64,000 bases of DNA from NCBI GenBank assembly GCA_001643675.2, contig LSRY02000061.1:310001-374000 (forward strand), in the 5' to 3' direction. Positions within the stretch are counted from its first letter, which is position 1. Each line of letters begins with the position of its first letter. The stretch is from Monocercomonoides exilis PA203 (taxonomy: Eukaryota > Protista > Preaxostyla). Below the pieces are notes generated by a model. The model saw only the letters and a program-made list of their open reading frames with translations, did no database searches and was not told where the DNA came from. Shown piece by piece: positions 1-64,000 of the stretch. The position numbers were made by a program, and so were the translations under genes.

Positions 1-982
1 GAAAGGTGCGAACTCAAGTTCACTCAAAGATTCTGAAGCCTCTTCACATGAAAAGGAAGATCTTGTAAAGAAAGATGAAAACGAAGAAAGCGGAAAAGCG
101 GAGGATGTTGCATCATCTGATGCATCAAATGCTCCTTTGCCTTCTTCAGGGTCTTCTCATTCTGAGTCTCAAAAGGCACAGAATCTACTGTCTGAGGTCA
201 TCGAGAAGCAAACTTTACCTTCAATTGCACTTCCTCAGTTTTCATACGAAACTGACGAGGAGTTTTGTCTCGAGTGCCAGAATTTCAAAAGCAATTGCGT
301 TTATGAAGTATGTTAGTGTTGATGTAGTTAAAACATCTTAAAGAGTTTTGAAAAAATCCTTCTGAAATTCAGAATATTTGTTTTTGCTTTTGAAAAAATT
401 TAACTTTTAACCTTTCATGTATTCCTCCATTTATTATTGGTAATTGGCCTTTTACTTTCTTTCTTCTTTTAACTTTTTATTTGATATGTATATCTTATTT
501 TTTATTAACTCTAAATCCTATGTAAGGTTAATGATCGATCAATATGCCTTCATTCGCTTCGTTATCGCCTCTGTCCTTCACGTAATCCAGTAACTAACTC
601 TGCATATTCGAAGCGTCAGAAGAAATTGATGAAGGCTGCCGAAGCAAATTATATTTCAAATAAGGGATCTTCATCTGCTGAAGGATTGGTTGATGCTTCT
701 ACAGATCAGCATTCATCTGACTTTTTGGAAAGTGAAAATGCGAAAAAAGATGGTGAAAAACTGTCTCAACTGAACGAAAAGCAGAAAAAAAGAATGAAAA
801 AAGACAAATGTGAAAAGTCAATTCCGAACTTGTTAAAACCAAAAATGGATTTTTCTTTTGCTGTTTCATCTCCTCTTCCTGATTGGGCTCTGATTGATTT
901 TGAATCTGCTTTTATGGTTCAATTTAGAATTGACTCAATATTCAAAATTATTGAGTCTGAAACAAAATCTGATTTAGAATAA
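1..982 (+). CDS. 3' part of an unknown protein gene (exons <1-307 and 527-982)
   Basis: Frame 2 is open from the window start (KGANSSSLKD...FCLECQNFKSNCVYE). A GTATGT donor at 308 and a TAAG acceptor ending at 526 join in phase 0 to the frame of ORF 626-982. Confidence 0.6.
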
Positions 983-1597
983 ACACATTTTAATTTTTGA
1001 TTTTTTGATTTTTTTTTTTTTTCCGAATAGATGATTAGAATAAAATAGATTGTTCTGCAATTATTTCAATTATTCAACGAAAATGAGCTATTCGACATGT
1101 TGAACAAAAAAATTGTTTGAAGAGTTGCTCGCATTTTCAGGAATTAACTCTTTTCTATGTTTCTCATATCACTAGGTTTGCAATTGATAATAACAAGTTG
1201 TCAGGGAAGATGTGGAAGAACAACAAGTTGGCTTTGGGATTACTCTGCTTTTCTCTCTGTTAAACACTGTTTATGGCTTTTGTTCAGAGTTTCAGTTGAG
1301 ATTCGCTTCATTTGTTTTGGCAAATGAAAGAGTTGATTTTAATATTTGATTCAAGACAGTGAATAATCTTTCATTTGTCTCTTTGGAAGAAAAGATGGAG
1401 AATTTCTTTGATATTGTTTGCATCAAACCCAAACTGAATTTTTCCCCAAAAAAGAAGTGTATTTTTTTTTTTTTGTTCCTCTTTTTTTCGATTCGAAACA
1501 CGAAAAACACTGAAAGAAAATGAGAATAAAAACGAAAAAATATATCTGCTGCACATTGCAAAAAAAGAACTTTCCGATGAGTTTTCAATCAATCCAA

Positions 1598-4500
1598 TCA
1601 CTCCACCTCGCTTTCAATCGAAAATGATTGTGGCGACAACCACTCAGCTCTTTCAGCAGATGATACAATTGTCTTTGCTGCGCCACAAACAAGTTCTTCA
1701 TCCTCTCTCTCAGCTGAGCCATTTGCCAAATCAAAAGAAAGAGAAAGTGGAGAATGTTCGAAGATGCTGGAAGAGCAATCGTTGAGTGCCTGATTCAGCA
1801 AAGTTGTTGCCTCAGCTTCTGATACACTTTCTGGAGAACAAGGCTGTTCAATCGCGCTTTCCTGTGCATCAAGCGTAGATAATATTTGCTCTGCTGGCTG
1901 GGCGGTGGGTCTCTCCATTTGTTGTGCGCTTGAAGAATGCGGTAAATGCAACTCGTTCCCATCTTCTGAATTAAACTGTGAAGGGCAAATCAATTGATTT
2001 GTTCCTTCTTCGCCTTCATCATTTGCCAATTCGTTATTCGGTGAATGTGTGCTGTCTGTTTGATGCAAGTCAGTTGCTTCTGTGTTTGCACCATCTGCTT
2101 TCTCTTCATTCAGTTCTTCCTCACAAGACAATGCTTGCTCCTTCAAAGTCTGCTGTTCTTCTTCTGCAGAAAGTGTTTGGTTGCTTGTCTCAAAGCATTC
2201 ATCTGGTGGCTCCCCCATCGTCTGCTCTGATGTTTCTCTTTCTTCTTTTCTTTGCTCGTTTCCTTCTCCCATTGAATCAGACAAACAGTTACCTTCATCT
2301 CCTCCAGCAAAACCCTCCAGCGAAAGTGTTGATGGAGAAAAAGAAGACACAAAAGAAGAAGATGCGGCTGTATCTTCAGTGATTCTCGAATCGCTTTCAT
2401 TCAGACCAGTTTCTGTTTCGCTTGGAAATGCTTCTTCTGCAGTTGAAGAAGCAGACATGCTCTGCTTCCCATCTGATTGCATTTGTGTGTCTGTATTTCT
2501 CTCTCTTTCATTCCACGTTGTTCTGTCTGTCGAAGACACTCCAGCTGAATCGTTTGCTGTTTGCGTTATTTTGAGCAGCGATCCTGTCTTCTTCATCTGA
2601 TTGCTCTTCATTCCTGCTGGACGATAAGGCGGAGGGGGCAAAGTTGGCTGTGAAACACAACGAGAGGGAGAGGATGGTGAAGATGGTGAAGATATCTTTG
2701 GAGAAGGCGATGGAGATGAAGACGTCGGAATGGCTGTTCGGACTGACTGCAGCAGACACGACGACGAATGAGGCAGCTCAGTCAGCGAGCGAGTGTGCAT
2801 CGCTGGCTGAGAGATTGGAGTCGAAGATGGGCGACGTGGTGGAGGAGGAGGAGGCGGTGGTGGTGGTGCAGAATGAAGTGGGTGCAGTCGAGCTTGTGTA
2901 TGTGAAGGAGATGGGGAAGGAGAGGGAGAAGGCGAAGGCGAAGGAGAGGGAGGGTGATGGTGAGCTGACTGAAATGCAGTTGAGTGAGATGAGCGATATG
3001 AAGATGACTGTGAATGAGCTGCTGGAGTGTCAATGCTGTTTGGAGTGGAAGAATTCGGTGAAGTCAGAATCTCCTTCAGCGACGCCAGCGACGATGCAAA
3101 TGACGACTTGAAGGCAGCAAACGAGAGCGATGCCGACTTTGCATGGTGCTTGTTGGGCTGCGACAGATCGCTCTTCTCAAAACTTGAAGCAGAGGAGCTT
3201 GCCGAATGGAACGGCGGGGTATTGCCACCACCCGACAGCATACTCAAGTCAGAGCTGCTTGCACATGCTGCCAAATTTGCTCTGCTGCTGCTGTGCGTGT
3301 TGCCAGCAGCTGTATGTGAGTGCTGCAGAGGAGGAGGTGTGGGTGGATGTGCCACGCGATGTGGATGGGGATGGAGGAGAGCAGCTGTCGCATCATCTGC
3401 ACTTGTATCTGCACTTGCTGCTTTGTCTGTCTTCAGTGTGCTCTCTTCGCTCTTCCCAGACACGCTGCCTGCTGCTCTGCGGGCGGATGGCTGTGGAAGA
3501 TGCAGCGGATGGTGGTCGATGCGCGCAGCAGCAAACATCGCAAAGAGATGCGACACAAACGGTGGCTGCATCTGAGCAGGCAGCACACGAGGTGGTGGAG
3601 GAGGACGAGCAGAAGAACGCGGCGGAGGAGACGGAAGAGAAGGTGGAAGAGGAGATGACGAAGGAGATGGACGATGTGGTGGACGATGTGATGAGGGTGA
3701 CTGATCTTGTTTCAGCTGTTTTGTTTGTGGAAGAATGGATGAAGATGAATTGATTGTTGGCAAAGAAGAAAAAGAAGAAGAAGAAGCAAAAATGCTGTTT
3801 TTGTTGGCCAATGAAGCAAACTTTGCAGTGTTTGAATCCAATGTGCCCAAGTCAAGCCACTCAGAATGAGACGGTTCATCTGCCTTTTGCTGCTGAAAAT
3901 GAAGCGGCGAAGACGACGGCATTCCTTTCGGAAAAAGCGATGGCGAAGAAGAGGAAGACTGGAGGAGGTGCGGCGGAGTGCCAGCTGATCTGGCGGGAGG
4001 GCACAGCGAAGACGGAGGTGAAGCACGAGATGGCGAAGTTTGTGCGGGTGGAAGGGCGAAGGAAAGCGAGAGCGAATGAGGATCTGTCGAATTGCAGCAC
4101 GAAAACACGATTTGTGTCTGACTCTGCGTCTGCTCTTTCCTCCGCTTTGGATGTGCCTTTTGGGTGCTGCTGCTGCGGCAGACGGCGCTGAGGAAGACAA
4201 TCTCCTCGTCCACAAAGTCTGCCAGTTCGTATTCGCTGAGCACAACATCCTCAGCACATCCACACCACACAGCAGCACCCGCCCTGCCTTCCTCAGGCAG
4301 CATCGCTGTGCCACTCTGCCTCTGCTTCTCTGCAGCACTCAGCTCAGCCACATCCACCGAATGGCTTCTTCTCTTCTTTTTGCTGTCTTTCTTTGCTTCT
4401 TCAGCTGGCTCGTCTGCAGATGCAATTCGGTGCAATTGCCTGTCACATCTGCTTTTTGATGCATTTGCACCAATCAGCTCAGCTGGTTCATTCTCTTGTT

Positions 4501-7500
4501 GCTCATCTGCATCGTCTTTCAGAACACCCAACGCATCCAATGCAGAGCAACCTTTTGTGATTGGAGTATGTCTGGTAGAGCTTATCTTTCCAAGTTTCTC
4601 TTTCTCTTCTTTCTCTTCTTTCTCTTCTTCTTCTGCTGCTTTTTTTCGGAGGCGAACGACTGTGTCGACTGCATCCCGAAACAGACTCGTCGACACAAAT
4701 GCCTCAAAAAAGCATCGCAGCGCAGAAGTCGACGAGCACAGCGGAGACACACGCAACTCGTCAGACATCGACAATGCTGAGGGAGCTGCTGATGGAGAAG
4801 AAGGCGAAGGGAATAGAGATGATGAAGGAGATGAAGCAGGAGACAAAGAAGGGGATGGCAACTGAATGCTGCAGTTCTTCAGAAGTGCTGCAACATATCT
4901 CTCTTCATTCACAGCCACTCGCCACTTCTCTTTCGCACCTGCGCTTTTCCCCTTTCCTTCTCCTTTTCCCTCTCCCTTTCTCCTCCTCCTCTCTCGAAGC
5001 TCCTTCAGCTTTGCTCTGCTCCGTCTCGCTGCTTCAAATGTCGGCATAAGCACACGCTTGCACGGCAGCTCGTCCAACACACTCGCACTGCACACTCTCC
5101 ATCTCCTGCCCAACCGACTGTGCTGTTTGCAAATGCCTCTCCAGCCACTGAAGAACGGTGTGCTGTGCCTGCACCCAAACTCATCCAGAACTGAATGCAT
5201 CTCCCTCTCCCATTCGCCATTCAGCTGCTCTTCTTCTCCAAAGTCTGTTGGGCAACTTCTGCTGCTCTCCACGTTGTGACAATGAGAATTGCACTTTTTG
5301 AATTCTGTCAGCACACATTCAGAAATGTCTCTTTCTCGCACGCTTCTATTCTTCATCTCATTTTCTGCACCATTTGCACTGCCTTCGCTTTGCCTTGTGT
5401 TTTGTCCTGGTGTTTCTGCCTGTCTTCCCTTCGCAGCGCCAACAGAAGGCATCAGGAGAAAAGCGTGGAACGAGAAGAAGTGATAGAAGATGCACCGCTG
5501 CAGCCACTTCACTCGTTCAGCCTGCCTCAAAAATGAACAAATAGAGCGATTTGGCTTCGTTTCCATCCTTCTGCTCAAATCGGCTGTTGTGTCCGTTTTC
5601 TTCTGCTCAGTTGTTCGCTCTTCTGTCTGTTTCAAAAAACGAACTGAAATCTTGTTGTTTTTTGCTTCGTTTGGCTCTTCTGAATTTCTCTCATTGTCCT
5701 TCGCAGCCTCATCCTTTTCGTCTCTTCTGTTTTCTTCCTGCATCAAAGCAGACTTTTCACTCTGACTTCTGCCTTCAGCAGTTTCGCGTGAATTCTTTTC
5801 TCTTTTTGAGCTGGACCTTTCACCAGGCACATTCTCAGCTTTCGGAGGTTGTGCAGAAGACGAAGAAGACAAAGCAGAAGGTGATCTCTTGGGTGATTGA
5901 TGCGAAGCATCAGAAAATTTCACTGCTGAACTGTCATTTGGCTGGCAAGCCATTTCACGGGAAGACAGAAGAAAAGCATCAGCCGAAGCAGAATTAGTTG
6001 AAGATAACTCCACACGTTGCATCGATGATGGTAACTTCTTGGCATTTGAGATGTGCATCCCTGACATATCACTTCTCAACAACGTTGATGCAGATGCAGA
6101 CAAAAGAGCAGGTTCAGGCGAAGGAGAATCCACTGCCCCAGTTCGTGTGTCTGGAGATGGTGAATGAGGCAGATGTGCATTGGATGAGGAAAAAGGCAGA
6201 GGAGAAGGAGAATGCGCAGGCAGCTGAGAGTGCATCTTTCGCGAGGTGTTGAGCGAGCGAGAGTTGATCAGCTGCAGCTCCCCGGCTATTCCACGAAGCG
6301 CTTCGCAAAGTCTGTCCAGCGCTGGAAACGAGACGGTGACAAGTGGCGGCGCAGAGAGTGTGAAGCGGGTTGAGGCAAGCAGCGTGCGGATGACAGAAGA
6401 CGACAGCAGAGTGTGATCGGCCAGCTGCGGCGACGAGTTCTGCCCAGACAGGCTTGTCTGTCTCATCAGCCTCTGCTTTCCCAGCTGCCTCGCTGACTCT
6501 GCTGCACCAGGCATTCCTTGCTTGGAGTGTGCAGCCGACGGCCACAGCACCGTCCGTCCTTCGAGCCACAGAATTGCCACGCTGTCGCCCACAAGCGCCT
6601 CTCTGCCGCTCAGGCTGCTGTCCAGCATCCCAATCACATACGGCACAGGCGCCCCGACCATCCCGTGCAGCCCATCGGGCAGAACAGGGATGAACACCCC
6701 TTTCCATCGCAGCGGGCACAGAAGACTCCGCAGCGCCGTTGCTGCCGCACTCACTGCACAAAGCGGTGACTTTGCCGTAGAAGACGACACAACAAGAACA
6801 GACCCTTCTGCCAGCATCCACAAATGCAGCTGCACCACACAGCTCGCCGGAACCTGCGTCACAATCCACTCCACATCCACTTCGTTCACCTCCAGAAATG
6901 ACATGCTCGGAATCTCCCTCCAGCTCCTTTCAAGCCTCGATGCGTCTCTGCAGTTCTGCAACGCTTTCGACGACTGGACAGGAAGCTTCAATCCGACAAC
7001 CTGCTCTCCTCCAGCCCAGGTGCAGCTGGCTGACACATCCTCCAGCACTGCTCCGTACAGCACAGACAGTTCTGCAGACGTAGGTAACGCTGCACGACAA
7101 AAGAGATCAGACCCCAGATAAAGCGACTGAAGACGCGACAGCAGCTGGAACATCGGCTCTTCCCACATATACTCTGTCACAAGGCACAGGCACTCTGGTG
7201 GGCGCTGCTCTGACAGAGAATAGCGAAGACAAAATCCATACTGCTTCTCATCTTCCTCATTCGTCAAGCAGAATACAAACCGGTCACTGATCAAAGATAC
7301 AAGCAAAAAATTTTGGAGAAATTGAAAAAATGAAAGAAAATAGAAAAAGAAAGAAAGAGAATTCGCGGGATAAATCTTTAAAGTTCATGCGACACAAGAT
7401 GGCAATGCACACTTCGGTTGGAATTTGCGCGTCAAGCAAGACCTTCGCTCGGGGAAGCAAAACTCGCAAATTGATGCTAAATTGGTCCGCTTGTTGGCTT

Positions 7501-7711
7501 CAAACCCATACAGCACAGATGGCTTCCAATCCCACCAACACATTTCATGTAGTTCTCTGTGCTCATCTACGATTGACTCTTTCCCACCTGGTGCGGGTCC
7601 TGCTTGCAAAAGTGATTCTTTCATCGGCTGGCAGTCTGCAAACGACACATGCACAAAGGCATCAAATAAGCGCGATACCGTTCCATCTCTGCATGAGGAT
7701 GCAGCATTCAT
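1598..7711 (-). CDS. DENN-domain protein (putative Rab GEF) with long Ser/Pro-rich low-complexity regions; intron 7287-7412; true start may lie further upstream
   Basis: uDENN-type motifs LFDAFVHV, ICEFCFPE and FVFCLTNEEDEKQYGFC; core DENN LLCPLRWKGVFIPVLP...GAPVPYVIGM; dDENN-like FFEAFVSTSLF. A GT..AG intron joins ORF 7385-7711 to ORF 1598-7306 in phase (AA|T). Confidence 0.85.
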
Positions 7712-8028
7712 AAAACAACGGCGCAGCTAAATAGCAAAGATATCTGATTTTCTTTTGTTTTGCTGTCCCATAAATATATATTTTTGCAGAAAAAATGTTG
7801 AATTAGCAGTTCATTTTAATTTTTTGTGCATTACATTCTAAAAAGAATATTGAGGCATATGGGTATGATATACGAGTTTTCAAAACATCTTGAAACTTAT
7901 TTATTTATTATAAATATGATTATTAATCATCATTTCTCATGCTTTTTATCATCGAAAGTATGTGTGGATAAAAAATAAAAAATGAGAAAAAAATAAAAAA
8001 TCAATTATGATTTATTATCTGAATTTTT

Positions 8029-9050
8029 TTATTCTTCTGTCTCAAACCCTGACGACTCTTCCTCAGTTTCTTCATCTCCCAAAATATCTTCATTTTGAGG
8101 GATTTTGGAATCTTCTTCTTCTCCTTCCTCTTCATCAAGATCTTCTTCTGGTTTTTCTACTGTTTAAGACTAAACAGTGGAAAGTGAAATATCTTGGAAT
8201 TTATTATTCATAGAATTTTTAACCAAAAACATTCTCAAATGATCTGCAATCATTGATTTTCTCACTCCATTCTGATGGACTAATTTGCGCAATGCACCCC
8301 ACAATCCCTCTATCGTACTGGCACATGCACCTGAAACAAGGTCAACAAAATGTCTTTTATGGCAGACAGTTTTGTGAGTGAAATCATATTGATCCAATGT
8401 GGAGGATGCTTTCCACTCGTTGTTCATAATTGTTGAACTGCTTCGAATTGTTTCTTTTATGATGAAAAGAAGAGTTTCCCTTTTTCTGTTAGGCACAACT
8501 CACACACAACAAAAACCAGCTCCACATCCCTCCAACCTCTTGACTACACCAATTTTCCATATTTATTCTTTTATTCTTCCCTTCTTGTTTTTTCTTCTCC
8601 TCCACACAGCCTCATCAATTTTTACCACTTTCTCTTCTCCTTCTATTGGGTTTTGATGTGAATTCCAAATTTCTATGCAAGAAACTCTGACGATGCAACG
8701 CAAAAATCCAACAGTTTTCCGATTCACTTCCAGCACTTTCGAAATGAACTTGATATATGTCCCTTTTCAATGCCATAAATTGATTCTTTAACTTTCACCA
8801 AATCTCAATTTGTTCCAAGAGAAAATTCTGTTATCATATGCAGATTTCTTTCTATTGCATTTTGAACAGTGAAAATATCCGTTTAACTTTTCACCTTTTA
8901 GAACAAACATTTTTTCTTCTGCAACATACGCAAATTTTCGCTTCGTTTTTGAAAACATTTTCGTTTTACCACCACCACGCTCCGTCTTCGTCTGTGAAAA
9001 CAATATCCAGCTGATGAATCTTTGTTATCTGAAGATCCATCATTGCCATT
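8029..9050 (-). mobile_element. Decayed Merlin / IS1595 (ISXO2-like) DDE transposase
   Basis: Manual translation gives PIEGEEKVVKIDEAVWRRRK..GR..*IWKIGVV...VPNRKRETLL.IIKE.I...STIMNNEWKA...VCHKRHFVD.VSGA..STIEGLW, with an upstream HCSKC motif. It carries in-frame stops, and the second catalytic Asp is replaced by Asn. Confidence 0.8.
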
Positions 9051-10032
9051 TCAATTTATCTATTTTGATCACAACCCATGGCAACTTGAAATTGTCCCTT
9101 TTTTGAAAAAAATTATTAATTCATAATGATGCATTTCCGATGATTATTGACATGAATAATGATAATTTATAATCATATAAATTATAAACAAATATGTTTT
9201 GATGTGTTTTGAGAACTCATATATCATACCCTTATTCCAGATTCGCTCGTGGTGATAAACAAATGCAAGATTCGAAATTGATGAGGAAATAGTGTAGTTA
9301 TTGATTTTGAAAAGAATGAATTGACAGAGAATCGTTATCCATATTTGGCTAATCAAACATTGATATAAACTGCAATTGAGATAATGATTAATAACATAAG
9401 AAGAACAAATAACATACACATATGTTACTGACAATACATCACATCAAAGAGTAGCAAAGGAGAATAAAACATATACTCTTTTATAAATACATAACCAGAA
9501 TGCTTTTGATGAATCATTGCATATCATGCAACTCAATCATAAAGAAATAAGTCTGTTTGAAAAAATACATATTAATAAATGAATATACATACAAACACAC
9601 AAAAAAACTTCTCCTTGGAGAAAAAAGACAAAAAACACATTTTACAGAAAAAACACATTCTGCCGTTGAGAATGTCGATTCTTCTGCAAAAACCATTCTG
9701 CCTTTTCAAAAACAAAACAAAACAAACAAAAGTGTTCAAATTACATAATAGAAATAAACTTGAATTCAGCTGTCATTTCAATCAAGCTTATTTTCTTTTT
9801 TAAATTAGAAACATTCGCAAATGCATATCGTTGCATATCCTGATAGCGATTAATTCTGATTCATGCTCAATGGTGTTCTCACAGCTTCATCATTTTCTTT
9901 TTGTAAAATCAAGATAACAGAAGGCCAAAGCTCTTTCAATTCACTTGAGTCGGCATTTCCAATTATGAAACTTCTCTTGAATTCTTGACATTGCAGCAAA
10001 AATATCATTTAACGCAGTTTCCTAACTGATTT

Positions 10033-13000
10033 CTACTGTTCAACCAATGTCTGATTTGTGGTCCTGCTGGCTTTCTTTGTCGAGCAGCTACCATTGTTGT
10101 ATTCGCTGTAATTTGACTCAGCCATCAGGTTTATTGCATCAGAAACTGTGAATCTGGATGCGTTTTGAGGGAAAAGTCGGATGTATTCGCTTTTGAGAAA
10201 CGCAAGAGATGGTCTATCTGACACTGTTGACGAAAGCATGTTCTTCACAAGATTTGCCAGTTTGGAGTTTTGAATCGATTCAATTTCTGGCCTTGCACCA
10301 TTCATAATCTTCTGTCCAGCCACCTCCGCCTCATACTCCCCAAATGGAACCTGAAGCGTCAGACACTCCCACAGCATCATCCCAATCGAGAACACAACCG
10401 TCTTCTTCGTTGCGTGCTTCTTTTGTCCATTCAACAGTTCTGGCGCCTTCCATCTCAAACACTCATCTCTGTTGTCAAGCTCGTCCTCAAAGGCAGATGA
10501 GGGCGGAGGTGAGTCAGTGAATCTCTCGCTCATCAACGAAATGTCAGATGATGATGTGGCAATGGTGGAGGACGAGGAAATTGAGGAGGAATCTGAACAA
10601 TCAGAAGAATAGCTAGAGTGCATCGCAAGGCAGATGACCATGTGCTCAGAGAAAAGAACAATATGAGGGCTCAGATTGTCCAATGACTGAAGTGGGTTTT
10701 CCATCTCATCAAATGAGTGGAGAGCAAGATTTGCAACCCAGAACAGGATTTGGGCAGCAGTTATCACTCTTTCTTCCAGCGTCCCAATTGCCATTTCCTT
10801 TGTCTTATTCAGCCCATGCAACAGCATGAACAGCGAATCTCTCAGATCCACAATTAACTTTTCATGAGGTGATGAACAGGCCATTGCATCCACCAGATTC
10901 GACATCGAAGATGTGGTTGGGCACAAATCCTCTCCACGAACAAATGTTGAATCTGAATCAGTCGTTGAAGTGGTCGAGGTGGATGAGATTGATGGTGATG
11001 GTGATCTCTTTTGAATCTCTCCTTCTTCCTTCTCATCAACCTTTTCCAACATCCATTGTGGAATCTCGTCTGAATCTCTTCCTAGGATGTATTCAGTCGA
11101 TCCACTCTCAGATAATAAATGCTCTGATGACTCAGAGTGTTCCATTTTGCCATTTATTCTTTTCTTCATCCTCTCATCGTTTTTCTTCTCTGCCTCTCTT
11201 TCGGCTCTTCGCCACTGTTCTTCTGGTGACATCTCCATCGTCACCATCTCAAATGCTTTTGGATCCTTCTTCACTGTGTCTTCCACAATCACTTCCAGCT
11301 CTTTTGTTCTTCTCTTTTGCTTTTTCCAACGAACAATAAAGGCTATTGCAACAATAAGAACAATCAAAAACAAAACAACAAATATTATTGCAATTATAAA
11401 AGCCCATGATTTTCCTTCTTTCCTTCCTTCAACAATCCTTTCATCTCCATTTGCCTTGGGCTCACTTCTGTTCTTTAGAATGAAAGATTGCGTTGATGAA
11501 GGAGAGTCTGCCTTGCCAAACAAGATGCACACTGACACCTCTGCTTCTTCAGCAGCCGATTTCACCGCATTTGACTGAATCCTTCCAACTGCACTGCTCT
11601 CATTCCCATGCTCATCTGAACAAAACTCGTATCTGTCAATCACATCCACATCTCCCACTTTCGATATTATCTCGAATGACAAGTTGCACGGTAGAAGCAG
11701 AGACCCAGTGAATGTCAGCTTCATCTCTCCTTCATCTTCCTCGCTTGACACACGCTCCAACACAGGGATGAAGAATGATGAATCCCTCTCTGAAACAATC
11801 CCTCCCAATGTGCATCCTTCATTCAGTATCCACAGAGAAGTGTTATCCTTCAATCCATCTCCTCCTTTCAAACTCAAAACATTTAATGCTCCTGAATCTG
11901 AACAGATGATATTTCTTCTCAATGACGGATATCCTTCGACAGATGGATTGTTGTCAATGAACTCTCCTTTCTCAATATTCACATTTCCTCCACTCATTGT
12001 TATTCCACCTTCTGGTGAATTCGATATTGTTGTGTCTTTCGTCATCACAGAACTATTCACAACATCCACGACAGATCCATCCCATCTGCACAACTCTTCT
12101 CCTGAATTCAAATACTGCTCATTTCTTTCCTTTTCACTTCCATCAAAAACGCAGCTGTCCATTTTCACATCCAAACAATTCTCCAATTTCATCAATTTTC
12201 CTTTTGCGATCTTTGAACTGACTCCACCCATTGTGCAATTTGTCAAACAAATTGTCTTTTTCATTGACAAGCAAAATGTCAATGATTCTTCATCTCCTTC
12301 AACTGTGATATTTTCAATTTGCAACTTTTCCATATTTAATTGACCACATTCATTAATATCTATCAGAAATGTTTTAATAGTTGAATTGAAAATCGTTAAT
12401 GAATCAATTACCGATGGAAGTTGTGATGAAAGATATAACGAAGATTCATGAAGAATGAGATTTGATATTGTGCATCCATCAAGTTGTAATTCTCCTTTTT
12501 TCATATTAATGATGTGAAATGGAATGTTTGCAAAAGCAGTATTTCCTCCTTCCGTTAATTGTTTTGAGCCGAATGAACAATTCATCACTTCAAGAATCCC
12601 TCCTTCTGGTGATATCAGTGATTCGTGAGAAGAGATGAAATTCAAATCAAACACAAAGTTCACTCTTAGCAATGAGACAGCTCCTGTTGTTGAAATCAAA
12701 GAATCCTTTGTTTTTTCAATACTTGATTTCACTTCAACTTCACATAAGCCTCTGCTCCTCGAACTCAGACTCATCTCCTCCAGATTTATCTCTTCACCAA
12801 TCACGCTCTCCTCAACAATGAACATCAGACTCATGAAATCTGAAGTCATATGCATCAGCCCATGCTCAATTGAATCACATGGTAATGTGTTTGTTCCACA
12901 TTGTCTGTCATTTGATCCATTCACACCGCTCACAACAATTGTGTCACTCTGATAGATCGTCACAAAATCAATCAGATTTGTATCGATTGGATAATCACAT

Positions 13001-16000
13001 TCATCTCTTCCATATATTGCATTTATTCGCGAATAATGATTCTCTCGAAGATCAAATCGAAATTGACTTTCATTGATTTGAGAAGAAATGTTGAAGCAAT
13101 CAATGAAAATATCATTTCCTGCACTGGCTGTGTTTGCACTGAACTTCGTCCCCACAAATGTGAAATTCAATTCTCCTCTTTCCTTTGCTGCAAGATACAC
13201 TCCTCCTCCTCTTCCTGAACTGAGACCGCAGCTGCAATGGCTGATTGTTGAGTCAATCATCTTCATTGATCCTGATGCACCCAATGTGAAGAATAATGCC
13301 CCTCCTTTTTCACTTGATTCTGCTTTGTCTTCTGTGATGTTGCTCGAATTCACAACCAAACAAATCTTATTCTCACTCTTTGACTTCAAAATGCTAGCTC
13401 CATTGTCACTTCTCTTCACTCCTGAAAATGATGAATTGTCAATTTTGAGATTCATTTCCTCACCCACTTCATTTATCTTTGTTGTTAATTCAGATCCTTT
13501 GATCAGAAGAAGACATCCGCCGTTTTCATTCAACAATTTCACTCGAACATTCGACAAATGACAGGTTATTCCAGAATCATGAATTACAAAAATACTGTTT
13601 CCAACATTGCATGACCCCATCGACAAATCATTCACTTCCACGCTTCCGCCAATCGCATCCACAAACACACATTCAAATCCATTGTTCACTCCAGCCTCTG
13701 AATGGAATGAACATCCAGTTATCACCAAATCTCCTCCTCTGTTTGAAATAATTGTTTTGGCTGAACTGTCAAAATCAGATGCCAGTTGCAGTTGGATATT
13801 CATCAATTCAAGATGAATATCATTTTCGATGAAATATTCCAGCTGATTTCCAACTGCCTTTTCAAAATTCAAAGTTGCTTTCACATTCTCTTCTCCCATC
13901 TTTACACTCTTTTTGATCTGATAGTTGGACATGTTGAATGAATCTTGAATAATGGTTGATCCTTCAATCTGAATTGTTTTCTTTCCGCTTTCTTTTTTCA
14001 TGTTTTCCATCCCTTTCCACATTGTAAAGCATGGCTCTTCCTCACTTCCACAACGCGCCATGTCAAATCCTTCAGATGAGATAAATATCTCAAATGAGCT
14101 GAATGGAATCAAAAACATAAACAAATCCTTTTCTTGATGAAAGTTGTCACTTCCAACAAACAGAGTTTTGTCATCTTTCATTGATGAGTAATCAAACTTG
14201 AATGTATTGTTTGTCACAGAAGAATTAAAATCCTTTCCCAAAATGAACATGTTCTTTCCAAATTCTGCCTTATTCCCATCAAATATCAAATCTCCTGATA
14301 ATTCAAACAATGCATCTGCATCTGCCACAGAAAGCATCATTCCTCCTCCTTTCCCTGAAGATCCACTTGTTGATGGAGCACAACACTTTTCAAATCTTGT
14401 TGATGAGACATACAGTTCAGAGGGATTTTCCAATGAAACTGACAGTCCTCCCCCTCCTTTTCCATTCTCATTCACCTCACATTTAAGGAATGTGCAATTC
14501 TCAATTCTCATTGTGTCTTTGCTTCCATCACCATTCGATCTTAAGCAAGCACATCCACCATCTCCCGCTCCTCTCGTGATGTTCTCAAATAAGGTGTTCT
14601 TCAATGTGATTGATGGACATTTCTCAACATGAATCGCTCCACAATTTGGCAGATCACAATTTGTGATCGAGCAATTCTGAATCGCGACTGAGCTGCTTGT
14701 TGCAATCTCAACCAATCCACACACTTCATTTGTTGTTGTTTGATTCATAATCACCTCATCCATCATGCATTCACAACTCCCATTCACAACAATCACACAC
14801 ACTCCAAATCTCACTTCTTCCGCATTTCCTCCACATTTCATCCGGATAATCTCAATTTTCCCTCCACTCCCACCGACAAACACAAAATTCACTGCATCCA
14901 CTCCATTTCGCGTCTTTATCCCACAATCAGTAAAACTCAATGTCCCTCCTGAAGAATGAACAAATGATGATTGCCCCCCAATCAATCCTCCCAATTCAAA
15001 CAATATCCCTGTCAATATTGATGAAACACTATTCATCACCAACGCTTCTTGCGTTTTTGTTCCTGTTCCTCCAACTTTCAATCCAACATCTTTGTTGCTC
15101 GAATCAATCTCATATGGCTGCCCATTCAACTTCACTTCTTCATCAAATGAAAATGTGCTTGTCAGTCTGATGAACCTCTTTGAAATTGGAAACTGAACTT
15201 CTCCAACATTCCCAATTCCTTTGCATGGATAATCTTCATATCCACACAGTCTGAATTCACTTCCTTGTTCTCTCCCACTCACATATGCTGGTGATGAAAA
15301 TGTCCGAAGAAACACAACAAGTGGAATAATCAGCTCTGGCTTGTCTCTTTCTCTTCCACAAAGTTCATTCAAGTCTGCAACTTTTATTCCAATTTCTGGA
15401 TTGAATCCAATTGAAGTGCTGTTGATAACAGCCGATAAATCCTGTGCTTTAACAAACAAATTCTTCCCTCCCATTGTTGCAGCACAATCAACAAAACTCA
15501 CTGATGCTATTGAAAAATCAAATGAATTATCTGCCAGACATAGCATCACCCCTCCTCCATATCCACTGCATTTGCATTGATTGAACGAAGTTGTCCCTCC
15601 GCTGTTTGATATTGAATCTCCAATCAGAACCTTGCTTGTTGATGATAATAGTTCGACATTGATCCCTCCTCCATTTCCATTCACACACTCACATTCCTCA
15701 ATCGTTGTGTTCCACACGGCAAATGTCTCTCCTCCCTTCACGCTTTTTGCCAACACAACACCATCACCTGTTGTACGATTCACATTCCGAATTGTCACAT
15801 TCCCCAGCACACTTTCTCCTGATGATGATCCTGCTGATGATGGCTCCACAAATAGTGGTTGATTCATTTTCATATTTTTGATCTCCGCATCAGCCATCTT
15901 CAGCTGTTTCAGTGCAACTTCAAACACAGATGCTGATATAACACTTCCTCCAGTTGTACCTGAGATCACCACATCCTCCAGTGAAAGAGCCCCGCTCTCC

Positions 16001-18180
16001 AGTGACACCACAAACACACTCGGCGATGGACTTCTTGCTGCATTGTGGTCGACCCCCAAATGTCCCACCTCCAATTGGCCAGAAGATATGCTAAACAGCG
16101 TTGTCGAAGTCGAAGAAAGAGCACTTGTCCCAACCACACTCACTGCCTTCCCTCTCCCAACAATAGAAATCTTCTTTTCCCCAACACTGATCGTCTTCTC
16201 TTCGCTCACGTGCTTCCCACCCAGCAAAGTGATTGTCGAGCTCAGCTGCACCATGCTTGTCTCCACCGCATGCTCCACTGTCTTGCACGATGCCGACTCG
16301 ATCATCCCACACAGATTGTTTGTGTCATCCCCACTCACCCCCACAAACCGATACTTCATCCCTTCCTTCAGCCAATCCTTCTTTTCTGTGTGCTGATGCA
16401 TCCAATTACTATCGGCAAAACACACTCTCCTATTATCGCTATTCATTGTATAAGATTCGTAGAACGGATTATTCGAATCAAAGAGATTAAATTCATCATA
16501 GAAATACACATCATGGCCATATGGAGCGGAATCAGTGCATCTGCAATTGTGAAAGAAGAGAAAATAACAATAAAGGTTGTGACTTGGAGCTGTTGATTGA
16601 TGTGGTTCAAAATCCAATCCTCCGCCATATGATACAGCCGAGCACGAAATAAATTGGAGGCTCCTCATTTTGAATGCAACCGGAACACAATAGCAATACA
16701 AACCTCCGCCATATTGGCTTGAAAGCGAGCACGCAGTGAATGAGCACTCAAACACACAAGCACTCTCTCCTTTGCCATTTTCTGTTCCAATACAGTTAGA
16801 TCCAGAAACTTGAAAAGTTGATAAAAGAATTCCTCCTCCAAAGCTATCTGCCTTACAATTCTGGAATTCACAACCACTGATCCACACACACGAAGTTATA
16901 TCAAAAACACATATCCCTCCTCCATTAATATTTTGGATTGTACAGGCGTTGAATGAATTGTTTTCAATCTTGATAGAATTTATTGAAACACACAAAATTC
17001 CTCCGCCACAACCATATGCATAGCAATCATTGAACGAACAACATTCCACTGAAAGCAATCCTGATGGAAGACCGTTCATAAAAATTGCTCCACCATTTGA
17101 AGCGCCATCTTCCAATGTGGCATTTTCTCCAGTGGTTCTTGAGTCATTCCACACGCACCAAGTGAATATATTCATTCCATTGTCTGCTATCTGCTGTCTC
17201 CCTGGATGCTTTTTATCACTTTCTCTCCCGATGAATTCAACGTTTCTTGTCCGACGGTATCCCACAAATGATATGTTCGAAGCAGACAACGAAGCTGAAG
17301 GGTTGTTCAGAGAAGGAACAATCCCGTCATCATAAACATCACAAACACTTGAAAACGAGCAACAACTCATTAATGTCGAACTCTTTGAGGGAAATCCATG
17401 TGCTGAAGGCTGCTGCGAAGGAGAAATCGAGATGTTGAAAAATTCCAAATTTGCGAGCGAAAAAATGGATATGCTGGAAGATGATAAAAACGGGTCTGAC
17501 GAAACACAAAAAGATGAGAAACGAGATTCACTCACTGAAGCAGTTCCTTCCTCAAGAAAACAGCTGGTTGTTGCTTCTGAAGCAAAAAGAGAAGGAAAAT
17601 CATGCAAGTTCCAAACTGATGAATAAAGTGAAATATTAACTATCGTCCCACAACACCCACGAATAGCAATTGGAGGCTCTGGAGATTCAACTGACAGCTC
17701 ACATTCGCTCATTTCAACAAAACTTCCATTTCCTGCCTGAATTACTCTTCCATTTCTTTCTCCCTTCATCGACAAATAAATGAGTCTTGATGAAGAATTG
17801 GCAAAAATAAAATATCCTTCAATTTCACTTTTTTCATGGGTTTTTCCAATTTTCATAATTTCTTCTTTGCTTTTTAGAAAATTTCCTCTTTCATTGCGTT
17901 CATGAGATTCATCGTTCGCATCCTCGCATTCATTTCTTCCATAATTTTCAATATCTTCAATCCTTTTCATTTCATTGGAAGAACTTCTTTCTTCCATTCT
18001 CAAAGCAATTTTTTTTTCTTCAAAACTCTTTTGGAAAGAATTTAACCGATCATTGGGCCAACAACTCATTTTTTCTTCTCTCGCACTTTTTTCCATCTTC
18101 CCCATTTCTTCGCTTGTGGCATTATTGAGCGTGCAACGCACACAAATACTGATAACAAGCAAACACATTCCAGACATCAT
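10033..18180 (-). CDS. 2715-aa type I membrane protein: Cys-rich right-handed beta-helix (Pmp-like) ectodomain, single TM, cytoplasmic pseudokinase-like domain
   Basis: Intronless ORF with a hydrophobic N-terminus and many GGA/GGG-hydrophobic and F..C/N repeats. Four hhVS..G.D...CG....PC modules, TM WAFIIAIIFVVLFLIVLIVAIAFIV-RWKK, and kinase C-lobe LRWKAPEL...VFSIGMMLWECLT...PF...RP. Confidence 0.9.
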   Translation of the reverse strand: MMSGMCLLVISICVRCTLNNATSEEMGKMEKSAREEKMSCWPNDRLNSFQKSFEEKKIALRMEERSSSNEMKRIEDIENYGRNECEDANDESHERNERGNFLKSKEEIMKIGKTHEKSEIEGYFIFANSSSRLIYLSMKGERNGRVIQAGNGSFVEMSECELSVESPEPPIAIRGCCGTIVNISLYSSVWNLHDFPSLFASEATTSCFLEEGTASVSESRFSSFCVSSDPFLSSSSISIFSLANLEFFNISISPSQQPSAHGFPSKSSTLMSCCSFSSVCDVYDDGIVPSLNNPSASLSASNISFVGYRRTRNVEFIGRESDKKHPGRQQIADNGMNIFTWCVWNDSRTTGENATLEDGASNGGAIFMNGLPSGLLSVECCSFNDCYAYGCGGGILCVSINSIKIENNSFNACTIQNINGGGICVFDITSCVWISGCEFQNCKADSFGGGILLSTFQVSGSNCIGTENGKGESACVFECSFTACSLSSQYGGGLYCYCVPVAFKMRSLQFISCSAVSYGGGLDFEPHQSTAPSHNLYCYFLFFHNCRCTDSAPYGHDVYFYDEFNLFDSNNPFYESYTMNSDNRRVCFADSNWMHQHTEKKDWLKEGMKYRFVGVSGDDTNNLCGMIESASCKTVEHAVETSMVQLSSTITLLGGKHVSEEKTISVGEKKISIVGRGKAVSVVGTSALSSTSTTLFSISSGQLEVGHLGVDHNAARSPSPSVFVVSLESGALSLEDVVISGTTGGSVISASVFEVALKQLKMADAEIKNMKMNQPLFVEPSSAGSSSGESVLGNVTIRNVNRTTGDGVVLAKSVKGGETFAVWNTTIEECECVNGNGGGINVELLSSTSKVLIGDSISNSGGTTSFNQCKCSGYGGGVMLCLADNSFDFSIASVSFVDCAATMGGKNLFVKAQDLSAVINSTSIGFNPEIGIKVADLNELCGRERDKPELIIPLVVFLRTFSSPAYVSGREQGSEFRLCGYEDYPCKGIGNVGEVQFPISKRFIRLTSTFSFDEEVKLNGQPYEIDSSNKDVGLKVGGTGTKTQEALVMNSVSSILTGILFELGGLIGGQSSFVHSSGGTLSFTDCGIKTRNGVDAVNFVFVGGSGGKIEIIRMKCGGNAEEVRFGVCVIVVNGSCECMMDEVIMNQTTTNEVCGLVEIATSSSVAIQNCSITNCDLPNCGAIHVEKCPSITLKNTLFENITRGAGDGGCACLRSNGDGSKDTMRIENCTFLKCEVNENGKGGGGLSVSLENPSELYVSSTRFEKCCAPSTSGSSGKGGGMMLSVADADALFELSGDLIFDGNKAEFGKNMFILGKDFNSSVTNNTFKFDYSSMKDDKTLFVGSDNFHQEKDLFMFLIPFSSFEIFISSEGFDMARCGSEEEPCFTMWKGMENMKKESGKKTIQIEGSTIIQDSFNMSNYQIKKSVKMGEENVKATLNFEKAVGNQLEYFIENDIHLELMNIQLQLASDFDSSAKTIISNRGGDLVITGCSFHSEAGVNNGFECVFVDAIGGSVEVNDLSMGSCNVGNSIFVIHDSGITCHLSNVRVKLLNENGGCLLLIKGSELTTKINEVGEEMNLKIDNSSFSGVKRSDNGASILKSKSENKICLVVNSSNITEDKAESSEKGGALFFTLGASGSMKMIDSTISHCSCGLSSGRGGGVYLAAKERGELNFTFVGTKFSANTASAGNDIFIDCFNISSQINESQFRFDLRENHYSRINAIYGRDECDYPIDTNLIDFVTIYQSDTIVVSGVNGSNDRQCGTNTLPCDSIEHGLMHMTSDFMSLMFIVEESVIGEEINLEEMSLSSRSRGLCEVEVKSSIEKTKDSLISTTGAVSLLRVNFVFDLNFISSHESLISPEGGILEVMNCSFGSKQLTEGGNTAFANIPFHIINMKKGELQLDGCTISNLILHESSLYLSSQLPSVIDSLTIFNSTIKTFLIDINECGQLNMEKLQIENITVEGDEESLTFCLSMKKTICLTNCTMGGVSSKIAKGKLMKLENCLDVKMDSCVFDGSEKERNEQYLNSGEELCRWDGSVVDVVNSSVMTKDTTISNSPEGGITMSGGNVNIEKGEFIDNNPSVEGYPSLRRNIICSDSGALNVLSLKGGDGLKDNTSLWILNEGCTLGGIVSERDSSFFIPVLERVSSEEDEGEMKLTFTGSLLLPCNLSFEIISKVGDVDVIDRYEFCSDEHGNESSAVGRIQSNAVKSAAEEAEVSVCILFGKADSPSSTQSFILKNRSEPKANGDERIVEGRKEGKSWAFIIAIIFVVLFLIVLIVAIAFIVRWKKQKRRTKELEVIVEDTVKKDPKAFEMVTMEMSPEEQWRRAEREAEKKNDERMKKRINGKMEHSESSEHLLSESGSTEYILGRDSDEIPQWMLEKVDEKEEGEIQKRSPSPSISSTSTTSTTDSDSTFVRGEDLCPTTSSMSNLVDAMACSSPHEKLIVDLRDSLFMLLHGLNKTKEMAIGTLEERVITAAQILFWVANLALHSFDEMENPLQSLDNLSPHIVLFSEHMVICLAMHSSYSSDCSDSSSISSSSTIATSSSDISLMSERFTDSPPPSSAFEDELDNRDECLRWKAPELLNGQKKHATKKTVVFSIGMMLWECLTLQVPFGEYEAEVAGQKIMNGARPEIESIQNSKLANLVKNMLSSTVSDRPSLAFLKSEYIRLFPQNASRFTVSDAINLMAESNYSEYNNGSCSTKKASRTTNQTLVEQ

Positions 18181-18519
18181 TTGTGCTTTGCTTGAACAAA
18201 AATTATAACTTCTCCAAGTTCCTGCTTTTTTTGTTCTTTGTATTATGGGTTCATTTCTCTCATCATATCATTTTTTCAATTATTTCTCTTTTCTTCAATT
18301 CACCAAATTCCTTTTTAACTGTCGCCTTTGCATTGTGTGACATTTTTTTCACACAATTCAATCAGTACAATGATATATTCTCTTTTCGATTTTTCTCATT
18401 CGGAAAGCAAAAATATCCAGCATTTTGATTGAGTGTAATTTGAGACTTTTCAACAAATTCTTGAGAAAGAGAGAAATAATGTTTGCTTCTTTTCATTGAT
18501 TTTTTCAAATCAACAATAT

Positions 18520-19620
18520 TCACTCAATTCTTTGTCTCAGTTGTCGGAATTTTCTTTCGAACTTGAAATAACAATTTGAAGTTGGGCTTTTTTCCTTTTT
18601 TATCCTCTTTGCAAAGCACATCTTTTTGCAACACACTTCGTATTTTTTTTTCAAAAAACTGTTGCAGCTCTTGTTTTTCAAAGCCAAATTCCACATAAGT
18701 TGCCTGAAAATGAATATGTTGCTTCATTTGTACTCCACTTTCGATAATCTCACAGCGCAACGAGTCAAAACGAATTCACATCCTCCAAAGAAAAATTGCC
18801 CTCAATCCTCATTTTCTTGAGGAGTTTCAGAATTGTTGGAGGATCAGAATGGTTCTCATCTCTTCTCATGGATCACAGGGAAACTTCAAAAAATATTCTT
18901 CCAATAAATATAAAGATTCGAAGAATTCAACAACATATTTGTCACAGTAAATCCATCATCAAAAAATGCATTTCCTCACCTATTTGCCCACTCTCTGTTG
19001 CATCTCTTTCCCTGGATCGAATTAATTTCACTTTTTGTTTTCAATCAGAAAAATAAATGTGGAAAAAAAAGGAGTTTCGCTAAACTTCAAAATAAAATAA
19101 TAAAGAATGGAACAAACGAATCTGTTCGATAATTCGCAACGAACATTGTTCAAAAGGCATTTTGAGATGCTCCTCCCTGGTTATTCTGCCAGTTTATTAT
19201 TTTTGAACTGCTTCATTTCCAGCCTAATGTCCGTCCTGTTGCCAAAATGTTTTCATTCGAAATGTCTCTTTTCTGTTCTTCAAAATTTTTAAATTCTCGC
19301 TTCTTTTTGTTGCAAAACAAACTTTGTGAGCATTTCCATCTCCACAATTTTCAGATCATTCATTTGAGTTGATTTATGAATACTCAACAAACTCCAAAAT
19401 AAGTTCTTTCAATTGTAAAAAAATGGCAATATTGAAAATAAATATATCATTATATCGTACATACATGTTTATCAAACATTTGTTTGATGTTTTTACGAAG
19501 AATTTTGTCTTTGAGTCATTCTTTATTGAGCAATCAGCCAAGTGAATATTTCATCAAACATACCGATAGCCAAGCAAATATAAGTCTCTTCACCTTTGAT
19601 ATTCGCATAATTGCTCAACT
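18520..19620 (-). mobile_element. Highly decayed Mutator-like (MULE) transposase remnant
   Basis: Scattered motif traces in plausible order across frames: LGYRY, CGDG, FEQ...RLFH, EGNFSLEDVNSF...STNEATYSF. No intact ORF. Confidence 0.35.
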
Positions 19621-21090
19621 TTCCATTTGAAGAGGTTGCAGGCACCAACATCAAAACGCTTTGCAAAAGGGATACAAAACGTTCTCAATTTTGATCAATC
19701 CAATAAGTTGTATGATGCTTTAGTTATTTGCAAAATTGTTGCAAAAAAGCAATATAGAGATGGATGGATGATCATTATAACGCGAAATGCTAATAAATTG
19801 TGGGCAGAAGAGTTTGACAAAGCTGAACAGGAGTCAGCATTGATTTTATAATTTTTTTCGTCCAATGCTTAAAAATGCATTTTTCTAGATAAAGGGAAAA
19901 ACTTCGAAGTGAAAGGGGGAACGAATTGTCTGCAAACGCAACAATGAAGGTCAAATTTGCATTTTTGTTGCAATTGAATGGATGCATTGCAACTCAAAGA
20001 AGAAATCGCAGTTTTTTTGTTTCTAAAAAAAAAAAAAAGACATCCCGCGAAGTGAAGTGTGTGGCGGATAACGCTTTTTTGAGCAAACTTATTTTATTTT
20101 TATAGTACGGCTGCTTATTTATGATGCTGATATTTTAGCAGTTTCATGGAGGTATTTTGTGATATCACTTTTTAAAAAAAGGTATTGCTTCTGAGGATTG
20201 CTTTGAGCAATGCTTAGGGGAAATGGCAAGTGTGCATTCATCGGCGATGTCTCATGGACACACGCTGATTTGGCAACAAAAGGTTTGCGAAGACTGCACA
20301 ATCATCACTTTTTATCTTTATGAATGTTTAACAAAAGCATTATTATTTCAGGATATGTTCAAGGTGCGTTTTGTTCGCTCGTGAAAGATAACCTTCATTA
20401 CAGACGCGAAGGTTCGCTTAAGAAGACGATTTTCTGAATGTGTATTAACGAGAGATATCAACTGCACATCTGAGGTTTCGTGTCTGTGAGTGGAATGACG
20501 ATGACTATCCACGGGGTTTTGATGGCTGAAAGACGGATACAGACTGCATCAAAAAAGAAATTAAGTGATGAATAAAGAAAGAAAAGAAAAGAATCAAAGA
20601 AGATCGAAAGAAAATTCAACACATATGGAAACTGCACACCAAATATCCACATCTGAATTTTGCTGGAAAGCGATTATCCTTCTTTAGCTTTCACTTTATC
20701 ATCAACTTCATCGCCATCTTCCTCAACTTTCAAGAAGTATTTTTATTTGAGTCTCTGTCAAATCAGACTCTGAGATGTATTTGCGTTTCTTAAGCAGCGC
20801 ACTCCGCTGTCATCTTTGCATCTGTTTCACATTTCTTCTTGATGATTTTATCTGATGATTGCCAATCGATTGCCAACACTCAGAAAGGTGATATTTGCGG
20901 TTCTTCATCGACACACACGATCTTCTGTCATTTGAAACAACATTCAGTTTGAATTGGCGATCTGTCATGAACTGGGCGAAGGAATCAGATGGAAGCACAG
21001 AAATGTGATGGCTTGTGGGCAGAGTGGAAGAGACGAGACTCACAATTAGGACACAAGGCACGATGGAACAGCTGAATAAAAAGTTGGAGA

Positions 21091-21096
<6 letters not shown>

Positions 21097-21121
<25 letters not shown>

Positions 21122-21132
21122 CACAGACAGAC

Positions 21133-21171
<39 letters not shown>

Positions 21172-21208
21172 GAGACAGAGAGACAGAGACAGAGAGAGAA
21201 AGAGAGAA
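21097..21208. repeat. (AG)n / (AGAC)n compound microsatellite
   Basis: Directly visible dinucleotide run. Confidence 0.95.
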
Positions 21209-22035
21209 GGTATTACAACTGAGCAAGAAGAATGAAGTATATTTTGACTTTTAAAGATGAAAAAAAAGGAAAAGCTGGGGAAATAGAAGAAAACAGAAGA
21301 AGAAGAAGAAGAAGAAGAAGAAAGAGCAAAGAAATGACGCACACAAAAGGCAGAGCGAAGAAGACTGAAGCAAAAGATCAAGTGCCGTTGAGGCAGAAAG
21401 ATTGAAGATAATTTGGATGAAGTTTGCAGACAACGCTGTTTTGAGAGAATGGTCATGAAATGTCTGCCAAATTGTTTTGTTTTGCTTTCACTTCGTCTTT
21501 GGGATGTCTTCGCTTTCATCTTCGTTGAAAGGCAACGAATTTTCTGATTGACAGGTGTTTTGTATGTATTTTATTAATATTCTTTTTGTTTGTATTCGAC
21601 AAATGGCTTTTCGCTTTGAGATGAAAAGAAATGAAACAACAACTCTTGTTTTTTCCGACTTGTTTGCAGTTTTTGAAAATTCAGATGAAATCATTTGCAA
21701 CTATTTTTAAAAAAGAAAATTCACAAACGATTTATTTTTGTTTCTTTTTTATAGCCGATTTTTTCCCTTTACTTTTTTTATTTAAAAGAATAAGCCGTTT
21801 TATTGAATAATAAGTGTATCATAAATAACAGAAATTGATTCAGCTTTTTTGTTTCAGCAATTCCGAAGGATAAACAGCATATTGTTGAATGCAAACAAAA
21901 ATATAAATTCATGTTTTGTGAATTATTGCATGGAAAAAACAGAAAAAATTTAATTTTAGTAATTTTCCCATAACATCTTAAAAAAATTGCATTTTATTTA
22001 GAAGAAATTCCTGTTGGATATCTTCGTTATTTCTT

Positions 22036-25000
22036 ATGTTTTTATTTATAATTTTGTGCTTCACTAATTCAAGTTGTGAAATTCAGAACTGGAAGTTTGA
22101 TCCTCCAACTGAATATAAGGATGTTCGTTTTGGTGAAAATGTCCTTTTCATCAACTATTATTGGATAGCAGTGAGCGATCGTATGACTTATATATTTTTC
22201 ATGCATTTTTAAACTTGACAAATGATATTTGAAAGATGGTTCAAATGAAGAAAAAGGATGTGTTCATTTCTTTGAGTACATAAATGATACTGTTGGATAC
22301 ATATATTCTCACACACTACAACCTCCCAGCGAGGAGGATTGTCGCTCATTTGGATTTTCTATATCTGCTGTATTTTCAAATGCTCATGGATCCCGTATTT
22401 TTGTTGTTTCTGCACCATCTGGGGTTTATATGTCAGATCAAAAGACAAATACTGAAGACATGATGGATGCAATAAGGCGCACAAAAAAGACATCAAAAAG
22501 TAGTTATGTATTCGTTTATAGTTTTAATGAATATGATGGAGGTTTGAGATGCTTTTACACTGTTATTATTTCAAAGTAAATTTTTTTGAAGAATTAACTC
22601 TCTTAAATACTTTCAAGGATGATAATCCTTTTTTTGGATATAGCATTTCTATTGAGTTTAGTGGAGTTCTTGCGATTGGCATTCCTGGATTCGACAACGA
22701 ACAAAAAAAACCATTAATGGGAAGTGTTGCTGTTATGCTTTATGAGAAAGGTTTGTTGGAGAGATGTAATTTTTTGATAATAGGTATTTATGTGGTAGCA
22801 TGCAATCTATGACACATAAAAATAATTTATAATTTTTTAAAATTTGAACTATTTTTTGTTGTTTTTGAAAATTATTTTTCTTCTTTTTCAAACTTTTTTT
22901 GTGAATACAATTGCTTAAACAATAATTATATTTTTTTGCCTTACTTCAGGTGCATATGCTTTGCATCGCTATTCTCTTTTGTCTCAAGCTGAAGATGAAG
23001 CGATGTATGGGAGTTCTGTTTATGCAGGGCCTGAATGTGTTTTTGTGGGAGGGTTTGGCTCGTCCTCAGTGGCAATTTTGCTGATTGAGCGAAATGGAAC
23101 TGATGAAAAGAAGGAAAAGTCGAAGGCATCCAGAAATTCGTACGATGTTGCATATGTCTTGGGGAAGAAAAGGCTGCCTATGAAAAGCTGTTTCGCACCA
23201 CTATCCAGATTCCAGAAGCTGAAAAACGCATTGCAAAGTGTAGTGTTTCATCGTAAAACGGAAAGATTCAATAATTTTCCTGTGAAAACATCCTTTCCAT
23301 TGCTACCATCAAAAGCTGGTTTTTCTTCTCTATCTTTTCAGACAACAATTCCATCATCTTCATCATCTTTTGCCTCTTCAAAATCATCTTCATTCAAAAA
23401 AGATCATCCACATCGCATTTCTTATGTCGCTTCACAAGTTAATTCTTCTCATTTCAACGAGAGTTTTATTTCTTCCTTGAACACTTCATTCACCTCAACT
23501 TCATCGTCTTCCTCTTCTTCTTCTTCTTCTTCTTCTTCACATTCATCCATCTCTCCCACCCCATCCACCTCAGATGCAGCATCATCAGACAAGACAGTCA
23601 TTTCACACCCATTTTTCGTCAGCACCGACCTCAACTACACCGAAGCCGAGCTTGTCAGCAGCGCCTTCTGTTCTTCTCTGGCTGCTTCGTACGACGGCGA
23701 GTGGATGTTCTGCGGGAGCCCCTTTTTGAACAGCTCTAATGGAGGCGTGTTTGTGCTGGTGGGCGCGCTGAGGAAGGCGAAGGAGGAGTGGGAGAAGGAG
23801 AAAAAGAAGAAAGTGGATGAAGGAGTGGAGGTAGTTGCTGAATGGGAAGATAAAGAAGAAGATTGGAGTGATGGAAATGGCAATACAATGAATAATAAAA
23901 TGAGCAGTGGGAAAGAAAAAGCCGAAAGAACTGAAGAAGACCGTTCAAACAGAACGAAAGAGCAGAAAACGACTGAAGATAAGAGGAATGCGGCAGATAA
24001 CATTGTTATTTTGCTGCATTCGTATCTTCTTGAGCCAAGTTGTGGCTGTGTGAAAACAAAAGACAGGAGCACATGGAAAACGAAAGAAGAAGAAGAAGAG
24101 GAAGAGGAAGAGGAAGAAGAAGAAGAAGGAAAAGAGGATGAGAAGGAAAAGGTAGTTTTTCATATCACAAAAGACGAAGATCTCAAAAATGATTGTCAAA
24201 AGAATCAATCCGCAAATAAAACGAAACAGTCAAATATGAACAGGAATTCTTCATCATTCAAATCATCATCATCTTCATCATCATCATCATCATCTTCTTC
24301 TTCTTCTTCTTCTTCTTCTTCTTCTTCTTCTTCTTCTTCTTCTTCTTCTTCTTCTTCTTCTTCTTCGCCTTCTTCTTCTTCTTCTTCTTCTTCTTCGCCT
24401 TCTTCTTCTTCTTCTTCGCCTTCTTTAAAGCCCACACCATGTTTGTTTGGGGAGCACATTTCATATGAACAGACGATGGAAGTGTTGGCCGTCTCGGCCA
24501 TCGGCGGAAGAGCTGAAGATGTGCCGAAAGAAAGGCTGCTGAAGATTTCGTTTGCGAAAGAAGAAAAAAGCACACACAGCAAAACAAGCGAGGAAAGCAG
24601 AGAGAAGCAGATTGATGAACACAAAAATGGAGTTCAAAAAGATTCGCTCAAAGAAAATGAATCAAAAAGAGCAAAGACAAATAGTTTTGTGAGTCCAAAA
24701 CCAAAATCTTCTCAACTCACTTCGTTTCATCCGTCGCAGGATGCTATCCAGAGCAAGCCAGGGCTTGTGTTCCAGTACTCCTTCAACGAGAACAAGACTG
24801 AGCCAAAAGAAGGGCTGAAGAAAGGCAAATTCGACGAGAAGCAGACGATTGTTGCAGGCGGTGCCAGCTCTCTTTCCTTTCTGTATTTTTCGCATTACTC
24901 GGAGTCCTATGGCATCGCTGGGAGTTTCATTCCTGACGTCTCTTCTTTCGCTCGCTCTGGCTCTGATGACATATTCACTCATAATAACATGACCAATGAA

Positions 25001-25582
25001 TTTTCTTCTGCTTCTAACGCTTTTGTTTCTCTGGAGGAGTCTGCAGCAGATTCTTTGGCAGTGTTCAAAGAGGACAAAAGTGTGTTTCTGCTGCTTGTGT
25101 CTGTGTCCAGCAAGCAGACGGTGGATGTCTGGACGATTCTGATATTTGTGGCGATGCTGCTGTTCAGCATACTGATCTTGGGGGTGTGCATAGCTCTTGC
25201 CTGCATCCGGAGGAGGAGGAGGAGGCTGCTAAATCAGGGTGGGATGGGAGGTGGAGGAGACGGGGGAGAAGAAGGGGTGGGAGAAGGGGAAGGAGGAGGA
25301 GGAGGAGGAGGAGGGAGAGGATTGGGAGGAGAAGGGAGAAGGTTGGAAGGCGATGGCAATGATGGTGATGAGCGCGGAAGAAGGAGGAGAAGGAGGAGAG
25401 AAGAAGAAGACCGAAGAAGAAGAAGAGAGGATGTGGAAGAAGATTTGCAGGAAGAAATGTTTGCGGTGGCTATGCTGGTGATATCAGAGATGGAGAGGGA
25501 GGAGCGGGAGAGAAGAGAGAGGGAGCAGAAGGAAGAAGAAGAAGTCAATGCGCGAAGCAACAACCAAAGAAGAGATAGAGAA

Positions 25583-25617
<35 letters not shown>

Positions 25618-25903
25618 AAGAGAAAGGGTTGAAAGAGAAGCAAAAGGAATGGAGCAGTCCTTGCACAGACCTTCACTGGTTCTCAACGGAGCTGATGTTG
25701 ACAATCATTTCCATATGAATATTCCTGAGAATTTGCACAATTCACCTTCGTCGCTGTCTTCTTCAACATCATCATCATCATCATCATCATCTTCTTCTTC
25801 TTCTTCTTCTTCTTCTTCTTCTGCATCACAAAGAAAAAGAAGCTATGAAAGAAAAGATAAGTCAGAAGAGGACACACAATACTTGCTTGACGAGCACGAT
25901 TAA
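22036..25903 (+). CDS. Type I membrane protein with FG-GAP-like (integrin-alpha-type) beta-propeller repeats and poly-Ser/poly-Glu inserts; exons 22036-22180, 22236-22541, 22592-22750, 22950-25903
   Basis: Signal-like MFLFIILCF and three phase-1 GT..AG introns that keep the frame. Repeats: FGENV..WIAVSD..GCVHFF, FGFSIS..FVVSAP..YVFVY, FGYSISI..LAIGIPG..GSVAV, YGSSVY..VFVGG, FCSSLAAS..MFCGSP..GGVFVL, FGEHIS..LAVSA..GLVFQY. TM helix followed by RRRRRR. Confidence 0.75.
24262..24425 (+). repeat. (TCA/TCT)n trinucleotide tract encoding poly-Ser
   Basis: Direct observation inside the CDS. Confidence 0.95.
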
Positions 25904-27269
25904 AGACAATCTTTTGTGAGTGACTGAATGAAACATATATTCAAGCACTGATTGTGTGTGAGTGTGCTTCAAATTAATTAGAATGTTATTTTGACTGAAG
26001 GTTTATTGAAGATGCATCGAAGTTATTCTCAACAACGAGAAGTTACATTCACACGGTCCTTTCTATCCTTTGAAGAGAAAGAGAGAAATTAACACTACAG
26101 TTCCTTGCTTAGAATATTATTCACCATCATTAAGCAGGAAAAATACAAAGATTCATGTTTGGTTTTGCTTCATTTTTTTGTTTTACGATTCGTTTTCTGT
26201 TATAAACAAAAAAATAAACTAATTTTCAATAAGCAAAATAGGATGCACGTTTTTCAATTAAAAAAATGGAGAAGATATTTTAAATCCAAATGAATTATAA
26301 CTGCAGAACTTTAAAAATGAAAATTGATTTCAATTTTGATTCAAAGCTGTTTAGCATAAAGCCATAAGCATATTCATTATTTTTACCAGACATTTCAGAA
26401 TATGAAGACAAAAATTTTGTTCTTAATGAGTTGAAATAATGTTGATTAACGAAAAATATTCCAAATAGAAAAAATTCAATTTTATGGGCATTGATCAATA
26501 TAGACAATGGTTTGCTTTGTTGGGAATAATTCATTTTTATTGATAACTTAATATCTTGTATATTTGTTTATACTGTTTAAATATGAAATCTCTGCCTTTG
26601 CTAAATAACTTCATTTTTTAGCCATACAGATTTACTGATCTTGCAGAATTCGCTCGTATTGTGTCAATTTCACGTAACAAAGGTAAAAATGATGTTTTTT
26701 TCGTTGCACATTAATTTATCAATTTTGCTTCGAAATAATTGTAAATGTTATTTGAAAGTTTGCTACATAAAAAGAGACGGAGCTGTTTTCAAGTTCAAGC
26801 TCAGAGGACCAACTCAAAAGACAACTCTCATTGTGCATGACGCTTCAAAAGCAAGAAGCGTTAGAAGGTCCATTCCAAGAGGTGTGCAATGAGAATTATT
26901 TTGATGTTAGTGAATATGTTTTGTTATTTGTTTTAAAAACTTTTCAGAGTGGAAAATTGTTGATGTTGCTCTTCACAAAAAGAAGGGGAAAAAATAAGAA
27001 AAATCGTAGCGATAAGACAATGATTAATTTTTGAAATTCGCTTTTTGCCTTCAATTCGAAGTGAATTCAAAGATCTTAAAGATAAATAAAGTATATCTGC
27101 TTCATTCTTTAAAAAAAAATAATAATTAATATGTTGCAAAAATTAGTTCTTTATTGTTATTAACCTTTTTGTTAAAAGTGTGAAAAATGAGTTTTTGAAA
27201 ACTGGATGGATTTTTTCAATTAAAAATTTGCTTGAAAATTACTTCAATAACAATTTAATATCGAATATG

Positions 27270-27854
27270 TTAAACACACAAAAAGTATCTTGGAGTGGTA
27301 CTTTTGTACTTCAAGTATTCCTTTCCAAATTGCGTAATTAAAAATTGCTCTTCCTCAATTACTTGCCTGTGTATTCCAATTATTGCAACAATGCACGAAA
27401 AGATCATTAAAATATTTGGATAAGCAATTGCCATTCCTGTGTGTAAAAGAATAAATCCAAGAAATGCTGGATTTCTACTGAATTTGTAAACTCCTTCTGT
27501 AATTAATGTTGTTTTTTGTTGCTTTTGAAAGCCAACGCGCCACGAATCTCCAAGAGACCACATCCCCATGTTAAAAACAAATGATGCAACTACGCAAACA
27601 AAAAGTCCCGAAATGCGCAAGAAACGTGAAGCAAATACAATTTTGAAAGAATTCTCGAAAAGACAAGATGTAATTTCAACACCAGCAACAAGATATGACC
27701 AAGCGACAAGGAATATTGTGTTAACACTTTTTTCGTTTTTCATATGCAACTGATATCCTTTCATTTTGATAATCAATCCTTTCACAAAATATGAAATGTA
27801 GACCGTTGAAAGGACAAATAGAATAACGTAGTTATATACAAATTGTAATTTCAT
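27270..27854 (-). CDS. Isoprenylcysteine carboxyl methyltransferase (ICMT/PEMT) family membrane methyltransferase, bacterial type
   Basis: ATG at 27854, several TM segments, and motifs LGDSWRVG, LITEGVYKFSRNPAFLG and EEQFLITQFGKEYLKYKSTTPRY. No introns. Confidence 0.85.
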   Translation of the reverse strand: MKLQFVYNYVILFVLSTVYISYFVKGLIIKMKGYQLHMKNEKSVNTIFLVAWSYLVAGVEITSCLFENSFKIVFASRFLRISGLFVCVVASFVFNMGMWSLGDSWRVGFQKQQKTTLITEGVYKFSRNPAFLGFILLHTGMAIAYPNILMIFSCIVAIIGIHRQVIEEEQFLITQFGKEYLKYKSTTPRYFLCV

Positions 27855-28185
27855 ATGAATTGTTCTCGAAATAACTCTATCCCTTAACTGAGCTTCAAAA
27901 AACCCAAAGGAAAGATCAACCAATCGGAAAAACGGTGTATCTCATCTTTGGTGTTATGCGAATCAACATATAACCATATCTTTTTCTTATTTTATTTGCT
28001 TAAATGTTAAGCAATTGTAGAAATCGATCATAGTCTCAAACTTTCGAAAACTTAAGAATATTACATGAAAAATTTCTTCGAATATTTTTAATAAGGGCTG
28101 AAAAAAAAATCTTAGAGATTAAATAAAAAAATTTTATTCTGTTAAAAAAAAAAAACCTTTTTTTAATAGATTAAAATATGACTTT

Positions 28186-30289
28186 ATGACTCAAAACGAA
28201 AAAAAAGAGACAAAAAAATATATTATGAACAGAGATCACAAGAAACAAAAGATGGAAAAGATTGAAGATTCTACCATCAACCCCGAAGATGTACTTGGAT
28301 TGCTTGATGTCAATTCCAAAAGTCTGAGCTTAGAACAAAAAAAATCTGTTGGAAAATTTTTATTTGGAACAATAAATACAATTCAGCAATTGAGCCTAAC
28401 CCCGGAAAAAGAGGAAGTTACAAATGCTTCAGACTTAAATACTTTACCGAAAAATTGTGCTGAAAATGTACTTCGAGAGCTGGATGAAATTATACGTATT
28501 TAATCAATTTTTCTACAAAATAATTTTTTTTATTGATTGTATGTTTTGAAAATGCGATGTAGCTCCTCCCCCAAAATTTCATAGCATACTACCAAAAGAC
28601 GTTGATCCAAAAGCTTCTGTAACATATGGTGACTTGCTAATTTTCGAAAAGGGTATTCTTTCAATGATGAAAAGAATGTCACAGGATTTTGAAAAAGATT
28701 TTGAAGAAAAGAAAGAAAAAGAAAGCAATCAGCAAAATGCTCCTCGAACGGAAGTTGATTCATCTGAAGTTGAAGAAAAGGAAGATAAGCAAATGAAAAT
28801 TAAGAAGCAACATTCAAAAAGAAAAAGTCACGACAGAAAAGAAAGAAGGGACCGCCACCACCATCATAAATCTTCAACAGATTTTGAAGCAATTGATTTG
28901 ACTCCTGAACTGTTTGAGTTTTCGGATTCCAACAAGTTCAACGTGGATGGTTCAACTTTCACATTTTCAACTTCAGAAACGGGATATGAAGCTGTCATAT
29001 TGAAAAATGTTATTTCGTCCGTATGGCTTTTTTTTATTATTTTCTCTATAATATGTGCTTATTCTGGAAATGTCTTTCAAATGATTCATTGACGAAGGGG
29101 ATTTGGAGATTGTATGTTCTGAAAATATGTCAAGTCATAATGATTTTTTGAAAATCAAATGCGTATATTGTATTTCTTTTCTTCTTTATTTTTATTTTTA
29201 TGTTTATTTTTTTTATAATTTTTTTGATATATTTTTAAATTCTCATTGTTTTCTTTTTTTTTAATTCTTTGGAAATAATATCTTTTTTAGAACATTTGAA
29301 ATTGTAAATAATGCAGGAGATTTTTGTATGTGTTACAGTTGTTTCTTTTCTTTTCTTTTCTTTTTTTCTTATTTGCAATAATTGTTTATTTTTTGCGTTA
29401 AATGCTAGGATTTTTTATTTTTTATTTTTTTATTTATTTTTTTTTTTTTTGGCATTTGTTATTATTGTTTTATTTTTTGCTCATTGCGAATTGATTTTAT
29501 TTCATTTTCATTCACTTTTGTATCTTTCGTATAAATAATGTTTCAAAGGCGTTGGGATTGTTCCAGAATATGATGAGTTTCCACGTAGTTCACGCTTTGT
29601 AGGAGCAACTGACTGTTTGAATTTTTAATTTTGTATTGTCTTCTTTTTTCGTGCTTCATTTGTTCGCATTATCTCTTTGTTCACTCATTTAATTCCTGAT
29701 TCACTGGCATGCTGCAAATTGTGTGTTTGAAGTTGGAGTATCTGCAGATTTCCATTGGTTTGCTTTTGTCAAAATTACAGTCTTTTTATTTCAACTCAAT
29801 TTTTTGTGCATTTTTGGTTCATTCAGGAATGCCCTTGTTGCAAAAGGGACGAATCAGACTGATTTTCCAATAAGATCATCGAATTCAGGGGATGTTATTG
29901 TGTGCGAAGTTGATATGACAACCAGAGATAGTTCGATGTGGTTTTTTAAAGACGGAGTGGCAGAGGATTCGGTTGTGACTGATTTGCCGGATTCGTTGCG
30001 TTTTGCAGTGTGCAATGAAGATATTACTTGGATGAAGTGAATGCATGAATGAATGAATGAGCAAATATTCGAAAAGAAAATTTGAATTTTAAAATCATTG
30101 TTTAATATATATATATATAATATATAATATTCACATTTTCGTTTCTCACGAATAATGCAAATATTCATATGTATTAAATAGTTTTCTTTAAGAAACAACG
30201 GAGATTCTATTCGAATAATCGAACTTCGGCAATACAGCACACCTCTTCATGGAGATATTCCAGAAAGAACTTATCATTATCAAAGTTAA
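28186..30289 (+). CDS. Multi-exon protein with C-terminal SPRY/B30.2-like domain; exons approx. 28186-28495, 28563-29020, 29098-29111, 29291-29325, 29549-29614, 29733-29757, 29827-30007, 30182-30289
   Basis: All junctions are GT..AG and phase-compatible. The spliced product reads ISSGIWRLTFEI...FCVGIVP...GDVIVCEVDM...MWFFKDG...LPDSLRFAFSL, a SPRY-like pattern. Confidence 0.7.
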
Positions 30290-31235
30290 TAAAATAAAGA
30301 AAGTGAAGTCAAAAGGTAAAGGTTGTGTGTATTTTTTTCGCTAATGTCGTGGATTTGAGTTGATGCGTTTGAGTTGATATTTTTTATGAGGAATTTCCTT
30401 CAATTTTGAGCAATTGGGACGAAATATTTTGCTTTATGAATTTTGTTCAAAACTATATTTTCTAAATTTTTTCTCAGTTTTAAATTTTTTTTTTTTTTTC
30501 TGTTATTTTTTGCATTGTTACGGTTGATTTATAATGATATGATTGCAGAAAAATGTGGAACAAATCTCAATTTTTTTCATAATTGTAAAATTTTGCACTA
30601 GTTCTTTATCTTTGCAAAGATGAAGCTTTTTTTATTTAACAAAAATAATAAAATGAAATTTTTTAGTTTTATCAATACAGAAATTGAAGTTGCATATTAT
30701 TATTTTAACTTCAAAAATTCTCTTTTGAATAAGTTGTTTGCAGTTAAATATTAGAAATCCTTGTTTGTGGCACTTTAAAGAATAATGTGGGCATGCATTA
30801 ATAATTTGCTATTTTTGAAATTCAATGAAGTTGACATCAAAAGAATATTCCTAATAATAATTTATTCGCTCTTTCCTTTATATTTTCATTTGAATAATTG
30901 CAATTATCTGTCAAATTCAGGAAAATTTGAGAGCATATGAACTTTGTCCAATATATTTGATTTAATCCATTAAATTATTTGCTTGCGAAACATTAAAGAA
31001 ATAAGAAAATCTCAGCTAATACTATTTATACAAAATAAATTGAAAAGCAATCTCAGCTTGTAAACAAGCGAGAACATAGAAATGAAAAATTATTTTGTGA
31101 TCAAAAAATTAAGAAAAATAAATTTTTGTGGTTACGGATTAGAAAATTTCAAGAAATAAAAAAAGATTCAGCAAATCTTCGATTACAAATAAAAAGGATT
31201 CAAATGAAATTGCTTTTCGTATGAAACAGAGCAAA

Positions 31236-32357
31236 TTAATGCTTGAATGGATGCCATCTCCTGAAGGGTTGCTGTTCAACGAATTTTTTAACAACAACAG
31301 TATCCGTCTGTGGTTCTTCTTTTGGTGGCTCGTCTTTCGGTTCTTCTCGATATTCCAGTGGCTGAAACACGCTTTCTTTTATTTCTTCTTCAACAGCATA
31401 TTCTTGCTCTGGTTCCTGTTTCTGCTCCTGCTCCTGTTCTGGCTCTTGATCTGGTTGGTATTCTTCTTCCATAACTAACTCCAACTCTGGTTCTGACACT
31501 TGATCCATTTCTGGTTCTGGTGTTGGCTCTGGTGTTGGCTCTGGCTCTGGTTCTGGAACAGGTTTTGGGTGCGGACGAGGATGTGGGCGCGGGTGAGGGT
31601 GAGGATGAGGATGAGGATGAGGGCGAGGATGAGGGCGAGGGGGATGATGACGACGGGTATGTGGTGATTGATCAAAATCATCATGATACATCTCAGGATG
31701 CGACTGTTTTTGAGAATCTTGAGCTGAGAAATCTTCCTCGGTATATTCTTCAAATTCTGTTTGATATGCATGTTCTGGTTCGTCAAACATGGAATCATAC
31801 TCGTGTTCCTCACGAACTGTTGGTGAGCGTCTATGTCTACGACTCTTTCCCATTGTGCTGAAATTAACGCACATTAGTTCCTCTCCTTCTGTCCCAAAGC
31901 ATTGAATTTTCACGTTGCGCTTTCCATGAATTTTTCTTGGAAAACGCACGATTTTATGTATTTCGATCTCCGATGGTTCAATTGGGCAAGATCTTACTTT
32001 ACATAAATCAATCCGATGCTTGTTTGATCGAATTTTTTCATGAGGTCGATGCAAATCATCAAAGCTTTCTTCATTTGTGAAAGGATCATTCATAAATGTT
32101 TTTGTTTGATTCCGTTTGTTATGTGACACTGTCATTATGCAAAATCCTTTGCTTATTTCTTCAATAACGTTCATGCTGACATTCACTTCATACTGCTTAC
32201 CTTTCGTTCCACGATGTCCAAAAGCGTGCGTTGACTCACTTTTATAATAAGGCTTTACAGAAATTTTTTCAATTTGGATAACACCTCTTCCTTCAAGGCA
32301 ATTATCAACTCTATAACTCTCAATTAATAAAAAAATACAAAATGCAACAAAGAACAT
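31236..32357 (-). CDS. Secreted ML-domain (MD-2/NPC2-like lipid recognition) protein with acidic and Pro-His/Pro-Glu repeat tail
   Basis: Signal peptide MFFVAFCIFLLI and the ML pattern C...IEKISVKP...DLC...CPIEP...P...G...VKI......ELMCVNF. The tail contains (PH/PR)n and (PE/PT)n. Confidence 0.75.
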   Translation of the reverse strand: MFFVAFCIFLLIESYRVDNCLEGRGVIQIEKISVKPYYKSESTHAFGHRGTKGKQYEVNVSMNVIEEISKGFCIMTVSHNKRNQTKTFMNDPFTNEESFDDLHRPHEKIRSNKHRIDLCKVRSCPIEPSEIEIHKIVRFPRKIHGKRNVKIQCFGTEGEELMCVNFSTMGKSRRHRRSPTVREEHEYDSMFDEPEHAYQTEFEEYTEEDFSAQDSQKQSHPEMYHDDFDQSPHTRRHHPPRPHPRPHPHPHPHPHPRPHPRPHPKPVPEPEPEPTPEPTPEPEMDQVSEPELELVMEEEYQPDQEPEQEQEQKQEPEQEYAVEEEIKESVFQPLEYREEPKDEPPKEEPQTDTVVVKKFVEQQPFRRWHPFKH

Positions 32358-32538
32358 TTTATTTATTTATTACATAATTTCTGATCTAAATCAAAATCTT
32401 TTTCATGTTTTTTTAATGATTAATTCATTAAAAAAGGGAAGGTGAACGTGTTATTGCGAATTTATATAAAATTCATATTTATACCTACTCTTCAATAAAA
32501 TTTTAACTATTTTGGAACAATCACAGATGCAGTCTATC

Positions 32539-32666
32539 CAAAAAAAAAGAAAGAAAAAAGAAAAAAAAGAAAGAAAGAAAGAAAGAAAAAAGAAAAGAAA
32601 GAAAGAAAGAAAAAAAGAAAAAGAAAAGAAAAGAAAAGTTAAGAAAAGAAAAGAAAAAAGAAAAAA
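32539..32666. repeat. (AAAG)n-type purine tract upstream of the transposase
   Basis: Direct observation. Confidence 0.9.
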
Positions 32667-32704
32667 TTCCCACAATCTCTTGTTGAAATTACGATAAAAA
32701 TTCA

Positions 32705-33967
32705 ATGCAAACAATTTCCTTTCTGGATGCGAGAACACCAAACAAAAGGACATTATTGAGCAGCCAAGTTCCAGATATATCAGAATACAGAGTTGAATAT
32801 ATGGCAACACATTTTTCACATCCTTTGGAAGATATGATGCATGAAAATATTAGAATGAGAGCAGCTTTGAAAGAAAAGGAAGACAGAGAAAAAAAAATTG
32901 AACAATTCAGGCAGAAGGATACGGAGGTTGAAGGAAAATGCAAAAGGCCATACACTCCAGCAACTGTCGAAAAAAGAAAAAAACTTACAGATTTATTCAG
33001 AATTTATGGAAGAAGCAAATCCGAAAGCTGGTATGCGAATGAATGCACACTTACAAACATCACCACCAGCAGATATTTACAAAAACTGCAGATTGGAATA
33101 GATATTATTCACAATGAAAAACAAAAAGGAAGGAAAAAAATAGTGAACAATGATCGTTACAAGAATCTCATTAGACAGAAAATGAAACAGAATCCATTAA
33201 CCACCCTTCGAACGATATCACACGAGCTTTCTTCAACTGGTTTGCATATTTCAAAATCTGCTGTACACAATATGCTTCATGAAAAAAACAATGATTTAGA
33301 TTTATTCCCGATATTTTCTTTCAAGAGAATTACTATCAGGCCTGCACACGCAATCACAGACGAAAATAAGAAACAAAAAATTCATTTCATTGAAAAATTA
33401 TTTCAATACGATAAAGATGGAGCATTAATTTTCTTCATCGATGAGACGTCATGGAACGTTAGTTGCATCAGGAAATACGGTTGGGCAGAAAAAGGAGAAA
33501 AAGTATTTGTTCCTCCACCTCCACTTTTTCAATCTATTACAGCTATCACATCTATATCCATGTTAGGAATGGGCTACACAGAAGTTATTAGAGGAACTGT
33601 CGACCATGAAGTGTTTGAAGCCTATATAAAGCGTTTTCTATTATCCATCAAAAATTACAAATCGTCTGTGATCGTTATGGACAATGCAACAATCCATCAT
33701 ATTAACATGGACAGTCTTATAAAAGAAGTTGGACATGTCATGCTATTTAAAGATGTATATTCTCCAATTTTGAACCCAATCGAGAATATATTTGGCATTT
33801 GGAAGGCAAGAGTTGAATCAAATACGTCAAAGAAGGAAGAAGAGTCGAACCTTTTCTCTGAAATGGCAAAAACCTTTGTCAAAATTTCTGCCAGAGAAGT
33901 CAGAAAAACCATCATGGATATCGAAACAAATATATGGCCACAGGTCATATCCTTGAAGGATCTGTGA
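32705..33967 (+). mobile_element. Intact IS630/Tc1-mariner superfamily transposase ORF (DDE_3-type, DD33E)
   Basis: HTH-like NPLTTLRTIS..L...GLHISKSAVHNML; catalytic motifs FFIDETSW, VIVMDNATIH and YSPILNPIENIFG. There are 33 residues between the second D and the E. Confidence 0.9.
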
Positions 33968-34186
33968 AGCAAGTTTTTTATTTTAATTTTTTCACCATTT
34001 CATAAGTTTATTTTTGTTTCAAATGTAACATTCGCTTTCTTATTACAATGATTTTTTTTGTTACAAAAACAAAGTTGGAAAAACACTTGTGTTTCTTATT
34101 ACTTCATTTGTTCGTTCATTATATTTTTGACATTTCTTTTTACAAAACAAATACAAATTTAAACAGAATATCTTTTTGTTTATTAT

Positions 34187-36600
34187 GAGATGAATTGTGA
34201 AATAAAAAAAAAATTTCAAAATTATTGAGTTATTTTGAAATTACCCAATAATTTTGAAATTGTCTATGGAAATTTTGAAATTTTTGGGGAATTTTGCAAT
34301 TACTCAGGAAGACAAAAATTTTTTTCTAAAAAAAATATTACACATGAATATTAAGTTCTAAATTCGAATATTAAACTTTTTCTCTTGCACAGTAATTGCA
34401 ATTGTTTATTTCAAGATGTTACAAACAGTCATTTTTGGAATTTGTCAGAATTATCGGGTCTGTTTATGTGATAGTGTAATTATCTTCACAATCAATTGAA
34501 CATAAAAAAAGCGCACAATTGAAATTCAACATATTCATAGAAATATTATTGATTCGCAGCTATCCAGAAATCAAAATAAACAATCCTCACTTCCACCAAT
34601 AAAAAAAGAAGTGTTGTTATTGCTTTTTCATCACTAGAAATATTTCACTTAGTCCAGCTGTTTTTTTGAAAACTTCTGAGTATCATTCTGTTGATATTTC
34701 TTGAGCATTTGGCATTGTTTGATCATTTTCCATAACGAATAAGAGCCACAAAAGAAAATGGGCACAACTCGATGTGTCGTTGCTGAATGGGCACATAAAG
34801 ACAATGTGATAACAAAAGGATGGATTTATGGTGTGGAGTGAAGGAGTTGAGCTTTTGGAGGAAACAGGGTTTTGAGAGGGGGAAAGGAGCGATAAAATGT
34901 TATTTTTTGTGGAAAAGAGGTGTTTTAGGAAGGTCTAAGATGCAAAATGGATGTGTCGGAAATGGATTTGGATGGACTTTTGCGAGGTTGTTTTTGAGAT
35001 TTTTGTGAGTTGGAAGGAGTTGGAGTTGTGTTAATTATTGGAGAAAAGGAATTTGCTGTTGAGGAGGTGGGATAAGAGGGGAAAACAAGAAGGACAGAAG
35101 ATGGGTGGAGTGAATGGAATATATTTATTGGAGGGGAAGATGAGAGATGGAAAGGAAATGGAGAAGAAATGGAAAAGGAATATTTTTTTTTTTAAATGCA
35201 GAGAGAAGGAGGAGGCATATGAGGCGGAACAAAGAGAAGAGATTTTGTGGACGTATGTTTGATGAGAAAGAGAAGCGTGGTTGAAGAAAAAATGTGAGGA
35301 AGATTTTTGTGTATTTTATATTTTTTATTGAAAGGACAGTTTGGTCGCGCCTCTCATTTGCGGGACAAGGGATGGAAGCTGAGGTGGAGGAAGACAGGAA
35401 GAAGGAACGTCAGGCGCAGCACTTTGCATTGTGGGTGTGGGGAAGGATTCGCGACAGTGATGGAGCGAGGTGAGGGGCTGACCATGAGGGGGTGTTTTGC
35501 GCCAGAGACATTCAAAGAAATGGAGGTATTTATTATTTTTGATTGGGAAAAGGCGTTCCATGGAGTGAAAAAGATAGGAATTATGCAATTGTTTGTGGAA
35601 GAGATGGAGGATGTGTGGCGGAGGGGAGTTAACATTTTGGAGGAAATGGAGAGAAAAAGAAGATTTGGGCAAGGGATGGGAAGGGATTCTTGAGATGGAA
35701 TCTTCTTCTTTACCAGTTTTTCATAGAATGAAGTTTGTGAAGTAATTCGAGTGGAAGGAGAATAGAGGATATGGCTTTGACGAATTTTTTTGGAAGCCAG
35801 AAAGGAGTCGATGAAATTTACATTGAAATAAACAAGAGAGATGGATCAAAATAGTTTTGAAGATTAAAAGAAATGATATATTGAGAAGAAGAATAAGAGG
35901 AAAACGAAGAAATAATAAGATTTACAAAAAGCTTTGAATAATGTTTATATTGTTTATAGAGTTGTATAATGAGCATGCATTATTAAAATCTAACTTGATT
36001 TTCTTTTTCGGTTTTTTTGCCTTTTTTTACAAGCAATATCATTTTTTTTTCTCCAGGAAATATTCATCATTGTGCAAAACATCAATATTTGAAATGTTTT
36101 TGAGTTTTAATTTGTTCTCTTCTTTCATTTTTGATGTTTTCTGTCAATTTTTGCAACTCAGTAATTTTAAACCATTTATAATCGAAATTTTTAAATGTTT
36201 TGACTATTAGAAAACACTTATTGTTCATGGAAACATTTCAATAATCGAATTAAACGTAAAATAATATATTTTTTTCTTAACGTTCTTCACATAAATACGT
36301 AAAATTATATATTTCGCATTATTTGTTGTTAAATGTTCTGAAAATTGTACAAAACATACTTAATAATATTTATGATAAATAAACTGCAATTTGTGAATAC
36401 AACAATTTTTTAGAGAAAACCGAAGATCTTCCCACAATTTTTATTTAACTTGAAATTTGTTGGTGAAACTAAAAATAACTGCCTTATTTTCAATTTATCT
36501 GAAAAATTTCAAAATTACTTGATAATTTCAAAATATCATATATGAATTTCAAAATTTTCCAAAAATTTCACAATTACACAAAAATTGTGCAATTCATCAA
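34187..36600 (-). mobile_element. Decayed Mutator (MULE) element with long terminal inverted repeats
   Basis: Left end GAGATGAATTGTGAAAT and right end ATTGTGCAATTCATC, each with ~19-bp-period AATTTTGAAATT / AATTTCAAAATT arrays. Internal minus-strand traces FP..AQI...LHFLQNV, LHFFECLW..SW..THNA and SWIM-like CPFSNDTSSCAHFL. Confidence 0.65.
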
Positions 36601-37115
36601 TTACAAAAAAAGAAAATCACATTATCCAATAGTTTAACAAATTCTATTGAATGAGATGATCATTGAAATGAATACAATAGCTTTATGAAAAACAATTACA
36701 AACAATTCATCAACAACTTTTCTTCAAACATGCTAGATTGATGAGAAATATGTCATTGCATCGATAATCAAAAAAATGATGATGACATAATTTTCAAACA
36801 AACAAAAACTTATCAGCGAGTGAAGCAAAATAAAAGCACTTTGCCAAATTTTTCCACTTGTTTGTTTTACAAAGAAATATATGCATAAAATACTTGGCTA
36901 TAGACCAAAGAACTATTTGCCAAACAATTCCGTATTAAAATGAAAACAAATAAAAAAACAATGTTTAAATTGTAAAATAACACACCCTTGTGCTATTTTT
37001 ACTTCAGAGTTCATTTATTCATTGAAAATTCACAAATTAATGAAAATAAAAAGTTTCCACAAGCGATGTGGTGAATATCTCTTTTTTTAATATTGAGGGA
37101 TGATCTACATTTTTT

Positions 37116-40100
37116 TTGGACAGATTAACATTTTTTTTGGACAGACTGTATTTCACATTTCTTATTATGTTCTTATTGGCAGCAGCTGTTTTGCAAGATT
37201 GCATTGCAAGCTCTCAACCATGGATAGTATCTTTTCTTCGTTGGATAACGAACATTCCTTTTAGATTATTTTTCATCCCATTTATTTCATTATGTATTAC
37301 AACTTTTAATTGTTACGAGACAGGAGACGAGAGAACTCATCGTTCTTATGAAAAGTTGTGCTTGGAAGATTTGTTAAAATTTGCGGGATTTGTTATAGCA
37401 GTTGTAACACTTTCATATGTTTTGTTATCTTCATTAATAATAAATAATATGATTTTTAACCACAATCCGAAACACGGAGGATTGTGGTCATCGCCACGTG
37501 GTTTATGGCAATCAATGGACTCGCTTCTTGTGTTTGGATGTGTGTTTGCAATGAGGATGCTGTTTGGATGGACTTTCTGGCGCGGAGTTGTTACAATTGG
37601 ATCTTCTATGGTAATGATGGTGTATTTTGTATATATTCAGCCAATATACAAACTGAATGGAAATCTACTGATGGCCAGCAAATGGTGCATGTTTGGATGT
37701 TTGAGACTTTTTGATGAAATTGCAAATACAATTGAAGGAGCAACAGGCAATTGGAAAATAACTATTGTACTTCAAGCTGTTGGCTTGATAGCTGGAATTG
37801 TGGTGTGCATTGTGCTGCTACCAAATATTTGTAGAAATATCAGAGAAAGAAAGTATCTCTTTCCAGTTTTTGGTAACCAATTGTCAGATATTTGTACGAA
37901 AAACCCTTCTTTGGTACTACCTGCGTTGAAGAAGCCTGAAAGAATGGAGGCATCGCTTCGCTTTATACAACAGAAAGAATACAAATCGATGATGTATTTG
38001 ACATTTGCTGATTATGTGTATGCGCAAACACTGAAGGCGAACAAGAACAACAGCTGCTGTTCTTCCAATATGCGACATTTCTGTCCGCTTATTGCAAAAT
38101 TACACAAAAGCCGATGAGCTTATAAGAAAAGCACAGATATCGTCTCCAAAAATTTTCCTAGGATTTGTGCTGTTTTGTATGACCAAAGAGAATGGAGGAA
38201 GAACAAACAGAGACAATAGAAACAGAACAGGCGATATGAATTCGTTTGCCTTCACGAAGCTACTAGAAAAGGCAGAGAAGCACCACGAGCTGGCTGTGAA
38301 TGCGATGAAGGACTTTTTCGAGAATATAATAGCGATTTCAACTGATTTCAAGTTGATTCCTGTTCTGCTGAATTCGATTGTGAAGAACGAAGACATTGCG
38401 CGGAAGAGCTACGAAGAGCTAATTACCTCACATGGGCTTAACAAGGATATCTTAAGGAGCTATGCACGTCTTTTATTAGACATCTACAACGAGGAGGATG
38501 AGGCAGAGATGATATTGAGCAGAGCTGATCGGATCGAAGAAGAATCTGCCAACTCTGGTGAGATAATGGATCGGATGCAGGTGACAGCGGTTCACAATAC
38601 TTTGTTTGGATCTGTTGGACAAAGAAAGGCCGGTACTCGAAAAGATAGCGTAGATGAGGGTTCAAGCGATAGAGGCAATACTTGCAACGAGCATGTATCC
38701 AACTACGTTCGTTTGGTGAGACAAGAAAGCTTTGAAGTGACAGGGAGTGTCGATGAAGGCGCAGCTACAGGGAAAGCTGCAGATGAAAGATTTGAAGCAT
38801 GCCAATCTTCTTTTGAACTGCTCAGCTTTGATGGTGAACGCGAAATTCTTTCTGGAAGCGAAAGACAGCTGCAACAGACTTCATACGAATGTCGAAGAAA
38901 CCAAAGATTCAGCAAAAAGAAGAGAACAAAAAAGAAAAAGAACGGAATGAGGATTGATATGATGATAGGAGGGCGAAACATATTAGGAATTCACAAAAAT
39001 GAAATGGTGACACTGAAATTTGCAACGGTATTATTGCATATTGTTATTGTTGCTGCACTTCTGTCCGCTCTTGCTGTTGATGCGACTATGTCGGGAATGA
39101 ACCAGAAAGATTTGGAAACTCTGCGAAATGTGTGTGGCTTATCATATCATTCAGCACGTGCGGCTGCAATTGCATATGACTTCTTTGTTTACGACAAAAT
39201 GTACAACTTTTCTGACCCTGTAGCAACTGACAAATGGGGTCCGATAATTATTCCAAAAAAGGAGTTGATGAAGATGCTAAAGGGGACATCAGATGACTTG
39301 GCGCGGATGCTCGGCAATGTGCATGGATCAACTATAAACATGGAGCTGTGGGAAGCAGCAAGCATCGACACGTATTTGTTCGCATTCACCACGAAGAATG
39401 AGACTCATCCAGATGGAAGCGTCGAAGAAGTCATAGGCACAAAAACGCAGATACACCATCCGTCTTCCATGTTGGAGGTGCTTGCCTCGGTTTCGCAGAT
39501 GACGCATCATCTGTTCCTTTCGAATATTTCTTCACGTCCGCGAGATCCGGATTATCTGCCAAGCATACAACATTTGGTGTTCAATTGTCCTGTCCCGATT
39601 ATGGATGGAGCCAAAAGGGTGATTATTTAATATTTCGAGCTTATTAGCTCAGGATGCGACGAAATTATAACTGCTTTTGTTCTTATAATCACCTTGTTCC
39701 TTACTCCTCTTACAGCTGCGCAGACTGTGCTCTTCATCAGAGTTACAAGAACGGCAGTGCAGAATCGAATGAAGGCATTTCGCTATGCTGGATGTGCCAA
39801 AGAGCAAGATGAACAGAGTGATGCATCAGCTTCTGAGGGGAGATGACGCTGAATTCGATGACGAGTTGGTAGATTGTGCTGTATCGAGCGAAAATCCGCA
39901 CTTGAAGCTATGCGAAAGTCGCAGCAGCAACAAATTCGAGCACTGGAGAGATGGTAGTGCGGAGATGCCGTGTGGAGGTTCCGATGAAAGTGAAAAGAGT
40001 TCTCGTTGAAAGACAAGCAAGCGAAGCTCTGTTTGGTTGATGCATCATGCTGAAGAGAAGCTGGCAGAAAGCAACAGTTTGAATTTATTGCAGAGACAAC

Positions 40101-42460
40101 AGATGATGAAGGAATCTCCTCAGAAGAAGTTGCCGTCAATGCTCGACTCGTCCAAAATAGAGCATTCTTTAAACAGATCTTCACCTTCGATGATTTCTGG
40201 TGCTGGGCTTTCGATGGAATCACTCGGAAGCGTCTCAGTTTCATTATCGTCTTCGAAATCGCAATTGGAAGAGCAGGCTGCGTTGTTATCTGTTGATGAA
40301 GAGAACACAAAAATCGTCAGCAAATCTGTGCAAAATGTCGGAGCAAGAAATCCAGCGAGATTGCCGCATGCGGAGCAGAGTCCCGTTTTAAGGAAGCTGA
40401 AAATTGAAGTCTCTGGAGCACCAAGCGAACTTCCTTCTTCTCCCCCACAAAATGATGCTTCATTTACCGGCCTCTTGGGTTTTGAGTCAAGTGGGATGGA
40501 GGTAGCAGAATGGGAGTCAGGAATAGCGAATAATGCTGAAAATGAAGCAGAATCTGCTTTTCCCAGTGTAATGCAGAAAGGAAATGTTTCAATGGCATGG
40601 CACTCTCCGGTGATTTGCGAGAGCACTTTTTCTGAGATGTGTGCGAGCAGACCACTTTTTGCCAGCCAGGGAGTGGGAATGACGAATTATGCGAAGTCTC
40701 CGTCGCTTCAGCCTGCCCTGCTTTTGGGCAGCGTTGACAAGCCTCATTGCGGGATGGCACATGAAGGCTTATTACCTCCTCAAGAGCCGATTTTTGAAAA
40801 TGCTCCCTTCTCTGCTTTCAGCCCAGTGCCTGTGGTTTTTCCTCCTGCCTCACCGAGTGGGTATCAGCAGAAAAATCCAATGTTTAACAGTCAGAATTTT
40901 CTGTTTCCACAGATCGAAATGCATTCTCCGATTCATTCAGTGAATGATTGCCCGCTAAAAATGGAGCAAAAGTTGTCGGTTTGTTATGAAACTGTTGCTC
41001 AGATTGAGCGACTTCATCGCAAAATTTGTGGAACAAAATTCAAATTCGACGAAGAAGAAAACAGAAACTATCCCGAAAAGAACAAGCAGAGAGGATTGAT
41101 CAGAAATGCCTTAGAGGATGCAGCTTGGGAAGAAAGAATGGAGAAGGAGATAGAGAAATACGCACCGGCATACATGCATCTGCCAAGTCCGGTCACGCAC
41201 AAAATGATCATGACAAGTGTACTTTCTGTGCTGCTTGGTGTTATCACGATCGCAACGACAGTTTCTTTGGTACGCGTTTATGCTAGCAGATACAAGCCAA
41301 CTTCGGCAAACATCATCCTTTCTGGAATGCGTGCCTCAATTCTGTTTCAGATCCAATTTTTGCTGCTCACAATTATTGAGCCAATTCCGTTGCTGATAAC
41401 AGACCAATCAGTCACGTTTCCAGATTCAAGCAATCCAATTATGAACAGCTCTTCACATTGCTCGGGGTTTCCGCTGACAGCGCAAGAGATGCTGGTGCCA
41501 ATGTCGAGATATTTCGAGGCGGTGCATCTGAGCTGCCACTTCGGGACTTCGGAGTATTCGCATTCAGGAGACTTCACATACGATTCAGTTTTCACCAAGC
41601 GCATGACAACCAAGTTTAACAGAGAAGCGCTGCTGCAAATGTCATATTGCATTCTTGCTGAATCTGATGACTGTTCACAGGTGAACCCAATGCGGATTTA
41701 TGGAGAAAAAGGAAATGCCCACAGCCTTGCAACACTTTTAGCACGGACGAGGGTGAATCTGGAGAGGCTTTCAAAGATGAATGTTTCCGAAATCACAATT
41801 CTGAACCCCGAAGCTCAGTATATTTTGTCTGCATTGAGATATGATATTACAGAAGGACTGAACAAAATGACTAACATAATTTTATCTACAGGAAAGGAAG
41901 AAGTGTAGGAGTCGATAACAATCTTGAGAATTGTGACTTATGGTTTTTGTGCACTATTTATTGCTTCGTAATTTGGAAATGGATTGACATGGATACGGGA
42001 AGTGGAGTTTGTCGAAAATGTGTCTGTGAAGCTGTTTAGTATGCTTCGGATAAAAGAAGATGAAAAAGTGATTGAAATGATGCCATCAATGGTGACAGGT
42101 CATGACTCCTTCGACAAAGGAAGAGAAGCAATTCTTGATGCTGCCCAGCAGCTGCTCACTACAGTCAATCAGAACGAAGATATTGAATCAATGATGGATG
42201 CGTTCTGTCAGCTTTCATCAACGGCATTGGCAATATTCAACGAAGAGGAAAAAGAAATGGCTGTGAAGAATTATCCTGGAATTGAGAAGCACAAAAGAGA
42301 GCATTTGCTGTTGAGACAGCGGCTGATGCTGATTGGAGACCAGCTTCACTCAAAGAACTATGCGGTGAAAGCAGCCGGAAAGAGAACGCGTATTTCGCAA
42401 TTTGACTTGCACTTTACTGATGAAGATATCATGCTTGCGGAGGCAGTTTGGAGGCTGTAA
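37116..42460 (+). pseudogene. Pseudogene of a large multi-TM (TmcB/TmcC-like) protein with TPR-like segment and C-terminal hemerythrin-like domain
   Basis: Collinear ORFs 37116-38117, 38092-39630, 39785-40009, 40037-41908 and 41984-42460 are separated by frameshifts and by TAA/TGA/TAG stops after which coding-like sequence continues. TPR-like ARKSYEELI..H......LRSYARLLLDIYN; hemerythrin-like MVTGH..FD...FNEEE..M....YP....HKREH...HFTDED. Confidence 0.75.
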
Positions 42461-43179
42461 TAAAATTACATATTATTATTGGTGTAGGATGAAAGCAAGA
42501 GTCATTTGTGAAAGCTAATAGACTTTTGATTTTCGATATGTATCTTTTTTAGTAAACATTTTATTTATTTATTTAACTATCTATTTATCAATTTGTCTAT
42601 TTTTATTAAAATTTTTGTTGAAACATATTTTATCTTTTCATGTTTATTATTCATTTTTTGATTATTTATTTGAAAATGGAAGGAACGAAAATATTATTTT
42701 CACAGTTAAATAATCATAATAATCTTTCTTTTATTATCATGCATTGGTATTTTAGGTGGAATATTCTTAATTTTTTCATCAATACGGAGTCAATATTTTT
42801 GGTTGGTTGAATTTGAATGTTATTATAATAGCCAAAGTTAAATTATCTTCAGATTCCTTGTAATTTCTGTTCACCCACTTATTTTCTAAATTGAATGGAA
42901 ATACATAATTTCTTGAATAGAGTTTAAAATGTGGGTTGTTACATTGTTCAAAAATTTTGAAGATTTATTTGCAAATGTGTGCTTTGGTGAAATTCTTTTG
43001 TAACTTTATCTTTGAAAAATTTGATTATTTTTTATTTTCAAAAAATTTTTATTTGTTACAATTAACCTTCAACATGGTTTTGTTTTTTTTTTTGAAATAA
43101 AAACACTCTCATGTTTGTTGAGATTTATTGTGAAATGCATCTTATACATAGACCTAGTTTTTTTCAGCAATTGCTTCAA

Positions 43180-43312
43180 TAGATGAATTTTGAATAGATT
43201 TTTTTTATTCAAATAAACTAGGTTTATTAAAATGAACTCTTGTTTATTCGAATTGATCGTGTTTATTTGAATAAACCGAGTTCATTTAAGATAGACTGAG
43301 TTCATTTGAGTT
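43180..43312 (+). repeat. Left terminal inverted repeat of a putative non-autonomous element
   Basis: TAGATGAATTTTGAATAGATTTTTTT is the reverse complement (1 mismatch in 26) of the sequence ending at 47271. It contains internal ~19-bp-period TTTATTCAAATAAA-like units. Confidence 0.8.
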
Positions 43313-43799
43313 GCGAAAAATATTTTAATAAACAAATATTTTTTATGTTAGTATAATTGATTGCAAAAACATACATATATTATTTGTTTCATAATGATGT
43401 TGTTTTGCGAATGATTTTTGTTGTTTTCGCCAAATTCTTTCAAAGATCATAAGGATCAAAATGTTAAAAAAACTGTCAAAATTTTTTTGCACCAACAAAC
43501 GATTAAAAATATATCAACATTACATTCATTAATCGTTCAACCTTCAAACTGTATTATTCACACGTTTTTACATTTTTAAAAATTGATGAAAAGAAGAATT
43601 TCATGAATTATGAAATGAAAAGTAATTTTTGATTTGCGCAAATAAAACAAATTGGATTGCTCCAATACTGGCATAAACAACTGGCATTTATACTCAGATT
43701 GGTTAAATAATATCAAAAGAAAGGAAAAAATCAAAAGAAAATAATTGTGTCGGTTTTTATAAAAAACGGATTCAAAAACAAACATGTTTGTTATCATTG

Positions 43800-46760
43800 T
43801 TTAATTGAATAATGAACGGAGTTCAACCGTTTTTCTCTTGCTATTTGCCTGCGCTTCTCCAGCAGATATTCCTTATTGTGTTGTTTCCTTCCGATCAGGA
43901 ATATGCGAAATATCATTCTGATCGTTCCAATTTATCAAGTGCAATAGTCACATTCTGATGGTATCACATGGAAGCAGCATTGATTTGACAAACGTTACAA
44001 TGGGTAACATGGAGCTGATGGGAAAAAGCATTGAAGAAGTATTTGCGCAGGCTGAATTGCGAGACGAGTCACAAGGATTAAATGAAGGCGACAGTCAAAC
44101 AGTTGAGCTAAAATGCTGCACGCTTTTCTCGCTTTGCTAAAATGCTCCTTTTGAACCCTCTATAATCAGCTGTACTGGCTGCGAGTCTTGTAGCGTGCCT
44201 GTGCAAAACACCTCGATCTAGAGCAGTGGAAGCAGCCAAAACAAGAAAAGTGGAGGAATGATAACGAAATTGAGCAAAGAAGAATTTTTCGAGTGTAGTT
44301 TTTCGGCTGTCTCGGAGTGCTTCTGCTCGGAGACTGGAAGAGGAGGCGCAATATTCCTGGATTGTTCTTCGATCATCAGTGATGGCCTGCTTCCTTTTCT
44401 GTTGAAAAACACCACGTTCATGGAGAACAAAGCATTTGTGGGAAGAGACTTATATGAAAAATGTGCGAATGAAAAAACTCAAATTGGCAACGAGTAGTTC
44501 CAGCTCGATTTCAGAGCACCGTTTGTTCGGGAGTTTGCGATGTGGGGATGCACAGAACTCGACTATGCGGACGAGCAAGATCTGCTGCTGCTTGTGGTTG
44601 TGCATCAGAGCGAGACGATATTTGCATCTTCTTCAGCGGACAATGCCTCTGACACGCGCCAGTGTGGTGCAATGAGCGAACCGTGCATTTCGCTGAATGT
44701 TGCGCTGCCGCACATCATTCCTTCAGTTTACAGCAATTTGCTGATTGACAAAAGCGCAGAGGTGACAGGGGAAGCGAGCGCTTGCGATGTCTCGATCAAG
44801 TCGCTGGATGCGGAAGGCGCCAGGGGGAGTGTTGTGCTGAACAGCAGCATCGGAAGCAAGACGAAAAGCCTCGTTTCGTGCTCGTCGAGAGTGAAAATGG
44901 AATTTCTCACGTTTTTGTTTGGAAGCGCTTTTTCTTCTTCTCATTCAAGTTTGTTACCGCTGACTGATGTCAACTTGTGGATTGCAGACACAATCTTTGC
45001 TCAAGAAGCTTATGGCGGAGGTTCTGGAATTGAACTGAATTGCTTGATTGTTGAAATGAGCGGTGGAAGATTGACGATGTCTGACTGCACTTTTGCTGGC
45101 CTCTGTCTCAGTTTTTCATGCCTAGCAGCAAAAGGCGGACAATATTGTTCATTTGCTGATTTGAATGTTTCTGAAGTGAATTGTGGAGAGTTATTTGATT
45201 TTAGCAATTTTTACAAGCCTATCAACGCAGCAAGTCTTATTTCCAGTTGCATATTTGATCGATCGGCTCTTATCCTTCGGGACTGCAAAGACTCTCAATG
45301 GAAGAAGGTTCAACTCAAGAATGAAGAGAGCAAAGCAAGCTTGATTGTGCTTTCCTCAGACGGTTCAGGAGGCCATTCAAACGTCCAATACTATCATTCG
45401 GAATTCGATTCCATATCTGTGCTGTCTGGTTCTTTGTTTTCAAAAGAATGCCAAGATTCAGATATTGAGATGAATTTCTTTACCATTTCTAACGCGAAGC
45501 TAAGAGAAGAATGTGCAGTGAGTGTTGCATCAAATGCTTCCACATTCCATTTGAAGCAGTCTTCATTCCAAAACATAACCAGAAATTCCTTTGGTCCGTG
45601 CTGTTTGGCCGCTTCATCTTCATCTTTGTTGGTGGAATTGGAGAATTGCACCAACCAAAAATGAATTTCATCCTCAGAAAAGGGGAGAATTGCTGCTTTG
45701 ACGAATTTATCGGATGTTTGCTTATCTTCATGCGTGTTCGACGGAGCAGTAAGCGCGGCAGATTTGAGAGCGAGTGATGAGCGATCAGAAGAGCTGTGCC
45801 AATGCAGTGGATCGATGGTTGATCTTCAGAATTGCACAGGAAGTATTATTGACACGAGTGTTGCAAACTCGTCGAAAAGATGTGTTCCTGTGTTTTGTTG
45901 AAGCACCTGTGTGAAATTTGTATTATTTGTCAACAACAGCCGAGTACAACGGGTTATCCGTTCATAAGGAACAACATCGCCTGCTCTGACCATGCGCTTT
46001 TGAATATTCATTGCCTGAAAATCGGGGATGGCTTTCTTCCGAACACCTCGACGTGAATTTCTTCCAGTTGAGAACATTGGAAAAAATGGCTTCGTAAAGA
46101 GCATCCCGTTCTTTATTCCGCAGCTAAATTCAGTGATATCTTGTTAAGAAGGCAATGTCATTTCCCTGGATCTCATTGGCTCCTCGTTCATTCCCTTGCA
46201 CTAACTCCTCCAGATTGATTTTGTCAATTAATTCCTCCACAAACTCAGAAATATCCGTTGCAAGTTGAACTTAATGAAAATGAAACTGTAATCCATGTTG
46301 TCATCTCAGCCTCAATCGCAACTTCGGTGTCTGACAATACTGAAGTGGCTGCAAGAACCATGTTTAAAAGCTCAAATACATTTGCATCAACTGCACAATT
46401 TCTTTTGAAGAACAGCAGTGAAGTTTAATTAAAAACGATGAAAGAATTGCTGAAGGAAGAAGAGAAAGAATACCGTCTCGACTTTTGATTGCAATTGTTA
46501 TGACATCGATAATTCTTAAGATTCTTTTGATTGGATTTATTATGTTTATTGCTCGTTGGAAGAAGATTTCGAATGAAGCGGAAGATTCGAGACAGATAGT
46601 TGATGATACAATAAGGAAGAATCCGAAGGAATTCAAATGGTGACGATGGAGACATTACTAGAAGAGCAGTGGAGGAGAGAATAGAAAAAGAGGGAGAGAA
46701 GATAAATGAAGAGTGGCCTTCAAAAAATCTATCTATGAAAATGAAATATATCCATTCAAC
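43800..46760 (+). pseudogene. Shortened, frameshifted copy 1 of the giant receptor family (last ectodomain module, TM, juxtamembrane; no kinase part)
   Basis: SECFCSETGRGGAIFLDCS, MWGC...DLLLLVV.HQSETIFASS...CG....PC.SLNV.L.HIIPS.YS.LLI match the 2591-aa protein. TM and EEQWRR remnants lie near 46480-46690. Many stops. Confidence 0.85.
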
Positions 46761-47134
46761 GGAGAAAGTGGTAAATATGAAAACAGCTTCAACCTGTCGA
46801 TTCGACTGAGAGCTTCAAATTTATATGCTTTGTTGGCTGAAAATCACTCCACGAACATCAATAGAAACAAATTTTTGTTTTTTATATTTAATTAAACAGA
46901 GATCAAATGAAAAACAAAAAAGTTGGAATGGAATAGAATCATGACAACAAAATGATATTTGCATTCATTTCTTTCTCTATTTGTCAAATAAAATTTTCTT
47001 TAAACATATATCAAAGATTGATTAAGAATACAGAAAATCTCAGATTTTTTGAATTTTTCAATTTTTTTGTTGATAAAGTGAAAGATAAAATACAAAAGTA
47101 TTATAATAAGTGTTCACTACTTTTTCACAAAAAC

Positions 47135-47271
47135 TTTATTTAAGTGTATCGCACTTTATTCAAGTGTCACTTCAACCATTTTAAATAACATGACTTCATT
47201 AAAGAAAAACCCAGTTCATTCAAATAAGTTGAATTTATTCAAATGAAAAAAATCTATTCACAATTCATCTA
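47135..47271 (-). repeat. Right terminal inverted repeat, copy 1
   Basis: Ends AAAAAAATCTATTCACAATTCATCTA; inverted match to 43180 onward over roughly 90 bp. Confidence 0.8.
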
Positions 47272-47779
47272 ATAATTAAGATAAAAAACAAAAATTTTTA
47301 ATGTGTAAAAATTGATAACTGATAATATTCTTATATTATTTGAAAACAGTTAATGTTATTTTTGTAATGATTTTTGTTGTTTTCATCAAATATTTTTAAT
47401 GATCGAAAGGATCAAAAAATTTTTTGAAATGTTTTAATTCTTTTGCACTAACAAACGATTCAAAACGCATCATCATGACATTCGTAGTTTGCTAAACTTT
47501 CCAATTATGTAATCCACTTGTTTTAACATTTGTTAAATATTAATGAAAAGTAGAATTTTATGAATTATGAAATGATTAGCGTTTTTTCAAATTCGCAAAT
47601 AAAGAAAATTGAAATTATGTTGAATAACAAATTGGATTGCATCAATATATATGCAAACAACTGGTATTTTCACTAAGATCGGCTCAAAAGCATTAAAAGA
47701 CAGGAAAAAATAACCGGACAATAAATGAAATTGATATTTCTTTTTTGAAAAAGATAAAAAAACAAAGAAATATGTCTTC

Positions 47780-49740
47780 ATTATTTCATTGAATAATGAA
47801 CGAAGTTCAACCGCTTTTCTCTTTCTATTTGGACAAGCTTCCAACACAAGCATTCCTTATTTCACAGTTGCCCGCCTGTCTGGAACATGCGAAATGTTAT
47901 TCTTACAGTTTCAATCCATCGAATGTGGAGGCCACGTTCTAACTGCATCGCTTGGCAGAAGAATTGAGATGATAAATGTTTCGATGAGCAATATTGAACC
48001 GATACGCAAAAGCATTGTGGTAGTATTTTGCGCAGGCTGAATTGCAAGACGAGTCACTGAAATTAAATGAGGCGACAGTTCAACAGCATAACTCAAATGT
48101 TGTTCCTTCGCTCGCTTCTCCAAAACATTCCTTCCGAACCTTCCTTATCAGCAACATTGGAAGCGATCCTTGCAGCGTGTCTGTGCAAAACACGTCGATA
48201 AAGAACAGTGGAAGCAGCCAAAGCAAGAGCGGTGGAGGAATGATTATGAGTTGAAGCGAAGAAAGCTTTTTCGAGTGCCGTTTTTCTGCTGTCTCGGAGT
48301 GTTTCTACTCTGCAACTGGAAGAGGAGGCGTAATATTACTGGATTGCTCATCAATTGATAGCGATAGCACGTTGCCTTTCCTGCTGAAAAACATCACATT
48401 CTTGGAGAATAAAGCATTTGTTGAAAGAAACTTATTTGTTAAATGAGCGAACGAAAAAACTCAAATCGGCAACTAGCTCTTCAAACTCGACTTCAGACCT
48501 CCGTTTGTTCGGGATCTTGCCATGTGGGGATGCGCAGCACAGAATTATTGTGACGAGAAAGATTTATTAGAGCTGATTGTTGTGTATCAGAGCGAGACAA
48601 TATTTGCATCTTCTTCAGCAGATAACACCTCAGATTCACGCCAATGCGGAGATATCACTGCGCCCTGCTCTTCGTTGAACGTTGCGTTGTCTCACATAAT
48701 TCCTTCAGTTTACAGCAATTTGCTGATTAACAAAAGTGCCCTAGTGTCTGGAGAAGCAAGTGCACGCGATGTGACGATCAAGTCGCTGGAGCAGGAGAGC
48801 GACAATGGAGTGCTCCATCTGAACTGCTGCATCAAGAGCAAGACGGGCAGTCTTTTTGCATGTTCGTCGAGAGTGAAAATGGAGTTTCTGACAATTCTGT
48901 TTGGGAATGCTTTTTCTTCTTCTCGTTCCAGCTTAGTATCGCTTGCTGATGACAACTTGTCGATTGCAGACACAATCTTTGCTCAAGAAGCTTCTGTTGG
49001 AGGATCTGAAATTGAACTGAATTGCTCGATTGTTGAAATGAGCGGTGGAAGATTGACGATGTCTGACTGCACTTTTGCTGGCCTCCATCTCCGTTCTTCA
49101 TTCCGCAGCTGCATTCAGTGAAGTCTCACCAACAAGGCAGTAACCTTGCCATTGATCCTTCTGGCTCCTTGCTCCTGCCTTGTGGCTTGTCCCTCCAGGT
49201 TGATTCCTTCGATGGCTTAATTCACAATCTGCAGGTATTTCCGCTGCAAGCAGAAGAGTTTGCAGGCGAAACAGATATTCACACAGCCATTCCAGCATCA
49301 ATTGTTACTACTGCGTCTGAAGTTACAGAAGTGTCTGTGAAAATCTTATTTGGAAGGGTCGAATCTCCAGCTTCAACAGATTCATTCATTCTGAAAAACA
49401 GAAGCGAGGTTGAGCCAAAAGGAGATGAAAGAAATGTTGAAGGAGGAAAAGAATGAAAATCAATGTGGCCAATGATTGTGATTGCGATATTTGCATTCCT
49501 GTTTCAGATTGTTCCGATTGCTTCAATTGTTGCTCCTATTCGAAGGAGAAAGGTTTAAGAAGAAGTTAGAAAAATCAAGAAGATTGCTGATGATACAGTG
49601 ATAAAGGATACGAAGGCATTTGAGTGGTAATGATGAGACGTCACCCGAGGCTAAGTGGGGAATGGTGAAGAATAATGCTGAGAAGATAAATGAAGAGCAG
49701 TTTTGAAAAAAAACCAAATGAATATGTAATTTATTCAGTC
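47780..49740 (+). pseudogene. Shortened copy 2 of the same receptor fragment, with a further internal deletion near 49100
   Basis: Collinear similarity to 43800-45120, then a jump to GSLLLPC.LS...VSV.ILFG...SP.ST.SFILKNRSE..PKGDER.VEGGKE and TM remnants. Confidence 0.85.
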
Positions 49741-50117
49741 AATGGAGAAAGCTGCAAAGATGAAAACAGCATCAATCTGTCGACTCGACTGAGCGCTTCA
49801 GAAATATATGCTTTGTTTGTTGTAGATTACTCCACGAACATTAAAAGAAACAAACTTTTATTTTTTATATTTAATTACACAGAGATCAAAAAAAGTTAAA
49901 AAGTTGAAAATAGAACAGAATAACAAGAATAAGCTTTAAATAATTGATATTTCAAGCTCATTTTATCAAACAAAATCATCTTGAAACAAATCAGAAATTT
50001 TTGTGAAGGATAAAGAAAATCTTAATTGTTTCAAAATTTTTCAATTTTTTTGTTCATAAAGCAAAAGATAAAACACAAAAATATTTTAACATGTGTTCAC
50101 TATATTTTCATGAATTA

Positions 50118-50254
50118 TTTATTTAAGTGTATCGCACTTTATTCAAGTGTCACTTCAATCATTTAAAATAACATGACTTCATTTAAGAAAAACCCAGTTC
50201 ATTCAAATAAATTGTATTTATGCAAATTAAAAAAATCTATTCACAATTCATCTA
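50118..50254 (-). repeat. Right terminal inverted repeat, copy 2
   Basis: Near-identical direct repeat of 47135-47271, ending AAAAAAATCTATTCACAATTCATCTA. Confidence 0.8.
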
Positions 50255-50619
50255 ATGATGATCAACACAAATTAATATGAAATCAAAAATCAAAATATTT
50301 TGTTCAGAATTTAAAAAAACAAAAACTTGAAAAAAAGATTTTGTATTTGAAATAGACAAAATTTGGAAAATTGATAGTTGATATCGATTATGAATTTAAA
50401 CAACAGCAAGTCGTTTTGGATTGATTATTTGTTGTTGAACATTTTTGTTTGTAATTGAAAATTTATTTTGAAAAAAGTCCAGAATAATCCATGAGATTGA
50501 ACAATTTGCTGCACAAATATCATAAATAAAATCAACTCATTTTTTTATCAAATATCACAAAACATTAAAAATAACTTTTAAAAAATGAACCATAATAGAT
50601 GTTCTGATAACTGTAAAAT

Positions 50620-51260
50620 CCAAATAAAACCTTATTGTTAATACAGCATCGAAAAAGAAAAGACCAGAACTACTCCATTCTATTTTGCGATGAAGATGCA
50701 GAAACAAAAGGATTGAACGCGAGGTCTTTTTCAAAGGAAAGAATTTTGTCAAATCCCCATTCAGCTATTGCAATGCAAAAACACAAACAAAATTCAGGAG
50801 AAAAGCAAACACTACAACAAAGAGTTTAACAATAGGATTCTCTTCATCAGTCGTTGCTATTTTTTTTGTAAATTGTGGAGCTGATGTTGATTCCAACGAC
50901 AAAACACAAAAAACGTTGTGCTCAACAATCGAGGATGCACTGAAGTGCTCCTCGTTTTTTTATCCAACACTTTCTTCAATAGCCAATGTGTTACATTTGC
51001 CTTGCCAAGTGAAGCCAAAAAGATTTCATTGATTTCATCAAATTTCCAAATCTTCATTCCATTCCATTCCGATTTGCATTCTTCTTTGAATATGTTTCCG
51101 TTTCCATTGCAACTTTATCAGATTTGTCGAAAATGCATTGGCTGCATTTTAACATTGAAAAATCAATATTTTGAACATCACTTGAACATCAATAACTCTG
51201 TATTCACCATGGTATAAATTATTTATTTATTTATTTTGTCATTCGTTTTCACATTTCTCA
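50620..51260 (-). mobile_element. Decayed MULE transposase remnant
   Basis: Traces MVNTELLM...FNVKMQPMHFRQI, RKCWIKK and a Cys-rich SWIM-like stretch near 50770-50830. No intact ORF. Confidence 0.4.
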
Positions 51261-52684
51261 CTCTTTTATATAAAGATATTTTTGCACGGAACATTTTGAA
51301 GACAAACCATTTTTAATTCAAAAACACTCAATTTATCGAAAAGGCCCTGGCTTTGGTTTGATACCAATTGGAAGGAATTGGATGGGAATAAAGAAATGTC
51401 ATAATTAGAGCATATGAAAATGAGTGATGAGATAGAAGAAAGAGAAGAAGAAGAAGAAGATGAAGTTAATGAGAGGAAGAAGGAAGAAATGGAAGCAGGG
51501 CTGATGTAAAAAGGAAAGCGAACAACAAGAGATTGGGAAGGAAGAAGATGCGGATGGAGTTATTAGTATTTTGCAATGAGAATATTTAGCTAGCAAAGAA
51601 GGGTAAATTGTGTTTGTTCTTGTTTGCAGATTAATATTGATTTTTTGAATGATTAAAATTTTTAAGAAATGTGAAATATGAGAAACGATAGAAGTTATTT
51701 TAATTTTTATTTTGGAAAATGTATTTTTGAGTTTTAATTACGACGCATTGAATTCTTTTATTTGGTTTTTTTTAATCTTTTGGAATTTTTTCTTTCTTTC
51801 TTTTTTTTTATTAAAAGAATATGAGAAGAGAAGGTTCACGTTGCATGTTCTTTTAGTTGAAACAGGATTTCTTTGAAGGCATCTTTTCTCTGAAAAAAAA
51901 GCAGATGAGTATTTTTGAATAACAAACATTGGTTGTTTGCATAAAATTAATCAATGTTCAAAATGATGGAGCAAGAAAGAGGAAGAAGAATGAAGCTGAA
52001 GAGATTATTTGGAAATTTGGAGCAAAGAAGCTGTCGAAGCGGTTTGACAATAAAACAGATAAGAATATGAAGAGAAGAATTTTGAAGAGAGGAAATTAAA
52101 CGCTTACGAGGAAATGAGGAGGAAAAGAAGAAGAGAAAGACGAGAGGAAGAAAGAGAAAGTGGATTAATATATGAAGCAACAATAACAGAACATTGCAAA
52201 AAAGATTATCTTCTTTTATATTCAACAAAGAGTGAAGCTGTCAAGAAAAAGTTCATCATTTTATGACTTTGAGAATAAATATTTAATGACTCGAAAAAGT
52301 GCAACTTTAAGGATAAAATTTACAAAGTTTGTTTAACAAAAATACCATTTTTTTTTCCTTTTGCTAAAATAGGGAGGTAACGTCAATTCTGAAATGTTCA
52401 ATTTTTCATGCATTCAATATTTTTATTTAACTTTGATTTTTTTGTTCTATTTACAAATATACACATGAAAATATTTACAAAAATATTTCAAACATAATCA
52501 ATCACCGATTCATGATGGCAAGAACAGAGGGAATAGCATGCAATGGAAGTGCTTAATTGTTTTTTTAAATGCTCACATAATAATTGTCGAAAGAAGCCTT
52601 CACTTAATCCAACGTGCAGGAAAGTATTATTAAGGGCTATTTTGATCATTATAAAAATATAAAAATTTTCATTTCAACACAAGA

Positions 52685-55600
52685 ATGCATTTGTTTGTTT
52701 TAGCATATTTAATTTTTGGAAAGACTTTTGAAGCACAAGATTTCTCTGGAATTGCCACATTGGAGAACAAAGGTATTCTTTCGAATATATATTTTTTCAA
52801 TTATTCAAATATTTTTTATCAAGGCTATTCATATGATGCACAGTTTCATCATAAGATTAATAACAATCACTTGTTTGAGCAGATAACATTCTCAGGAGTG
52901 AAAAAATTGCAATCAGGAACATCCACAGTCATTTACACATTTTTGGGATTCCACAATTCTACAGTTGGACTGAAAAATGTGGCGATTGAATATTTGTCTT
53001 CTCCTTTGATGCTTATAGCAGAATACTCAACTCTGATGATGGACTCCTGCATTTCCCACCAAAAATCAACATCTCCATTTCTTTTGCAAAGTGGGTCAAT
53101 CAGCATTGTGAATTTGACTTTGATCCCTCAAATCAGTTTTTGTTCCAGAAGTCTCGTATTTTCATCTGATGATTCAAATTCTGTCGTTTTGAGAAATTCC
53201 ATCATGGCAGATCTGGCTGTTTCCTCTTCAGAATGTTTCCTGTTGTCTGGAAAGAGCAAAAGTGAAGAGATTTCTAACTGTGCCTTCAGGAACATGTCTG
53301 AGAAATATGACAAGAACAGTGATTATCAGATATCCCATTCATGCTTGTTGAGTTCAATGGAGAACTGTCTCGTTTATTCGTGTGTGAATGCCTTTGAAGG
53401 AGGTATTTCGAGTGGGTCATATTCTTCACATGACTTCATCTGCAGAAACATATCAATAAGCTTCGGGAAAAGAGAAACGAATGCTCTTCAGAAAAAAGAG
53501 CAAATGAACACAACGGAAAGTCAAACATTTTCATTGTGCGAATGGACTGATTGCACAGCCGAACAAGGAGGCGCCCTTTATATACATAACAATGAAAATG
53601 CTATTCTAACTGTCGAAAATTCGTCGTTTACAAGATGTAGTGCTTCCTCGACAAGAGGTGGAGGAATATATGCATTGAAAGTCGCTGAATGCATTGTAAA
53701 ACATTCCACTTTTGTCCAATGTTCTGCAGCAGCTACTCCAAATATAGGGGGAGGAGGAATAATGATTGAAAATGTTTACATCCAACCAATTGTCGATAAT
53801 TGCTTCTTTCAAAGTTGCTCATCAGGTGACGATGGTGGGGCAATCGTTCTATGCCCAACAAATACTCAAAGACAAAAGCACTGCATTTCAAATTCATTTT
53901 TTGATAACTGCCGATGCAATGGATCAGCTCATGGCGCTGGAGGTGCAATTATGCATTGGGATTGCATTGATAAAGTCATGATCTCTAATTGTCTTTTGTG
54001 CGATTGCTATTCAATGCACGCAGGAGGTGCTATTGGCTTATTAATTAATAGTTACAATAGAGGAACATTGTTATTTTTCTGTTTTTTTCATGACAACATA
54101 TGCGTTAAAGGTGGACATGACATTGTTCTTTACAATTCTACTGAAAATAACATTGATCCCAGTTGTTATTCAACCAGACAGACGATGAATAGAGTTAGCA
54201 CAGACACAGCTTCAACCGTTGATCGTAGTGATTGGCTTCACAATGATTTTGGAAATGTGAGATTTGTTTCTTCAACTGATTCACAACCAAAAGGCAACGA
54301 CACATATGCTTGTGGAATAAATGAATCTCATCCATGCGGCACTATCAGCCGTTGTTTGACTCAACTTATTTCCGGATATGTGACTGAAATCGAAGTATTT
54401 TCGGGAACGATTATCGAAACAAATAGTTTTGATTGTGGATCTGACAGTTTCACTGTTTATGGCCAAAGCAATATGAGCGCAACGATCCATACAGAGTTTG
54501 AAGCATCTGGGTTATCACTTTTTTCTGTCTCGACAGGCACATTGACTATCAGTGACCTTATTTTTGTGCATGACTCGGCTCATCCGAATAACCGTGGGTC
54601 AAGGCTGTTTGAGATTTCTGGAGCAGGAGAGATGCATGTGAACAGACTGAACATATCTATTGGAAGTGGACAATCAACAGAAACAGCATTCACAACAGAG
54701 CTGATCAATGTTCAGAATGGTATGCTGCAGATGGATAATGTGAACTGGGCAAAGACGATTTCCACCGTTTCATTGTTTTCGCTTTCTTCAACAAATGAAA
54801 TTTCATTGAAGCTTTCGGAGTGTACCTTTGATGGGATTGAGAGGACAACCAGTGGAGCCGCTGTAATCTCAATCACCGATGACAAGGCAAATATTGATTT
54901 GAATTCTTGCATTTTTGAAGGATGTGGAAGCACAACATCGACTGATGGAGGATCGATGATGCTATGCGCAGGAGAAGGAAATGAAGTGAAAGTAAAAGGT
55001 GGATCTTTTGATGGGTGCTATTGCTCTGAAACAGATGGTCTTGGGGGAGGAATCCTTCTTCGATTATTGAATGAAAATCCAGATTTCCTGATCTCCTCTT
55101 CATTCGGAACAAACACAGCCAAATGGGGGAATGATATCTTCGTCATTTCACCAAATCTGGAAGAAACAGCAAAATCAGAAAACATCACATGCGTTACAGC
55201 ATCACTGGATTCCGTTGACAAAGTGAGAGGATATGATAATGGAAATGCTAGTGTTGCCATTCCTCTGTGCATCTATCTCCTTCCCACACCAGAAGAAATA
55301 CATGTGAGTTATACTGAGGCATCCAATCACTCGCATTGTGGAATTGCTAAATTCCCTTGTTTGACCTTGAAGCACTCCCTCACACGGTTGACAGGTACCA
55401 AGAAAATTATTGTGAATGGAATGATTTTGATGAGTGATGAATTGGCATTTGATGAACAGAAACATGAAATCAGAGGAAATGATGATCAAAGTGGCTGGAT
55501 CGTCTCCGATATTGAAATTGAATCTGATGCTGCGATGATAGCAACAAATGTTGAAACTGTCTTGTCAAAACTTATCTTCTCTCTTCCATCATCCCTTCCT

Positions 55601-58600
55601 CTTCACCAGACTTTCATTTCATCTTCTTCGCAGTTGACTCTGTCTCATTGTTCTATTTCTCTTCAATACCCTTCGTCTGAATTGGCATGTCTATTCTTAT
55701 CTGTTGATTCTGGTTCATTGGTTATTGATTTCTTCTCTGTTTTGTCAATCACCTTGAGCACAACTCCATTGATCTCATTTTCTGGAAGCAGTTCATATAC
55801 CGAGTCAATGAGCATCAAATGGTTGAACATGACGAACTGCACTTTCACAGAAATCGAAAGAGCAGCTGGAAGTGGAGGGTGTGTGAGCATTGGCAACAGC
55901 CACGATGATTATACAAATACACAAATAAATATTGAAGAGAGTGTTTTTGATGGATGCTCTGTGCTGGCTGATGGAAGCAGAGGAGGGGCTATCGATGTGC
56001 AGATGAAAGGAAACATTCAAATGAATATTATTTCATGCACATTCACAGGATGCACAGCACCAGCTGGAGAAGAAGAGAAGACTGGGTTTGGCGGAGGAAT
56101 GGCACTGAAGTTAATTGATGATGGTTCTTCATTTGTAATCTCATCTCCTGTTTTTGATACAGAAAAGCCAAATACTGCGAGATATGGAAATAATCTGTTT
56201 GTTGAATCATCCAACTTGACAAAGAGCATCACAAATGACACACTTCCATTTGTATCAGAGAATCTGGTTAACATTTCGTTGGATTCTATGAGAGGCTTTG
56301 ATGGAGGTGACACAACGAATGCCATTCCATTGGTGTATTTTTGGCTTACACTCGGCTCAGAGGTGTTTATTGGAGGTGATGGGAAAGATATGGGAGCCTG
56401 TGGATTCTCAGATTATCCTTGCATTTCAGTTGATTATTCACTAACGAGATTGTCAGAAGGAAATGAAAAGAATATGAACATCATTGGAAAAGCGATTCTT
56501 CAGAACTGTGTTGATCTTTGTGGAATTTCAATAAAATCAGATGATAACAATAAGTGTGTTTTGGAATGTCTCTCATCACTTGAAGGAGCAGAAGAAGCAG
56601 CAATGAAGATTTCTGGAATTACTAATTTCGAATTGATAAACTTTGTGATACCATCTTCATTCTCAGGTGGAGTCAGTTATTTGATGTTTGTTGGCTCAAG
56701 CGAAGGATTGCTGACTGTGAAGGACTGTTCATTCACTAAAATGGAAGAAAGCGGAGAAGAAATAATTAACTATGGGTTGATCGAGGCAGATGGTGGAACA
56801 GTTGTAATAAAATTTGTATCAATGCAATTACTATCTTTTTCACATGATGTTATTTCTGTGTTATCAACAACGATTTTGAACATTTATAATCTAACGATGA
56901 AAAATATTGAGCTGGATGGATCAAGCGGATTGAGCATTTCAAAGAGTTCAAGAAGAGAAAAAAATGAAGTGGAGCAAGATATTGTTATTGAGTGGAGTTT
57001 GTTCGAAGAAGTCACTCAAAACAGAACCAATGATGTTCCCATCATTCGGAATGACAATGATGAGCCTTTGAAAATGGTTATAAGAAACACAACGATGAAG
57101 AGATGTGGAGGGTTGAAGTGTGGAAAGGGAGGAGGGATGTTTTGTGTGTTGAATGAGGGAGGAAGCTTTGATTGCTCATTTTGCACGATTTCTGAGTGTT
57201 TCTGCTCAACCACAGGAAGAGGTGGCTGGCTGTTTCTGGAGTGTTCCTCAGTGGCTGAGAAGCCTCTGAGCTTTGTGCTGTCGAATCTCACCTTCAAAGA
57301 TAACTCTGCATTGAGAGGGAGAGATGTGTATGTTCGATGCCACTCAATCGAAACACAGATAGTTGATGAGCAATTCTTGCTGGATTTCAGAGCACCTTTT
57401 GTGAAGGAGCTGGCGATGTGGGGCTGTTCAACAGACTCGTTTGAGGGAGAAGAGGATCTGCTGCTGAGGGTTGTGAAATACCAGAGCGAGACGATATTTG
57501 TATCTTCAGTTTCAGATAATCACGAAGATAACAAGCGATGTGGAGAGTTCAGCACACCATGCCAATCCTTGAATGTTGGAATTCAACACATTATTCCTTC
57601 ATCTTATTCTCAACTGCTAATATCAAAGGAGACGATCATCAATGGAGAATGCGAAGCAAAGGATGTGATCGTCCGCTCACTTCAATCTTCCTCGGCCGCC
57701 CAGGTACATCTGAAATCAACAATTACAGGTGATTCGGGAAATCTTTTCACAACTTCAGAGAATATTCGATTTGAAAGATTGAAATTCAATTTTAGGAAAT
57801 CGTTTTCTTATTCAGGCAGTTTTCTCATTCATGAAGCAAGTGGCCAGCTTTCTCTTTCATTTGTTGACTTCTCTTCTGTTGGAGGGTCAAACAACAACCA
57901 ACCTGCTGTTGCTCTCAACTCATCGTTGCTGAGCATTGAAAGTGGAATTCTTCATGTTGACAACTGCTCAGTGTCACTCCTTTCATTCAAGGAGCCTTCA
58001 TTTCTGTTGAGTGGAGAGGAGATTTCGTTGACGAATGTGAAACTGGAACAGATTGAATCAACAGCAGATGTGTTTGAGATTGGCAGTTGTGGAAGTGTTG
58101 CTTTCAATGGAGTATCTGCAGATGGAGTGAAGCTGCCAGATGGTTGCATCATTTCGATTGACAGTTCATCTTCAGGAACAATTTCTGTTGGAAGCTCGTC
58201 ATTCGACAACTGCTCAAGGAATTCAGAAGGAGCTTCTGTTCTTTCATCTTCTTCAACCTCTGCTCATATCGTTCTTTCTAACTGTTCCTGTTCAATCTGT
58301 GATTCTCTGTCAAGCAAAGGAAGCATTGTGGAGATTAACAATGCAAAAGATGTTTTTATGGATTCATGTCAATTTATTGGAGTTCTTTCAAAAGAAAATG
58401 AGAATGAGAGAAATAACGCATTTGAAGAAATATGTGAATGGAATGGATCGCTAATTTATTCAGCCAATTCTTCATTGGTGATGAAATATGTGACAATAAT
58501 GAATGCTTCATCAGGTGGATTTTCTGCATCAACTTGCGACGTGACAATCGAGAAAGGAGAGTTTTTGAACAATAATCCTTTCATCGAAAAATATCCCTCC

Positions 58601-60460
58601 CTTCATCGCAACATCATCTGTTCAGATTCAGGAGTATTGAATGTGATGAGTTTGAAAGGAGGAGATGGATTGAAGGAAAATTCATCACTTTGGATTCTGA
58701 ATGAAGGATGCACATTGGGTGGGGTTGTTTCAGAAAGGGATTCATCATTTTTCATCCCTATGTTGGAGAGTGTGTCAAGCGAGGAAGATGAGAGAGAGAT
58801 AAAGCTGACGTTCACTGGGTCTCTGCTTCTGCCATGCAACTTGTCATTCGAGATAATATCGAAAGTGGGAGATGTGGATGTGATTGACAGATACGAGCTT
58901 TGTTCAGATGAGCATGGGAATGAGAGCAGTGCAGTTGGAAGGATTCCGTCAAGTGTGGTGAAATCGGCTGCTGAGGAAGCAGAAGTGTCGGTGTGCATCT
59001 TGTTTGGCAAGGCAGATTCTCCTTCGTCAACGCAATCTTTCATTTTGAAGAACAGAAGTGAGCCCAAGGATAATGGAGATGTAAAACTTGTCGAAGGAGG
59101 AAAAGAAGGGAAATCATATTGGTTATTGATTGTGATTGTTCTTGTTGTTTTATTTTTGATTGTTCTTATTGTTGCAATAGCCTTTATTGTTCGTTGGAAA
59201 AAGCAAAAGAGAAGAACAAAAGAGCTGGAGGTGATTGTGGAAGACACAGTGAAGAAGGATCCAAAAGTATTTGAGATGGTGACGATGGAGATGTCACCGG
59301 AGGAGCAGTGGAGGAGAGCAGAAAGGGAGGCTGAGAAGAAGAATGAAGAGAGGATCAAGAAGAGGGTGTATGAGACGAATATGGAACACTCCGAGTCATC
59401 GGAGCATTTGTTGAGTGAGAGTGGATCAACAGAATATATTTTAGGAAGAGATTCAGACAAGATTCCAGAATGGATGTTGGAAAAGGTTGAAGAAGAGGAA
59501 ATTAGAAAGCAGACTCCATCACCATCCATCTCATCCACTTCAACCACTTCAACGACTGATTCAGATTCAACATTTGTTCGTGGAGAGGATCTATGCCCAA
59601 CCACCTCATCAATGTCCAATCTGGTGGATGCGATGTCCTGTTCATCTCCTCATGAGAAGCTGATTGTAGATCTGAGAGATTCTTTGTTCATGTTGCTTCA
59701 TGGGCTGAATAAGACAAAGGAGATGGCGATAGGCTCTCTTCAGGAGAGGGAGCAGACAGCTGCCCAGATACTGTTCTGGGTGGCAAATGGAGCACTCCAC
59801 TCATTTGATGAAATGGAAAACAAGCTTCAGTCATTGTCCAGTTTGAGTCCTCACATTGTGCTGTTCTCAGAGCACATGGTTATCTGCATTGTGATGCATT
59901 CTGACTTATTGTCTGATGATGATTCAGATTCATCATCCATCTCTTCATTGAGTATTGTTTCTTCTTCGTCAAATATTTCGTTGATGAGCGAGAGATTCAC
60001 AGACTCGCCACCTCCTTCATCAGCGTTTGAGGATGATGAAGGATTCAAAAAGGAGTGTTTGCGATGGAAGGCACCTGAGTTGATTATCAACAAGAAGATG
60101 GGAGCGACAAAGGAGTCAGTTGCGTTTTCGATTGGGATGATGCTTTGGGAGTGCCTGACTCTTCAGGTTCCGTTTGGGGAGTATGAGGCGGTGATTGTAG
60201 GGGAGAAGATTGTGAACGGGGAGAGGCCGAAGCTGGAGCTGGCTGAGGAATCAGGTTTGTTTGGGGTGATGCAGAGCTGTCTTTCAGCAAAGGTTGAGGG
60301 GCGTCCCACGCTGATTGAGCTGAAACGAACATTTTTTAGACAGTTTCCGGATGAGGCGATGGTGATGACGATGACTGATGCTTTATGTTGTGAAGGGTCA
60401 GAAGAGTCAAAAGAGAAGGGCAGACAAACAAGGGACAGTCACCTTCTTCAACGATCATGA
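52685..60460 (+). CDS. 2591-aa paralogous type I membrane protein: beta-helix/Pmp-like ectodomain, TM, pseudokinase-like tail
   Basis: Intronless ORF with a signal-like N-terminus, GGAL/GGAI repeats, four CG....PC modules, TM WLLIVIVLVVLFLIVLIVAIAFIV-RWKK and LRWKAPEL...FSIGMMLWECLT. Confidence 0.9.
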   Translation: MHLFVLAYLIFGKTFEAQDFSGIATLENKGILSNIYFFNYSNIFYQGYSYDAQFHHKINNNHLFEQITFSGVKKLQSGTSTVIYTFLGFHNSTVGLKNVAIEYLSSPLMLIAEYSTLMMDSCISHQKSTSPFLLQSGSISIVNLTLIPQISFCSRSLVFSSDDSNSVVLRNSIMADLAVSSSECFLLSGKSKSEEISNCAFRNMSEKYDKNSDYQISHSCLLSSMENCLVYSCVNAFEGGISSGSYSSHDFICRNISISFGKRETNALQKKEQMNTTESQTFSLCEWTDCTAEQGGALYIHNNENAILTVENSSFTRCSASSTRGGGIYALKVAECIVKHSTFVQCSAAATPNIGGGGIMIENVYIQPIVDNCFFQSCSSGDDGGAIVLCPTNTQRQKHCISNSFFDNCRCNGSAHGAGGAIMHWDCIDKVMISNCLLCDCYSMHAGGAIGLLINSYNRGTLLFFCFFHDNICVKGGHDIVLYNSTENNIDPSCYSTRQTMNRVSTDTASTVDRSDWLHNDFGNVRFVSSTDSQPKGNDTYACGINESHPCGTISRCLTQLISGYVTEIEVFSGTIIETNSFDCGSDSFTVYGQSNMSATIHTEFEASGLSLFSVSTGTLTISDLIFVHDSAHPNNRGSRLFEISGAGEMHVNRLNISIGSGQSTETAFTTELINVQNGMLQMDNVNWAKTISTVSLFSLSSTNEISLKLSECTFDGIERTTSGAAVISITDDKANIDLNSCIFEGCGSTTSTDGGSMMLCAGEGNEVKVKGGSFDGCYCSETDGLGGGILLRLLNENPDFLISSSFGTNTAKWGNDIFVISPNLEETAKSENITCVTASLDSVDKVRGYDNGNASVAIPLCIYLLPTPEEIHVSYTEASNHSHCGIAKFPCLTLKHSLTRLTGTKKIIVNGMILMSDELAFDEQKHEIRGNDDQSGWIVSDIEIESDAAMIATNVETVLSKLIFSLPSSLPLHQTFISSSSQLTLSHCSISLQYPSSELACLFLSVDSGSLVIDFFSVLSITLSTTPLISFSGSSSYTESMSIKWLNMTNCTFTEIERAAGSGGCVSIGNSHDDYTNTQINIEESVFDGCSVLADGSRGGAIDVQMKGNIQMNIISCTFTGCTAPAGEEEKTGFGGGMALKLIDDGSSFVISSPVFDTEKPNTARYGNNLFVESSNLTKSITNDTLPFVSENLVNISLDSMRGFDGGDTTNAIPLVYFWLTLGSEVFIGGDGKDMGACGFSDYPCISVDYSLTRLSEGNEKNMNIIGKAILQNCVDLCGISIKSDDNNKCVLECLSSLEGAEEAAMKISGITNFELINFVIPSSFSGGVSYLMFVGSSEGLLTVKDCSFTKMEESGEEIINYGLIEADGGTVVIKFVSMQLLSFSHDVISVLSTTILNIYNLTMKNIELDGSSGLSISKSSRREKNEVEQDIVIEWSLFEEVTQNRTNDVPIIRNDNDEPLKMVIRNTTMKRCGGLKCGKGGGMFCVLNEGGSFDCSFCTISECFCSTTGRGGWLFLECSSVAEKPLSFVLSNLTFKDNSALRGRDVYVRCHSIETQIVDEQFLLDFRAPFVKELAMWGCSTDSFEGEEDLLLRVVKYQSETIFVSSVSDNHEDNKRCGEFSTPCQSLNVGIQHIIPSSYSQLLISKETIINGECEAKDVIVRSLQSSSAAQVHLKSTITGDSGNLFTTSENIRFERLKFNFRKSFSYSGSFLIHEASGQLSLSFVDFSSVGGSNNNQPAVALNSSLLSIESGILHVDNCSVSLLSFKEPSFLLSGEEISLTNVKLEQIESTADVFEIGSCGSVAFNGVSADGVKLPDGCIISIDSSSSGTISVGSSSFDNCSRNSEGASVLSSSSTSAHIVLSNCSCSICDSLSSKGSIVEINNAKDVFMDSCQFIGVLSKENENERNNAFEEICEWNGSLIYSANSSLVMKYVTIMNASSGGFSASTCDVTIEKGEFLNNNPFIEKYPSLHRNIICSDSGVLNVMSLKGGDGLKENSSLWILNEGCTLGGVVSERDSSFFIPMLESVSSEEDEREIKLTFTGSLLLPCNLSFEIISKVGDVDVIDRYELCSDEHGNESSAVGRIPSSVVKSAAEEAEVSVCILFGKADSPSSTQSFILKNRSEPKDNGDVKLVEGGKEGKSYWLLIVIVLVVLFLIVLIVAIAFIVRWKKQKRRTKELEVIVEDTVKKDPKVFEMVTMEMSPEEQWRRAEREAEKKNEERIKKRVYETNMEHSESSEHLLSESGSTEYILGRDSDKIPEWMLEKVEEEEIRKQTPSPSISSTSTTSTTDSDSTFVRGEDLCPTTSSMSNLVDAMSCSSPHEKLIVDLRDSLFMLLHGLNKTKEMAIGSLQEREQTAAQILFWVANGALHSFDEMENKLQSLSSLSPHIVLFSEHMVICIVMHSDLLSDDDSDSSSISSLSIVSSSSNISLMSERFTDSPPPSSAFEDDEGFKKECLRWKAPELIINKKMGATKESVAFSIGMMLWECLTLQVPFGEYEAVIVGEKIVNGERPKLELAEESGLFGVMQSCLSAKVEGRPTLIELKRTFFRQFPDEAMVMTMTDALCCEGSEESKEKGRQTRDSHLLQRS

Positions 60461-62699
60461 GTGTCAAGACGAAAAAGTGATGGGCGAAAAGAACAGAAGC
60501 AAAGACGAGTTATAAAGCTGAGAAGAGATTTTGTTATTTTTGATGTTCTTCACTTTTGCATAATTTTGTATTTGTTTTTGTTTGATATTTTTTTCGAATT
60601 TGTCAATTTCTTTGATTTTCCGTTTTCTTCACTTTTTGTTCGATTTAACTTTTATGTTGTTGTTGTTTGTGCCATTTGCGTTGTTTGAATTGTTTGGATT
60701 ATATATTATTTTTCAACACCATTTTTGCTGGGGAAGGATTAAAGTAGAATTTTATGGAGCTTTGCTTCCACACATCTGCTGATCAATTGTTTTATTTTTT
60801 CATTCATTCACTTATTAATTCCATTTTATAACTCCCATTTGGTTTTTGGTTGGGCATGGTTTTCGTTCGTCTTCTGTCTTTGAGACGAGAAGAACAAGCC
60901 TGGAGCATTGTTAAATGCTTCTTTACAAACGATCTTGATTCCTTTTGAAAGAAAGTGATCTATTTACTTCAAGTTCATAAAACCTCTTCTCCAGTGACTT
61001 TATTGTCATTCATTCATTTATTCATTCATTTCTCATTATATATTCATCACCTGTTGTATTATTGAACTTCCCAATTGATTGAAAAGATAAAAAGCATACA
61101 ATCGAAAACATCAAATTTATTCATTTTTTCCTTAAGTCTTTCAAAGTCAAAACTTTTGAAATTGAATCAGATTATCATTAATCCTCAGAGACTAACAAGG
61201 TCCTCTTCTTTTTTGGTCTGATTTTTCAATCCAGATTTTGATTTTTTCGAAAGTTATTATGACTTTTTCAGAGTTCTCCGTAATTTTTGTCTGAAATCCA
61301 AATTTCCTTAACTGGCTCATTTGAAACTACAACTGTGACTAACATAATCATTGCACTTTTTCTTTCTTTTAATCCATTTTCTGAATAATTGTTTTCAGAT
61401 TAAAAGTACATCTCCTTTCTCCTCCGCCATTGCAGTATTATCAGTAAGTGCACAATATACGACCGTTAACAATTTTCTGTGTGGATGATTATAAGAATAT
61501 TATTAACTGTTTTATATGGTTTGCTTGAATTTTTTTTGTGCGGAAACTTTTTTATTGGACCCATGAAATTTTTAAAGATTTCACTTTAAATATGGGATCG
61601 ATCAAATTTTTTGTTCAAAAAATTTATTTTGCAGTTTTTTTTCTGAATGCTAATTGAGGATCGCAAATTCAAAATAAGCTTCTTCAACGAATTATTTCAC
61701 AACGCAAATGATACATGGGAATGGTTCAGAAATGAAGTGTTGAATCAAAGAAACAAAGAATGCAGAAATTGTCATAAGGAAATGGATTTTAATGAACGAA
61801 ATCAGGCATAGGTTCAAACGTGTTCCTTTTGCAATTTGCGTTTTTAAACCTTCAAATTATAACGAATTAATAGATAATAATTATTAAAAAACTTTTTATG
61901 GACCGATTTTTCGAAAAAAATTTTTCTTGTTGAAAAAATGATTTTTGAAAAATGACCCATAAAAACATGAATTTCATTGAAAAATATTCAAATTTTTAAA
62001 GAAAATGTGATTTTTTCGAATTGAAAGTGCTTGCATTATTATATAGACTTATTTTATTTGTAAATTTTCATCATTAACAATAATGATCATAAAAATTTTT
62101 TTTTATTAAATATCTTTGATCCAACCCACAAAAAATTTTCTTATTTGATGAAATTTTTAATAAACAATTTTGAGTGATAGTTATTGTATTTAACTTTTAT
62201 TCGTAAATGAGCAATTTAAATACTTCACATAAAACATTTTTATGAAAAGCATGTATTAATGAATTCGATGCTTTAGTTTCATAGTTGATTTAATTATTAT
62301 TCGTGAATTAATTAAAGAATATTTCTTTATAACTTAAATCTTAATTTGAAATGGGTTTTTCTATTTGTTTTCCTTTTGAAATAAATGTTTTTCTATTCGT
62401 TGTGGCATTTCATACTCACTTTTTTTATGTGTTAATATCATTTGCTTCAACGATAAATAAGTTGTAAAATGTCTTGTTTTCAATAAAAAAGTTTGTTATG
62501 ATAATATAACAATGCTATATCTTTCTTCTTTTTTACACAAAAATTCAATTTTTTTTCTGCTAATTTAGTGTTTTAATGAATAATAATCATATAAAAATAT
62601 TATATTGTTTATTAACAAAAATTCAATAAGAGAATAACAATGAAGCAAAGCTGTCAATAATCAAAGAAATTCATAAAACTAATTCAAAAGCCAAATCAC

Positions 62700-63830
62700 T
62701 CGGTTAACAAAGTTCAACCAAATGGCTTATCACCATACATCTTCTCCATCTGCTCAACCAGATCTTCTCCATTGATTCCTTCTGTCAGTGGCCTCACACC
62801 ATCTCTCATCATTTCCCGCGCTTCTTCTGCATCACATTCGCTCAATGGCGCTTCGCCTGTTGTCATCTCATGGAGAATCAATCCAAGTGTGAAAACAACT
62901 GCCTTTTCGATTTCCTCTTCTTCATCTCCCGCTTCAGGCGCCTTCCATCACTTCATTTCTTCCTTTTCCTTTTCATCTTCCAACTCCTCTGTCAAAACAA
63001 ATATTTCATTTGTTTCTTCCTCAACGAAGATCAAATATGGTCACAATTGTTTCCCCATCATTTCCACCCTTTCGTCTCCAACTGATATCAAATGCTCAAA
63101 CAGCTCTGCAACTGCCAACTCCACTTCCTATTTATTGCAATTTCATTTTCAATTAATCTTCTAACATTGACATTAATTGCATTGAATCCTATCATTCAAC
63201 AAGTGAATTCCCCGCATTCAATTGAGACTGAACAATTCTTCCCACCGAGAGTTGAACTTGAATGAATGAATGCCATTCTTTTCGAATTCAACTGACCTTT
63301 CACAGCAAATGAAAGTCTCCTCATTGTCAGCGAACTCGAACATCCAACAAGCGATTCTTGTGTGAATGATCCTTCATCATTCCCATCCACACCGCCTCCA
63401 ACCGCATCCACAAACACACAATCAAATCCATTGTTCGCTCCAGCTTCTAAATGGAATGAACATCCAGTAATCACCAATTCCCCTTCTTTGTTTGAAATTA
63501 TTGTTTTGGCCGAGTTGTCAAACCCCGATGTTAGTTGAAGTTGGATATTCATCAATTCAAGATGAATATCATTTCCCATGAAATATTCCAATTGATTTCC
63601 AACTGCCTTTTCAAAATTCAAAGTTGCTTTCACATTCTCTTCTCCCATCTTCGTATCATTTTTGATCTGATAATTGGACAAGTTGAATGAATCTCGAATA
63701 ACAGTCGATCCTTCAATCTGAATTGTTTTCATTTCATCTCCCTCTTTCATATTTTAAATCCCTTTTCACATTGTGAAACATGGATCTTCCTCGTTTCCAC
63801 ATATTACAACATCAAATCCATTAGAAAAGC
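62700..63830 (-). pseudogene. Chimeric relic of the receptor family: ectodomain segment, a different module and a kinase-like C-lobe
   Basis: 63400-63800 closely matches 13650-14070 (KTIQIEGST..DSFN.SNYQIK...FVDA.GG). 62700-63120 reads K*WKAPE...KAVVFTLGLILHEMTTGEAPL...GVRP with stops. Confidence 0.8.
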
Positions 63831-64000
63831 ATAATCAATCTCATTTTTCATTTTTTTAAAAAAACATTAAAATGACAAACTCTTTTTAAGTTCATTGTTT
63901 TTATAATACAACATTGAATTGTTTTGTGTGATTATTGTTAAATCCAGCAAGATTTATTCATAAATGCATGTTTTGATCGAGTCTAATAAAAAAATACATT

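Follow-up and report, generated by a model that had tools for sequence, protein, structure and literature searches.

In rice and maize, Pack-MULEs are members of the Mutator superfamily and have 9-10-bp target-site duplications (TSDs) and a MURA transposase; Harbinger TSDs are usually TTA or TAA. Plant Pack-PIF and Pack-TYPE elements enclose host coding DNA within conserved ends and need an autonomous relative (Gisby & Catoni 2022, PMC8903248). In the oxymonad Monocercomonoides exilis, a gut protist, nearly half of the assembly carries a repeat annotation. Most of it is "unclassified", a label that the genome paper also gives to repeats overlapping kinases and behind which its authors suspected just the expanded kinase family (PMC8767320).

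Here we analyse a locus in M. exilis at which pieces of a giant surface-receptor gene lie between inverted repeats. An initial annotation read it as a non-autonomous Mutator derivative comparable to plant Pack-MULEs, one that shuffles receptor modules. Our results point elsewhere: the region most probably consists of two nested copies of one non-autonomous family of the PIF/Harbinger type (PHIS group), with a single captured cargo that is dead and has been patched from intact genes.

Results

The window analysed is a stretch of 64,000 nt (contig LSRY02000061.1, positions 310,001-374,000), and all coordinates refer to it. The initial annotation had paired a left repeat at 43180 with right repeats ending at 47271 and 50254, and this pairing is borne out: the 26-mer of 43180 has inverted matches at 47246-47271 and 50229-50254 with one mismatch each and no others in the window, against a chance expectation of zero (100 shuffles). 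Longer inverted arms surround these matches, 59 nt with 81% complementarity at 43180-43238/47213-47271 and 63 nt with 79% at 43176-43238/50196-50258. As had also been noted, no transposase lies within 43181-50253. Below, W1 denotes the window's 4.1-kb-type copy, L numbers other copies and C numbers other contigs.

Subfamily identity of the individual segments, with the left end belonging to the subfamily of 47274-50253, reveals a nested structure in which a 3.1-kb-type element (43181-43316 plus 47274-50253) encloses a 4.1-kb-type element that lacks its own left end. The outer left end (43181-43316, forward strand), a 25-26-nt terminal inverted repeat (TIR) followed by subterminal repeats and represented by at least 40 full-length genomic copies (87-98%), matches L031, the sister copy of 47274-50253, at 97.7% identity but L042, to which the inner body is most closely related, at only 93%. 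Near 43317 there is a change to the L042 type; here the inner element sets in at approximately position 138 of its own length, its left ~137 nt being absent, and runs on to the right terminus (43317-47270, forward strand). Full-length homology links it to at least 15 4.1-kb copies (71-82%), and over the right 172 nt its identity to L042 is 97.7%; its right TIR (47246-47270, reverse strand) is the inverted 26-mer match, and the right end as a whole (47100-47271) has at least 40 copies in the genome. Directly after the AAT at which the inner element meets the outer body (47271-47273), the latter restarts at L031 position 139 and runs through positions 139-3121 of that sister (47274-50253, forward strand, right TIR 50229-50253; 90.8% identity over 2996 nt). 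The outer element is itself flanked by an AAT duplication, at 43178-43180 on the left and 50254-50256 on the right. The three AAT triplets contradict the earlier statement that no TSD is visible, and with it the conclusion that the copies must be old. The closest sampled copies, 96% identical, likewise speak against great age, and at that identity current activity is no more than possible.

An alternative parsing, with 43181-47270 as one complete insertion beside a 5'-truncated copy, was dropped because the left end is of the subfamily of 47274-50253. The identities of the segments suggest instead that a 4.1-kb-type copy inserted at an AAT ~138 nt inside a 3.1-kb deletion-derivative copy, and that the two resulting tandem left ends would later have merged into one.

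A genome search with the TIR recovered paired, cargo-bearing copies with a TSD as anticipated, although of 3 bp and not of the expected 8-10 bp. At least 40 of 63 left-end candidates and at least 40 of 74 right-end candidates were scored as end copies, and left and right ends 4092-4127 bp apart yield at least 25 paired copies of very uniform length, which upholds the earlier description of a non-autonomous DNA transposon that is bounded by TIRs and carries part of a host receptor gene. The termini are AGATGAATTTTGAATAGA... and its inverse, the element reading AGATG...CATCT, with the first ~130-170 nt of each end conserved. Element borders are sharp across 30 aligned copies, homology holds throughout the parts outside the cargo (1-661 and 3630-4092), and copies are dispersed on more than 25 contigs. 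The family is a real cut-and-paste DNA transposon of M. exilis with at least 40 copies, perhaps 60-75. Longer family variants of 11-18 kb are found on C59, C36, C47 and C48.

The cargo had been described as the last ectodomain module, transmembrane (TM) segment and juxtamembrane region of the receptor, and this proves accurate: it is a contiguous 2.95-kb piece corresponding to aa 1434 to ~2416 of P0224, the closer receptor paralogue. Of the giant receptor kinase it includes the last ~700 ectodomain residues, the TM segment and a juxtamembrane portion of ~70 residues. In the inner element this pseudogenised fragment occupies 43841-46750 (forward strand; tblastn and blastx). The outer element holds the same fragment, broken, at 47828-49624 (forward strand; tblastn against P0224), where it covers aa 1434-1858 and 2190-2367 owing to an internal cargo deletion of ~970 bp (aa 1859-2189) that is common to the outer element and L031. 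The neighbouring giant gene at 52685-60460 encodes a signal peptide, a TM segment (aa 2146-2168) and a degenerate kinase C-lobe, and its 3' part is colinear with the interior 44183-46700 by tblastx. As cargo source it was rejected at a protein identity of only 25-39%; the true relatives of the cargo are a receptor subfamily of 2750-2800 aa on other contigs.

All 20 copies, together with 26 further left ends alignable for 530 nt, share the same interior and breakpoints, the 5' breakpoint lying at aa 1434 in most copies and within ~40 residues of it in the remainder, and the 3' end near aa 2400 in all. No different captured fragment was found in this set. Such common breakpoints argue for a single capture, and not for the many captures suggested by the analogy with Pack-MULEs. 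We propose that the family picked up this 2.95-kb receptor-kinase fragment once, early in its history, and amplified afterwards.

Repeated independent captures, in which different receptor paralogues supplied the cargos as in a true Pack system, would nevertheless explain two observations. The cargos do not form one clade (monophyly costs 150 lnL, p-AU 3.6e-5; trees from FastTree, plus a quick tree with the AU test), and the W1 ORF is nearer to intact genes (76-78% aa identity) than to any other transposon copy (70% or less). We consider this explanation improbable, since it must contend with the shared breakpoints and the homology of the non-cargo parts, and since likeness to any single gene does not extend over a whole cargo but is confined to tracts of 150-450 nt with abrupt borders. 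One such tract in W1 (44564-44924, forward strand), which we attribute to conversion from an intact receptor gene, has 99% nucleotide identity to C2:1558659 and C2:1503369, whose frames stay open for 2782 and 2780 aa, vs 89% to the best transposon copy. The left flank (44200-44560) is 83% identical to the same two genes, whereas for the right flank (44925-45120) they are missing among the 40 best matches, the lowest of which is 74%; identity of W1 to these genes therefore goes from 83% to 99% to below ~75% across ~900 nt.

Private gene-like tracts are present in W1, L032, L033, L043, L048 and L050. Of the eight such near-identical tracts found, six are common to two to five genes but occur in a single transposon copy, which points to flow from gene to transposon; the other two involve one gene each and are ambiguous in direction (P0225/L050, 98%; P0121/L048, 95%). 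The gene set comprised 19 of ~35 close receptor paralogues, as proteins; DNA-level identities came from three DNA searches only and establish donor genes and borders for a single tract. Intact paralogues repeatedly overwrite cargo tracts of a few hundred bp, as shown at the DNA level in W1 and at the protein level in five other copies. A run-length permutation test for mosaicism among copies returned 86 of 120 pairs as "significant", a result confounded by the conserved termini. Overwriting would proceed through ordinary ectopic gene conversion or through template switching during excision-gap repair, two routes that the tracts do not tell apart. The overwriting of short tracts from intact paralogues is also why the cargos look gene-like, both in their lack of monophyly and in a 3-periodic divergence, with codon-position diversity among copies of 0.246/0.220/0.327 vs a flat 0.22-0.24 in the non-coding flank.

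Could the cargo instead be a working, or recently working, gene, such as a truncated membrane-anchored decoy receptor under selection? The 3-periodic divergence and the very uniform element length are what selection might produce, the TM-containing end is kept even in transposase-bearing copies, and low-depth metatranscriptome contigs map to the cargo. Yet every cargo examined is a pseudogene (n=20), with 6-14 stops plus frameshifts in 20 of 20 copies. The inner cargo has six in-frame stops and changes frame from 2 to 1 to 3, with its longest open stretch at 44540-45664, and the outer cargo has 6 stops (tblastn); the deletion derivative is present at two loci and hence transposed after its cargo was broken. 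The metatranscriptome contigs are patchy, at a depth of 4-8 no deeper than over the flank 42900-43072, and come from runs that may contain DNA; the sole deep stretch coincides with the tract that is 99% identical to intact genes. With the periodicity explained by imported gene tracts, a functional cargo is very hard to sustain.

The duplication at the insertion site bears on the superfamily. An offset scan found a 3-bp AWT direct repeat (AAT/ATT) flanking AGATG...CATCT in 16 of 21 copies as the best fit, with the middle base agreeing in 19 of 21 and no match to a duplication of 4-9 bp at any offset. L036 is nested in the right end of another copy, and excising L036 together with one ATT leaves a gap-free right end that is 94% identical to that of W1; this seamless reconstruction of an empty site confirms the 3-bp TSD. 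L026 and L030 are flanked by (AAT)n. Reading the termini as TA|GATG...CATC|TA, with a TA duplication like that of Tc1/mariner, was ruled out by the offset scan and the empty site. The family inserts at AAT/ATT and duplicates those 3 bp, against the usual TWA of Harbinger.

Relatives with the same termini encode a transposase. L040 and L047 (5.2 kb) share with W1 a left end of 256 nt and a right end of 430 nt and contain pieces of DDE_Tnp_4, and C27:330952-336153 combines both family ends with an intact 725-aa ORF that matches DDE_Tnp_4 at 38.1 bits (Pfam cut-off 24.8), its catalytic domain split by a long proline/serine-rich insert. The nearest Atlas clusters of the transposase are DDE_Tnp_4, one of them also HTH_Tnp_4. 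A Myb-like second ORF was not found in transposase-bearing copies, in which introns, common in this organism, could hide one; L052, a locus without the last 1.4 kb of the element, has ORFs of at most 81 aa beyond its transposase. Cargo sequence is present in the 5.2-kb copies too, as its last ~245 aa with the TM-containing end, so that capture may have come before or after the loss of the transposase. Because the TSD is 3 bp and elements sharing both termini contain DDE_Tnp_4, we assign the family, on these sequence criteria, to PIF/Harbinger (PHIS group) and not to Mutator. Given the common ends, the 725-aa transposase of the 5.2-kb relatives presumably moves the non-autonomous copies in trans.

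The original Pack-MULE reading, with a Mutator derivative shuffling receptor modules, is favoured by conserved ends as long as ~130 nt, a 25/26 terminal match, host-gene cargo and the lack of a transposase inside. We give it very little credence, since it is opposed by the 3-bp TSD backed by an empty site and by same-ended elements that encode DDE_Tnp_4, with no MULE domain matched in elements with these termini; moreover, the terminal motif has no copy in 34187-43179, where the ORFs scanned gave TPR_TmcB or nothing. That the locus contains no transposon at all, only a short receptor paralogue duplicated in tandem or segmentally along with a conserved flank, as the direct repeats 43326-45129/47282-49109 and 46102-47271/49086-50254 might suggest, can be dismissed, for the units are only 72-75% identical, belong to different subfamilies and have their nearest relatives on other contigs, while the dispersed copies possess sharp ends, TSDs and an empty site.

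Discussion

The nested copies described here are Pack-PIF-like elements, new for metamonads; the initial annotation knew of no description in this group, and we likewise found no paper linking Monocercomonoides exilis with Harbinger elements in the literature searched. Part of the overlap between repeats and kinases in this genome consists of real transposons carrying kinase-receptor fragments, with consequences for repeat masking, for pseudogene calls and for the number of genes assigned to the largest gene family. With this family, the Pack-type phenomenon, documented mainly in plants, extends to a protist and to the PIF/Harbinger superfamily. Furthermore, the family offers a clean case in which ectopic conversion has preserved a gene-like character in dead copies borne by transposons. 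Dating, phylogeny and tests for selection can all be misled by patching of this kind, which here gave 3-periodic divergence and non-monophyly without any function.

The proposed role of the element in driving the receptor family's expansion and mosaicism runs against the direction of exchange, six of the eight tracts pointing from gene to transposon and two being ambiguous, and against the pseudogene state of all 20 cargos. A reverse role is unlikely but conceivable, in that the dozens of transposon-borne pseudogenes may also act as donors, a mobile archive scattered over the genome that supplies cassettes for segmental conversion into several hundred full-length receptor genes. If so, transposition would distribute and reshuffle the sequence from which surface receptors diversify.

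The family resembles the pseudogene archives behind the mosaics of trypanosome VSG genes, Anaplasma msp2 and Borrelia vlsE, with which it shares many silent, broken partial surface-protein copies bearing short tracts near-identical to full-length genes. The direction differs, however, in that the flow seen here runs from intact genes to silent copies. With autonomous PIF/Harbinger elements and their HARBI1-type nucleases, the family has in common a DDE_Tnp_4 match above the Pfam cut-off and the 3-bp TSD, but differs in that a proline/serine-rich insert splits the catalytic domain and perhaps in the Myb-like partner ORF, of which none was seen. The Pack-MULEs of rice and maize are similar in holding gene fragments between long conserved ends with no transposase inside, whereas their 9-10-bp TSD and MURA transposase were looked for and not found in the M. 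exilis family. A close counterpart is the plant Pack-PIF, likewise a non-autonomous PIF/Harbinger TIR element with a 3-bp TSD and host coding DNA in place of a transposase. In contrast to the many different low-copy captures of plants, the oxymonad family carries one fixed-breakpoint cargo in dozens of copies, inserts with an AAT/ATT instead of a TTA/TAA duplication, has transposase-bearing relatives that themselves hold part of the cargo, and shows a cargo repeatedly patched from among hundreds of paralogues.

Results

Across the 82.3-Mb assembly of the oxymonad Monocercomonoides exilis (101 contigs; the window is C60:310001-374000), the inverted repeats at the window locus prove to be the termini of a dispersed transposon. 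The inverted repeats reported in the initial annotation are confirmed, with arms of 59-63 nt at 79-81% identity, and the window has three occurrences of the terminal 26-mer where chance predicts none; equally, the interior contains no transposase and is colinear with the end of a receptor gene, as had been noted. Of 63 genomic candidates for the left 133 nt, those scored include at least 40 full-length copies (87-98% identity); of 74 candidates for the right 172 nt, those scored include at least 40 copies (86-98%). Pairing left and right ends by coordinates yields at least 25 elements whose lengths fall within 4092-4127 bp, and size variants of 3121, 3683, 4293, 4412, 4979, about 5200-5220, 6669 and more than 11 kb also occur. 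Among 30 aligned left ends the flanks are unrelated right up to the base preceding TAGATG, and similarity extends inward for at least 530 nt in about 26.

Twenty complete copies were retrieved (L031-L050). With the element read as AGATG...CATCT and every offset and length scanned in 21 copies, 16 prove to be flanked by AAT or ATT as a 3-bp direct repeat, and the sole variable base of the target-site duplication (TSD) matches on both sides in 19; a TSD, initially described as not visible, is thus present. Copy L036 is inserted within the right end of another copy, and its removal in silico together with one ATT leaves a gap-free right end 94% identical to the window's, so that its host sequence is a paralogous empty site. 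Copies L026 and L030 are located within (AAT)n microsatellites, consistent with an AAT/ATT target. At C48:235352-257690, where these two lie, several family copies stand head-to-head or in tandem inside such microsatellites, and the repeat appears to be an insertion hot spot for the element.

The window locus itself is composite. Its left end, from 43181 to about 43316, is nearest to L031 (97.7%; L042, 93%), the body from about 43317 and the right end at 47270 are nearest to L042 (97.7% over the right 172 nt), and 47274-50253 is nearest to positions 139-3121 of L031 (90.8%), with AAT at 43178-43180, 47271-47273 and 50254-50256. These segment identities and AAT positions assign both outer ends, 43181 and 50253, to a single 3.1-kb-type element flanked by an AAT TSD. 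At position ~138 of this element lies a 4.1-kb-type element that is missing its own first ~137 nt; two tandem left ends, 93% identical, likely collapsed through recombination or slippage. The nested structure accounts for the pairing of 43180 with two right ends noted earlier. In one DNA-run contig, 46920 is followed by three other letters and then by 47371; this contig probably represents a paralogous copy or a variant without the right end rather than the window locus.

The Mutator assignment made initially gives way to a different one. Two 5.2-kb copies, L040 and L047, resemble the window element only over the left 256 nt and right 430 nt and encode DDE_Tnp_4 pieces on the opposite strand. 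A genome search with their DDE_Tnp_4 ORF returned about 90 matches, and the match at C27:331859-333268 sits in a 5202-bp element having both family ends (L052), whose transposase ORF is open for 725 aa (DDE_Tnp_4, 38.1 bits against a cut-off of 24.8). Atlas neighbours of the transposase are DDE_Tnp_4 proteins, with HTH_Tnp_4 too in one cluster. No MULE domain was matched in elements sharing both ends, and the examined part of the transposase-bearing copy showed no Myb-like partner ORF. Taken together, the 3-bp TSD and DDE_Tnp_4 place the family in PIF/Harbinger (PHIS group), not Mutator. Within the intact transposase (L052:1057-3234, minus strand), a proline/serine-rich insert of ~120 aa (aa ~440-560) separates the DDE_Tnp_4 halves; this insert is an intron-like stretch left unspliced or else a disordered loop.

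The neighbouring giant gene (ORF 52685-60460; 2591 aa, with a signal peptide, a single TM at aa 2146-2168 and a partial kinase C-lobe) has at least 579 relatives, named "uncharacterized protein MONOS_..." with PF07714 in nearly all, and is only a distant relative of the cargo (25-39% aa). The nearest cargo relatives are intact 2750-2800 aa genes on other contigs, with which the open stretch 44540-45664 (374 aa) shares 76-78% aa identity. Against one member of this set, P0224 (2769 aa), the cargo forms one contiguous block from aa 1434 to ~2416. Ten copies match from aa 1434, and in these the cargo begins at element nt 665-695; the remaining copies match from aa 1442-1474. The cargo spans 2.95 kb, with non-cargo sequence of ~660 nt on its 5' side and ~460 nt on its 3' side. 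In all 20 copies the reading frame is interrupted by 6-14 stops and changes several times, and a ~970-bp deletion (aa 1859-2189) common to L031 and the window's second copy indicates that a broken derivative moved. The transposase-bearing L040 (3862-4654) and L047 (3865-4657) carry the last ~245 cargo codons (aa 2146-2391, TM included; 53-58% aa to P0224), so that either capture preceded transposase loss or the 5.2-kb elements are recombinants.

Aligned with one another, sixteen 4.1-kb copies average 93% pairwise identity in the outermost 100 nt at each end and 60-82% internally; full-length identity among copies has a median of 74%, with closest pairs at 96.1% and 95.5%. Cargo divergence is 3-periodic (0.246/0.220/0.327 by codon position), and that of non-coding 134-688 is flat (0.22-0.24). 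Three metatranscriptome runs, counted at ≥98% identity, gave patchy contigs over 43787-46895 (depth 4-8), similarly low coverage of the outside flank 42900-43072, and no contig at the termini; coverage is deep only over the gene-identical tract.

The window also holds ordinary host genes among the receptor genes, for an ICMT/PEMT-type methyltransferase and an ML-domain protein (27270-27923 and 31236-32357, both minus strand). A 420-aa ORF at 32705-33967 (plus strand) with DDE_3 (65 bits) and HTH_Tnp_Tc3_2 is a Tc1/mariner-type transposase, and thus a second DNA transposon superfamily. At 37116-42460 (plus strand), a chain of ORFs of 333, 512, 623 and 158 aa resembles one large gene, broken or intron-split; its 512-aa ORF has TmcB-type TPR repeats (52 bits), and neither a MULE domain nor a Harbinger terminal motif was found in the chain.

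Discussion

Our analysis defines a real Pack-PIF-like transposon family in an oxymonad, whose cargo is a single amplified, dead receptor fragment repeatedly patched by intact paralogues. In a protein tree of 20 cargos and 19 close genes the cargos are not united, one group of genes (P0226/28/30/31) branches from within them, and cargo monophyly is rejected by the AU test (lnL drop 150, p = 3.6e-5). Window-by-window identities reveal a patchwork in which the nearest relative of W1, the window's inner copy, changes from stretch to stretch: in P0224 coordinates, P0221 at aa 1704-1793 (100%), and near-identically the P0226 group at aa 1794-1855, transposon copy L042 at aa 1930-1973 and P0220 at aa 2015-2063, with the remaining stretches 50-75% identical to any of these. 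DNA-level identities agree. The best outside matches of 44200-44560 reach 83-84%, genes of contig C2 among them; 44564-44924 is 99% identical to two intact C2 genes and 97%, 96% and 95% to three further genes, with no transposon copy above 89%; and 44925-45120 is 92% identical to C47 genes, with C2 genes not among the best 40 matches (down to 74%).

Private gene-like tracts additionally occur in L032, L033, L043, L048 and L050. Six of eight are of a sequence type common to two to five genes but found in one transposon copy only, the other two involving a single gene (L048 with P0121, L050 with P0225); in the L032 windows, sister copy L033 is just 66-76% identical. Short-tract conversion from genes to cargos is the simplest reading. 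Repeated capture would be the alternative, yet we favour a single capture followed by patching, because breakpoints are shared and the tracts are short. Such conversion from intact genes would explain why the cargos look selected though dead.

The initial annotation had further proposed that the element could drive expansion and mosaicism of the receptor family; nothing observed shows it building or diversifying that family. P0221, P0223, P0224 and P0229, from different receptor-subfamily clades, are near-identical at aa 1704-1793 of P0224 (family mean 67-83%), which argues for short-tract conversion between intact genes too, and as the genes are mosaic among themselves, the transposon is not required for mosaicism. 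The relatives of the neighbouring giant gene, as protein tyrosine kinases, make up a family that ranks among the largest of this genome and overlaps "unclassified repeats", and the genome's DNA transposons, totalling 3.7 Mb, are listed without description (PMC8767320). Pack-type PIF elements are on record in maize and rice (PMC8903248).
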